A stretch of DNA of 58,507 nucleotides, counting the filler, from Dugesia japonica (lineage: Eukaryota): the NCBI GenBank assembly GCA_001938525.1. It is 6 parts of 6 records of this genome, joined end to end, with 100 filler letters (N's around TTAATTAATTAA, not from the genome) between each part and the next. Parts side by side here need not be neighbours in the genome. Positions count along the whole stretch, not along the records: positions 29,438 to 37,748 come from MQRL01565732.1; 5 more parts are not named here. One strand, written 5' to 3'. The notes beneath the pieces were generated by a model. The model made no database searches. It had not been told where the DNA came from and saw nothing but the letters and a program-made list of their open reading frames with translations. Positions 1 through 58,507 of this stretch are shown here, one piece after another. Every line of letters begins with the position of its first letter. Within the stretch, counting starts at the first letter, position 1. The translations under genes were made by a program, and so were the position numbers.

Positions 1-943
1 CAATCAAAATTCTTTCATACTCGCACTTCGATTACTAACATTACCGAAGGCGGGGGGAGGGGGGAGGGGGGTCAATGGCAGTGCGCTCATATCTATCTAC
101 TTGTTAGGAATTATTTTCAAAGTTCCTCGCCTAAAGACCTATAAGGTATTCATACAGAAATTTTAAGTTTTATATACAAAGGTCTCCCACTTATAAACCC
201 TATATTACTTATAAACCATATAGTAAAGGGTTACTAAGCAAATCATAACCTCCTAAACCATATATTTCACGGTTGCTATGTAAATAATACACTCATAAAC
301 CCTATAGATTCATTGAAAATATTTACTTATTTATAGAGTAAATTTAACTTATATATTTAAAAGCTCTATAAGTTTGTAAATTGGTAATATTCATTTAAAA
401 ATGATAAAGAAAATCTTGTTAATTTTATTTTAAAAAAAGAAGCTGAATAAAAAACTAAATAAATAGATCAAAGACTGAATAATAATAGATTTATTTTTAA
501 AAATCACATTATTAATAACAAAAATAATCATTATTCTTGTTCATTTCTACCTTAAACTTCTCCATAGCAAGCATTAAATTGAACTTTGCACACACGATAC
601 AGTCAGGTGCACAAAATTCAGCTGCCATTAACTCATTGATAACCACTTCCGGAAGCATTGGGTTCCTTTCTTCATCTATATTAATCCTTGTTATTCACAT
701 ATATTTGTTAGCATTTCTAAAAATAAATTTATTAATAAAATTAATAAATTAATGAAAATCAAACCTGTCTTACTTAACACCTCTTCTATTTTCTTAAAAT
801 TTTCAATAATTGCTGAATTCATTATTAAAATTAAAGAACATAATAATGAAATGCAATATTATATATATATNNNNNNNNNNNNNNNNNNNNNNNNNNNNNN
901 NNNNNNNNNNNNNNNNNNNNTAAAGAACATAATAATGAAATGC

Positions 944-983
<40 letters not shown>

Positions 984-1097
984 AAACCACAACGTAATAT
1001 ATTAATTATTTGAAATTTAAATATCTAAATTTAAATTCATATTTTTTGTACTTGAGTTTTTAACGTTTTGCATCCATGTTGTGAATTTTCTAAATTT

Positions 1098-1330
1098 TTA
1101 ATTGGAAATTAAACAAATTTGAATTAATGTTATCCACATATCCCTGAAAATTCAAAATTTTAAGACCAAGTATCACTATTTTTCCTGTTGAGATCACATT
1201 TACATATAAAGGGTCATATTTTACAAGTCGTAGAGCAGGAAATAACTCTGGTTCGAACAAATTTCTACGTATTTATTGAAATTCCCATATTTATAACAAT
1301 TGTTAGTGACTATAATTGTAATGTTTTTAT
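1098..1330 (-). pseudogene. Degenerate TBP-like (C-terminal repeat) fragment, homologous to the Maverick TBP-like gene at 31881-32333
   Basis: Manual minus-strand translation: LQL*SLTIVINMGISIN / frameshift / LFEPELFPALRLVKYDPLYVNVISTGKIVILGLKILNFQ. This matches the TBP motifs YEPELFPGL...IFVSGKVVLTG and aligns residue by residue with FKPELFPELRVNIYNSLFVNGFDSGKVVILGLQSLNYH at 31881-32081. Confidence 0.7.
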
Positions 1331-2755
1331 ACACAAATAAAACCTATATTACATGTTTACTATATTACACATTTGCTATGCAAATAATTCCCTCATAAGT
1401 CTTATATTATACAGTTGTTATGTAAATAATATACTCATTAACTCTATACAACCATAAAAATATTTTCTTATAAGTGTTTTTATATAAACTTATTAGTTAT
1501 ATATGGAAAGGTTCGATAGATTTATGATTTCTGAAAAAATGTTCTGTTTTTATTATTTTGTTCACAGAAATATGCTCAACTTATATTTTTTTATAGAAAA
1601 ATTGCATGACTAATGTTTTTTATTAAAAATTGCTTTGCTAATGAGATTTTTTATTAAAAATTGTATCGTATAAATTAACATATATATATCGTTACCAAAT
1701 TTTCAGAACCACCATGTTTGTTCTTGAAGTGTTATTTTAGTTTTGATTACACTTCCTTATTTTTGACATAATAAACTAAAATTTAAATATTAACTTAATT
1801 AAAATTAAAATAAATAATTTAATTACGTAAAATGATAATTAAATATGTAATGAAATTTATTTGGGCATTAGTTTTATAAAACAAAATAGTTTGTTAAATA
1901 TAAATTTGTAATATTAAAAAATTTCAATTTTTTTCAATATTACATTTTAAATTATCAATGGATTGTTACATAATTTCATTACCATTGTTTTTAAAAATTG
2001 ATTATTGTTAATTTTTTTTCGCACCCCCAAGGGGTGTGAAAAAAAATACCTAAAAATTATACTAAAATTCAAAATTATTATTAAACATTATACCAAATTA
2101 TTAATGTGATTAAAAATGAAAAATACAAAAAATTAAAGTAAAAATTTAAAAATTAATAAAAATATGTGTCGATTTGTCTGTGTGGAATTGTTTGTGTGTC
2201 GATTTGTCANNNNNTGTCGATTTGTCATGTAACCGCCCATACATGTATTAAATATAAGGAAGAGTTAAATCTAGGAACTGAAGTTGTAAAATCATTGAAA
2301 ATGACAAACAATTCTACATTAAATTCAATATTAAATCAAATTAGAAAGTTAAATGCATCAATGATATAATCTATGACAATAATTTGTTCAACAACGTCAG
2401 ATTTAAATAAAATCACTATAATAAAACTCGAAAATATTCATTTGCTTTAGTCATTTATTTTAGTTATTTTATAAAATAGTTTTGTAATAAAACAGATCAG
2501 TTAGATAAAATTTCATTTTTATTTTATTAAATTTAATTTTTCATTAAATTTAATTGTTAAATACTTTAAATTTAAAGATTTCTTTTATATAAATATTTTT
2601 AAAAAATCTTTTTAAAAATTTGAATATTCATTATTTGTTTAATTAACTGTATTTCATAATATCCATTTGTAAAATGTTTGATATTATTTAAATATTTTTC
2701 AACGAATATTAGTTATTTATATATTAATTGAAAATATATTATAGAATTAAAACGA

Positions 2756-5255
2756 ATGTCTGATTCGAGTTTTCTAGAGTATCTTTTTGAAACTCATAAG
2801 TCACAATTGAATAAACCTTCTGATTATTTGGCGTTGTTATGTCATTCTATGCTTTTAGATAGAAAAGTGAAGTTGAAAACTGGTAAAGCTATATTACCAG
2901 ATGATTGGAATCAAACTGACCCAATTCGGCTTGTTTATTTATGTGAAGATGGAACAGAATTAAATGTAAGAATCTTAGTGAAAGTTATTTAGAGATTAAT
3001 TTCATTCTAATTGAATTGGATTTAATTTGTATAAATCGTGAATATTTTGTAATGCAATTCTGATTTTAATGAGCCCATAAATTATTTTATAAAATTCTTT
3101 TAAGGTCGAATAATTATGGACTATTCATTATTATTAAACTTGATTAATTTTGGGATAGAAATCTCAAATAAGTGGAACATATTTTATAATTTATAATTTA
3201 TACTTCTTTAATTTGAACGTGTGAATTATTAATATGAACTTTGAATCACTCATTTTCAAAGTTAGACAACCTGTTAAGGGAAATGAAACAATTTTCTTTC
3301 AGTTTATCTGAATAAGTAGTATTGCTTTTGTTGTAAAATACAGAAATACAGTGAATATCTTGATATGTTTAGTAGCAGCACAGCTTTATGTTGTTTAGTA
3401 TCAAATCACGTATAAAGTAAAATTTTAATCTTAGTTTCTAGTAATTTGCATATTGCTAAATGATATTACGAAGTGAAATTATTGATTTATTATGTCTTCG
3501 GGGCCCTTAATATTGATTATTATCAATTATTATTGGTCATTTTATAAACTATGTTATTTTTATTGATTGCCATTATTAGTCATTTATTATTATTGATTAT
3601 TTATAATTACTGATTAATACAATTTATTGAATATTATTGATTATTATTCTTATTTATTATTATTGATTATAATTTACCGATTATCATTAAATAAATAGCT
3701 TTGTTCACTCGATTCTTGACCATTTTCGAAAGCACCCATATCTTTCATAACTTGTACATATTCATCACTATTTTCATAGTTATCATTATTAATGTTATTA
3801 TTATTGATTATTATTATTGATTATTAATATTGATATTATTGATTATTTTTATTTATTGATTATAATTATTGATTACTATTATTGATTATTTATAATTACT
3901 GATTCATAATTTATTGATTATAATTTCAATATTGATTATTAATTATTATTATTAATTATTATTATTGATTATTAATATTGATATTATTGATTATTTTTTG
4001 TTTATTGGTTATTATTATTATTGATTATTTATAATTACTGATTCATAATTTATTGATTATAATCTCAATATTGATTATTAATTATTATTATTGATTATTA
4101 TTTATTATCACCGATTATTATTATTATTGATTATTTTGTAATTACTTATTCATAATTTATTGTGTATAATTATTGATTACTATTATTGATTATTTATAAT
4201 TACTGATTCATAATTTATTGATTATAATTTATCGATTATTAACAAATAAATTGGTTCTTTCACTTGATTCTTGAACATTTTCCAAAACAGTAGTTTTTCA
4301 GTTATACACATTACAACGAGAATCTCCTCTTTAGTAACTGCATAATGAAGTAGTAATAGGAATAAAATGNAATTCTTATAAATATTTAACAAAATTTCGA
4401 AATCACACCACAGAAATTTTTCTTGTTCTGAATAAACTAGACAGGTTCCGTTCACAGATCTACCACATTCATCACTAAATACAATGTCTATTTGCTGTAG
4501 AATCAAGTATAATAGTCCGACAAATTGAGTGATTGCTATTAGTTAAACAAATTCACATAATGTTTCCGCAAAACATTCAAATTCAGTACTTTATTGATTA
4601 TTGCTGGTATTCTGTTAAGAGATTAATAATTCTATTATCGTAGGTATCTGTGGTTGAGACTGCTGGTGATGCCTTCATATCGGTCACTGAATCGAAATCT
4701 GACCAATTGGGTCATCTAGAAGTTCCTATGGATGATTTTGTCAACACATCTTCTTCCAATTTGTCACTTGATCAATCATATCCGCAATTGAAGGAACTCA
4801 AGAAACGGTTCGAAGAGAATATTTGGTCGATAATATTTCCTGTCAGAAAACAAACTACACCGAAAACGACATCAGAATTTGTTCCATACCAGCCAAATCC
4901 GTATAGACGTTCCAATCCATTGATTGATGATCGATTTTCCGGTCCCTCGATTCCATTCGATTACGGCAGACGCGATTTGGATCCGTTCGGAATGAGTGAT
5001 CCTCTGAGACATGGACCTAGTGTCGGCACTGGTGGTATCGGAGGTGGAGGAGGGATGCTGTTTGATCCTCGTCACCCTAATTCCGATATCAGACCTCTCT
5101 ATCCTGGTGCTCCCCCTGGTGCCTCTCCACCTGGAGCCAGGATCGATCCGATATATCCACTGCCGGGCAATCCCAGTCGTGGTGGCAGAGGTAGACAAGG
5201 ACCTCCAGATCCAGACATGCCAACACCTCCAGGGTGGGAGGACATGTACTTGTGA
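2756..5255 (+). CDS. PSMF1: Proteasome inhibitor PI31 subunit; exons 2756-2965 and 4644-5255 (~273 aa)
   Basis: Exon 1 encodes the FP-domain start (ALLCHSMLL...ILPDDWNQ). GT donor at 2966, AG acceptor ending 4643, phase 0. Exon 2 is Pro/Gly-rich with YGRRDLDP, GGGMLFDP, PPGARIDP and the C-terminal HbYX tail EDMYL*. Confidence 0.92.
3480..4240. repeat. Degenerate (ATT/ATTG)n tandem repeat in the PI31 intron
   Basis: Repeated ttattgattattatt units, with recurring blocks such as ttataattactgattcataatttattgattataat. Confidence 0.85.
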
Positions 5256-6287
5256 GTTGATGAATTATCAATAAATAATCTATTCCGTTAGGTTACCCGT
5301 TATATCGAGTTCATTATTGATTTTCACCCTGTTTTATCCGATAATTTATTTTCATGCCATGCGGGATAATCTCGCTATTTTGTCGACCCTCATTGGCTCC
5401 TGCCACGCTAAATCAATATTAATTTTGTTTCGATTTGATGTCAGTAATTTATTTCAAGTATTTATTGATTTTCTTGTTAATTATCACGCAATCGGCCCGC
5501 ACCTATCTGCACCCGCAGTTACTAGTAAATATATGAATTATAACTGCAACATAAATGTCTTCCTTCTAAATTATATTTGTTGACGCTCAACTAGGCTGGG
5601 TGCAATTTGCACCCGATCTCGGGATTGTTACGTCATCAGTTGGGACTGTAACGTGGGGCTGTCTGTTGCTTGGTAAGTGATAACTTGACGCATTTCCCGT
5701 GCATACTATAAACCAATTTCATGGCATAATTTGTGTGTGCAAACAATTTCCCCAACCAAAATCACGGGTGAAAACAACCTCTCCGACATAATATTACTGA
5801 ATGTGTGTATGTGTGAATGAGATTAACCGCTACTGTTTACCTATTTACCTTCTACAGCAGGATTTGTTGGTATAGAATTTTCCTTTGGGTTTAGTTGGGG
5901 ATTTTTCTACATAAATTCTGGGTTTTTGTAATCGAAAGGCAACAATTTCGAGTGTTTATTCTGGTAAAGTAATCAATAATTTGATCTTTTGAACAAAAAT
6001 AAAATCTGGTAAAATTAGAAATTCAGCCAAATGTGATTGTAGAACAATAATAGAATCCACATTTTCATCTCCATTCAAGATTTTCATTTTTAATTTACGA
6101 TTTTCTTACGATTCTGTTTTCTAAGCGGGTAAATATCGATTCGACGGACTACTTCGATTTTGAATAACTTTATCTTTCGAGTAATTGTGAATGGAATGGA
6201 ATATTATCGTTATTTGGTCAGTATTGTGATATCGCAAACACTAAATAAAATAAATATATATTTACTACAAATCGATATACAAATTAA

Positions 6288-6481
6288 CCATATAGTGCAT
6301 GATTCTTTCCGTTTTTAATAAAATCTATATAATGTTCGCCACACGTTCGACGAAACGACAAATACTGGGAGAATTTTTAGGTTATATGTGGTCTATGGTA
6401 TACCGTTATTTTGCTGTATACAAAGCTACGTGTAAAAACAAAAGATGGTGGCGCATATATGAATCACCGTGCACTGTAGGG
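6288..6481. mobile_element. piggyBac-like MITE
   Basis: TTAA on both sides (6284-6287, 6482-6485). Imperfect TIRs CCATATAGTGCATGATTC / GAATCACCGTGCACTGTAGGG. Confidence 0.65.
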
Positions 6482-6639
6482 TTAACAAACACTAAATAAA
6501 ATAAAAATATATTGACTACTCCTTTACAATTTACGTTAAGCCAAGCGATACAGCTCCCAGGTCTTGTCCTAATCATTGTTGTCATCTTGATGCCTTTTAC
6601 TAGCCATCGTGGATTATGCACAAGGTTTTCTGTCTTAAA

Positions 6640-8434
6640 AGTAAAATTAGAATATTAAGCATTAAAACAACAAAAGGGTAAAACATCAGCAAAGACAGAA
6701 ATGAACTTTAGAATTAAAGATATTCATTATTATTGTAATGAAATAAGTGTAGAGATATTATGGGGTACAGGAGTGTCTGTCTAAGGGACAAGTGTAGAAA
6801 TTTGAAAAAATATTGGTTCACCAAAAATTCAATTTTTAAATGTAATGCTGGAGTATTTTTTGAGAAAAGTGAAAATTCATAAGAAAAGCCAGAATTAAAT
6901 TATTTTGGAGTAAGAAACATATAGTGAATAAAATAATTATTTTGTTAACGACAATTTTCCAAATGTTTTTGATGGTATCGATATAATGGAAGCGTTTGGA
7001 ATGGGAATTAAACAGACCAATTTCAACGATTCAAAAGATGTTATTTGCAAAAATAAGAAACAGTAATCAAAAAATAAATACACTCAAGCTAAATGCCATC
7101 AATAGAATTATTGAATTACTTGATAAATGTGATCACATAGTTATGAATTCAAAATTTGAATTAGGGTTAACAAATATGACAATGCATAAAATAGAAACTA
7201 AAGTAGAACCAGTATTGGTAAATCCAAGAAGACAAATTATGCATTTAGAAGGCAAGATAGGCGAATTAATACAAAATATATTATCAGCAAATATTATAAA
7301 ACCTTGTCAAAGTCCGTAGAATTCTTCATTAGTGATTGTTCCAAAAAAAATGGTTCTCTCGGAATGTGCCTTGATTTAAGGAAATTGAGTTCGGTAAATA
7401 AAAAATCTTCATTTCCTGTTCTACATAAAAATATGTTTTTGGATACACTAAATGGCTCTGTGTTTTTTTTCCAGCACCTGCGTATTATCGAATTGAGTTA
7501 ACTAAAAAGTCAAAATTAAAAACTGCTTTCAGTAAATGCATAGAACTATTGAAAAAAAAAGAGTTTAAAAATGGTTAATTTGCAATAAAAAAAACATGCA
7601 GGTAAAACGAAAAAATATTTTTTGCCTTGAATCGAATTTGGAGCGTTAGTACAAATTGTCATTGATAAAGCTTATTTTGATGAATCAAAGTTAAAGAAGA
7701 AGTATTTTTTAGTCATTATAGATCGATAAAATAAAATTGTTAGCCTGGCAGCCATGGCAAAACAAGACTGCAAAACTCTGTAGTTGAATCAATAAAAGAG
7801 AATTGCATATATAGATTCTGCAAGCCCAAATCCAAACTGATAGATATATGCAAGATATTTGAAGGAAAATTGATAAAATGTACGAGTCAGAAAATTGGAA
7901 TTACCCACAAATTTTCGTCTCCATACCAACATCAATAAAACGAGCTGGCAGAACTAACGATCAGTACTCTACGTAATATGGTTATCACAACAATAAAAAG
8001 CTGATGTGAAGAAGTTAATTGGGATAAGCTATTACCTTGAATTCAATTTTCAATTAATGCAAGACAACAAAAATCAACTGGGATATCACTGTTTGAAATA
8101 ATTTATGGAAGAAAAATTATGATTCATGGACCATTAATAAATGAAAATATAAGCAGTGGTGAAGTTAGCGAATTAGTTGATAAAAATTTAAAAAATGTGG
8201 CACTAAAATTAAATAAAAATGAATGAGATAAACGAATTTTACTGAAGGACAAGAAGTTCTTGTGGAAGTTAAACCTCACAATTTAAAGAAGAACGGATAC
8301 AGATGTGAAAGTCATTTTGAAATATTAAAATTTTTAAGCTCAAATCTAGTTCTTTTAAATTATTCTGGAATCCCTAAACCAGGAAGGAATAACTGGCTAA
8401 AAAACAGTTGTTCAAAGAATTTAAGAATGAGGGA
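6640..8434 (+). mobile_element. Decayed Ty3/Gypsy pol (protease, RT start, integrase fragments)
   Basis: ILWGTGVSV (degenerate protease), HKIETKVEPV..NPRR, IIKPCQSP, KKNGSLGMCLDLRKL, integrase SPYQHQ*NELAE and STGISLFEIIYGR. Many stops and frameshifts. Purine tract at 8423-8434. Confidence 0.8.
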
Positions 8435-9416
8435 TGTTTGATATACCATTGAAACATATTTGTTTGAATATAGTTGGGGTGAAACTCCTGATTAAAGAAT
8501 AAATTATAATCATGGGTCCAAGTTTTAATTGGTTAAGAAGAAATCAAATGAAGTGGAAGGGCTAATTAATAATAATTACCATTTTGATAATAAATTGCAA
8601 ATACATAATTAGAAGAAGATAATAATAAAAGTAATAATAATCAACTGCGATTATGGAAATTATCGTTTAAAATAAAAATTAAGTGAAATATTATTAAAAA
8701 TATAATCAGAAATAAGAAAAGAAAATTAATAAATTGATTCAGAAAAAGAGAATTAATTACATCAAGAATCGGAGAAAGGCAAATAAGATTTTTGCGGTTG
8801 GTCCAAAATCATCTGGGCCAGGAAAACTGGAAGAGAAATTTGATTTTTTAACAGAGAAGATAGTAGCAACTCCTGAAGATTAGTAAAAAGGGTTCAAAGA
8901 TTGAGCCAATTAGAGACCATCAATTTAACCCAAAACAAAGCAGCTAAAATCACAAGGTGTCTTAAAAAGGCACTTATCGAATAGGAAAACAGATCAAAAA
9001 CCAAAAACAAAAATAGCTGATCTATGATAAAGTAGTCATGGTATCAGGCAAGCAGTAAATAAACCCCCCGAATATTAGACGAGAAACACGCATTGTTTCT
9101 ATTAATTGCAGCTATAAGGGCTTATATCACTACTAAATAAATCAAATAACCAAGGACAATCCGCGATTAATTAAAACCAAATCGGAACACCTGTGACTAA
9201 ATGTTACCGACAAAGGAAATCTTGAAGACAATATCTATCAAATCCCTGTTTGTAGAATCAGTTAATTTATTAGTAAGTGTTGTGTTTTAAAATTTCTATA
9301 TTATGATTATTTTGGTAAATGTGTTTGTCAATAAATTGTCACTAAAAATCTCGTTGATTAACGTTCAGAAAAACAAACTAAAGTTTTTGTCAATATAGAT
9401 TAATTCAACTAATACA
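8435..9416 (+). repeat. LTR-like segment (3' LTR and/or nested LTR)
   Basis: TG immediately after the polypurine tract, AATAAA near the 3' end, ends in CA. GTTGGGGTGAAAC near 8473 resembles the start of the LTR-like segment at 17904. Boundaries uncertain. Confidence 0.4.
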
Positions 9417-9621
9417 TCCTCATTTAGAATTCTACGAGATTACCAACCATTTATTGGAGTTGGTTAATTAATTCCAACATGAACTTTCATTGAGTTATGC
9501 ATTATCTAAGTTAACACCATCGCCGAATCTTGATTATCAAAGTAACACAGCTTGCAAATTAATAGTATATAATCACTCATGACAAATTGCTGTAGCTTTG
9601 AAGTCAGTTAAGCATTATCAC

Positions 9622-10888
9622 CTAGATATTCACACTCTCCCTGTCCGCATATGCCTTGTTGATATCCGCCATGAGGGGACAGGTTTGCGACAACGCGAGA
9701 TCCCGTTCCTTTAGCTTAGTTACCTTCTCGTGGAGCTGAGTGTTCTTTCGCTGCAGTTCCATAATTTCACTCTTCAGCTTCTTTTGGATCGCATACCATT
9801 TCGTCTGCATGTCTGCCATTGAGTTGTCAGTCACTTTTTTGTCTTCCGACACTGTAAATATTAATGGTGAATATTCTTTTTATAATATAGAATTTATTGC
9901 ATTTATAATTATATGTCTTGTGGTTTAATAAGAATGTATCCTTTATTTATTTTGATCGCACACTTTATGATTAATTCTATATTTATGATTAATTCTATAA
10001 CACCAAACGATAAGCACTTAAAGAACTAAGACAATTTCACAACTAAACCTGTATTGTTTTTTAACACAAACGATTACATGGTAGTCTCTATCGATTCTGC
10101 ATCATCCAGAGGCGCTAATACCTGTTGTAACACCGCTTCGACTTTAATATTCAAACGTTTCGAGAGTTCGGCGTATTCTTCCGCCTCCAGTTCGGTTTTT
10201 CGCATTGATGTGATAACATGCTGTTGCTGTTGGGCCAGTTTGGTTACACTAATTAACAAGGTGATTAATTCCTTTTCCCGTTCCTGTTGCAATTGANNNN
10301 NNNNNNNNNNNNNNNNNNNNNNNNNNNNNNNNNNNNNNNNNNNNNNAACACAAACGATTACATGGTAGTCTCTATCGATTCTGCATCATCCAGAGGCGCT
10401 AATACCTGTTGTAACACCGCTTCGACTTTAATATTCAAACGTTTCGAGAGTTCGGCGTATTCTTCCGCCTCCAGTTCGGTTTTTCGCATTGATGTGATAA
10501 CATGCNGTTGCTGTTGGGCCAGTTTGGTTACACTAATTAACAAGGTGATTAATTCCTTTTCCCGTTCCTGTTGCAATTGAGTGAGTTCTGAAACCTTTAA
10601 CTGGTGTTATTGCTCTTGCTGGTCTACTCCGAGCTGTAATTTATTGATCCTCTGGACTTGTTCTGCGAATCTCCGTCTCTGTCAAATTATCTTGTCATAC
10701 ATCTCTTTGATGGTCTCGCTCTTGATTCGAAACTGTTCTTGTGTGATAAATCAAGGGTCGCTATCTGTCCCCTCGGTGCCCACCGAATCCCAGAGTGGTG
10801 GCATGTCGTTGCACAACCCAGTCGTGAATACCTATCTTGCTGGTTCCAAGGAATTCAGAACTTCTACTTTTGTAATTTGCTTATCCAT
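9622..10888 (-). pseudogene. Two coiled-coil ORFs (10888-10358 with internal stops; 9851-9622), possibly accessory genes of a large retroelement
   Basis: One frame runs from the ATG at 10888 through QQEREKELITLL...ETTM*. The second ORF is SEDKK...KLKSEIMELQRKNTQLHEKVTKLKE. Both show heptad patterns and each is preceded by a yAG acceptor. Confidence 0.45.
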
Positions 10889-11629
10889 CTGCATAGAAAG
10901 ACATACCATTATCACTACATGATTATAATAAGTCCACAATGCTTTTATCAAAATGTTCATATTAAAATAGCATTTACGCATTTACCTTCCGGCTGCACAG
11001 GGATCGATCATCCGTCAGTATGGATCAACGTGGATCATCATGATACTGTCATCTATCCGTATACCTCGCATTGTTACCTCATCATTATCTCATATCCATT
11101 ATCCCATCATCATCATCTTCCTTTCAATCAAACTGTTAAAATACCAGTAGATTGGGGATGATCCATATTTCTCCAACTGTCAAATGGTCCTCCTGCAATC
11201 AACATTAGCATGAATGAGGTCTAAATGTAAAGTATCTCTAATGCTATATTCATTAAGAAACAGTTTAAAAGAAATTAAATAATAATATTTTATAATCCAA
11301 AAAAAAATAAAATAACTATAAATCTAAACTGAACTGATATTTTTATATAAATTTTACAAACACTTTATAATACAACTTTAAAATTATAATCAATCTCAAA
11401 TTCAACAAGTTATTCAGAATTCAACCACCACACTTTCGATCCAGTGTCATAATTAATACCTCGTTATCAATTTATGAAATTATATTTCTCATCGCTTCCT
11501 GCGCCGTCACTATCGATTCACCAATAACATTCTTCACCTTTCTCGTATCACCGTTCATTTCTTATAATCATTACTACCTTTACTTATCATTGCCATCTAT
11601 TCACATCTTTCACCTTTCTCATATTAACT

Positions 11630-11760
11630 TTCATCTTTCATTATCAACATCTCACCTCTCGTTATCATAATCATTAACATTTCATCTTTCGCCATCGTAA
11701 TCATTAACCTCTCATCTTCGTTATCATAATCATTAACATCTCATTTCTCGTCATCATAAT
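11630..11760. repeat. ~30-bp minisatellite (tcattaacatctcatcttcgtcatcataa-like)
   Basis: About four consecutive imperfect copies are visible. Confidence 0.7.
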
Positions 11761-12326
11761 CAGATATTTAATAATTTAATGATGTAATAGTTTAATAGTT
11801 TGATGGTTTCATAGTGGATGATCTCGGAAGCGAAGGACTGCACGATGTCGACCCCCACTGCTAGTAAAGCTAATGATTAGTGATCATCACCTCAGTCCAT
11901 CCTTATAGTCGAATATATGCTTTAAAAAAAACTAAAATAACTCAAATTACTTTTTGATTTGTTCCGATCCTTCAATGGGAGAGAATTCTACTTGGCATTT
12001 TTAACAATAAGTGAACAAGCGTTTACAAACGAAAGTTTTTTAGTCTGATTTTACAGAAATTTGCTTTGCCTTTTATACCTCAAATCGTCAAATTTTGACA
12101 ATTACAGTTGGCGCCCACTTCAGATTTCTGTTAAAGCAAAAAATTGTACATTGTTCACCCATAGCTTCGATTATTTTTATTTTTTTGTTAATTCTGTAGC
12201 GGATTATGTGCTTATAGATGTTCTATATTTTTTCCTCAAGTGGAGAGGCTTAAAAAAATAATAGTTTTCTGAAACTTGCAAGTGTTTTAGAAATAGCGAT
12301 AACTCCACCATCACATGCAAATATAA

Positions 12327-12426
12327 NNNNNNNNNNNNNNNNNNNNNNNNNNNNNNNNNNNNNNNNNNNNTTAATTAATTAANNNNNNNNNNNNNNNNNN
12401 NNNNNNNNNNNNNNNNNNNNNNNNNN
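12327..12426. other. Artificial contig spacer (44 N + TTAATTAATTAA + 44 N)
   Basis: The same 100-bp construct recurs five times; the 12-mer gives stops in all six frames. Confidence 0.97.
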
Positions 12427-13743
12427 CTATTCCCAATTTTTAATGATGATTGAGGTGCTTTAGCATTGGAAATTAATATGGTGAAATTATAGAACCGCTG
12501 GAGAAAATTGGTAAAAACAGACACTGCATCTGTGCTTTCAGGGGATATAGAGCATTTATTAATAAATTTTCTAAAGCCTTTTGATGAAATGAACTTTAAA
12601 AAAGCATCAGTAAAATTTTTGTTATTAAGCTCCAGTGGTAACTGTTTAATTTGAGTAAGGCTTTTCAAAAAACTAGCCATCGTGGTGGGTTGGACATTTT
12701 TATACAAATCGATATCATTTTCAGCATTAAAGATGTTAGTTTGCTCATTAGAAATATTTTTAACAGGTAAATTATTAAATAAAAAGTTCTCAAGGAAAAT
12801 AACAAAAACATCCACATTAATTTTACAGAAANTTTTTCCTTGAAAGCTGCTTACGAAAAAATTATGAAAAGTATTTACGAAATTTTTATCAAACATTAAG
12901 CAAAAAATTTGTTTACAAAAAATCACACTGAAAATCTAAAATAATCTTACGCATGTTTTCATTAACAGCATCTGTTGCAGCATAGAAGTCACAATTGCCT
13001 AGACAGTTAAATGTCTGCGATCCAAATCTAAAATGGTTTTGGCACAATGATTTTGAATCAGTTCTGTCTGTCGAAACAGGTTGCCATTTACATTCCGGAT
13101 CACACTGTCTAGCGAGGGACCCATATTTCGTGTGGAATTTGCAAATCCCATTGGAGATAAATTTGTGGAGCATGCGATGGCAGTCATGATTATCAGTTGG
13201 TAAGGGATGATGGTCGTACAGATAATCCATAAAATTAGCAAACTCTGTCGTAAAAGAAATTCCCTTTTCGAAATTCATATTAGGAACATAATTAAGAGCC
13301 AAGTTTGATTCCAAAGTCAGTTTATAAACATTATCAGCTGTGACCAAATATGTATTACCGTTTTCCAAAAAAACATTACCATTTAAAGCCGGTTGTACCA
13401 ATTCCAAAATACCTTTACCATTTTGTTTGAAATCAAGGGAGTTAGCACCAGAGACATTGTCTTCAATGATGATTTTGTTGCCATTACTTGCTTGCGCAGA
13501 GGTAAGTTTATCAAAAATGAAAAATTTACAAATTTCAATTTTTTAAAAAGCGAACAAATCACCATTTTGACCATGATGCACGAGATTCCTGATTTTTTCC
13601 TGTTCGCCCTGGGGTAAGCTACTTAGGATAATCGAGGAATGCTCTAAAGCATCAGTCTCGATTGCTAACTCGGCCTGATCAAACTGAGAAGCAGAGTTCT
13701 TACACATTAAATGCATAGATCGAACGAGATCGGGTGTACCCAA
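12427..13743 (-). pseudogene. Long intronless ORF (~440 codons, interrupted) with two tandem CxxH-x2-(Y/F)G-x5-C-x3-C motifs
   Basis: ORFs 13743-13543 and 13407-12913 are in the same frame, separated by one stop. A frameshift leads into 12926-12427. Motifs: ICKFHTKYGSLARQCDPEC and LCQNHFRFGSQTFNCLGNC. Confidence 0.55.
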
Positions 13744-14299
13744 CCTAGTATGAGCGTCGATAAAATAATTTTTTTCTTTTTTAACCTTTAATTCATCCTT
13801 TTAATTGATTTCTTTACCTTTTATTTGGATCTTAAATTTTTTTCTTCGTTTCTGTGACTTTCGTATTTTCAATCCTTTGCATACTTTGATGTCTCTTTGT
13901 CATTGTATTTCTTTTACTCTTCTTTATTTCATAGTTACTTGATGAACTCTTGTATCCTTGCTTACGTTATATTTGTTCGTGAGTTTTATCGTGTAACCTT
14001 TGCACAGTCTTCTTTACTGTATCTGGTTTGGCATAGTCTTGGTGAAATATCAATCTTTATTTATTGAATAATGCTGACCGCTAAACTTTGAGAACTGCTG
14101 CAAAAGAACTTATTTGTTCGTTTTAAATGTCCTCGTTAATGGTCTCACCAACCTTTAACATTTCTAAATGAGTTATATGCTCAATAAAGCCTTCTTTGTT
14201 AGCAATCCTGGTTTGGAGGTAGCTATTGATATCTGAAAAGGATATAACCATTAACTTTTTATTTTAAAGTTTTCATACAACACCCATTTTGCATAAAAA

Positions 14300-16500
14300 G
14301 ACTCAAGTCCGTGGTGAAGGGGTTATGAATTAAAATTTGAGAGAAGCATTTCTGATGGGCAGTGTTACGAAGATAGACTAAGACGTTTGTTCGTCAAAGA
14401 AAAATCATTTGTAAAGGATATCGAAAGTGTATTGTCATACAAACAACCAGAAGAGGATGTTGACAGCTTTGAGGAAAAGATTGACAAGATGATATAGTTA
14501 CTGATGACATACAGCGATAAGGAAGAAATATAGAAAGAACTTCTAATGCATTATTGTAACAGCGGCCAAATTAAGAAAAATGTGGCAATCCAAAACATTA
14601 AAGATTCTGACGGCATTATTACTGTGATACAAAGCCTTGATTGAATTGAGGATAAAGAGTCAATAAATGCAATGCCTCCTAGTTACAGAGAGGTGTAATG
14701 AACAATAACCAACAATACAATACGTCCAAACGACGAAAGAGCTAGCAGACAAGCAAAAACTGAAGGCCGATGAACAATAAACAAAAGGAGATATTATGTT
14801 ACGGTTACAATAACCCGAGGCATATAAGAAAAGACTGCCCATCAACGCCAATAAGAAAATGTTTCGGATGCGGATCGACCGAACACATAAGGCGTTTTTG
14901 CACGAACATAAAATGCCAAAAGTGTGCACTTAATAGACATCGGGCAAATGAGTGTAGAACGTCAGATGGAAGGATTCAACAGATAAAAATATAGGCCGAA
15001 TATGATAGAGAAAAATTGGATGATAAAAGAGGGTCGAACAATAAAAGATTGGCACAGAACGATACATCAAGACGGAACAATGGATGAAATATCATAGACG
15101 CAGACAGAAACGAATCACCTAACCGAGAAATATACGAATACGATGATGACGACAGATCGGGAAGCNAATACAATGAAAATAGGCACCCAAATGGGAGTGC
15201 TTCCTCAGAAGACGAGATGATAGGAGCCTTATACTAAACACAATGGAAAGTGTTACTAGTAACGGAGGCCGCGCGATGAGTACCGGAAGCGACAGTGTAA
15301 GGGAAGATAGAAGTGAAAAGAAAAACAGCGAGAATAAAAATCGAGAAGCGGAAGTAATGACAGTTAAAGAATAGAAAGGAGTACAGATATCATATAATAG
15401 AATGGAAGGTAGACTCAGTATCGATTTGGAAATTCAAGATAAGACATTTGATTGCCTGCTGGACAGGATAAAAAATTAACATGATGAGTGACTAAGTTCT
15501 TAAGGAACTGAGCAATATAGTAATACAGAAAGCAGATGTAAAATTACAATGTGCTGGAAACGTTAGGACAGGTGTTGGTTGAGACATCTCTTGAACAACA
15601 AAGAGAAATGGTTATTATACGATAGCAAAACAGTGGTGTCCAGACATCATAGGAAGAATAGTGCTACAACAGCAATTCTGCTTTTAGTTACAAAGAATAT
15701 CATTGGAAAAGAATGAGACACACATTAGTGTATTAGAAGGAAAGTTCGTAAGAGTCATATCAGACGAAGAACGGGAGCAGCAAGCTATAAAAATAATTCA
15801 CCCAAACAAAGAAGCGTGAAAGATAACAGTTGTTAATAGACGAGCCTTCATGTCTGACGATTGAGATATTGGATGCACCATGCTCATGAACCATAAAATA
15901 ATAACGGAAGGAGAGCCAATTAACATAAGGCTATGACGTCAACCGACGAACTAAGAAGAAGAAATTGAAAAAAACAATACAGAACTTAGAAGAAAACGGC
16001 ATTATCAGGAAATTTAATTCAAGAAGAAATATGTTAATGGTTTGCATATGGAATAAAGAAAAGAAAATGCTAAGACTATGTTTAGAGTTTCGCCAGACTA
16101 ACCAAATATCGGAGAGACAAGCATATCCTGTTCCAAACACAGATGAACTGCTAGATGGATTAAATGAAGCTCATTTTTCAGCAAAATTAATCTAGGCAAT
16201 GCGTATTATCAGGTTAAATTGAAGGAATCGTTACAGGAGAAAACAGCGTTCTCCACCAAAAAAAGGTCAATAGTGTTTCACAAGGATGCCATTTGGTATT
16301 GCAGTAGCACAAGGAAAATTCCAGGAACTGATGACAAATGTACTGGGAAGCACACCTAGAGCCATGGTATATATAGATGGTATTTTAATTTATTCAGATA
16401 ATGCAAAGAACCATTTAAAGACGCTGGACACTGTGCTGAAAGAAATATTAAAAGCTTGATTACGTATCAACCCAAAAGAAAAATCCATGGAAGAAGGTAC
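14300..16500 (+). mobile_element. Decayed Ty3/Gypsy gag-pol (three CCHC knuckles, protease, RT)
   Basis: Knuckles CYGYNNPRHIRKDC, CFGCGSTEHIRRFC, CQKCALNRHRANEC; protease-like FDCLLD; RT motifs RLCLEFRQTN, AYPVP, RMPFGI, YIDGILIYS. Confidence 0.85.
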
Positions 16501-17903
16501 AAGCTAGAAGACAGGTAAGGAAGAGTACTATATAAAAATATGGGAAAGTTGAAATTTCTTAAAGAAGTGGGAGTTTGAGATTTTTCAATAATCAACATAA
16601 AAATTTTATGAAAAGTTTCATAAAAGTTTTATGTAATAATAATTGAAGAAATTTCAAATAAAAAAAAATAATTGAAACAATTAATTGGTAATTAATGGTA
16701 ACTTTCAACACTTGTAGCTAAGTGGTGGTTATTTTACTGCCAATACTTGGTGAGGAAATATGTTTTTAGGTGGCTTCTCGATACTACTAGATAAGGATAG
16801 CGATGGGTGATGGATTTCACGATGAGTATGGGAGCTTGCGAGAGTATGGGTACCACATAAGAGTTACCATAAAGTACTGAGGAAAGTAGATGTTTGTTGT
16901 GTAATGTTCCATGAATACTTGTATATGCCAATGTATGATGAAACGGTATGATGGACTGGTATGGTGGAATGCTGTCGCTTTACCTAATGTAGTCAAACTT
17001 GTGGATGAACTTATTAAACCTTTCAACCCTTATTGCGTAGATTTTATTTATTTCGAATAATTAATGACTATATCTTTAAACATGACTAAACTTACTAATT
17101 GATTAATCACTGTGACTGCGGTTTTACTGAGTATCATAGAAAGAAGGACCCAAACTAAAGTAATACAAGCATGCACTCAAACTACGGATTGCGAGTCACC
17201 GGCTCTATTCTGAAATTCTAAATTTGGAACTCTAGATCAAATTCTTCGCGGTTTTTTGATAGACCATGTTATCCTAGTTACTAATTAAAATTGAGCTGCT
17301 TAGATGAAATCCCAACATAATAGATAACTGTTAAACTATAATATTATGGTTAAAAAAATCTATTGTGCTTTAGTACCCAAACTAGTCATGTATGTGCCAA
17401 GAGTAATTCTTTTACACTTTGTAGATTTTGCTTCAATTGATATATTTTCTAATGTCTTTTTGATCAATTTTTTTATCAACAGTTTTTATGCTTCCATTGG
17501 AGCTTTTACTGCTTTAATAATTCTTGCTACTCATCTGAATCCTCTAAGTCAATTGAAATTGATAATTCTAATAAAGGTACAAATGTATTTTCTTATTATT
17601 TTATCGAAATTTGATTACTTTTATAGAAAAATATTTATATAAAATAATAAAATTTATGTTGGCTTGCGTATAGTTTCAAATATTCCTTATGAAATTTATA
17701 TATTTTTGTACACGACTTTATGAAAATAGTACATGTAATAATAAAACTAGTCTATAAATTATTGTATACTTATTGTAATTTGTATAAATTTTAATGAAAT
17801 GAATGTATGGATAATGTGCTTAGTAAATATTTTATTGACAATTGTATGAGATTTAATGAAAAACGATTTATAACTAAATGAAATTAGTATATATATATAT
17901 ATA

Positions 17904-19273
17904 TGTTGGGATGAAACACACCACTAAGAAAGAAGGCAAGGCCACCACAAATTATAAAAGAACAAAAGAATCATAGTTACGAATGGAAAATATCCGAAAA
18001 ATGGTCAAAATAAGAAGATAAATCGAATAGGGTCGGAAACCCATTAGTGCATAAATAAAATAAAACCGAATAATCAAAATGGGTATTCATCCAGATTAAT
18101 CAATTAAAAGAAATTAAAATTTATTATATAAAAGAAAAGAAAATATCTAATAAAAATTTTTTAATTACAAGAAAATATCAATTAATTAAAAAGGAAAAAT
18201 AAATAAGATTGAACCCGAAATCTGTTTTCTGCAAATAACTCGACTCCAGAAAGTCACCGGGACTCGTATTAACAAAATTTGGATCGGAATTGATATGGGA
18301 CAACAAAATTCCTTAATCCGAAAACGTTGCGACCACCAGAAGGACCGTCACAAAGGTTGGAAGATGGAACCAATGAGAACCTAGAAAATAAAAATATAAC
18401 AAAGAACAAAAACTCACATGATACTTCAAAAATAACGGCCAACAGAATTGCAGAAAAGTCTGAAAAATTCGGAAAAGTGGCTTCAACGCCAATAGAATCG
18501 TGCTTTTTTGAATTAAGAATAGCTGACCAATGCTAAGCAAGTCGGGGTGTCTCGGAAACTCTATAAAAGAGCCCCATGTCTTAGGAGAAAAAACAACACA
18601 AAAACACCACAACCAATTTAATCGAGTAATTTCATCAACTACAACGAGAGAAATATTTCACTGGATTATTTGTACTTGCTACAACTATCACAAGAGTAAA
18701 TTTAGTCACTAACTAACAGAAATTCCACCAACTCGACCAGAGACATTTATTCGCACCGAAGTACCTTCAAAAATTACCGATAAATTGATATTGATTAATC
18801 TTATTTTCAAGGACAAGAAAAGTACAGCAGAGGTATTATCCAGCCCAGAAAAATAGTTAACGGAGAAAGTCATTGTTATTAGCCTGTCGTTGAACTGTTG
18901 CAGAAATTCCTATCTAATCTAAAAGTAAAATTTTATTCTGATCGTAAAAAATTGTTGTCATGGAAAGTTAAATATTAAATGTAATAAATGTATAAATGTT
19001 AAAATTTTAATTTATGACTTTATTCCCTAAAATACTCAATAATACTCGTCAGTTATGCAAATGTTACAGTTATTTTTATAAATTTTAGATTCCGTGGTTA
19101 CTGCAACTGAAGATAAGTCGGTCATATTGTTTATTAAAATGAACCAAGCAGTACCCAAAACTTCTGATAAAATAAACCATAAAACCTCAATTGTAATAAT
19201 GAGTTAACATCTGCTAGAAAACGTTCAATTACTTAATTTTAGTGATTAAAAAAGAAGACAAAATGTTACAACA
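17904..19273 (+). repeat. Putative solo LTR
   Basis: TGTTG...CAACA inverted termini, internal AATAAA, inserted at a (TA)n tract, no coding capacity. TSD imperfect (atat/attt). Confidence 0.45.
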
Positions 19274-20469
19274 ATTTTATTTATATTAAATTTACCTTGA
19301 TTAATATTAAATTCCAGAATAATAAGCTGGTTGAGAGAACCTCCTCTAAATTATCCCTACTGCATAACACTATTTCTTCATAATTTACCAAATCTATTTA
19401 TTATAACCAAATCGAGCAGATAAATTCCAGTAGAATCGATACAGTTATGCATAATGGTAGACATAGCAGAAGAAGAATAAAATAATTTTGTAGGTGTGTA
19501 AAAGTTGTCACCCAAATGGTAGTATGCAAATGCACATTTTCTATACAATTATGGCACTAAGTTGCGCACACTAGCGTAGTGGGTTTTAGTAAGGATCGAT
19601 CTACTAAGAGAACCGTTACTACGCAACGATAATTAGCGGCAAATGAAAAAATTCAATTTATTATAAAATTCTTTGATTTAATCCTATTATTTATTTTACC
19701 ATTAGGATTTTTTGTGGGTTTTCATGATTACCGATATTACTACCAGTAATAATTGGCTCTTACCTAAAAGAATCTAGTTCTTTTGCCCACAACTCCTCAT
19801 AGCTACGGGGTGACCATGAGCAATATTATCCAGGAGATTAACATTCAGACCACCATGATCGTCATTCAAAGTCGATAGTATTGCGATATGTCTTCGTATA
19901 TATTAAGAATAATTTTAACACTAATAAAAAGGTTTAAGATAATTTATGGCGGGTATTAACATGACTTGATATGTTTTTTTTATACTGCTATTATTATGCT
20001 AATAAGATATTAGAATCATCATTGAGAATATCTTCTTTATTACCTCCTATACTTAATTAGAAGCCTCATGATGTCATTGGCGGTCCAGGGTCGACTTTTG
20101 TGTTTGTGAACCCTGGCCTGGATTAAATATTATAATTAATAATTCCACTTTTTAGCTATACTAACTGAATTATATCGTGTCCTGCAATGGATAAAGATGC
20201 GGTGACAAATTAGCCGATCCAAGCAGTTGTTGGCTCATTTGCTGACGAAAGGGGGAATTGAACATCCTGATGAGACAGACCTTTGCTGCCTCGCTGAGAT
20301 GTTTCCCTCGAACTTTAAAGTATACCTGGATGAGAAATTACCTTTGGCTTCATTGAGAATTCGCCTGACATCGACAAAGAAACCTTTCCTCATGTGTATT
20401 AGCTATTTAAATAAATTATCTATTACATTTTGCTGCTATGTTATGCGTGCTAAATTTTTTTATTTAGAA

Positions 20470-20823
20470 ATGGAATCCATATGGGAAAGGGTCATAGACC
20501 GAAGAAGTCGTCGAGTCATTTTCCGGCGGTACCATAATTCCCACAATCGGGACGCGAGCATTTTGGCCGACAGGTCTAATTTGCCCCCAGTTGAATATAT
20601 TGTTGAGCGCATAAGAGATTTTGGTGAACGTCAGCAGTACCAAACTTGGACGGGCCCGGATCGCACTCTGGCAACGTCATTTCACTACCAACCTCCTACT
20701 CCGCCCCCAGCTCCCGCTGTACAAGCTTTCATAAATAATCTTCTCTGGGGAGTTAGGGAACCAACCATAGGGGTGACAGACGTTGAAAATACGCCCCTTA
20801 GTGTTGAAAATAATACTCCCTAA
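20470..20823 (+). CDS. Hypothetical protein or terminal exon (117 aa) with a Pro-rich segment
   Basis: GC-elevated ORF after the acceptor tttttatttag|aaATG, with AATAAA 20-30 nt after the stop. No family recognised. Confidence 0.35.
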   Translation: MESIWERVIDRRSRRVIFRRYHNSHNRDASILADRSNLPPVEYIVERIRDFGERQQYQTWTGPDRTLATSFHYQPPTPPPAPAVQAFINNLLWGVREPTIGVTDVENTPLSVENNTP

Positions 20824-20895
20824 AATTTTGTCTATTAGTTTGCTAATAAATGTTTAGGTGTTTGAATTAATGTCGAGTTGTGTTCCATATTCATT

Positions 20896-20995
20896 NNNNN
20901 NNNNNNNNNNNNNNNNNNNNNNNNNNNNNNNNNNNNNNNTTAATTAATTAANNNNNNNNNNNNNNNNNNNNNNNNNNNNNNNNNNNNNNNNNNNN
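20896..20995. other. Artificial contig spacer
   Basis: 44 N + TTAATTAATTAA + 44 N. Confidence 0.97.
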
Positions 20996-21971
20996 TAGTG
21001 CTTGAATTTTTAATATGCAAATAACGATAATGCACCACTCAAAACGGATAAAAAATAATGTTATCATTACCCTTTGCCTAGATATAAGCAATTAAAGATG
21101 TCGGTAAATAGAAATCATTTACAGTTTTTCGTTTAAGAATGAGAGCAGCAAAGAAATGTTGCAAAAGCAACTTAAAATTTGTCGAAAAACATTCCCAAGA
21201 TGGCTTGAAAAATTTAAGAATAAACCAAAGATGAATAATGAAATATAAAAACCACCATTTTTTTTACATTATTTCAATAATAAAGACTTATATAATAATT
21301 AATCACGTTTTATTGAAAACAAGATGTTTTGGTACCAATTAGAATTTTTGTGAGTAATTAGTTCATCTATTAGTTTAGTTTCAAACAGTATGGGATATTG
21401 GCTCAACCAATCATCCGGACTATACAAGGTATTAATGTATTTATATAATTATTACTGACGTTTATGATTTGCAATAAATATATTGTTTTATTTTTTTAAT
21501 ATAGAATTTTGATAAAATTGAAAAATTAAATGTTACCGTATTTTCTCATCGATAACACACGAGTTTTCTATTCAAAAAAGCCGATTTAAAGAAAAAATTA
21601 ATAGTGCGCGGAAACATTTATCTCTTATACAAGAAGTGCAAGATCTACTAGATGCGCGTTATCGATGGTAAAACACGGTAATTGAAAAGGTCGTCTATTA
21701 AATTAAACTTTTTTCGTTTAACCTTTTAATAAAATCTATTTCAATTAAATGGAAACTTAAATTATTTGATAAATTTCTCTGTCAGTAAATTTAAAGAAGT
21801 TTTACTCTATAATTAGGCTTCTGGTAAAATTCAATTCCATCATTAATGTTAAATATTAAATTAGTATCATCAACTAATTAAATTTAAGTTAAAATTTTTG
21901 TTTGTGTAATTTATGTATATAAATAATTTTTGGATTAATTTGTCATATATTCTAATGGGTATTTAATATAG

Positions 21972-22675
21972 CTCTTTTATAGACATCAGTTCTATCTACA
22001 AACAAAAAATTATATCATCGAAGGTTGTTGGAATCACGGGGTATCAATGGAAGATCTATGTCACATAATCGCATTAATGACACAAGCCGAATTCGGCAAT
22101 TTTCATTCTTTCACGAGTTCAATGAAATATGCTCTTTTTTGGCCAAAGGTTTTGGAGGAAGAACTGAACAACACTGATATTCAGAAAATAAGAGATTATC
22201 ACAATAATTTAAAGGACTGGACCCAGAGAAAAATTGAATACGAGTTATTACGATTAATATCTGAAAGTTGGTTAATGTATGGAGTTGCATTTTACGATGT
22301 AACCGATTGTTGGAGTAAATCACTGAAATTCGGAATCGGTCCAGATGGTTTGTTTCTGTGTACAAATAAATTCAAGTTAATTGATAAGTAGATTTAAATA
22401 TCGGAATTGGATTTGTTGATAATAAATATTTATTAGGTGGGTATTCGATGCTGTCACGAAAGTTAATTGTACAGATCGGGTTATTGAGTTTGTGTTAATT
22501 CAAGATGATGGATCAACTCGCTGTCAGAAATTCAGTACAAAAAGCGCTAAAGCATCAAAGTCTCTACACAGATACGTAACTGAAAGCTTTCAGTTTTTTA
22601 AATGCGACACCGTTGACGTAGATATTTTGAAAGATTGTAAAACAATCACACATTTTTTCCGGAAAAGTAACACTT
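21972..22675 (+). CDS. FERM-domain protein, MYLIP/IDOL/DNR1-like; internal exons ~21972-22387 and 22437-22675
   Basis: RHQFYLQ, IALMTQAEFGNF, MYGVAFY, KFGIGPDGL. SKSLHRYVTESFQFFKCDTV resembles MYLIP SGLYRAITETHAFYRCDTV. The GT-AG intron 22388-22436 keeps the frame. A probable upstream exon (YWLNQSSGLYK) lies near 21375-21428. No RING exon seen. Confidence 0.75.
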
Positions 22676-25275
22676 GTAAGTGATTTTTTTTTAACTGTAA
22701 TTTTAATTAGTCATTATTTCTATTTTCATTAAAACTCTTCAAATATAAACTTATAAATTATAATAAATAATTATTCTTTAAACTTTTCAAAACTCCTATT
22801 AAAATAATAGAAAATATATCAAATTCTAGTCCAAAATTAATACTAAGTCCAAAAACCCATTATAATAAAAACCACTATAACAAACCCCATTATAAAATCC
22901 TCAAACCAAAATATAATTATCAAACTAGATAATTATAATCATTACTAAATTTTTCCAATCGGAGCAATGAATGAACCATAAGCACTTTACGCACTTTACG
23001 TTTAAAGCATCGCATTACCAATGGAAGTAGTCCAACATATTTTCAGTTTTACTTGCAAGAAATCAAACAATATCCCAATCGGAAAGTCGTATTGAAACGA
23101 GTAACGATCATTACATGGTTCAAATAATTCAAAGTTACAATATATGGCTAAGCCACATCATTTAATTTGCGTCAATGAATAATATTATTGTCTATTTACG
23201 AGGTGGACACTATCAGTACTTTTATTATTATAATTTATATTTTATTATTTATAAATTATTATAAATTTACAGATTTATGTAGTTTCAATTTGTCAAATTT
23301 ATATTGTTCTAAATATTGAATTTCCGAAAGGAAATTAATCAGATTGTGTACAGTTTCAAAATTGAGTAAAAATATAAATCCGTTTATTCAACTTTTCATA
23401 TTTATTAGAATCTACAAATGAAAAAAGAGTTTTGTTTGATCGTTGTAAAAGAAAATATTTTGAATTGGATCAATTGATTAGAGGCTATCGATATATTACG
23501 TAGACATTCAGGGGAGAGGAGATGGTTGGATTTAGGATATTTTGCGTACGGAAATGGGGAGTAGTCTCGACTGAATACGTACTTATGCATAAATTTATAT
23601 ATAGCCTATGTAACAATATAACTATAAGACGGTTTCGTAAAAATCGGGTTTTTAAGTAATAAAATTCAAAAAATCGTCTAAATAAAAAATACGGTAATTA
23701 TTTTGTATTGATTCGGTTGATTTTTTTGTTTTGAACAATATTGGGATCATTTTAATGAAGTCACATTATGTATAATATTCACATTCCATTTAAATCAAAA
23801 GTTTTTTAACCATGTAAGTGTAGATTTAAACACAGATATCCATGTCTGATTGATTAAATTTCCATTTCTTGAATTTGTTATATTAAAGTTTCTTTTTCGG
23901 TTAAGTGCTCTATTTTATCAATTATTTTGATGCAGTGTTGAAAATAATAAACTTTCAATGTTCTATTTGTATTTTCTTAATAATTTTTAATAAAATGTTT
24001 TCGATATTGTTCATCTTTCGCAATAATTAGTTTCTCAGTTTTTAGTAAGAAACATTCTTTGANGTTCTTATGTATTAAAGGTTCTTTGACTACATTCCAC
24101 GAATTTAATAGACTACCTAGCCATTAAAATATTTAATGGAGGTTTAATTTTTCATGATTTAGTCATATAATTAATTAGTATAAAATTTGTCTTTTTAACT
24201 AATTTTTTTATTCAAGAGTGACAGAGAATTAATAAAAGTCAGAAAAGTTTTACTTGGTTTTTAATTTTTTAATTGAAACTAGTGCTGGATTGAAAGCCAA
24301 AATTCCCGCAAAAATTATACTTTTTGTAATATGATTTTAATTTATTAAATTTTTGAAACTAATTAATAGAAGTTTACATTAGTTTTGATTTATTTATATC
24401 AAAGAAATTCATATATACAATTTAATAATGAAAAATGACTTATAAAATTTACAATTTTATTTGGGTTCTTGAGTCTATTCATCATTTTTTAGACTTTTTT
24501 AAAAATATTAACGCACAATTATAGGCAACATAGGATGCCAGAAAAGTATTTTTCATATATTTTAATTTAAATTATTTTTTACTCTAAAATTTAGTCTTTA
24601 TTTGTTATATTATATTTATTATGCTGTATTTATTTTATATTATTATATTAACCATTCCTTATCATGACAAATAAGGAAATAATATCATGAATGTGAGGTA
24701 AATTAAATAGACAGGTTGATTCGGGGAATTTTTTGTGGCAAATCAATAAAAGAATAATAANNNNNNNNNNNNNNNNNNNNNNNNNNNNNNNNNNNNNNNN
24801 NNNNNNNNNNNNNNNNNNNNNNNNTAAAGAAATATTTGGAAATTTTAAATTTAAGTAATAAATCAATAATAGTAAATTGGAATAAAATTTTAATAGAAAA
24901 GTATAGGAATATTTTGAAATTTTAAAATGAAGTATAAAAATTAATAAAAGTAAAATTAGAATAAATATTTTAATAAAAAAATNGAAATTGCCAGAAATAA
25001 ATTCCTTGTCAAATTTGTTTGTTTAATCTCCTTTTGTTAATTAAATAAATCTTTACAACTCAAGTGTTAATTTTTTTGATGGAACCAAATAACAAAATAG
25101 AAGATTCTGAGGAAACTACTTACAATGACAGTGCTAACCTTTATATTTGATTTTTAATTTCATTATTAGCGATTTTAATTTTATGAGCCTGTCAAAATTT
25201 AAAGTACAATTTAATGTTATCATTAGTATCTCTCCCTCTAGAATATACATGACTAGAATGTATATCATATATATA

Positions 25276-26542
25276 CAGGGTGCGCAAAAATTCCTTGGGC
25301 TAAGTTTGATTAAATAATTTTCTAGTAAAATATTAGTCAAACATAAACTTTTTTATATTTAAATATTCCTTATTTAATTCTTTATCATTTTATATATTTT
25401 GTTTATTTAATATAGGATTTTTAAAAAATGTGCAGCANGGAAAGTAATCGCATAGCCATTATTGTATTATATATTCAACATAAAGCCCAAATAGAAATAG
25501 TTCGATTGCTTGGTATTCCGAAACAAACAGTCTCATACACAATAAATGATACAAGGAAATAGGATGCCCTAAGGACCGAAAAAGAAGTGGAAGACCTCGC
25601 AGCGCCAACATTCCAAAGATTCGTAAAATTATTCGGGATCGTGTAAGGCCTAATTTCGGGCGTTCAATGAGAATAATGACCACAGAAATCGGCATTTGTG
25701 AGTCAAGCGTGTGCAATATAGTAAAGAAGGAGCTTAAATTCAAATCTCTGAAACTAGAAAAACAATAACACCTTAACGAAAAGAAATGTGCAACCAGAAA
25801 AGAAAGATGTTGGCGCCTATTACGCGAGCGCAGGGCCAATTTTCATAATGTATGCTTTTTTCTGATGAGAAATATTTAGCGTAGAGCAAGCTCACAACAT
25901 CCAAAATGATAGAGTATTTTTTCCATTTTCTTATGTGGCAAACCAAATGGAAAAAATTGTTTCTCGCTCTCAGAAACCAGCAAGGGTCATGGTTTGGGCT
26001 GCAGTCTCATTTTCAAAATGGTATCAAAACCAATGCCAGAAATTATTTTTCGGATATTCTTGAAGCGGTAGTGATGCCTTGGTCCAAACAAAATTATCCG
26101 AACGATGATTGAATTTTCCAACAGGATTCTGCACCCGCTCTTTGAGCAAAAATTTGGCACAGACAATTTTCCAGATTATGTAACCTCTCAGGAATGGCCA
26201 CTGTACACGCCAGATTTGAACCCTCTGGACTATGCGATATAGGGAATTCTTCAGAGTAAAGCCTGTTCTAAGTCCCATAATTCTGTAAACTCATTAAAAC
26301 GTGATTTGGTAAAAGAATGGAATGAAATTGGCGAGGAAACCGTGTGCGTCGCGATAGACCAGTTTCCTAGACGCATTTAATCATGTGTCAAAGCAAATGG
26401 AAGAATTTTTGAAAATGAGTTTGTTTAAATAAAATTTTATGCATTTTTTGATGTTGTTACTATTTTACTTTTTTATTTCCGGTTATTATTATTCACCTTT
26501 AAATATGTAATTACAAAGTCCAAGGACTTTTTGCTCACCCTG
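25276..26542 (+). mobile_element. Tc1/mariner element, maT (DD37D)-like, defective transposase
   Basis: TIRs CAGGGTGCGCAAAAATTCCTTGG / CCAAGGACTTTTTGCTCACCCTG, TA TSD, 1267 bp. Motifs RSGRPR, FSDEK, FQQDSAPA, EWPLYTPDLNPLDY, with stops and frameshifts. Confidence 0.93.
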
Positions 26543-27475
26543 TATATATAATATTAATCTATATTGAAAAATGACTTAAAAAATTTACAATATTATTTGA
26601 GTTCCTGAGTAAATTCTTCAACATTTTTCTACACTTTTTTTATAATATTAACGCACAGTTATAGGCAGCGTAGGATGCCAGAAATGTATTTGTTTTCATA
26701 TATTTTAATTTAAATTATTTTTGAAAATTTATTCTTTTTTTTGTTACATTATTTTATATTTATTGTTATATTTATTTTATATTATTATATTAACCATTCT
26801 TTATCATGACAAATAAATCGGTGCTAACCTTTATATTTAATTTTTAATTTCATTATTAGCGATTTTAATTTTAATAGACTTTCAAAATTTAAAGTACAAC
26901 TTAAAGTTATCATTATTATCTCTCCCGCTAGAATTTCCCATGGTGATTTATTCCAATAAATATTAATTTTCTAAGTAACTTCTAAATTATGTTTTGTTGA
27001 ACTAATATTCTATAATAATCTATTTTCGTTTTTAACTCTATATAAATATTGGATATCGATTAGATTTCTAAGTTCTGTAAATTTTAAATTCAGATTTCAA
27101 CATTGCAATTTAATTTATTTTCTACTGATTCTTAAATAATAAACATTTATATATTTTCCTAGAAAAACGTGTTTTATGATCATACATAAAACATAAATAA
27201 TTTAGAATTATACAAGTATTAAACAGCCAACTTTTTCATTACTCATCAGTTGTCTGTTGTTTTATCAAATAATCTGTGTGCGTAGGAATGCTATTATTCA
27301 TAACCACGCAATTATTTAAATATAAACTTGAAAATTATTTTTATAATTTTATATTTATAATTAAATATTTTTTTGTATTTAATTAGGTGGTCGTGAATTC
27401 GATATTTTTAATAATGGTATTTAAAATTTATAAATGAAGATTGCCAGCCATAAAATATTTTATCAAGCATGTTAA

Positions 27476-27650
27476 CCTTTAAGTACTCGTGTCTGGTCAA
27501 AATGACTCAATACGTATAATCTTTATCTTATGTGGTAATTATTTCAAAGGAAGATCAAATGTTTTCCTAATCTTTTTATTTAACAAAAGCTACTAGTTAG
27601 TTATGTGACTGGTTTGATTTATTGCTTTCCACGATACGAGTACTTAAGGG
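27476..27650. mobile_element. piggyBac-like MITE
   Basis: TTAA|CCTTTAAGTACTCGT ... ACGAGTACTTAAGGG|TTAA. Confidence 0.8.
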
Positions 27651-28289
27651 TTAAATGATTATGCAAAATCGATTAAATCTACTTTTTGTATTTTGTGTAT
27701 TTTAGTGTATATATTCGTAATACGTTTCCCTAACAATAACGATCAAGATCAGTTAATGAAAAAATCTTATTGGCCATTGAAAAAAATATTTTTTTCAGAA
27801 GCCTATTTAATTAACCTATCACTTTTCTCCACTTTCTGTTTTATGGAGTTAATCGATTTGACTAGCGATTGGCACAAATATGAAATAATTTTTTTATTGC
27901 TTGTTAANNNNNNNNNNNNNNNNNNNNNNNNNNNNNNNNNNNNNNNNTTTTGTCATTTATATTTTACTGCATGTTTAAAAAATATATAGTTAAAATTCAA
28001 ATTTCCTATTGATGATTTTCCCAAAATTTTATATCTGTATGCAATAATAAAAATAATTTTAAATAATAATTGAAAATTTGTAATTTTAAAATATGATTTA
28101 ATAATTTTTTGAAAATTTTAGTAAGTCATAAATTCACCAAAGAAATCATTTCTTTTTTGTTATTGTAATTACAGTATTAGAAATAATTTGGAGAAATTGC
28201 CGAGTGAAAGATAAAGTAGAATGTAGGTTATTCATAAATGTTTGGTATGGTTAAAAACATATGGATAAAGATGTAATTAACATTCGATT

Positions 28290-28495
28290 CAGTGGCGTAG
28301 CAAGGAGGGAAGGGGTTCTATCATGCCCCGGGCGAAATGAAATGATCCCTAATATGAACAAGATTTTCTGCGTCCAAAAAAAATTTTTTTTAACTTAATT
28401 AATTAATTACTGCTGAATGTTTTTCTGGTTTTCGGGGAGTGGGGGAATGGAAAAAAGGTATTGTGCTCTGGGTGCCAGTTAGGCTTGTTACATTA
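28290..28495. mobile_element. Degenerate hAT-like MITE
   Basis: Starts CAGTGGCGTAGC with a G-rich subterminal region and GCCCCGGG. The right end is degenerate. Confidence 0.4.
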
Positions 28496-29337
28496 AGAAA
28501 ACATTTCGATTTAGTTTCAATAAAACACTCATGAAATGTATTCAAGTAAATAAGAAGAATATCAGTGAATTTCAAATTATAGTTTTGTATAAATATAAAA
28601 TAAATTCCAATTTTTGAAATTGAATCTGAACTTAATATTTGAATTTTTTCATATGAGAAATTCCATATTTTTCAAAATCAATCTTAGCTATTTCGTATAT
28701 AATCTTAATTAAATTCGATCTTGGTGGAGAAAATCTCAAAAAAATGTAATTATGCTAATTTATTTATGAGTTAAAAATTTTCAATTAGAATATTCTTAAT
28801 TTCTGATTGTCTTAATTTTAAAATCGACTTTGAACCATGTTTTATTACGACCATGTTTTTTTTCAATCCTATAATTTTCATTGGAAAATTTTTCTTTTGA
28901 TTAAATTTTAAACCAATTTATTTAATCAGCTTCAGTTTTTTGTGCATTTCAATATTTATCATTTATAGACGCATTATCTAGATGCATTCATTTATCTATT
29001 AACAGATTCAAGGAGAAAAAAAATATCCGATATATTAATTTGACACTGAACGTGAACGTATTAAGTTGACCATTTATTGATAACGATTTTAATGTATTTG
29101 GATTCTAATTAAATTAATATAAAGTATTTTACATTTTATTACAAGTTTATTTCGAATTTTCCAAGAAAAAATTGAAAATTTTATGGCACGGGAAATTTAG
29201 GAAATCAATAAGTTACCTTAAAATAATTCTAAATAAAAAAAACATCATTACATCAACATGCATTATTATTTATGCCAGGCATGTGCAACATACGGCCCCC
29301 GAGTTGGATCCAGCTTACTGCTTGATTTTATCCGGCC

Positions 29338-29437
29338 NNNNNNNNNNNNNNNNNNNNNNNNNNNNNNNNNNNNNNNNNNNNTTAATTAATTAANNNNNNN
29401 NNNNNNNNNNNNNNNNNNNNNNNNNNNNNNNNNNNNN
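29338..29437. other. Artificial contig spacer
   Basis: 44 N + TTAATTAATTAA + 44 N. Confidence 0.97.
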
Positions 29438-29909
29438 TAATAATGAAAAGTGAGTTGAAATTTTTGTTTGTGGTTGGAATTCATTTTCTTAAAATCTTTT
29501 TTAAAAGTTGAGAGTTAGAAATTAAATCAGAAAGTAAATTAAGTTAAATAAAACTTTTGTACAAAAAATTATGAATAGTTTACTTTAAATTAGTTTAAAT
29601 ATTTTTATACACAATTTATTGCAGATTTTAAGAAATTACTATTTTATTTAAAGTTTCTGAAATATTTGTATTGGAAATTGAAAAATAAATGAAAATTTTA
29701 TTTAAAATTTCGGAAATATTTCATGAGAAAGTTTAATAGTAAAAATTTTATCTTAACTTTTAAAAACATTGAAAAATTATTTCCAATTAGAACAGAGTTT
29801 TAATTTGTTTGAATAAACAAATAATGATGTAAATAATTTTTGAGTTGTGAATAAATCTATCATGGAAACGAGTTTTGACATTAAATAACTGATGAGTACT
29901 TCAGACTTA

Positions 29910-30172
29910 TACAACAACAATAATAATAATGATGATAACAATAATAATAAATAATAATCATAATAATAATAATTATAATAATTATAATAATTATAATAAT
30001 TATAATAATTATAATAATTATAATAATTATNNNNNNNNNNNNNNNNNNNNNNNNNNNNNNNNNNNNNNNNNNNNNNNNNNNNNNNNNNNNNNNNNNNNNN
30101 NNNNNNNNNNNNNNNNNNNNNNNNNNNNNNNNNNNNNNNNNNNNNNNNNNNNNNNNNNNTAATAATAATAGT
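29910..30172. repeat. (AAT)n / (AATAATTAT)n microsatellite spanning a gap
   Basis: Directly visible; it explains the poly-N/Y ORF calls. Confidence 0.9.
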
Positions 30173-30859
30173 AATTTGAGTATTAGTTTTCATAAAAATA
30201 GTAACATTATAAGTATTGACGATATTACTAATATTACGGATGAAGAAGAGATGATACTGATATTATGAATGTGAAAACCAATGATAATAATAGACAATCA
30301 AATAAGAATAAAAACAATAATGATAATAATAATAATAAGTTACTATAATAATAACATGGTTATAACAAAAATATTCATTTGAAGGAAATATGGTCAGGAA
30401 CTGGATTGGGAATTAGCAAACAGATATTAAATTATTAGATTTTTAAATTAGATTATTTAAAACTCATCAGTTGAAATTAAAGAATATTGAAAATGATTTA
30501 TGCTAAAGTTAAAATAAAATTTATTTGTTGAGTAGGTGGAAGTGAGTGCACTAAAACATGATGTTTACATTATCTCACACCTTAATGTAAACCGTGAAAT
30601 TGATACCTGAGGTGTGAATTTTTACACCTTTAAAATGGACAATATTAGGTGCAAGATTTCACACTTCAGTTGACCTCAAATTAATATTTTTGTTTTATTT
30701 AATAAGAAAAAATTTCACACATGAATGAAAATTTTTTATTTACAATAAACACAATATCAACAAGATTAATGTCAAATTTTCTTTCGGTTTTTTCCTGGAT
30801 CGGATTCAGAGCTCAGCAGTTCACAAAAAAGAGTGATTATATACAACTTTTAATTAATT

Positions 30860-31480
30860 AATAATTTCATATTGGTCATAGGCCATACTCTTATTTTTTC
30901 AATAGAAAAACGTTTGTCATCCAGACATGATAACAAACGTTTCTTACTTTCCACCGTAAATAATTAATTACTGATTGACCAAAAATTGTTTTGATTGACT
31001 TTCATTTCTGCTACACCGTCTTCATTATTATATGAATCCAAGTAATTTTGATGTTGGATATTAGTTTGCTTTAAATTTATTCCCTTCGTTTTCATTGACA
31101 CATCATCATCCTCTTAAGACTGTAGCACTTTGGACGTAAAAAAACCCACTCGATATAGTTTTATCTTTGCTCTTCACCTTTAAATAGGCCGATCTTGTTG
31201 ACTACTTTACTTGAGTAGAGAGGATGATCCTTTCGATAATTGCTAGTGTCTCTTATACCATCTAATTTCATCTCTGATTTTTTATCAACTTCAGAGCATG
31301 CAAGGAAAACGCTATCTATATCACCAACAACAATATCGATTGTACACTTAAACAGCTGGCGATATTCTTCATATTGTAGCTGTTTGCTCAAATCCAGCAC
31401 CATCTGACCAATATAGCTCAGACGATTTAAGGATATATTGTCTTTATCCAACAAAACAGATTTCAATCCATCAGCAATGT
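30860..31480 (-). pseudogene. Maverick protein-primed DNA polymerase B, C-terminal part
   Basis: YIGQMVLDLSK, GDIDSVF (degenerate DTDS), DTSNYRKDHPLYS, IGLFKGE, EWVFLRPKCYSL, KGINLK, LSCLDDKRF. Confidence 0.85.
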
Positions 31481-31880
31481 CAACCGTCTTCTTGAATATT
31501 GACATTTTTTGATTTTGGCATTCTTTCCAATTTCCAATCAATAACATACAAAATTGTAATTTTATGTCCTGTTAAGTAAAGATGATCAAAAGATTGTTCT
31601 TTAAACTCTAAATCATTATCCAACTGTTTCGTTGCTTGCCTCATTTTCTCGAGATCACGTCCAATCATATTCTTTGTTAAATACGTGTTTTTTGATTTTT
31701 CAATTTCTACAGTATTTACAATAATTGGTTTATCTAGCAAGTGGAAATGGTGATTTTTAAATTTCTAAACGGTTGGTTGATGTTCTATTTCATTTTGTTG
31801 TTCATAGTTTATTGTGAAATCGTAAAATCCTAAAAGAAAGTTATACATTTATACATAATATTCTTTAATAGTAAAAATGC

Positions 31881-32333
31881 TTAATTTAAACAATGATGTA
31901 TATATTTTGCAATTTCTTTGATAATTTTATGATAATTTAATGACTGTAGTCCAAGAATGACAACTTTTCCACTGTCAAAACCATTGACAAATAATGAATT
32001 GTAAATGTTGACTCTTAACTCTGGAAATAGTTCCGGTTTGAACCAACAATCTAATACACTGCTCAATCTATATAAATTCACCCCCCTTCCTAGATCACAT
32101 GTTACAGAAATTGATTGAATACCATCTATTTAGATATTGAGATTTTTGCAAGTAATATTTTTATCGATTATCGGTTTCTTGTATCCCATGATTCGACATT
32201 TTCCAGACTCAAAAGCAATTACAGAATAATCTTTCATTTTCACTACATATCGTCTGGGTTTCTACCAGGTATTAAATCGAAGATCTGAAGATGAATCAAT
32301 TAGATGAGCTCTGTAATTAATATTTGATAACAT
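31881..32333 (-). pseudogene. TATA-binding-protein-like ORF (150 aa, two internal stops) inside the Maverick
   Basis: Single frame: MLSNINYRAHL...KPRRYVVKMKDYSVIAFESGKCRIMG...IQSISVTCDLGRGVNLYRL...WFKPELFPELRV...VNGFDSGKVVILG. It carries both TBP repeat signatures (IFSSGKMVCTG; IQNMVGSCD; YEPELFPGL; IFVSGKVVLTG). Confidence 0.8.
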
Positions 32334-32415
32334 TGCTTAATGACGAATGAGAAATAATCATGAGCTTTTATACTTTTTTTTGTATAAACAAAATCATTTC
32401 CATGGTTTTTGTAAA

Positions 32416-33361
32416 ATGTTACTACAAAACAACGCGGTTTTCAAATAGTTGGTAGTAGCGATGGGCGGTGTGTATAAAGAGCATAGACGTAATCAGCGCA
32501 AGCTAATGACTTGCGCTTACTAGGAATTCCTCGTTCATGTGAAATAATACAATTCACCATCTTTGTTACGACCGTATTTCACAAGATGGCCCAACTATTT
32601 CTAGTAAGGTTACTCGTTGGAACATGATAGCGCGCGTGCGGCCACGACATTTAAGGACATCACAGACCTGTTATTGCTCTTTTTCATTTAGCTATACGCT
32701 ATTTATTCTTCTAAGAAATGATTATTTACTAGTTAAAATAGATACACTATTTAGCAAGTTAGAGTCTCGTTTGTTATCGGAATTAACCTCACAAATCGCT
32801 CCACCAACTAAGAATGTGGAAGCGGCAAAACATTATTTGTTTGCAAATTACTACAAAGCAAATTTTTTCGGACAAAGTTCAAGCATATTTTTGGCATCAA
32901 GGTGGTGGAGGTGAAGCCGGCTTGACTAATGGTGAATTTTGCAAGTTGAGAAAGATTACGATAGTTGATGAATTCGATGATGATTGGTTAAAGAGATTAA
33001 ATACTGGGGATGTTATTGAAATAGATGATTTGTTTTAAGAGACAAATAAGTAAGCTGATTTTAAAAATTTTTTCCAAAAACTGCTCGTCAAGGTAATGTA
33101 ATTGTCATCTTGTACATGTAATCTAAATGTCCATTGTTTGGTTTTATTCAAAGATCCACGAGATTAAGCTGTGGTTGACTATATTTCTCGTCAAGCATTT
33201 CCTCAACATAAAGGATTTTTATCTGATACATTTGGCGATGTTACTACAAAATCACATAGATATTTATTTATTGATTTTCACAACAATGTTCTGATGCGAA
33301 GTGAGTAAAAACCGATATTTTTAATTCGGAAGGAATAACAGTTTTCAAACCATTGGTATAA
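32416..33361 (+). pseudogene. Maverick A32/FtsK-like packaging ATPase, interrupted by an rDNA fragment
   Basis: MLLQNNAVF..VG / insertion / GSGKTLFVCKLL (Walker A), VIEIDDLF (Walker B), NVHCLVLFKDPRD, YISRQAFP, RYLFIDF. Confidence 0.85.
32451..32816 (-). rRNA. Degenerate 18S rRNA fragment (3' third), non-functional insertion
   Basis: The reverse complement contains universal 18S blocks: TTCTTAGTTGGTGGAGCGATTTGT, GCAATAACAGGTCTGTGATG, GCACGCGCGCTA, ATGAACGAGGAATTCCTAGTAAG, TACACACCGCCCATCGCTACTACC. Confidence 0.93.
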
Positions 33362-33392
33362 ACAAAACTAGTACTTAATAAAAAAACAAAAA

Positions 33393-33871
33393 ATGAATCG
33401 ATTTAAAAAATTTGTCATCAAACAAAAGGGTGGTAGTGGTGTTAATTTGAGACGATTTACACGAAGTATTCCATACTTTAAGGCAATTTTAAGGGCTCAA
33501 TCAAATTCACGATGACAAATTATACATTTAATGTCGGCATTTGTAATGAATGACTTCATCAGTGTTTTGCAACAAATTGTTTTTGATAGAATCAATTTTG
33601 GTGACAAAAATATAAAATATCGATTGAAAAAGTATCAAGAAGCTCTTGTAGATATAGCGAAAGCAATGAATCTGGCAGCAAAAAAACGAATACTTGAAAG
33701 ACATTTTCCTATACAAAAGAAAAACAAGAAAAAGTGTAAAAACAAGTTTATTATAGACAAAACGGAAATAGATTAGCTTGGGCTGCACTTTTGCTGGTTC
33801 TAAGTTTGTTGGAAAAAGCGGCTGCAACCGGTGCAGTTGGTACTGCTACAGAATATGCTACAAAAAAATAG
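33393..33871 (+). pseudogene. Basic Maverick conserved small (core-like) protein
   Basis: KQKGGSG protease-type site and RLKKYQEALVDIAK...KKRIL pattern typical of the ORF lying between ATPase and integrase. Confidence 0.55.
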
Positions 33872-33979
33872 TATTGATTCTGTATAAAAAAATTTAATTT
33901 ATTTTGATATTTTAATAAATGATTGTTGCACCTTCGTCGCTTAATATTATAGACATTTTATTAAATATTCGTTGCTGTA

Positions 33980-35000
33980 TTTCACGCAATCAAGTTGATA
34001 GAACAACTATGGTACAATCCAAAGGACGCAGTTGGATACGCCGGTATTTTAAAGCTTTCTAATGCTGCAAATGTTTCGGTAAAAGACACAAAGAAATGGT
34101 TAGGTAAACAGTTGGCGTATAGTTTGAATAGTCCAATGCGGAAACGGTTTTCAACGCGGAAATATATTGTTGCTGATGTTAATAGACTATAGCAAATGAA
34201 TTTGATGAAAGTGATTATATATGCATGCATAAATAATAAATACAGATATATTTTGACATGTGTTGATGTATCTAGAAAGAGTTGCACATGCAGTTCCAAT
34301 AAAACGGAAATCTTGTAAAGACATTTGTTGGCTTTGACGGTAATGTTTAACGATTTTCACCCAAAAGCTATTCAAACAGATTTAGTTAAAGAGTTTTACA
34401 TTACTCAGGTCAAATCATTACTGAACCAATATGATATACTACATTATTCAGTATTTTCTCAATACTAGGCTGCCCTAGTTGAGCGATTTAATCGAACACT
34501 ACGCACACGATTAATTAAGTTCTTTACCAAACAAGGTAAAAAAAATGTATATAGGTTTTACCAAAAATTATTTATGCATACAACCATTCTAAGCACTTGG
34601 AGGAGGAAAAACACCAGTTGATATTACAGATGATGATGAGTATACATTTTACTTCATAAAAAATAAACCAAAACCAAAATGTAAAATTGGTCAACATGTA
34701 CACATTTCTCGAATTAGTACTACGCTATTCATTAAAAACTTTGATAATAATTGAAGTGATGAAATCTTTCAATCTCAGAAATCAACACGACACAAGTCAT
34801 ATATGTATGAAGATTAAAATATTATAGACAAATTTTATGAGCAAGCATTGCAAGTGTTGCCGGAAAAACCAAGTATTTATCGAATCAAATCAATTCTCAA
34901 AACCAAACGACGAGAAAAATATAAACAATATCTTGTTGATTGGCATGGGTATTCAAAACCAACATGGATTCGAGCATCTCAAATATATAAGACAATTATA
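33980..35000 (+). pseudogene. Maverick retroviral-like integrase with C-terminal chromodomain
   Basis: WYNPKDAVGYAGI..KKWL, YRYILTCVDV, IQTDLVKEF, AALVERFNRTLR, and chromodomain YLVDWHGYSKPTWI. Confidence 0.9.
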
Positions 35001-35002
35001 TA

Positions 35003-35201
35003 TAGTGCAGTCTCGTTAACCCGCGGTCACTGGGGTCTATGATCTGCCCCCTCGGGTTAAGTGAAGCGCGTGTTATATTTGCTATTTTATCGATGATAGA
35101 TTGTTTATATATTCTTACTATGCTGATTATTGCTATGTAGTGCTATGTATTGCTAAGCAGAACCGTGAGTTAATGAGGCGTGGATTAACGGGACTGCACT
35201 G
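35003..35201. mobile_element. pogo/Tigger-like MITE
   Basis: TIRs TAGTGCAGTCTCGTTAACCC / GGATTAACGGGACTGCACTG flanked by TA. Confidence 0.8.
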
Positions 35202-35203
35202 TA

Positions 35204-35448
35204 TTTAATCGTCAGTAGTTGATCCAATCTTTGTTGGTGATGTACGCGTACCACTTTTGAGTAGTAATAATCATTCAATTGGTGATGTTGTACATGCAAA
35301 ACTTGAAAATTCTATGTATTTACCTGTATCGTCATCATCAATCAATAAAATTGAAGTAAATATATGTGATGCAGAAAGATTGATTGATTTTTCATATGGA
35401 TCGAAAAAAAGATTAACTCTACATTTTCGAAAAGCATATAGCGTATAA
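35204..35448 (+). pseudogene. Maverick minor capsid (penton-like) protein, C-terminal part
   Basis: FVGDVRVPLL, MYLPVSSSSINKIEVNICD, IDFSYG, LTLHFRK. Confidence 0.7.
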
Positions 35449-35482
35449 ACAATTTGATTACAATTGAATAATCATTATAAAA

Positions 35483-35887
35483 ATGATTGATCAAACTATT
35501 ATTACAATGTTTAGTTGCCCACAAATGGGAGGAGACTTATCATATTTTATCGGTAAACAACAGCATGGTGATGGAAATTAGTTGCACAAAATTGGACGAT
35601 TTGCAATGCCAATTTTGTAGAAATTTGAACTTCCAATTTCAAAGTCGGTGAGACGGGCAGCACTAAAGACTGTTGATGATGTTATAAGTAAGAAGCAGTC
35701 ATTTAAGAAATTACTCAAAAACCAAGCAATAAATGTGTTGCCGGATTTGAAAGCAAATGCCACTAATGTATTCAAGGAAGTTGTTGATGAACAGCATGGT
35801 AGTGAAATAGGTAAACGAAAGGATAAACAAACAACATTGAGTATAGACAAAGGACGGCGACTAAATGGAACCATCTTTACAAAATAA
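35483..35887 (+). pseudogene. Maverick Gly-rich core-like protein
   Basis: PQMGGDLSYFIGKQQHGDG...GRFAMPIL and EQHGS motifs, located between the minor and major capsid genes. Confidence 0.6.
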
Positions 35888-35892
35888 AAATT

Positions 35893-36230
35893 ATGTACAC
35901 CGAAAAAACTGAACTATCATTATTTGACCATGATATACCACAGGTTTTGCTGAAAGCTTAGCATTTGAAGAAATCTACCCCAAAAGACTCTATAACCGGG
36001 TATTCTGGACAACAAATTGACTTCAATATTATTGGTTAAGATAATGATTACTTGTATTTGAATGATACATTGCTCACTGTTGAAATGAAGACTGTGAAAC
36101 ATGATGGTATGGATTTGGCATAAACTGATAATACCAATGTGACCCCTTCCAATTATTTACTTTTTCACTCTTTTTAAAGAAGTATTATTGACACCAAATA
36201 ATGTAAAGGTTGACGATACCAACTGTTATT
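35893..36230 (+). pseudogene. Maverick double-jelly-roll major capsid protein, N-terminus (truncated)
   Basis: KTELSLF, FEEIYP, QIDFNIIG, YLYLNDTLLTVEMK..KHDG, PSN..FHSLFKEV. Confidence 0.8.
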
Positions 36231-36234
36231 GGTC

Positions 36235-37145
36235 TTTTTATGAAAATGTTTTTTTTTTATTTTATGTGTGTTAGAATTGTCTATATACATACATCCGTGT
36301 GTGTATAGACTTTTACAAAGACTTATATTCTATAATAAATTTTAAAATAAAAAATTAAGTCAATAAAAATATTGATTCAAAAGAATTAAAATTCAAAATT
36401 AAGAAAATAAATTAAAAACTTGGCAACCGTCAAAAGCTGAAATTCAAATCAATCCTTTATCTAAAGCAAGATTCAATTTGTCAAACCAGATCCAAAGTGA
36501 AATTAAGCATCTTAGAATAGCTTTATCAAAATCAAAACCAAACAGAAATCCAAATCAATCCTTTATCTAACGAAAGATTCAATCTCGTCTAAAGAAAATA
36601 ATAACAGTAAATTAACTAATTAAATTTTATTCGTTAATAAGATTTCGTTTAAAGTTGTGTTGATTTATAACATTAGTAATATTTATATTTGTAATATTTT
36701 TTAAAAAAAACAAACGTTGTAAGGTAATTATAAATTACAAGTTAAAGATATAATTGTTCAACACAACATACATTCCGGTTGTCCCAATATCAAGACAGGA
36801 GACACTTCCGGGCTCAACAAATTCTCCTATACACAAATTAATAATTATAATAATAATAATAGTAATAAATTATATGAAAAAACAAATATAGAATCCTCCT
36901 ATCAACCGGTATTAATCGTTCCATTTAATATAATATAATTTTTATAATATTTGTTGTTATATAATGTTTTTTTTTTTAATTTTTAATTTTAATTCTTTTG
37001 AATCAATAATTTATATTGACTTCATTTTTTATTTTAAAATTTATTATAGAATATAAGTCTTTGTAAAAGTCTATACACACACACGGATGTATGTATATAG
37101 ACAATTCTAACACACAAAAAATAAAAAAAAACATTTTCATAAAAA
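36235..37145. repeat. Long inverted repeat (~165-bp arms, 36235-36402 / 36976-37145)
   Basis: GTTAGAATTGTCTATATACATACATCCGTGTGTGTATAGACTTTTACAAAGACTT on the left arm and its reverse complement on the right arm. Confidence 0.85.
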
Positions 37146-37415
37146 CGATATATATTTACAAAACTCGGTAATTTCGGATCAGATGAATAAGTTTTGTTTG
37201 TTGGTTTGCTCAGATAAAATGAACACAAAAATCTCTTTTGTAAATACAATTTTGGAAGTTTTATCTAAATAAAAATTTCTACATGACGCTATGCATAAAT
37301 AAATTATCATGTGAGATCAAGTCGTGAATTTCAAATATCTGAGATTTTTTAATTATATATATAAGTAGTGTAGAAAATACGTTGGTACGACAATGGGTAC
37401 ACCCCCCATTTTTCA

Positions 37416-37680
37416 AATGTAAAATGTAAAATATAAAATGTAACAAATTAAAAATAAATGTAAAATGTAAAATGTAANNNNNNNNNNNNNNNNNNNNNNN
37501 NNNNNNNNNNNNNNNNNNNNNNNNNNNNNNNNNNNNNNNNNNNNNNNNNNNNNNNNNNNNNNNNNNNNNNNNNNNNNNNNNNNTAAAATGTAACAAATTA
37601 AAAATAAATGTAAAATGTAAAATGTAACAAATTAAAAATAAATGTAAAATGTAAAATGTAAAATGTAACAAATTAAAAAT
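37416..37680. repeat. (TAAAATG)n-based satellite spanning a gap
   Basis: Directly visible tandem units. Confidence 0.85.
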
Positions 37681-37748
37681 ATATGAAGCAACAAAAAGAT
37701 GAAAAATATATGAAGCAACAATAAGATACACAAAGTGACTATTAAAAA

Positions 37749-37848
37749 NNNNNNNNNNNNNNNNNNNNNNNNNNNNNNNNNNNNNNNNNNNNTTAATTAA
37801 TTAANNNNNNNNNNNNNNNNNNNNNNNNNNNNNNNNNNNNNNNNNNNN
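37749..37848. other. Artificial contig spacer
   Basis: 44 N + TTAATTAATTAA + 44 N. Confidence 0.97.
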
Positions 37849-38392
37849 ATAAAATTATATTTTTAATTTATAAATAATTTTATTTTATAAATAATTTTAT
37901 TTTATAAATAATTTTNNNNNNNNNNNNNNNNNNNNNNNNNNNNNNNNNNNNNNNNNNNNNNNNNNNNNNNNNNNNNNNNNNNNNNNNNNNNNNNNNNNNN
38001 NNNNNNNNNNNNNNNNNNNNNNNNNNNNNNNNNNNNNNNNNNNNTAGTTTTTTATTTTATAAATAATTTTTTTATTTTATAAANAATTATTTTTTCTTTT
38101 AAAAATTATTTTTTTATTTTATAAATTATATTTTTAATTTATAAATAATTTTATTTTATAAATTATTTTTTTATTTTATAAATTATGTTTTTATTTTATA
38201 AATATTTTTAATTTAAAAATTATTTTTTTATTTTATAATTTATTTTTTTATTTTATAAATTATTTTCTTAATTTATAAATTATTTTTTTATATTATAAAT
38301 TATTTTATAAATTAATTTTTTATTTTATAAAAAATTTTATTTTATAAATAATTTTTTCTTTTATATAATTTTTTCTATTTTATAAATTATTT
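37849..38392. repeat. AT-only minisatellite (ttttattttataaattat-like)
   Basis: Tandem imperfect ~17-20-bp units. Confidence 0.85.
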
Positions 38393-38783
38393 AAAAGGAA
38401 ATGCTGAATTAATAAATCGGTAGAACACACGCATACAATCACATATGCAGCTTGTGCATAATCAATCTGCAAATGCGATGGAAATTATTATTCACCGTTA
38501 CATGGATTTTATTCGAACATAAAAACATTTCAAAAACGTTTAATCGCGACTTTGATGAGCTACAATTGTAGACGTATTTGAATATAAAAACCTAAAAAGA
38601 AAGCAGAGAAATTACTATTAAGAAAACGAAGTAAAACTATCGAACAAAATATTCCTAGATCTGTGTAGAATTAATAAAAACTAAATTATTAATTAAATTT
38701 ACTATTAATCAAAATTATTAAAATTTAACACAAGTGAAATGTAAAAATTAATTTTAAATTTAAATTTCTTTTCCAAAACTAAC

Positions 38784-39258
38784 TTCTCGATCTTTAGCCG
38801 ATTCAGTGAACAATGGAGAAATAAAAAATTGGGCAAATATATCAATTGCTTCAAATAATTTTTCTGGTTTGATCTCAAAATAGAAATTAGTGTGTTCAAA
38901 TGAAGTGTAGGCATTAAAATCACCATTATTCTGAGAAAGATACTTTGAATAGATGTTTTCTTCTGGATATTTCTCAGAACCCATAAACACCATATGTTCA
39001 CAAAAGTGAGCCAATCCCATCAATTCTCGCGGATCAGAAAGTGATCCTAAATAATATTAATTTTTCACAATATTTATATCTGAAACCTATAAAAACATCC
39101 ATGGCTACTGCGGATTTATCGGTTTCAATATCACTTATTAAAGTAACTTTCATATCATTTGGTAGAGTAAAACATCTATACTGCCTTTTATCAGTTATCG
39201 GCTTACTAGGTGAAAACACCTTAATAACATCTCCATTGTTACTTTTAGAATTGTTCAT
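38784..39258 (-). CDS. IDE: Insulin-degrading enzyme / M16A metallopeptidase, first two exons (39258-39087, 39046-38784); the rest lies outside the contig
   Basis: DKRQYR..LPNDMKVTLISD..DKSAVAMDVFIG|SLSDP..GLAHFCEHMVFMGSEKYP..NAYTS..TNFYF..FAQFFISPLF, including the HxxEH motif. A 40-nt GT-AG intron preserves the frame. Confidence 0.88.
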
Positions 39259-42200
39259 TTAATTCTAAAATTTGTAAAATAAATGGTATTTATTAAATTT
39301 TAATTTTTTTTAAATTATTAACAAATTAAATTTTAAAACAAACAAGTATAATATTAGAAATTATTCATTTTAATTCTCAAATGACTGTTTACTGAAAATA
39401 ATAAAACTAAAATAATACAAAATTACCTAAACTGAATATTTACAGATTTTAACAATTTAANATTAGTGATTTTAAAGTCAATGTGGAGCATTATAAAAAA
39501 CCAATTAAATTTATTAGGTAACAAAACTTATGTATAAAGGAATATTAAAAAAACTAATTTATTTTTAAAATTTTTTGAATATATTTTTATAGTTTTATAA
39601 TTACAATTATTGTGAGAATAATTGTTGGACTTAATTATTGATCGCATTTGAGATTTCATTAAAATAATTTATATTATTTTAATAAAATAGTTTTATAGGA
39701 AGTTTGCAACAATATAATATTCATCAGAAATTAATTGTGAAAAATATTAACTAATAAAAATAAATTTTATGGAGAAATTAATAGTTTCGACATTGAAAAT
39801 AAAATTACTTTGAAGATTTTCCCAATCTTTTGGCACCAGTAAATATCAGTGCAATTACAAAAAGGATATTACTAGGAAATTCCAATTACTCGAATTTTAG
39901 ATTATCTGGGTAACCGGTTAGTTCATAGTTTAACTATCCGAATAATCGAGTCCCGGTTAAAAATACTTTGATAGAAGTACGTAAGTAACTAAATTTTTTT
40001 AGAAAATTCAAAGTTCGGTTTTTAAAGAAACTAAGGATTGTTAAGTTCAATCAATGAATTAAACAATTATTTTGATATTACACTTTTAATATTTTATTAA
40101 AACTTAAAGCTTGAATCTCTACATCTTCTTCACCATTACTAAATAACTTTTCAAAAAATTCTTTAGCCAATGAATTAATTACATATTTTGATGAATATAT
40201 AAAGTGTTCATTAGACTGGGAATAAAAACCAGTTTGCAAAAACAAAATTAAAGAGACTATTTTTGTTTCTTCTTTCATCAAATCGCGCTTTTAAGTATTT
40301 CTTTATTTAAGCTACAAGATCATTATTTGCTTCTTGTAGCTTGTTGAAAAGAAATATCACAAACTCCTCCAGGTTTCATTAAATTTCTGTCTTCTTAGCT
40401 CAACTCATTTACAGCTAACTCTATAGATTGTAAAACTTCCAATCTTTTCTTCACGACATTAATATATTCATCTCAATACATTTATTTGCCCAGCTATAAT
40501 AAATGTTTGTTAAATAATTTATTCAATTTTAAGAAACGGTTTACTATGGGTATAATAGAATTCCAACGAGTCCTGCAGTCCAGAAGTAACCGTAACTTTA
40601 TACCTTCCTGTTCTAAAATATGTTTTAGTAGAATGCTGTTCTTAATGTTGAGATGTCTTTGGGATTTCGCAATGGCAAATCAACAAGATCGTGAGTTTAG
40701 TCTCGAAGATTTTAAATNTGAAATCCAATTATATCGTATACTTATATATGTTCTTCTTTAATATGTTTAATATAGATATAATAATATCGTATAAATAAGC
40801 TATATAGTATTCCTTATATAATTAACAAAAATTACTTTAAAAAAATTTTATTGTATAGTAACAAATGTTTACAAAATTATTTACTCAAATTTTAACAAAT
40901 TTTCTAGTTAAGATTTTTATCTCTTGATCTGCAGCTATAGAAGCTTTAGATCTTATAACAAGATTTTGAAAGAGGGTGGTAAAAATGAAATTAGGCTCTC
41001 TATTTATACTAGAGAGGTATGCATGCACATTATGGTAATTCATAAAAATATTATAAATATTTACTAAAATATTACAGTAATTCTTTAGAAATTTATAAAT
41101 ATTTATAAAAATTTTCATTTCTTTATTAAATTTTCAGTATTTACATAATCAATAATCTGAATAACTAAAGTTATACTTTCTGTCTTCTTAGCTCAACTCA
41201 TAAAATTATAACAATAAATAAAATTATAACCACGAAGCACAATATGAAGCGTAATTTGTAAACATCATAAATAGAAAATTTATAATTAATAAAATTGAAC
41301 ACCATAACATACTAAATTATACATTATACATAAATATTTTTAAAAAATTTGTAGAAAGTCAGGCTGATACAAAAAGTCAATAAAATTCGTAAATTAATAT
41401 AAAGTCAGTATGGCTTGAATTGTTTGATCCACTGATTTCTGATGATTTTTTATCTGAGCAGCCGAAGTTACTGGATTATCATGTGTTTGTATGTGTGTGT
41501 TTGATGTTAATATTTTTATTTTATGAGCTTTCCTCAACACTAATACTAGATTTTTAAAATAATTTATTATTTTTCTTGTCTCACCAAAAACGATTCTAAT
41601 TTCTCTGTGTATTGGCGCCACTTGCAATTCATTTTCAATTTCAAGATTTAAATTGGCATCTACAATATAATTGCTATTTTTAGTGATACTACTGGCATCT
41701 TCACCATAATCTATACTATCGTATTTATAGTCATCATAATAATTATTACTTGACTCTTCATCATCTCTTATTGTATTATTTTTATTATAGAACACATCAG
41801 TTACACCAAAATAAATTCCATGGTTCACACATAATTGACACACCGCCTCAATATTCTTACCACATCTCACTATTAATGCAGCTTCATCATTAGTACAGGC
41901 TATGATATCAGAAACTAAATTAATCCACAATTCTTTTAGCTTTTCTGTTACTAACGTAATAGTGGCATCTGAATCATAAGACCCTATATGAGGAACAATA
42001 CCAAGAACATATGATGTAGCAAATGCGTGGAGCGTAACATTCATATACCTTCTCATATTGATGTCACTCCATTTGTCTGCAGTTATACTAAATCTGTTTC
42101 AGATTTGAGTTAAAGCAATGAAGAAGTTATTATGTCAGTTTTTTGTCTTCATATAACTGCATTATATATTTGATAACTGTTGTTTCATTTTTCGGCATAT

Positions 42201-42339
42201 TATAACCGTGACTATATACAAAACCTTTGATGGCTTCAGAGGACGCTAATCCTTTTATTCTAAACCCGTCATTTGCAGCAATTCTCACCAATATTTCATT
42301 AAGTAAAAAATAAGTAACATCATTTAAAATAAAACTTTA

Positions 42340-42380
42340 TTGTTATATATTTCGACGGATTAACAGTCATCATCAGACAA
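42340..42380 (-). ncRNA. Second hammerhead copy in the inverted pseudo-LTR
   Basis: Reverse complement ttgtCTGATGAtgactgttaatccgtcGAAAtatataacaa, with one mismatch in stem II. Confidence 0.75.
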
Positions 42381-43461
42381 AAATGAAATAAATGAGTTTA
42401 TTCAGTCTGTATTATTCAAACAAAGATTAATGCAATTATACTGAATAGATATATAAAATATAATAAANAATTTCTAAATTCATTAACTTCGCAGACAATT
42501 GACAAAATATTGGTTGGTAATAATATTGATTTCGATAAAAAGACTAAAACTGTATTGAATAATCCTGAACCTGATAACATTTTATCAAATTGTATTGAAC
42601 CATTTGTTTTATAGATTTCTTATTCTGAAGGTTTTAAAAAGTTTAAGAATTCGATTTTGAAAGCTGCTTAGGATCTTCCTTTATTCAAAATTGTCTCTTA
42701 TTCACATAAGATTGTTAATAGCTTTGTTAATAAATCTCATACACCAATTTGTTTGTGTTCTAACCTTTTTTTATCAATTTAAATGTAATAGGGGTGATGC
42801 CACATACATTGGAGAGACTACCCGTCATCTCTGTACAGCGGTTCAAGAGCATAATCGTTTTGGTGGTGGTAGTAATATTGCTGAGCATAAAAATAAAAGA
42901 AATTGCAATGAGAATGTTAAAAATTTAATTTTTTAAAATTTTGTCTAAGCAATTTAAGAATTACTGGAAGAGAGTGTTGTATGAGGCGTTAATGATTAGA
43001 TTTCATAATCCAAATATTAATGTACAGGCAGCTCATTCAACTAAATCAATTAAAAAATTTTAAAAGAATTTTTGGATATAAAGTAATTTTTCAATTTTTA
43101 TTGAAATCATAATTTATTTTCAAATTTTTTTTATAGGTTTTTGTATTTTATTTTTTAAAGATAATTTTAAAAAATTTCATTTCTTCATAGGTTTTCTATT
43201 TTATTTTTTGAAATAAATTTCAATTTCCATAGGTTTTAAAAATTTTAATATAATCTAAAATTAAAAAATATAAATATTTTGGAAAAAGATCTTTGATTCT
43301 ATAGGTAACAGTAATAAAATATTATTATATAAATTAATTTTTTTATTGAAAAGTTGTTAAGACATTTAAAAAATTAAGAATTTTAGCCGTCTTATATTCA
43401 GTATAATCGCAATAATCTTTGTTTGAATAATACAAACTGAATAAACTCATTTATTTCATTT

Positions 43462-43502
43462 TTGTCTGATGATGACGGTTAATCCGTCGAAATATATAAC
43501 AA
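43462..43502 (+). ncRNA. Minimal type I hammerhead ribozyme (PLE-type)
   Basis: ttgt CTGATGA t gacgg-ttaat-ccgtc GAAA tata TA acaa: intact core, perfect stem II, stem I ttgt/acaa and a short palindromic stem III. Confidence 0.85.
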
Positions 43503-44440
43503 TGAAGTTTTATTTTAAATGGCGTTACTTATTTTTTATTAAACATTTGCAATGGTTTTTTGCATATTTCATTAAGTATTTCCCGATAGACAAATTTTAT
43601 CATACCAAGACCATCTACTTTTAGTTTTTGTGAAACAAAATTGTTAATTTCATCGTTTTTATTTTTTGAGAAAAAAATGTTGTAATCATGCCAATAGTAT
43701 TAGATTATTGGTGTCAGATAATAGTTTGATATGTACTGAATAGTCTTTGTCATAAGATTGGTTGTACCAAAATAAATTTTTCAATAAAAGAACACTAGAG
43801 TGCTGTACCAGTCATAAAAATGACATATAAGTCAAGTTTGTCTAGAGAAGAAGCAACGTAGACTTGTGTCAAATTAGGTGTAAGAGATGTCTCAATTTTG
43901 GACATATAGAGTGCTACACAAAATTAACAGGATACTGAGAAATTCGTGAATGCTGACGGGAAACGAAGCAAATATAAACAAATACATCGGCAAATATATT
44001 TCAATTGAAAAGAAGTACTACTAATACTAATACTACTAATATTATTATTATAAGAATAAAATATAATTCTATGTATTGCATTTATTTCAACTTTTTAATA
44101 ATTGTATTTGTTTCTACAAATAAATCTGGCTTAAATTTTATATTTTACTTTCATTAATAGCCACAAAATGTTTCATTAATCATCAAGATTCAACAGATTT
44201 ATTAAAAAAATTTATAAATAACTATTTTACTTTCAGTATTTGATTTCAGTTTACATTTGTGCTAATATAATTTTACACACATAATTTTATCCAATTTTAC
44301 ACACATGTGAATGTAATTTTGAGCAATCATCTAACAAAATTTAATTATGAAATATGAAAATGCAAAAACATTTTATTAGAAATAGAATATTATTGACTTT
44401 TTCAAGCCTTAATTGATTTCATCAATTTATTAATTATCTA

Positions 44441-45589
44441 ATGCAACAATTAAATGCAGATGTTCCAACTGGATTTTTTGAAATGCTTGTAGATTTGACT
44501 TATGATGTATTGAAAGATCAGCCTATTGATTTTTTGGAATATGCTTCAAATTATTTTCAAAAGATTTATGAAGAACAAGGCAGCAATAAAATGTACATGA
44601 GTCCAAAAACGGATGAATCTGACTCTTTTGTCGATTCTTTACTTGCTAGTTTGGATCAAATCGATTCAGATGATATTGAAGTTAAACCGAAAGCTAATTT
44701 TCGTCGTAAAAGTGTTGCGGCAGAGCGTATAGATATGGATGAATTAGAAGACGATGAAGAGATTTATGCAACTATACCAAAAACAGATATTCAACGACAG
44801 CGTTTAAAAAATGTTTGCCAACAAATTGTATTGTTTCAAAGTTTAGATGACGAACAAATAAATCATGTTATAAACGCCATGTTTCTAGTAGAACCAATGC
44901 CTGGTGAAAAAATAATTATCCAAGGTGATGATGGTGATAACTTTTATGTTATAGACTCGGGAGTTTTTAATTGTTATATAAGAGATGGTGATAGTGAAAA
45001 ACTAATTCATGTGTATAAAAATGAGGGTTACTTTGGGGAACTCGCATTAATGTATAATGCTCAAAGATCGGCAACAGTGATCGCAGAAACAACCGGAGCA
45101 TTATGGGCAATGGATAGAAAAACATTTAGATCCTTAGTAGTCGTTCAAACTTACAACCGCAAGCAAGTATATGATAAATTTTTGAAGCAGTTTCCAATAT
45201 TTCAAGAAATGACAGCTAGTGAAAGAATGAATGTTGCCGATGCTCTAGTACCAAAAAAATACGACGACAAAGAAATTATTATAAAACAAGGAAAACCAGG
45301 ACAGGAAATGTTTTTTATAGAGACTGGAGAAGTTTTAATTACCAAGATCCATCAAGGTAAAGAAATAGAAATAACTCGCCTTCATAACGGTCAATATTTT
45401 GGAGAACTTGCCTTATTGTCTAATCAGGCTCGACAAGCATCAGCGCATGCTGTAGGTACTACAAGATGCGCAATGTTAGACGTGAAAACCTTTGAAAGAT
45501 TGATGGGACCTTGTTTAGAAATAATGAAACGAAACATTCAAGATTATACTACTCAATTAGGCGAGTTATTCGGAACAGATATTAACTAG
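44441..45589 (+). CDS. PRKAR2: cAMP-dependent protein kinase type II regulatory subunit (382 aa, intronless CDS)
   Basis: RIIa docking domain (VPTGFFEML...QPIDFLEYASNYF), inhibitor site RRKSV, and two CNB domains (QGDDGDNFYVI..FGELALMYNAQRSATV; FGELALLSNQARQASA). Confidence 0.95.
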   Translation: MQQLNADVPTGFFEMLVDLTYDVLKDQPIDFLEYASNYFQKIYEEQGSNKMYMSPKTDESDSFVDSLLASLDQIDSDDIEVKPKANFRRKSVAAERIDMDELEDDEEIYATIPKTDIQRQRLKNVCQQIVLFQSLDDEQINHVINAMFLVEPMPGEKIIIQGDDGDNFYVIDSGVFNCYIRDGDSEKLIHVYKNEGYFGELALMYNAQRSATVIAETTGALWAMDRKTFRSLVVVQTYNRKQVYDKFLKQFPIFQEMTASERMNVADALVPKKYDDKEIIIKQGKPGQEMFFIETGEVLITKIHQGKEIEITRLHNGQYFGELALLSNQARQASAHAVGTTRCAMLDVKTFERLMGPCLEIMKRNIQDYTTQLGELFGTDIN

Positions 45590-47059
45590 ATGATTTGGTG
45601 ATTTTTGAAAAAATTAAAATTTCATTTTTAATTTTGAGTTCTTTCTGAAAAATAACAAGATGCAAATTTCATCTAAAACTGAAAAGAAATAAAAATAGTA
45701 AAGCTCTTAACGAAATTTTAAAAAAAAATTTTAAAGCAAAATTTTTGTTATTTGTTTCATCCTAAAGTTGCCATATTTTCATATTAGATTATAATTTATT
45801 CTTGAATATGAGAAATTTTCTTAACAATATTTCATGGATACAAAGAAAAGTTTTACTGGTGCGTGATTAGATGCATTATTACTCATTTTTTAATTACTAT
45901 AGTAATGTATATAACTGAGAAAACTGAGCATTTGCTTACCGTACAAAATAGAATGTGTTCGTCTCGTGCGACTACGAAATAAAATCTGGTAACGCTGTCT
46001 GTCAGTCGTATGAAATAGATTTTTTATAATTAATCTAAAATTTAGGAAATTAACCCGCGAATTACTTTCTCCAATTTGCTATACAACCTTTTCTGTTGTC
46101 CTCAATACAAGCTTAAAATTTTTATTGGTTCGCAATATCTCAAATACTGCTCTTTATAACTTTAGCAAATTAATTAAATAATTTAAAATTATTTCGCAAT
46201 TTTTGGGGAAAAGGAGAACCAAAACTAATCACATGCACTCACAATACACTTTGAGGCACAACGCAAACAAAATATTATAAACGAAAATATTCGATTCAAG
46301 ACAACGAGCAGATCAAGCCGACACAATCAAACACAGCCAAATGATCAAACAATTCAATCCCATTGCAAATATTTAAAAAATATCGATTTTAATTTTACAA
46401 AATATTTTTACTTTACATATATCTTTAATTTTTTTTAAACATAATTTCATAAAATAATTTTTATACTTTTATAATTTGGCCTAATATAATATATATAGAA
46501 ATTATTTAAATAATTTGTATTTAAAAAATGTTTTATATTTTAAAAATTTGTTTTTACTTTTTTATAATAATATTTCAATATTTCAAACAAATAAATTTTA
46601 ATATAATATATTATAATATATAAAAAATAATTAAGAAATTTCTCAGATATTTTAAAATCTATGAATCATTCTTATATTTATTAACACAACTTTTTTATAT
46701 TTATAATAATGTATTTATAATATTGTTGGGGAATACACGACACTTGAGCTCTTTTATCAAATTATCATTATCTAAAATCCGACTGTATTCACGTCAAGTG
46801 CGTGTCTGTTAATTAACTTTTTCAAAAAAATAATGATTACTATGATTGAATCCGTTCAAACTGAGTAAACTTTATTTCTGAACACAAATAATTTATTCAT
46901 ATCTTCGGAAAATTTGCAAATTCCATGCAAAAATGAATCTACATTTATAGTATATTTTACGCACATGTATATGTAAACTTTTAAAAAATTCACACAAAAA
47001 ATATTACAACAACAAATTACAAATTACAACAAATAAGATCATAGCATACTCAATGTTGA

Positions 47060-47800
47060 CTTTTACAAAAGTCCTACAATAAAATACTTCATCGTATAAA
47101 ATTCATAAAAGCAAATTTCCAATCAAATAATTTGGTCACATCGAAATCCCATTGGTTGCATATCAACTTGAAATTTTTGCTNTCAACATAAGGTTTGTGA
47201 TTGAGCTCATAAAAATTTTAAAATAACTCAATTTTGTCTCAAAATTGTAAGTAACCTCTATATATCTTATGTGTAAAATATTTTATATTCAAATTAATTA
47301 TTTCATCTAAATTTAATTATTCAAAGTTTTTATAATGTGTTTTTAACCACCTCATCTACAAAAATAATTTCACATTATTTACGATGATAAGTGGTGTTTA
47401 GACTTCATTTTAAATTATATATTTATATTTATTGTTAAATTGTGTTTCTCTTTTAGATACACCCTTTTTCGAAAATACACCCCTATCATCATGAATCAAT
47501 AGTTTGTTTCATTATTCATATTGATATAGTATCTTTACATAATTTATTTTTACAATTTTATTTACAGTATTAAATACATATAAATTTTTACAATTGATAT
47601 GTTTCGATTTATTTTGAGCTTTTGGAATTTCAATTTGTTTATATTTTAATTTGCTCAACTATTACAATATCATATTTTCAAGATTCAATGCATTTCTAAA
47701 TTCTCCTTCAATAAACGCAATAAAGTTAGAACATATTCTTGGTGTAACAGTTGAAAGTGCCGCATTAATTAAAACGTTCTAATACCTGGCACCAATATTT
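47060..47800 (-). mobile_element. Possible IS630/Tc1-like transposase remnants
   Basis: Short motifs IFVDE and INAALSTVTPRICSNFI; heavily decayed. Confidence 0.3.
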
Positions 47801-48129
47801 CTTAACACTAAATCAAAGTAAACAATTTCATTTCTTGAAGTATGTGAGAATAAATAAAGTAAATGATTTTAAGTATATAGCTTTTATTGTAAATAGGGAA
47901 ATTAATGTTTTCGGAATGGAAATATTTATGAAGAAACATGATACTTACTGCTTTGGATAAATGACTGAATTACTATTATTACACCATAATTTACCAAAAA
48001 TTTTAATTTTTACTTATTCAATATTAATTAGATTGAAAATTACTAGATTTTCTATTTTTATGATCAAGTAAAAAAACAAATATATATTTAATTTGCAAAA
48101 TAGTGAAATATGATTTATTAACAATAATT

Positions 48130-48615
48130 TATTAAAATTTTGTCAAAAGCAATTTAAAAATTATTTGGAGAGAGTATTGTAAAAGGCGTTATTGATTAGA
48201 TTTCACAATTCAAGTAACAGACAACTATTAAATTAATAAAAGGCTTTTTTATTTGAAATTAGAGTTTTAGTTTTTCTTAGAAAAAATTTTTTAATTTTAC
48301 TTTACAGCTTGTGAAGAAAATTGTACAATTTTTTATTATATTTTTCTGAAAAGGTACGTATTCTTTGGCCGAATATTTGGTTTTCAACTAAATTCTAAAT
48401 CAAATATTTGATATTGGATTATTAAAACAAATCATGGTTTCGAAGCACACCTTAATTACAAAGTTTTAATGTTAAAACAAATTTGATAAAAAATAATAGC
48501 AAATTTTTAGAGAAAATTAACACCATTTTAAATAAAATTGTGATATATTTCCACAAATCAACTGTTGTCATCAGACAAAATGAAAAATATGAGATAATCT
48601 GTATTATTCAAACAA
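48130..48615. mobile_element. Second, more decayed Penelope-like fragment
   Basis: 48130-48210 resembles 42936-43010 (endonuclease end). 48565-48615 resembles the pseudo-LTR at 42370-42425. Confidence 0.6.
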
Positions 48616-48671
48616 CAATTTATTACTACAGTAACCTCCCGGTTAAGTACGCATATTGAATCAAAGGGTAT

Positions 48672-48771
48672 NNNNNNNNNNNNNNNNNNNNNNNNNNNNN
48701 NNNNNNNNNNNNNNNTTAATTAATTAANNNNNNNNNNNNNNNNNNNNNNNNNNNNNNNNNNNNNNNNNNNN
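48672..48771. other. Artificial contig spacer
   Basis: 44 N + TTAATTAATTAA + 44 N. Confidence 0.97.
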
Positions 48772-49097
48772 TTGGTTACCATTTCTTCGTAATTGCTTTT
48801 CCATCTTTGGGCTTGCTTAATAGCGTTTATTTTCGCTCGGTTGGCGTCAATGTTGCTCTTGATGTATTTTTCGTGGGATTGACATGACCGTTTTCTCTTT
48901 TCTATCTCCTGACTGGCTTTTTTCACCTGGATTTCCAGTTCATTGTTATAGNNNNNNNNNNNNNNNNNNNNNNNNNNNNNNNNNNNNNNNNNNNNNNNNN
49001 NNNNNNNNNNNNNNNNNNNAGTGGTGAGGGTTCGAGTCTGGACTTGTAGTATTTGGATTTCGTTACGGAGATGGTTAATTAGGTTTTCAACGTTCAT
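48772..49097 (-). CDS. Coiled-coil accessory ORF (3' end cut by the contig)
   Basis: MNVENLINHLRNEIQILQVQ...ELEIQVKKASQEIEKRK heptads; acceptor ctctctctaattgtag 7 nt upstream of the ATG. Confidence 0.55.
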
Positions 49098-49263
49098 TTC
49101 TTTTCTACAATTAGAGAGAGGAATTATTTTATTATTATAAAATTTTGACAATTATGAATATATATAATTATACATTATTTACATATTTCATGTTATTCAT
49201 TATGATAATTTGCCTATTATGAGCACATATAGTTTTACATTATTTACATAATTAAGTTTATTT

Positions 49264-50450
49264 CTACCGAAATTTTACGCCAAGCACCCTTCGTGCAATT
49301 ATTTTTCGGCACAATGGACATTCATTTAAGCTTATAGCACACTTATAACATGTTATAAAGTGTCCGCATGGTAGAAATATGGTCTCAATGGCTTCTGTAA
49401 GACAGATGACACAGTCGTGATCTAATAATACCCATTCTCTTTCATATTCTATTTGTGGTTTCCCTGATTCGAGTGATCTTTGGTATAACTCGATGGGAGA
49501 AACTACCTCAGTTCCTTTCCCCGCAACTATTTGTTTTAACAGCTGGTTAGTAGTTATCCGGTCTAATTTTAATATATTAGACAACCGATTAGCTTGTAAT
49601 TCCACCGCCATTTCTATCCTGTCACTAGACATATTCCATTCAACCCTACATGTTGTTCCTTGATTCTCCTCCTTATCGATCTTATTTATTCTCGAGCAAT
49701 TCGCTTGGTGGAATATAGTTGCTGGTAATCTTTCTATTTCTTTTAATACTAGTGTTTCCCGTTTACACGTGGTGCATTTAATAATCCTGTCCTTGGCCTG
49801 TTGAATGATATATAGACCATATATTGCTTTTTCTTTTAGATTTGGTAGTTCTTTGAATGTTTTTCCCCTTTCCATTCGATATCCTCTGATAGGACTACTT
49901 CCGCTAGGTTCTTTATTATTTTACAATATATCTTTTTTGGTTCTAAAATTATTTCTTCCATTTCGAGTTTTCTTCCTTTGCATTGTTGTGCTTTATTGTT
50001 GACATTTAAATTCAACAGGAATGGGCAGGTCGGAAACCATTTCCTATGCGCCTTATTAGGTCGCTCGTTCTTACCCCACATGTGTAGTATACCTTGACAA
50101 TATATGCATTTTACTCTATCTGGTCGTTCTTGGGTACCGACATAATAAAATCCAGACTTGGCTATTGCTTCCACGAGACCGGACAAATATTCAGGTAATT
50201 CGGTCAACGATTGCTTCCTTATGTTTTCGTCACGGTATTTTTCATCAAAGACTTTCATTGTACCATAACACATTCGTTTTCGTATAAAATTTTCTGGTGC
50301 TGCAAAGACGTTACGGTAGTGCATTATAGTTTGTGTTACCGAACTCTACTTGATTTCTGCTCGTCCGTTACTCATAACAAATGATTCGATCTCTGGGTCT
50401 CCGATTAATATTCTAACTTCCTCTAGTGACACTTCGAAATTGAATTCCAT
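49264..50450 (-). pseudogene. Inhibitor-of-apoptosis protein: BIR - degenerate BIR - RING (one stop, one frameshift)
   Basis: BIR: AKSGFYYVG..DRVKCIYC-x16-H-x6-CPFL. RING: CVIC..IFLPCGHFITCYKCAISLNECPLCR at the C-terminus. The ATG at 50450 is in frame with 50324 through one TAG. Frameshift near the A-run at ~49935. Confidence 0.9.
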
Positions 50451-50648
50451 TATCTACAAAATGTACATTATTGCCCCTGATTATTAAAATTATTCAATTG
50501 TTTTACATAGAATATCTATTAGAGATTTTACTTATATACGCATATAAACATTTTATTTATTGATTTTATTATATCTATTTATTATATATATATATATTTA
50601 TATATATATATATATTCTTCTTTTTTAACTTTTCCTCTCTCCTGATTT

Positions 50649-51248
50649 TCAGACAAAGCTGACTTGGTTGTGGATACTCCGGGTTTTGAGTATCTCTATC
50701 TCCCATTTTTGTGAGTTTATTAATTTTTTAAGGTGTTTGAGTTCTTTTGCTTGATCAGAAATTAGGTCATGTTGTTTGGCTACCAACTCCATTGTATAAT
50801 TTTGTTTTTCTGTAGCGATTTCCAACATTTGCCGATTTTCTGTTATTTGTTGTCGACACATAAGGGTTTCTGCATACAAATTTTCATTTTGCAGCTGTAA
50901 GATTTTATTTTTAAATTCCAGTTCGCTCCAATCTTGGCATTTGGTATTTAATAGGGTTTGTACTAGTTGATTTTGATGGTATTCGAGTTCCTCAAGTCTT
51001 TGTTGAGCCCATTTAGTTTGAATTTTAGAACTATCCCACAATGCTTTCATTTTTTCGTTGTGATTTCTCCATATTTCATTGATTGTTCTTTGTGAACAGA
51101 TACTATTACCATTTATTGAAGAAGTGCTTCCTGCAGGGCTACTACATAGGTAACTTGCTCTACTGGAATCCTTTAATTCATTTTGTGAATCCATTGATTC
51201 ATTTTCATCTAAACTTGGATAGCAGTTTTCATTTTCAATCCGACTCAT
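50649..51248 (-). CDS. Accessory ORF: Ser/acidic N-terminus plus long coiled coil (199 aa)
   Basis: Intact ORF with heptad-rich Q/E/L/K content; acceptor cctcattcag 2 nt before the ATG. Confidence 0.65.
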   Translation of the reverse strand: MSRIENENCYPSLDENESMDSQNELKDSSRASYLCSSPAGSTSSINGNSICSQRTINEIWRNHNEKMKALWDSSKIQTKWAQQRLEELEYHQNQLVQTLLNTKCQDWSELEFKNKILQLQNENLYAETLMCRQQITENRQMLEIATEKQNYTMELVAKQHDLISDQAKELKHLKKLINSQKWEIEILKTRSIHNQVSFV

Positions 51249-51336
51249 TTCTGAATGAGGATGTTTTATTAATTTTATATTTATAATTACATCTATATAT
51301 AGTTATTATGTCCTAATTTACACTATTTACACAAAT

Positions 51337-53004
51337 TCAATGTTTGTTTAGTCGTAATGTGGTCGTAGTCTTTATAGGTTCCGTAGTAGTGATTTCCATA
51401 CCTTCCCAACGATTCTGTTTTGTCTCAATTTTGCGTATATTCGACATCCAGTTATTCAGAAACTCCACTCTTCTCACTTCCTTCTTCTGGTTTTCTGTTA
51501 TAGTGGTTGTTTGGATTTTACTAGTAGTTGATAATCTGGGTGTGGATGTTGACCTTTTGGTACTCTGCTTTCGTTTTCCTTTTGTTTTCATTTTGATTAT
51601 TACATCCTGGTTGATTACTGTGATGAACTCGAATCCATATAAACCTTTAGTAAATTCCCCAATGTATAATTCTTGATTTCTTCTCCTTCCGCAATATTCT
51701 CTACTATTGAATTTCTATCCCCATTCGTAGAGGTTCTTGAGTGGGTGTACTAATAATCTTTCTACTCTCTCTCCGAATTGTATGTAATATATCTCCTTGT
51801 TCCTTTTTACCTGTAATGGGTATGGTGCTGGTCGCCAGTATGGTTTCCATCCTTTAAAATCCTGATTTGTTATGGAGCATACCTCATGACCTTGAGTAAT
51901 TGTTATGCTCTTCTGACCTAGTTCTCTCCAGTTTTTATTCCACACAACCGCTTCGTATAGCATGATCTGCCATATCATGGTATGGTAAAGATACTCATTC
52001 TTTGAACATATTTTTGTTATCTCCTCCCCGATATTAGTGGTCACCCATTCTTTGTACCTGATGTTATTCTCCGAATAAGACAATACGAGGTTCATTTCTT
52101 GTGTGGGTTCGAATTCGTGACTTGCTTCATAAACTAATGGGTTCCTTTTATTTTTCAACGTTACGTCCCAGAATTTTTCTATCTGCCAATTGTGGACATC
52201 AATTGACAATAGGTTTCCTTCCATTGGTCCTTGACTAAAGAGTTGTATGATAATTTTCTTTGGTACCTGATGCAGTCTAATCATCGTGGTTTTTTGACTT
52301 TTGATTGCCGGGTTTAGAATTAATTGTCCATAGTTGTACAGTACTTGGGTTTTCTGTTCCCTTTGCAGCCCTACATGGTTTATTGTTATGGCGTGTATTT
52401 TCTTTTCCTTGATAAATATTCGATGTTCTGTTAGCACTGGTTCGTTTACTTGACATTCTTGCCCGCTGATTCCTTTTAGGATTACCATTATTATGGTGGT
52501 TAAAATGATTTGCCACTTCGAGATTCCATTTTGAGTAACCACCTGTATTTGCGGCGTTGCCAACGTAGGTAATGCGTAGTAATGCCCATAACCATAAAAT
52601 TGTTTTGGTTATCGCTTCCGTCGGGATCTTACTCCTGTTTTCTTGTGATAATTTTTCTTCTGCGTCTCTTGATTTATTTGTTCTGCTTTGCAGGATCTGA
52701 TAACTATTTTTATTTCCTTTAATTCCTTTTTTGCTAAGTTGAGTAATCGTTTCTTCTCTTCCTCCATCATATCCTGTTGCTCCTTTATTGACTTTTCTAT
52801 TATCCTTTCCCCGCTCTGCTCGTCTTCCAGGTTCTTGTCGATCTTACTGAGTTCTGATTTCCATAAGTTTAGATCTTTCCATTTTATCATTTCATTTACT
52901 CGACAATCCTCTTGTACAGGTGGTCCAATCATCCCCCATGGTAAGAGAGCTTCCTGTGGTTCGTAAATTCTCAACCAACCCCATTGTACTAGGGTTCGAT
53001 GCAA
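51337..53004 (-). pseudogene. Env-like or secreted-protein ORF: coiled coil, RSRRKR, internal signal-like peptide, ectodomain, Thr-rich tail
   Basis: ORFs 53004-52609, 52563-51715 and 51591-51337 share one frame, separated by single stops. Hydrophobic WQIILTTIIMVILKGISG|QEC. Confidence 0.6.
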
Positions 53005-53267
53005 TAGATGAATGGATGATAGTAATTCTTCACAGTATATTTCGGTACATGATAAACATAATCTTTTTTATGGTGGATTGCTGAACAGGTGCTTCGATTG
53101 GTAATTTAAGTTCTGATCCTTCACAATCTTTTTGAACCAATTTTCCCGTCTTAATAACCATGTTTTCCTGTCATAAATAGCCTTGAAGGTAATTTTTAAT
53201 ATAGTTTGTGTTTTCTTTATACATTGTGTACAATTTCCTTCTATTTGAGTTACTGTAAGTGGGCATG

Positions 53268-55156
53268 TTATTTTCCTGATATGGACACAGTTCTCCTCTG
53301 TTTTCGATGTTTGGGTTCATTAATGGCTTTATTATCAATTAAAGGCGCAATCAGTGGTGCTTGGATATGATTTTTTGTTCTATATATTTTACTTGTTGAT
53401 CTTATTTCTGCAAGGTTTGTTTCTGCTGTTTCTATATTTGCAGCAGGTGCCCCCGTTTCTTGTATTATTATTTTTTTATTGGCAGCAGGTAGGCTCGTTT
53501 TTTGTTTTACTACTGTCTCGTTTCTCGATATTAATCCTTCCACATTTTCTTTAAACTCAGCGTCCTCGCTGAGATCGTTTAACCTTATTCTTATCTTCCT
53601 TTTTGGTACATGATTGTTTTGTGGTTTTCCATATATCATCATAGCTTTTTGTAACCGTAATGGATAGCTATGCGATATATTTAGTTCAGAGTTCTCTGCC
53701 TTGCGTGGTCTTTCTGGTCCTTTATGTTTTGTTGTATCTTTTATAGCACCTGATGTTGACGTTGTTTTCTCTGTAGTTGCTGCCTTTTTACATAAGTTTG
53801 CGTGATATATTTTTGGTTTCTCTAACAGGTTTCCTTTCTTCCTTACTTTGAGATTGGTTTCTGTTACTTCGATTACTTCATATGGCCCTTGCCACGGTCT
53901 TTTTAGTTTTGACGTGGTACCCACACAAATATCAGGTAAATTGATCAATACCATATATCCTTTTTTAAATGAATGTTGCATTGCTGTTTTATCGTGTAAA
54001 TCTATAACTTTCCTGATAAAATCCCACATTCTCCTTGGCTTGTTTCCATATTTTTTGCATAGTTTCTTTGAAATTTGCTGCAAAATCTGTTTCGTCCTGA
54101 TATTGTGTTATTGGTGGCTGAAATTCCAGATCAATAGGCATGTTGCATTCTCTACCATACATGAGTCCAAACGGAGTATATTTAGTGGCTGGATGCACAC
54201 TCATTCTATATGCAAATAGACACAACTGAATATGTTTGTCCCAATTGTTCTGTTCCTTCTGTGCGTAACTAGATAACATGTTAATCAATGTTTTATTAAA
54301 TCTCTCCGTTAACCCATCTGTCTGAGGGTGGTAAGGTGATGTTCGTAACTGGTGAATTTTGAGGAAGTTTGATACTTCAGCTAATATATTACTCATGAAG
54401 TTTTTTCCCTGGTCCGTCAATATATTTCTTAGGTGTACCATATCTGCTGAAGAATTTTCGTACCACAATATCTACTATGGTAGTTGCTTTTTGATTTTTC
54501 ATCGGAAATGCCTCCGGTAATTTGGACAGATAATCCATTATGGTAAGGATATATATATTTCCACTTAGTGTTGGAGGTAATGGTCCAACTACGTCCATAG
54601 CAATGATTTCCATTGGAGCTGCTGGTACCGCAATTGGTTTTAATAATGCTTTTACTCTTTTGCCCGTTCCTCTTCTGGCAGCACATATTTGACATTTCGC
54701 AATCCAATCCTTTACTGATTCAGTTATACGTGGCTAGTAATATTTCTGTCTCAATTTGGATTCTGTTTTCTTATGAGACATGTGTCCACCGAGTACACCA
54801 TTGTGATACTGTTCTAAAAATTTGTCTCGTCTTGCTTTATGAATAACTAATACAGTATTGTCTCCATCTTGAGCAGTCAACCATCCTTTGGTAAACGCGT
54901 AACGACCGCCATTTTTCTTAAAGTGCTCTTTCGTCTTGGGTTCACATTCTAACTTCTCCAAATTGTAATTCTCCATAAATTTTGTGATGATCTGTATTTC
55001 CTCATCATCCGCTTGTGCTTGTTTTAATCCATCGAAATTCCGATCTTCTGCTAAAATGAAATATACCATTCCTACTTTTAATAATTCTCTTAACGTAAAT
55101 GTTTCCGTATCTTCCGGTGTATTCTCCGTGACTTCTGGTCCACCAATTCTTGACAA
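53268..55156 (-). pseudogene. Gypsy integrase (HHCC, DDE, GPY/F) with a long C-terminal extension
   Basis: YHNGVLGGH..KCQIC, IAMDVVGPLP, ILTDQGKNF, TSPYHPQTDGLTERFNKTL, TPFGLMYGRE, WQGPYEV; one stop and several frameshifts. Confidence 0.93.
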
Positions 55157-55169
55157 ACAATCCGCATTT

Positions 55170-57381
55170 GAATGGCTTTACCCGTTTTAAATTTTAACAG
55201 CGGACAATAATCTTGCATTGCTAATTGCCATTTTGCCATTCTGTTCCATCGTAAGGGTTTTTGTGCCATAAAATTAATTGGCAAGTGATCCGTGTTGATT
55301 AAAACCTCGTGACCGTGTATGAGTGATCGAAAGTGTTTGGTGGCTATAACGATAGCCATTATTTCTCGTTCTGTAGTGCTATAATTCAATTCAGCACCCT
55401 GAAATTTCTTGCTGAAATACGCAATCACTCTTTCTCTGCCTTGTTCCTCTAGTTGACTTAATACTGCGCCCATTGCATATCCACTAGCATCCGTAGCTAA
55501 TATAAATGGTTTTTTAAAATCTGGATGTACCAAGATTGGTGCTGTTAGCAATTTATCTCGTAATGTCTCAAATGATTGCTGTTGTTCTGGTCCCAATATA
55601 AATGCAGTATCTTGTTTAACCAATTCTTGCATAGGTTTTGCAATTTTAGCAAAATCTTTAATGAATTTCCGATAGTAATTGGCAAGACCGAGGAATTCCT
55701 GTATTTTGAGTACGCAATTTGGTGACGCTAAATTCCGTATCTTTTCGGTGTTTCGAGGGTCAGGTTCTTTTCCTTTATCTGATATTAGATGACCCAAATA
55801 AGTCACTTTATTCATTGCCCATTCACATTTAGTAGGCTTAACCTTTAAATTCCATTTCCGCAATCTGATAAACACACTCCTTAGATTGTTGACGTGACTT
55901 TCGAATGTTGGTGAATATATAAGTAAATCGTCAATGTAGACCATGCATTGAGATATGCCGTGAGTTACATAATTCATCATTCTTTGAAATGAGGCTGGGG
56001 CATTAGTAAGCCCAAATGGCATACGGATAAACTGATATAAGTCTTTCCCTGTAGAAAAGGCGGTTTTTTCTCTGTCCTCTGGTTTGATTTTTATTTGCCA
56101 GTAGCCGCTTCGCAAATCCAATGTAGTAAATATTTTAGCGTTACACAGTAATTGCAGTAATTCGTTGATGTCGGGCAACGGGTAAGTGTCTTTTTTCGTC
56201 TGAGCATTTAATCTTCGATAATCGATACAAAATCTTTGAGTCCCATCTTTCTTATCTACTAATACCACTGGTGACTGCCATGGTGAGCAGCTGGGTTCTA
56301 TTACGCCGATTTTCACTAACTTAGCTGTTTCTTTATTTGCGAATTCTTTTTTCTCCATCGACATAGCATATGGTTTCTGCTTGCATAAGGTTTCATCTGT
56401 TAGTGGAATTGTGTGCATCGTTGCTGTGCACATCCCTAATTCTTCGTCAGTCCATGCAAAGATATCTCGAAATTCCTCCAATAATTGTAGTATTGCTTTC
56501 TTTTGATCATCCGTTAGCGTTTCGGTTTCCACTTTAAATGTTCTATCTACTTCTGGTTTGGTGGCTATTTCTTCTATCTCCCCTGCTTCTGGTTCGATGG
56601 GTGTTAGTGTACCTATCCTGGAATTTGGTTTGATTTTGATATCTTTTTCTGTAAAATTGACCAAACTAACTGGTACTTCTCCACTCTTATTAACTGTAGT
56701 TATCCCTCCTGCTGTGGGTAACTCATATTGTTGTGCAAATCCATCATAAGGTTCGAAATAACAGTCTCCTTCGTACGCACTTTTGGTGCTTACTACACAA
56801 TATACTTGGCATCTACTGGGTACCAAAATTTCTTCATGATCTTTAACATGAGTATAACCCTCCAAAGATTGTAACTGTAATGTGGAGAAGTTTAAGATAC
56901 CGTTCTTCATCAAAATTAGGAGAATATCTGTACCTAAAATACACTGTCCCGCCATTTCTACTATTATCATGCTGTGCTTGATTTTGTTATCTTGATATTC
57001 GACTTCGCAAGCTGATTCCCCAAAAATCTTCAGACTACTTCCATTTGCCACATCTGCCGTGGTGTTAGTGGGTAATATGTTTTTATATTCGGTTATCGCA
57101 ATTTCATCTATTGATAACAACGAGATGGTTGCTCCCGTATCTAGTAACGCGGTTGTAGGTCTTCCATTGATTCTTACTATGATTGTTAATATTGGTCCGC
57201 CACTGAGACTTGCGCATACCACATCTGTAGCTTTATGGCCGGGGTTGTGCTGTTTCTTGGTTTTCCATCTGGGTTCCCGTTCTTGGAACCGGATCCAATC
57301 ATCCTGTATAATAGTAGTTTTCTCATAATCGGGACTTAGATTGTTTTGCTCTCTTCTGTTTCTACGTGGTTGCTGATTCAT
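55170..57381 (-). CDS. pol: Gypsy Pol: protease 2, RT, RNase H
   Basis: ALLDTGATISL..CILGTDIL; SPWQSPVVLVDKKDG..RFCIDYRRLN, LDLRSGYWQI, MPFGLTNAPASFQ, YIDDLL; TDASGYAMGAVL, YSTTEREIMAI, TDH. Confidence 0.96.
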
Positions 57382-57399
57382 TACTGGCTGATTCCACTG

Positions 57400-58507
57400 C
57401 TATGACGGTTTTTTCCGGGTTATTATTAATCTAGTTTTCTGATATCCTACTGGAGTATATTCGTGTTCACGGTTTTCTCGTAATGATAGTTTTTTGAGGT
57501 CTAAAATTCCTTCTGGGCAGATACGCAGTAAGAGATCCAATCCTATTAGACAGTCGAATCTTAATTCGTTCATTATTTGCAATTTGTGCCACAGGCGTAC
57601 CCCGTCGCTCTCTACCGCACATACCGCTTCACCAATAGGCGATATTTTTCCTCCTGAGGCGTTGATGATAACTCCTTTAGTAATATTTATCCTGAGTAGT
57701 CGATAATCTTCCAGCACTCTTTTGTGGACTAACGTTGTACTCGCCCCCGTATCAATAATAGCTATTACCCATCTTCCATTTATTTTCATTCGTTTTTGTA
57801 GTAGTTTGGCTCGTGGAGAAATCATCATACACACGGTTTGAGTTTCTAGTTTATCATCGTCCGTGATTCTGTTAGTTGGGGGGTAGAAATTCTGTTCAGC
57901 AACTCTTCGGTCAACGGAGGTCACATTATTTTCTGTTAATAAGGCTGTATTAGGGGCCTGTGGTGCATTTATATAAGGAGTGTTATACATAGGCCCTGGT
58001 GCCCATACCTGTGGTGGTTGTTGATTCCTAGGTTGCCAGCCCTGTTGCGGATAGGCGGTATAGTACATTTGTGCTGGTGCTGGGATATTCTCATTTCCTC
58101 CGAACTTAAATGCATTTTTCAGTCGCTACATTTTACTGATTTTCTCATATTGTTGCCTTTTGAATTCTGCTTCATATTCCATAGCGGTTTTATAACTAGG
58201 TACATGTGGTATTCCGCTGTTTTCTCCTCTATCGTCATCGCTACTGCTGCTACTCTCGTCCTTATTTTTAAACCTTTTTTTAAATTGGTTGAAGTACGAT
58301 ATTTTCTTCTTGGCGTTGCTCATTTCTTCACATAATAGTCTGAGTTGCATTATGACTTCTTTGTCGGATCCTCTGATTTGTCCGAGTTTTCGAATAAATC
58401 TTTTTACTCTATCAATGTCTTTTGAATAGCTATTAAGTACCATAGTTTTGGCTAAGAAAGGGAATATTCCGGTTACCATTTTCCAATTCACCTTCTTTTC
58501 TCTTTTA
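57400..58507 (-). CDS. Upstream polyprotein part: acidic and Pro/Gln-rich region plus aspartic protease 1
   Basis: Same frame as Pol, with TAG stops at 58126 and 57400. INGRWVIAIIDTGASTTLV...INASGGKI...CLIGLDLL. Confidence 0.85.

Follow-up and report, generated by a model that had tools for sequence, protein, structure and literature searches.

The window analysed in our study, a stretch of 58,507 nucleotides of Dugesia japonica DNA, carries on its minus strand a broken gene for a minimal TATA-binding protein (TBP), which lies inside a degraded Maverick element. As the first-pass annotation of this DNA had described, the reading frame (32333 to 31881) comprises 150 codons, is interrupted by two internal stops, and is only half captured by the ORF list of the window. 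The stops are at codons 24 and 68, and the ORF list contains the final 82 aa. The features that we assigned are the following:

1111..1269, minus strand: further relic from the mini-TBP family, in which just the end of the C-lobe is left (60 bits)
30907..31604, minus strand: C-terminal part of a protein-primed PolB (pPolB), equivalent to residues 884–1125 of 1148 in the related locus L006, the remainder being deleted
31550..31764, minus strand: SSB fragment of the T7 gp2.5/Enc34 type (profile positions 2–72 of 116, E=3e-4)
31881..32333, minus strand: minimal two-lobe TBP gene, pseudogenised (Pfam, model and family alignment)
32365..32372, minus strand: canonical TATA box TATAAAAG, 39 nt upstream of the TBP start codon, a putative host-type early promoter by its sequence
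32383..32390, plus strand: TATAAACA motif, 33 nt upstream of the ATPase start codon, a putative late promoter
32416..33349, plus strand: packaging ATPase of the A32-like type, disrupted by stops, frameshifts and an insertion (its L006 homologue matches Pfam Pox_A32)
32442..32815, minus strand: degraded 18S rRNA fragment of ~375 nt inside the ATPase P-loop (DNA contigs skip 32441–32816)
33357..33364, plus strand: TATAAACA motif, 36 nt upstream of the start codon (33393) of the small conserved gene
33393..33695, plus strand: small conserved gene, broken here (homologues in related loci)
33992..34985, plus strand: broken integrase of the retroviral type, with a chromodomain (its L006 homologue matches Pfam rve)
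35065..35433, plus strand: 3' part of a putative minor capsid (penton) gene (match to the gene of relatives)
35444..35451, plus strand: TATAAACA motif, 39 nt upstream of the start codon of the PZ-like gene
35483..35884, plus strand: PZ-like gene, broken (match to the gene of relatives)
35884..36171, plus strand: 5' fragment of a putative major capsid gene (match to the gene of relatives)

The stop-repaired frame, read with X at the stops, scores 37.9 bits (E=1.6e-9) with the Pfam TBP family (PF00352), whose cut-off is 22.9, and the top 7 matches of a PDB sequence search with this frame are all TBPs. An AlphaFold2 model, for which the input was the frame with X at the breaks and an alignment of 34 rows, has a pLDDT of 91 and aligns over 148 of 150 residues with human, yeast and Sulfolobus TBP (Z 12.5–12.9, rmsd 2.8–2.9); the top non-TBP structural match has a Z of 6.0. 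Since the fold match extends over 148 residues, both lobes are present, which bears out the two TBP repeats that had been claimed, and the phenylalanines previously read in the words AFESG, ELFP and GFDSG correspond to F41, F103 and F119. The window copy differs from its family at three otherwise invariant positions, and just one of its two TFIIB-contact positions is still acidic; the gene is a member of the TBP family described below, yet it is no canonical TBP. In a DNA sequencing run, 28–51 contigs were found at the listed TBP positions, most reads being less than 95% alike, and neither stop was common to most of the depth over the gene. The window copy is a dead relic of a multicopy family. 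The second relic (1111-1269, minus strand) lies 30 kb off along the window, and no other Maverick gene was detected near it.

The start codon of the ATPase, at 32416, stands head-to-head with the TBP ATG at a distance of 82 nt, in agreement with the gap of ~80 nt given earlier. This start is hidden because ~375 nt of 18S rRNA sequence have been inserted into the P-loop; the insert is antisense in the ATPase, and other copies are without it. The same insert at 32442-32815 accounts for a large peak of DNA and RNA depth, the strong RNA peak at 32467–32548 being the insert itself. The first-pass annotation had placed the TBP gene between the pPolB side and the ATPase. The ATPase side of this placement holds, but the adjoining gene on the other side is the SSB fragment, and just a C-terminal part of pPolB survives beyond it. 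The fold of the SSB family matches Enc34 SSB (Z 8.5, rmsd 2.8, 103 aligned) and T7 gp2.5 (Z 8.0, rmsd 2.8, 105 aligned). We take the polymerase to be a pPolB from its motifs and from the Pfam Endonuclease_7 domain in L006; the penton and major capsid genes, which have no Pfam match, are presumed to be such from gene order, and the name of the PZ-like gene is putative on the same grounds.

The Maverick hallmark genes of the window copy are the pPolB and rve integrase fragments, the A32-like ATPase and the putative capsid genes; an adenoviral-type protease is absent from this truncated copy and present in 6 of 32 relatives. The small conserved gene also lies between ATPase and integrase in 6 of these 32 loci. 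Neither terminal inverted repeats nor a target-site duplication were seen to flank the window copy among the 25 longest of 96 inverted pairs; the copy is itself truncated and near assembly gaps. It is surrounded by AT-rich eukaryotic DNA, in which other transposons and split host genes occur. Two long inverted-repeat pairs, MITE-like, were seen at 36233-37148 and 42299-43543, the first of which cuts off the capsid gene. Elsewhere in the window we observed an intronless 390-aa ORF for a PKA type II regulatory subunit amid intron-rich host genes (44417-45589, plus strand) and a Gypsy-like retroelement with an env-like ORF and an IAP-like gene (BIR plus RING) behind it (49264-58335, minus strand). 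In two of three RNA runs, depth over the TBP bins did not exceed 2.3×; in the third, both strands reached 4–10×, similar to the rest of the element. None of the three runs contained a TBP-specific signal.

A search with the single window sequence identified 7 relatives; in a profile search the best 120 matches all had E<1e-46, and 42 clusters at 50% identity reached E<=1e-30. Scans of a viral contig collection and of prokaryote genomes found no member of the TBP family and no related Maverick, and tblastn against phage sequences gave no match; the sole match of the scans (L070) was an unrelated phage-like contig and was dropped. Among the 32 metagenome loci that bear the mini-TBP, 15 have a Maverick core gene and 20 an SSB. 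All long loci are Maverick-linked, with core genes in 7 of the 7 loci of at least 3.5 kb; three short loci have none of the reference genes, and locus L006 has the full Maverick core set. Gene order changes across loci and the TBP is retained, being intact in 31/32 of them as far as the contigs extend. A gene of ~175 aa lies between protease and TBP in L016, L019, L020, L022 and L026-L032; its N-terminal motif looks exonuclease-like by eye, and it has no Pfam match. In addition, a short Met-Gly-initial ORF (possible myristoylation) was seen immediately before the integrase at L008:5589, at L010:5296, and in L023 and L024, preceded by TATAAAC in L008, L010 and L024.

The TBP family is under purifying selection: dN/dS is 0.07–0.38 in 9/9 pairs, two of which have saturated dS. 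The constraint on the ATPase is stronger (0.016 and 0.050). The family has 17–33% identity to 111 cellular TBP cores, among which the median is 76%, and a median identity of 46% within itself. It forms one clade (SH-aLRT 100 in a tree with 30 rows), apart from eukaryotic, archaeal-like and IMG/VR viral TBPs, the last represented by 18 sequences. In topology tests for its origin, neither a clade with animal TBP (p-AU 0.063) nor one with all eukaryotic TBP (0.228) was rejected, and an ancient origin from animal TBP is compatible with the tree. Several of the new DNA-face residues described below are common to the family and to a wider clade of TBP-like proteins of 150–190 aa (P0305-P0367), which mostly keeps the N-lobe helices and a longer N-lobe linker (at least 25 aa in 15/17). 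One 357-aa protein, P0122, is a fusion of mini-TBP and SSB; it is a single sequence and possibly an artefact.

Residues were compared between 143 family relatives and the 111 cellular cores, with a yeast TBP numbering that agrees with the structural match. Like cellular and archaeal TBPs (PF00352; 5fur_A, 7o4i_O, 1mp9_B), the Maverick family has a two-lobe saddle with three intercalating phenylalanines, F41, F103 and F119, each present in 143/143 relatives, and a C-lobe acidic TFIIB stirrup with a eukaryote-like ELFP word, in which E101 is found in 143/143 and the other contact position is acidic in 143/143. Unlike them, it has lost the first Phe of the N-lobe, the fourth intercalating one, whose column is variable across relatives; it measures ~150 aa (median 151) against a 180-aa core, has no N-lobe helices in the model, carries polar replacements on the DNA face, and is only 17–33% identical in sequence. 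These replacements are R47 (142/143 relatives; Val in 105/111 cellular cores), M49 (143/143; Thr in 111/111), S74 (140/143; Asn in 111/111), R107 (141/143; Ile in 105/111) and N117 (142/143; Leu in 111/111), all near-invariant and four of the five polar. R107 and N117 align with yeast I194 and L205, and, according to the accessible text of PMC1636458, substitutions at these two yeast positions, both changed in the mutant TBPm3, alter TATA specificity. The N-lobe linker has a median of 19 aa in the family (n=111) versus 32 in cellular TBP (n=109) and contains no helix in the AlphaFold2 model, by which the N-lobe H2 regulatory helix is lost in the family. MAFFT and the structural match place the first strand in registers that are two positions apart, and no claim is built on that strand.

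The putative promoters of these elements share one word. In a set of 22 of the 32 loci, left after near-duplicates were removed by eye, TATAAAC has an ATG 30–38 nt downstream at 40/66 sites and the sibling words TATAAA[AGT] at 37/182 (Fisher p=7e-9; background 18%), and it ranks first for this spacing among heptamers seen at least 8 times; it is important to consider that the sites are non-independent, coming from homologous genes in related elements, and that all scored loci bear the TBP. As controls, TATAAAC was spaced in this way to an ATG at 5/28 sites in 37 IMG/VR viral (giant-virus) TBP loci and at 1/15 sites in the host DNA of the window. TATAAAC may be common to Mavericks regardless of TBP. 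It lies 32–37 nt upstream of 8/9 ATPase genes and upstream of the small gene after the ATPase in 6/6 copies, and it precedes many small ORFs too. The motif is more distant from the capsid gene (42, 45 and 75 nt in 3/4) and the protease (71 and 75 nt in 2/3), and the integrase has no TATAAAC within 45 nt. None of the TBP genes has TATAAAC at the 30–38 nt distance; an ordinary TATA box, judged by eye in AT-rich DNA, precedes the TBP gene in 16/31 loci, and one is likewise present at the window copy. The window element contains five TATAAAC sites, three of them at 33, 36 and 39 nt before the ATGs of the ATPase, the small gene and the PZ-like gene. We call the TATAAAC genes putatively late by gene identity alone. 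A short GT–AG intron lies ahead of the SSB exon in 7 loci, an arrangement that, as read from the DNA, is consistent with host Pol II transcription. In L006:1490-2135, L003, L005, L017, L018 and L021 the SSB apparently forms the second exon of a gene in which splicing joins it to an upstream ORF of acidic composition; this ORF has an ENDCEEEL-like word that we take to resemble the LxCxE Rb-binding motif. To our knowledge, vertebrate Mavericks have been reported as intronless.

Our preferred reading, to which we give somewhat better than even chances, is that the window holds a broken copy of a TBP gene conserved in a lineage of Mavericks, the intact protein of which is likely a late-promoter factor. 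Host TBP/TFIID would transcribe the TBP and SSB genes early, from ordinary TATA boxes. The viral TBP would bind TATAAAC(A), in which the C at position 7 departs from the host consensus TATAWAWR; this position would face the remodelled N-lobe, because the C-lobe reads base 2 in the geometry of TBP on DNA. The viral TBP would recruit host TFIIB and Pol II to the packaging and structural genes and, without the N-lobe helix, would escape TFIIA, Mot1/BTAF1, TAF1 and Brf1, the outcome being a two-step early/late programme in an element of 13–20 kb. No RNA polymerase is encoded in the Maverick loci seen, and no TFIIB gene was found among the 32 loci. For the full proposal, that a widespread Maverick lineage runs an early/late cascade by means of a minimal regulator-proof TBP, the private promoter TATAAACA and host TFIIB/Pol II, we consider the balance to be even. 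Several observations stand against the late-factor reading: two of the replaced residues fall in the lobe responsible for reading base 2, a base at which the motif is canonical; the dN/dS of the TBP exceeds that of the ATPase; the motif is more distant from most capsid and protease genes and is lacking close to the integrase; host TBP tolerates C-G pairs; ATAAACA would also suit a forkhead factor; and the RNA runs gave no TBP-specific signal.

The first-pass annotation had suggested that the protein is either the lineage's own initiation factor or a TBP decoy, redirecting host Pol II/III to AT-rich viral late promoters. The initiation factor is favoured over the decoy because the DNA face is rewritten yet near-invariant and because the motif keeps a constant spacing to the packaging and structural genes that it precedes; what was described as AT-richness is, more precisely, one common word, TATAAAC. 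The part of the suggestion that involves Pol III has become less likely, since the N-lobe helix, which is the contact of TBP for host regulators and Brf1, is missing. A decoy or host shut-off function, in which host TBP would read TATAAAC and the viral protein would sequester TFIIB through its conserved acidic stirrup or block host TATA promoters, we regard as unlikely. The TFIIB-contact loop is the best conserved part of the protein, and the loss of one Phe and of several hydrophobic contacts to DNA would fit such a function. In a Hoogsteen structure of TBP, the C is reportedly at position 7. Host TBP tolerates C-G pairs, which then adopt the Hoogsteen form (accessible text of PMC4402545); this also speaks for a decoy. 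However, a pure TFIIB sponge would have no need of five near-invariant new DNA-face residues at a median identity of 46%, and the element itself relies on host TFIIB and Pol II.

It is also improbable that these genes owe their expression to a forkhead-type factor of the host bound at ATAAACA, with the viral TBP as a co-factor or active elsewhere. The word ATAAACA, which we assume to fit the forkhead consensus, ranks second (44/77 sites), and position 1 of the motif is relaxed, with T in 40/52 sites; but GTAAACA, presumably the preferred forkhead word, has no such peak (2 of its 35 sites have an ATG at 30–38 nt), and fixed spacing with a single orientation better fits a core-promoter element. 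We see an equally slim chance for a role in replication, with the protein binding an AT-rich terminus or ssDNA and working with SSB and pPolB. The SSB in 20/32 loci and the fusion P0122 would agree with this, as would the ssDNA binding of the divergent Giardia TBP (accessible text of PMC12209930). Such a role, however, leaves the kept TFIIB contacts unexplained, the fusion is a single sequence that may be an assembly artefact, and the SSB linkage is accounted for by the clustering of early genes. That the gene is a functionless passenger, recently captured or retrotransposed from the host, is very improbable. The window copy is dead and an ancient animal-TBP origin is unrejected (p-AU 0.063), but an identity of at most 33% to 111 cellular cores with a median of 76% among themselves, a single clade (SH-aLRT 100), purifying selection and intact genes in 31/32 loci, as far as the contigs reach, argue against it; low identity, clade and selection refute a recent capture, the outcome that a phylogeny had been suggested to check.

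Seen as a late-promoter factor, the Maverick TBP has its closest functional analogue in ORF24, the TBP mimic of beta/gammaherpesviruses. According to the accessible text of PMC12529657, ORF24 of KSHV is a viral TBP-like late factor whose polar interface selects a variant TATA word, the TATT box, for late genes on host Pol II; its binding to Pol II is direct, it depends on five partners, and it is predicted to lack TFIIB binding. The Maverick TBP, unlike the ORF24 described there, consists of the bare core and has retained the TFIIB contacts. ORF24/UL87 have a large, Pol II-binding N-terminal domain, which the Maverick family (median 151 aa) is without, and the latter is not of that family; herpes matches in BFVD have E >= 0.004, with no close relationship to the Maverick TBP. 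In the available part of Ravarani et al. 2020 (PMC7221094), two TBP glutamates are the TFIIB contacts, and viral TBPs mostly diverge there. The giant-virus TBPs of that text are alike in being virus-encoded and in having lost the eukaryotic N-lobe regulatory signature, but they pair with a viral TFIIB, whereas the Maverick family keeps the glutamates and has no TFIIB in its 32 loci; its clade is separate from the 18 IMG/VR viral TBPs.

The elements share pPolB, integrase, ATPase, protease and two capsid genes with Mavericks, Polintons and adintoviruses as described in the accessible text of PMC8502044 and PMC8097293, where SSDBP is labelled on some adintovirus/Maverick maps. The first-pass annotation did not recognise the TBP as a standard Maverick gene. 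This stands as far as the eight vertebrate Maverick core genes given in the available text of Barreat and Katzourakis 2021 (PMC8097293) are concerned, outside of which TBP lies, but a bare 'TBP' label is already present on a map of a related MELD-virus, in the Fig. 5 legend of Starrett 2021 (PMC8502044), within the section on non-animal datasets, without discussion in the accessible text. Our comparison with this label is by legend text alone, and family identity with the Maverick mini-TBP is not implied. The Starrett 2021 label is the one direct mention found in the open-access literature on polinton/polintovirus with TBP, TATA or late promoters. The main text of Jeong 2023 has no mention of a Maverick TBP, and the readable parts of the supplements of PMC8097293, PMC11131425, PMC10748475 and PMC8502044 contain no motif or TBP.

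A dedicated promoter factor with a matching word would provide a concrete and cheap test of how the capsid genes of Mavericks are timed and of whether these elements are true viruses. The Maverick TBP alters DNA-contact residues that are invariant in cellular TBPs, and it constitutes a natural experiment in which the TFIIB surface is separated from the regulator surface. If specific for TATAAAC, it would be a ready-made orthogonal transcription switch. If the cascade is true, no smaller natural TBP–promoter pair with altered specificity would be known, and the cascade would provide strong evidence that the Mavericks of this lineage are autonomous nuclear viruses.

What the first reader, a model, noticed from the sequence alone, without database searches (positions are those of the whole stretch)
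48772..58507. Giant Gypsy retroelement that appears to carry its own IAP apoptosis inhibitor plus coiled-coil accessory genes
Seen: downstream of integrase, on the same strand and with only ~90-200-nt AT-rich spacers, lie an Env-like ORF, a coiled-coil ORF, an intronless BIR-RING IAP and another coiled-coil ORF. No LTR separates them, and the IAP shows the same mild decay as pol. Known: IAP capture is typical of large DNA viruses such as baculoviruses, not of ordinary LTR retrotransposons. Giant 'Burro' Gypsy elements are described from Schmidtea, and I recall (unverified here) a report of an anti-apoptotic gene in one of them, so this may be a relative rather than wholly new. Inference: the element behaves like a complex retrovirus that protects its host cell, e.g. 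a stem cell, from death during expression or integration.
Basis: partly seen in the sequence, partly recalled or inferred. Interest (0 to 1): 0.88.

Follow-up and report, generated by a model that had tools for sequence, protein, structure and literature searches.

The report
Decayed Burro-like retrotransposon carrying apoptosis inhibitor
A broken copy of a many-copy Gypsy retrotransposon carries its own damaged apoptosis-inhibitor (IAP) gene; it is likely a relative of the planarian Burro elements, for which this cargo and a cell-protecting role are already published.

Summary
The core observation holds. On the minus strand, a Gypsy pol (two proteases, dUTPase-like, RT, RNase H, integrase) runs without an LTR into several accessory frames and an intronless BIR-RING IAP. 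The IAP has one stop and one frameshift, like the decayed pol. Contigs from two public runs cover all 30 bins, mostly at 85-95% identity, so pol and IAP are both multicopy. Exact-match contigs support two junctions, and diverged contigs link the coiled-coil ORF to the BIR. The IAP forms a distinct clade with a degenerate second BIR and, in one member, a UBA-like linker, which points to capture from a host IAP. The 'Env-like' label is unsupported; 'giant' and 'LTR-enclosed' cannot be tested, because the window ends upstream and a scaffold gap ends the contig downstream. BIR in Burro elements has been reported since 2007, and a 2026 paper (seen only through a citing paper) reports that Burro1's IAP protects stem cells. 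Burro membership is likely but unproven: no Burro sequence was available. Two RNA runs show almost no reads. Tandem proteases are the only possibly new feature.

The parts
58126..58506 (-). Upstream polyprotein segment of unknown function, cut by the window end; in frame with both proteases and RT; ends at an in-frame stop
   Evidence: no Pfam or NCBIfam hit
57400..58125 (-). Pro/Gln-rich linker plus aspartyl protease 1 (DTG motif intact); ends at an in-frame stop
   Evidence: PF13975 E 4.4e-7; 32% identical over 125 aa to protease 2, E 4e-15
55090..57399 (-). Aspartyl protease 2 (DTG intact), dUTPase-like region, reverse transcriptase, RNase H; frame changes near 55170
   Evidence: PF13975 E 2.7e-7; PF00692 E 9.4e-4 (below curated cut-off); PF00078 E 3.9e-35; PF17917/PF17919 E about 1e-35
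53268..55177 (-). Integrase (H2C2 zinc domain, rve core, C-terminal tail) in four pieces: one in-frame stop (54734-54736) and frame changes near 54425 and 54000
   Evidence: PF17921 and PF00665 hits; tail matches Gypsy pol tails at about 30%
51337..53316 (-). About 660 codons in one reading frame, cut by three stops (82, 152, 297 and 125 aa). Function unknown; Env not supported
   Evidence: frames; hydropathy maximum 1.6; 0 sequons and no furin-type site in the 297- and 125-aa pieces; no hits; present in other copies (record 3: 774 nt, 68 differences)
50649..51248 (-). Open 199-aa accessory ORF: Ser-rich N-terminus, then a likely coiled coil
   Evidence: heptad score reached by 6 of 200 shuffles; 27 X2 contigs differ at 50895
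50451..50648 (-). 198-nt spacer, 83% AT, with a (TA)n tract; possible internal promoter or 3' end (inferred)
49264..50450 (-). Intronless IAP pseudogene: BIR1 (complete C-x2-C-x16-H-x6-C), degenerate BIR2-like module, diverged linker (UBA-like in relative P0001), RING; stop at 50346-50348, frameshift near 49870
   Evidence: fold of relative P0249
49129..49250 (.). AT-rich spacer holding a 65-nt tandem duplication
   Evidence: (D14)
48772..49097 (-). Last accessory ORF, helical and Lys/Glu/Gln-rich, interrupted by an N gap (48952-49019) and cut by the contig end
   Evidence: covered by X1 and X2 contigs
48672..48771 (.). 100-nt scaffold placeholder (44 N, 12 bases, 44 N): the element's 3' end and any 3' LTR are not assembled, and the host DNA to the left need not be contiguous
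   Evidence: five placeholders of the same layout in the window

Best explanation
This is a decayed copy of a multicopy Gypsy LTR retrotransposon, likely of the planarian Burro group, that carries an intronless BIR-RING IAP gene and other accessory ORFs downstream of integrase. Shown: the domain order, the breaks, and the presence of many diverged copies of both pol and the IAP region. Inferred: an ancestor picked up a host IAP mRNA. The cargo has the cellular BIR-BIR-UBA-RING layout, with BIR2 and UBA worn down and codon use like that of pol. In working relatives the IAP is likely read from an internal promoter in the AT-rich spacer or from a subgenomic RNA. BIR1 would bind caspases or their N-terminal-motif antagonists, and the RING would ubiquitylate them. 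Cells that express the element would thus resist caspase-mediated death, as reported for Burro1 in stem cells. This copy can make neither a whole Pol nor a whole IAP.
For: Gypsy domain order plus a dUTPase-like segment between protease and RT, as described for Burro (PMC6431247 section 7). Multicopy: X1 789 and X2 10,260 contigs laid, all 30 of 30 bins covered in each; in X2, 8,262 of 10,260 are under 95% alike; 18 X2 and 5 X1 contigs differ at 50157 in the BIR. Junctions: exact-match X1 contigs 52661-53692 and 53663-54219 run from integrase into the accessory frame, and 51121-51399 spans the next spacer. One contig each in X1 and X2 joins the 199-aa ORF to the BIR region in a diverged copy (joint 50197/50693). 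No N from 49020 to 58507. IAP clade: the window plus P0001, P0273, P0249 and P0274 form one clade in a 446-domain BIR tree (support 0.77); the four of them with a RING do so in a 96-row RING tree (0.91). A BIR profile finds a second, degenerate module in 4 of 5 family proteins (scores 5.0-15.5; best of 300 shuffles 4.9). A UBA-type profile scores P0001 at 27.5 bits, against 2.0 for shuffles. The Atlas neighbours shown for P0001 are eukaryote IAP clusters. GC3 is 0.29-0.41 in accessory ORFs and 0.34 in pol, against 0.23 in the host PKA-RII gene. Host DNA is 72% AT, and the top Atlas cluster of PKA-RII is mostly Platyhelminthes. Published precedent.
Against: No Burro sequence was available, so membership rests on architecture. 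The host is not proven to be a planarian: the three top Atlas clusters (flatworm, chordate, arthropod) tie at 0.97. Two proteases in tandem are not described for Burro1 in the section read. No ankyrin repeat is seen in the visible part. The window's own linker did not score as UBA (-2.4 bits), nor did P0249/P0274, and its BIR2 score (6.6) is only just above the shuffles. P0001's own BIR2 scored 0.0. The PI31 exon has GC3 0.36, so the codon contrast rests on one of two host genes. Two oligo-dT RNA runs with the same species label gave only 60 and 18 reads (of 13.6 and 11.6 million read), nearly all partial, none at 99% and one at 95-99%. So this subfamily is not visibly expressed there, unlike the 'highly abundant and active' Burro1 (PMC8532177). 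Third-position bias among the 40 listed of 965 difference sites is not significant (accessory 6 of 11, p 0.12; pol 14 of 29, p 0.07). No contig spans pol to IAP in one piece.
Confidence: 0.72

Rival explanations
1. An independent Gypsy lineage, not a Burro, with tandem proteases captured an IAP separately, so apoptosis-inhibitor capture happened more than once.
For: Tandem proteases; 0 of 3 BURRO1 primers match; RT is on a long branch with no relative above 49% identity; almost no RNA reads; distant family members sit on unnamed ENA contigs of 15,990 and 6,828 bp.
Against: The combination of dUTPase-like segment, BIR-RING, very many copies and an AT-rich, probably flatworm host matches Burro. 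The primers may lie outside the 9.7 kb in view, and no Burro RT was in the tree.
Confidence: 0.15
2. The IAP is a host gene or retrocopy that lies beside a Gypsy fragment by chance, by nested insertion or by misassembly of a repeat-rich scaffold.
For: A fragmented short-contig scaffold; no LTR in view; no single contig spans pol to IAP. One near-identical X2 contig (record 9) stops matching above 50371, so the IAP 5' side varies among copies.
Against: The IAP region is itself multicopy with many diverged contigs. Exact contigs span two junctions, and diverged copies join the 199-aa ORF to the BIR. Same strand, same A-rich skew and similar decay as pol. The IAP is far from all sampled cellular IAPs.
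Confidence: 0.07
3. The cargo is element-borne but works mainly as a ubiquitin ligase for the element's own ends, such as removing restriction or innate-signalling factors, not as a caspase inhibitor.
For: The RING is complete in all 4 family members that reach it, while BIR2 is degenerate. The peptide-binding groove of BIR1 is only partly kept: the acidic and Trp positions that I recall as XIAP E314 and W323 are present in the window, but P0249/P0274 lack them (numbering recalled). Burro also carries MATH and Ubi/SUMO-like domains.
Against: [quoted passage not shown] The two roles do not exclude each other.
Confidence: 0.15

Closest known systems
Burro1 / GYPSM1 and Burro2-4 giant Gypsy elements of Schmidtea mediterranea (Jurka 2007; Grohme 2018; via PMC6431247 section 7)
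   Same: Gypsy PR-RT-RH-IN with a dUTPase-like segment between PR and RT; BIR cargo; accessory ORFs; tandem repeats; very many copies. Decayed copies with stops and frameshifts are described for Dugesia japonica.
   Different: Two proteases here; no ankyrin seen in the visible part. The giant upstream polyprotein (Gag, MATH, BCL2, Env) and the LTRs are outside the window. Sequence identity to Burro could not be measured.
Burro1 B-IAP (Lee, Poulet, Allikka Parambil, van Wolfswinkel, Dev Cell 2026; seen only through PMC13465017)
   Same: BIR plus RING carried by an LTR/Gypsy element; the proposed anti-caspase, stem-cell-protecting role.
   Different: This copy is broken and not visibly expressed; orthology is untested.
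Cellular IAPs (XIAP, cIAP1/2, BIRC7, DIAP) and baculovirus IAPs
   Same: BIR zinc motif and C-terminal RING. The BIR of relative P0249 folds like cIAP/XIAP/ML-IAP BIRs (rmsd about 2.4 A).
   Different: One intact BIR plus a degenerate one; family-specific N-terminal and linker segments; long branch. A UBA-like linker in P0001 fits a cellular rather than a baculoviral donor (that baculoviral IAPs lack UBA is recalled; no named viral IAP was in the trees).
Errantiviruses (env-bearing Gypsy elements)
   Same: An extra ORF with a hydrophobic helix after integrase.
   Different: No Env features found in that ORF.

Membership tests
Ty3/Gypsy LTR retrotransposons | pol order PR-RT-RNase H-integrase with Gypsy-type RT | tested here: met
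   RT 36-49% identical to Gypsy pols
Ty3/Gypsy LTR retrotransposons | flanking LTRs, PBS/PPT and target-site duplication | not testable with these tools
   5' end beyond the window; 3' end at a scaffold placeholder; no genome held
Burro | planarian (Dugesiidae/Geoplanidae) host | tested here: inconclusive
   72% AT; top Atlas cluster of host PKA-RII mostly Platyhelminthes but tied with two others
Burro | dUTPase-like domain between PR and RT | tested here: met
   PF00692 E 9.4e-4 at the right place, 19.4 bits against a cut-off of 22, so weak
Burro | BIR (with RING) cargo | tested here: met
Burro | very high copy number | tested here: met
   10,260 contigs laid in X2, most 85-95% alike; summed depth is not a copy number
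Burro | giant ORF1 with Gag, Smc, MATH, BCL2 and in-frame Env before PR; total above 30 kb | not testable with these tools
   only about 240 codons upstream of protease 1 are in the window
Burro | ankyrin repeats | tested here: inconclusive
   no hit in the 15 element frames scanned; the element is cut at both ends
Burro | RT or nucleotide similarity to Burro1-4 | tested here: inconclusive
   no Burro sequence available; 0 of 3 BURRO1 primers match with up to 3 mismatches, amplicon position unknown
IAP (BIRC) family | BIR with C-x2-C-x16-H-x6-C | tested here: met
IAP (BIRC) family | C-terminal C3HC4 RING | tested here: met
IAP (BIRC) family | caspase inhibition or ubiquitin-ligase activity | not testable with these tools
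   bench test; the gene is broken in this copy
Env / fusion glycoprotein | signal peptide, N-glycosylation sequons, furin site plus fusion peptide, C-terminal membrane anchor | tested here: not met
   one hydrophobic helix only; 0 sequons, no R-x-K/R-R, no C-terminal anchor in the 297- and 125-aa pieces
Env / fusion glycoprotein | sequence or fold similarity to a known fusion protein | tested here: inconclusive
   no sequence hits; model pLDDT 37, too poor to judge

The most novel reading that the evidence does not exclude
A separate giant Gypsy lineage with two intact, 32%-identical proteases in tandem and an uncharacterised 660-codon post-integrase gene captured a host BIR-BIR-UBA-RING IAP. 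The family reaches beyond the Burro1 clade to distant members (P0249/P0274, about 30% identical). Anti-apoptotic cargo would then be old and repeatedly kept, or captured more than once.
Probability: 0.15. Interest if true: 0.55.

Novelty: new member of a known kind. Interest (0 to 1): 0.27.

Why it matters
A retrotransposon that carries an apoptosis inhibitor is striking, but it is already described and, by report, functionally tested for Burro1. This copy adds comparative detail. It shows a diverged, decayed subfamily whose IAP keeps traces of a cellular BIR-BIR-UBA-RING ancestor, and it has tandem proteases. That could help date the capture and test whether the protective cargo decays with pol or outlives it.

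Tried and rejected
No whole genome is held. The Dev Cell 2026 paper (PMC id, DOI, PMID) and Grohme 2018 are not held, so their text and supplements, which bear directly on Burro membership, were not seen. Run search: no RNA holder listed. The long-protein RT search was crowded by concatenated gene models and showed no close relative. IAP scans of viral contigs and JGI metagenomes, and a pol scan of viral contigs, found no relatives. An RT scan gave 80 loci; full-length matches were at most 49% identical (short pieces up to 72%); 0 of 80 hit any accessory ORF or IAP, and 0 of the 7 with a protease hit had two. 'Env-like' ORF: no hits among 212 candidates of 163-520 aa (longer forms not searched), in Pfam, NCBIfam or PDB sequences. 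The Atlas did not answer for it. Its single-sequence model had pLDDT 37, with 0 viral-fold matches at E 0.001 or better. Best VIA Z was 6.9 (rmsd 3.6, 106 aligned) to a carboxypeptidase N-terminal beta-sandwich, within the tool's stated noise range. 0 of 8 window proteins were found by exact look-up. The X18 'joint' 53744/49122 was rejected: only 21 AT-rich letters on a side, with loose ends. The codon-position test was underpowered. My first heptad score for the last ORF used a wrong frame and was redone; that call's test of stops in the placeholder was negative and is not used. A search for duplicated proteases in Gypsy elements gave 0 papers (one search). Earlier-findings look-ups by sequence, place and first word set were empty.
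Full report
Observation. The minus strand from the window end to about 48770 is GC-richer than its flank (0.36 against 0.23) and strongly A-skewed. One frame runs from 58506 to 55090 through two in-frame stops and holds two aspartyl proteases, a weak dUTPase-like match, RT and RNase H. Integrase follows in four pieces. After it come about 660 codons in one frame cut by three stops (53316-51337), an open 199-aa ORF (51248-50649), the IAP (50450-49264) and a last ORF from 49097 that runs into N gaps. Seven frames of 120 aa or more lie in 49021-53316, against at most 1 in 500 shuffles. No LTR-like repeat exists in the window. But the element's 3' end is a 100-nt scaffold placeholder and its 5' end is outside the window, so LTRs and total size cannot be judged.

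The IAP. BIR (E 3e-15) and RING (E 2e-14) lie in two frames that align end to end on one intact protein, P0001. The gene is therefore intronless, with a stop at 50346-50348 and a frameshift near 49870. By my count that is 2 breaks in 1.2 kb, against 6 in 5.2 kb of pol. A profile search of 1.84 billion representatives gave 15,911 hits at E 0.001 or better; among the best 150, only P0001, P0249 and P0273 matched in one long stretch. P0274 is a 99% twin of P0249. These share family-specific segments outside the named domains. They form one long-branched clade in a 446-domain BIR tree (0.77) and in a 96-row RING tree (0.91; P0273 has no RING) (FastTree, short alignments, rooted on a shark XIAP). 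Between BIR and RING lies a second zinc module: a BIR profile scores it 15.5, 6.6, 5.4 and 5.0 in P0273, the window, P0274 and P0249, and 0.0 in P0001, against a best of 4.9 in 300 shuffles. In the low-confidence model of P0249 (mean pLDDT 42) it repeats the helix-helix-hairpin order of BIR1. A profile from 45 UBA-type linkers scores P0001 at 27.5 bits but not the window or P0249/P0274. I read this as a worn BIR-BIR-UBA-RING cellular IAP; the donor is inferred, since no planarian host IAP or named viral IAP was in the trees.

Is it cargo? Of 24 listed runs I laid 4 at 85% likeness. Contigs of X1 (789) and X2 (10,260) cover 30 of 30 bins; in X2 384 are at 99% or more, 1,614 at 95-99%, 5,170 at 90-95% and 3,092 below 90%. 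Many contigs differ at single sites in the BIR (18 in X2, 5 in X1 at 50157) and in the 199-aa ORF (27 in X2 at 50895), so the cargo region is multicopy. Summed depth is uneven (7 to 22,790 in X2), and the tool warns that it is no copy number. Exact X1 contigs cover 52661-54219 (two, overlapping) and 51121-51399, which supports the assembly at the integrase/accessory junction and the next spacer. One contig each in X1 and X2 joins the 199-aa ORF to the BIR in a diverged, shorter copy. No contig spans pol to IAP, the (TA)n spacer was skipped by the tool, and one near-identical X2 contig stops matching above 50371. Indels in other copies lie within a few bases of two of the pol frame changes, so these breaks look private to this copy. 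Two oligo-dT RNA runs of the same species label (about 25% read) gave 60 and 18 reads, nearly all partial, none at 99%: no sign that this subfamily is expressed there, though strain differences are possible.

The 'Env-like' ORF has one hydrophobic helix, three cysteines, no sequon, no furin-type site and no C-terminal anchor. It has no family or homologue hits, and its model is too poor to search. In Burro1, env homology lies upstream of the protease, outside this window. The label should be dropped. Only the 199-aa ORF scored as coiled coil in a crude test. The two proteases both keep DTG and are 32% identical. An X2 contig about 90% alike (57085-57589) runs from the end of the first into the second, so the tandem is not unique to this copy. 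One literature search for it found nothing.

Mechanism. Shown: architecture, decay, multicopy state. Inferred: capture of a host IAP mRNA; expression in working relatives from an internal promoter in the 82-83% AT spacers (planarian stem-cell promoters are reported to be very AT-rich, PMC10558129, passages) or from a subgenomic RNA; BIR1 binding caspases or their antagonists and RING ubiquitylating them (established for XIAP and DIAP1, own knowledge); survival of cells that express the element. This copy is dead.

Known comparison. PMC6431247 (section 7 read whole) describes Burro1/GYPSM1 with BIR and ankyrin motifs noted by Jurka in 2007, the same motifs in Burro2-4, a dUTPase-like segment between PR and RT, thousands of copies, and decayed Burro fragments in Dugesia japonica. 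[quoted passage not shown] PMC8532177 (passages and one supplement row) calls BURRO1 highly abundant and active; its three primers do not match the window, which says little. PMC11410931, PMC13238120 and PMC13309565 (passages) added only mentions. The host is likely a flatworm (72% AT, weak). It works like Burro1; membership is likely but not proven by sequence.

Verdict. Real feature, known kind, broken copy. Interest 0.27. The residual novelty lies in the tandem proteases, the unexplained post-integrase frame and the distant ENA members of the IAP clade.

Noticed in passing
window 57786-57530 and 57175-56920 (-): Two aspartyl proteases in tandem, both with intact DTG, 32% identical; also seen in another copy about 90% alike. 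Not found described in one literature search.
   Followed up: partly
P0249, P0274 (unnamed ENA contigs of 15,990 and 6,828 bp): Intact, distant (about 30%) members of the same IAP clade, with an altered BIR peptide groove; their neighbourhood could not be read.
   Followed up: partly
window 44441-45589 (+): Intronless, apparently intact PKA type II regulatory subunit (RIIa plus two cNMP domains, 382 aa); a host gene or retrogene.
   Followed up: partly
window 4644-5255 (+): Last exon of a PI31 (PSMF1) proteasome regulator (PF08577 E 5e-7).
   Followed up: partly
window 21972-22388 (+): FERM central-domain exon (E 1e-9).
   Followed up: partly
window 41394-42098 (-): 234-aa frame that resembles a decayed hAT-type transposase (recalled resemblance; no Pfam hit).
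   Followed up: no
window 42299-43543: 149-nt inverted repeats (94%) around 947 nt with a weak GIY-YIG match at 42661-42933 (E 0.02): possibly a Penelope-like fragment or a small inverted-repeat element.
   Followed up: no
window 36233-37148: Nested inverted repeats (75 and 115 nt arms), MITE-like.
   Followed up: no
window 24425-25244 and 26561-26934: Diverged duplication of about 2.1 kb spacing (87-92% in blocks).
   Followed up: no
window 12378-13542 (-): Two long frames (186 and 209 aa) with a Cys-rich stretch and no Pfam hit.
   Followed up: partly
window 12327, 20896, 29338, 37749, 48672: Five 100-nt placeholders (44 N, 12 bases, 44 N): the window is a scaffold of short contigs, so neighbourhood across them is uncertain.
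   Followed up: yes
window 10063-10580: 234-nt perfect duplication on both sides of a 50-N gap, likely an assembly overlap artefact.
   Followed up: no
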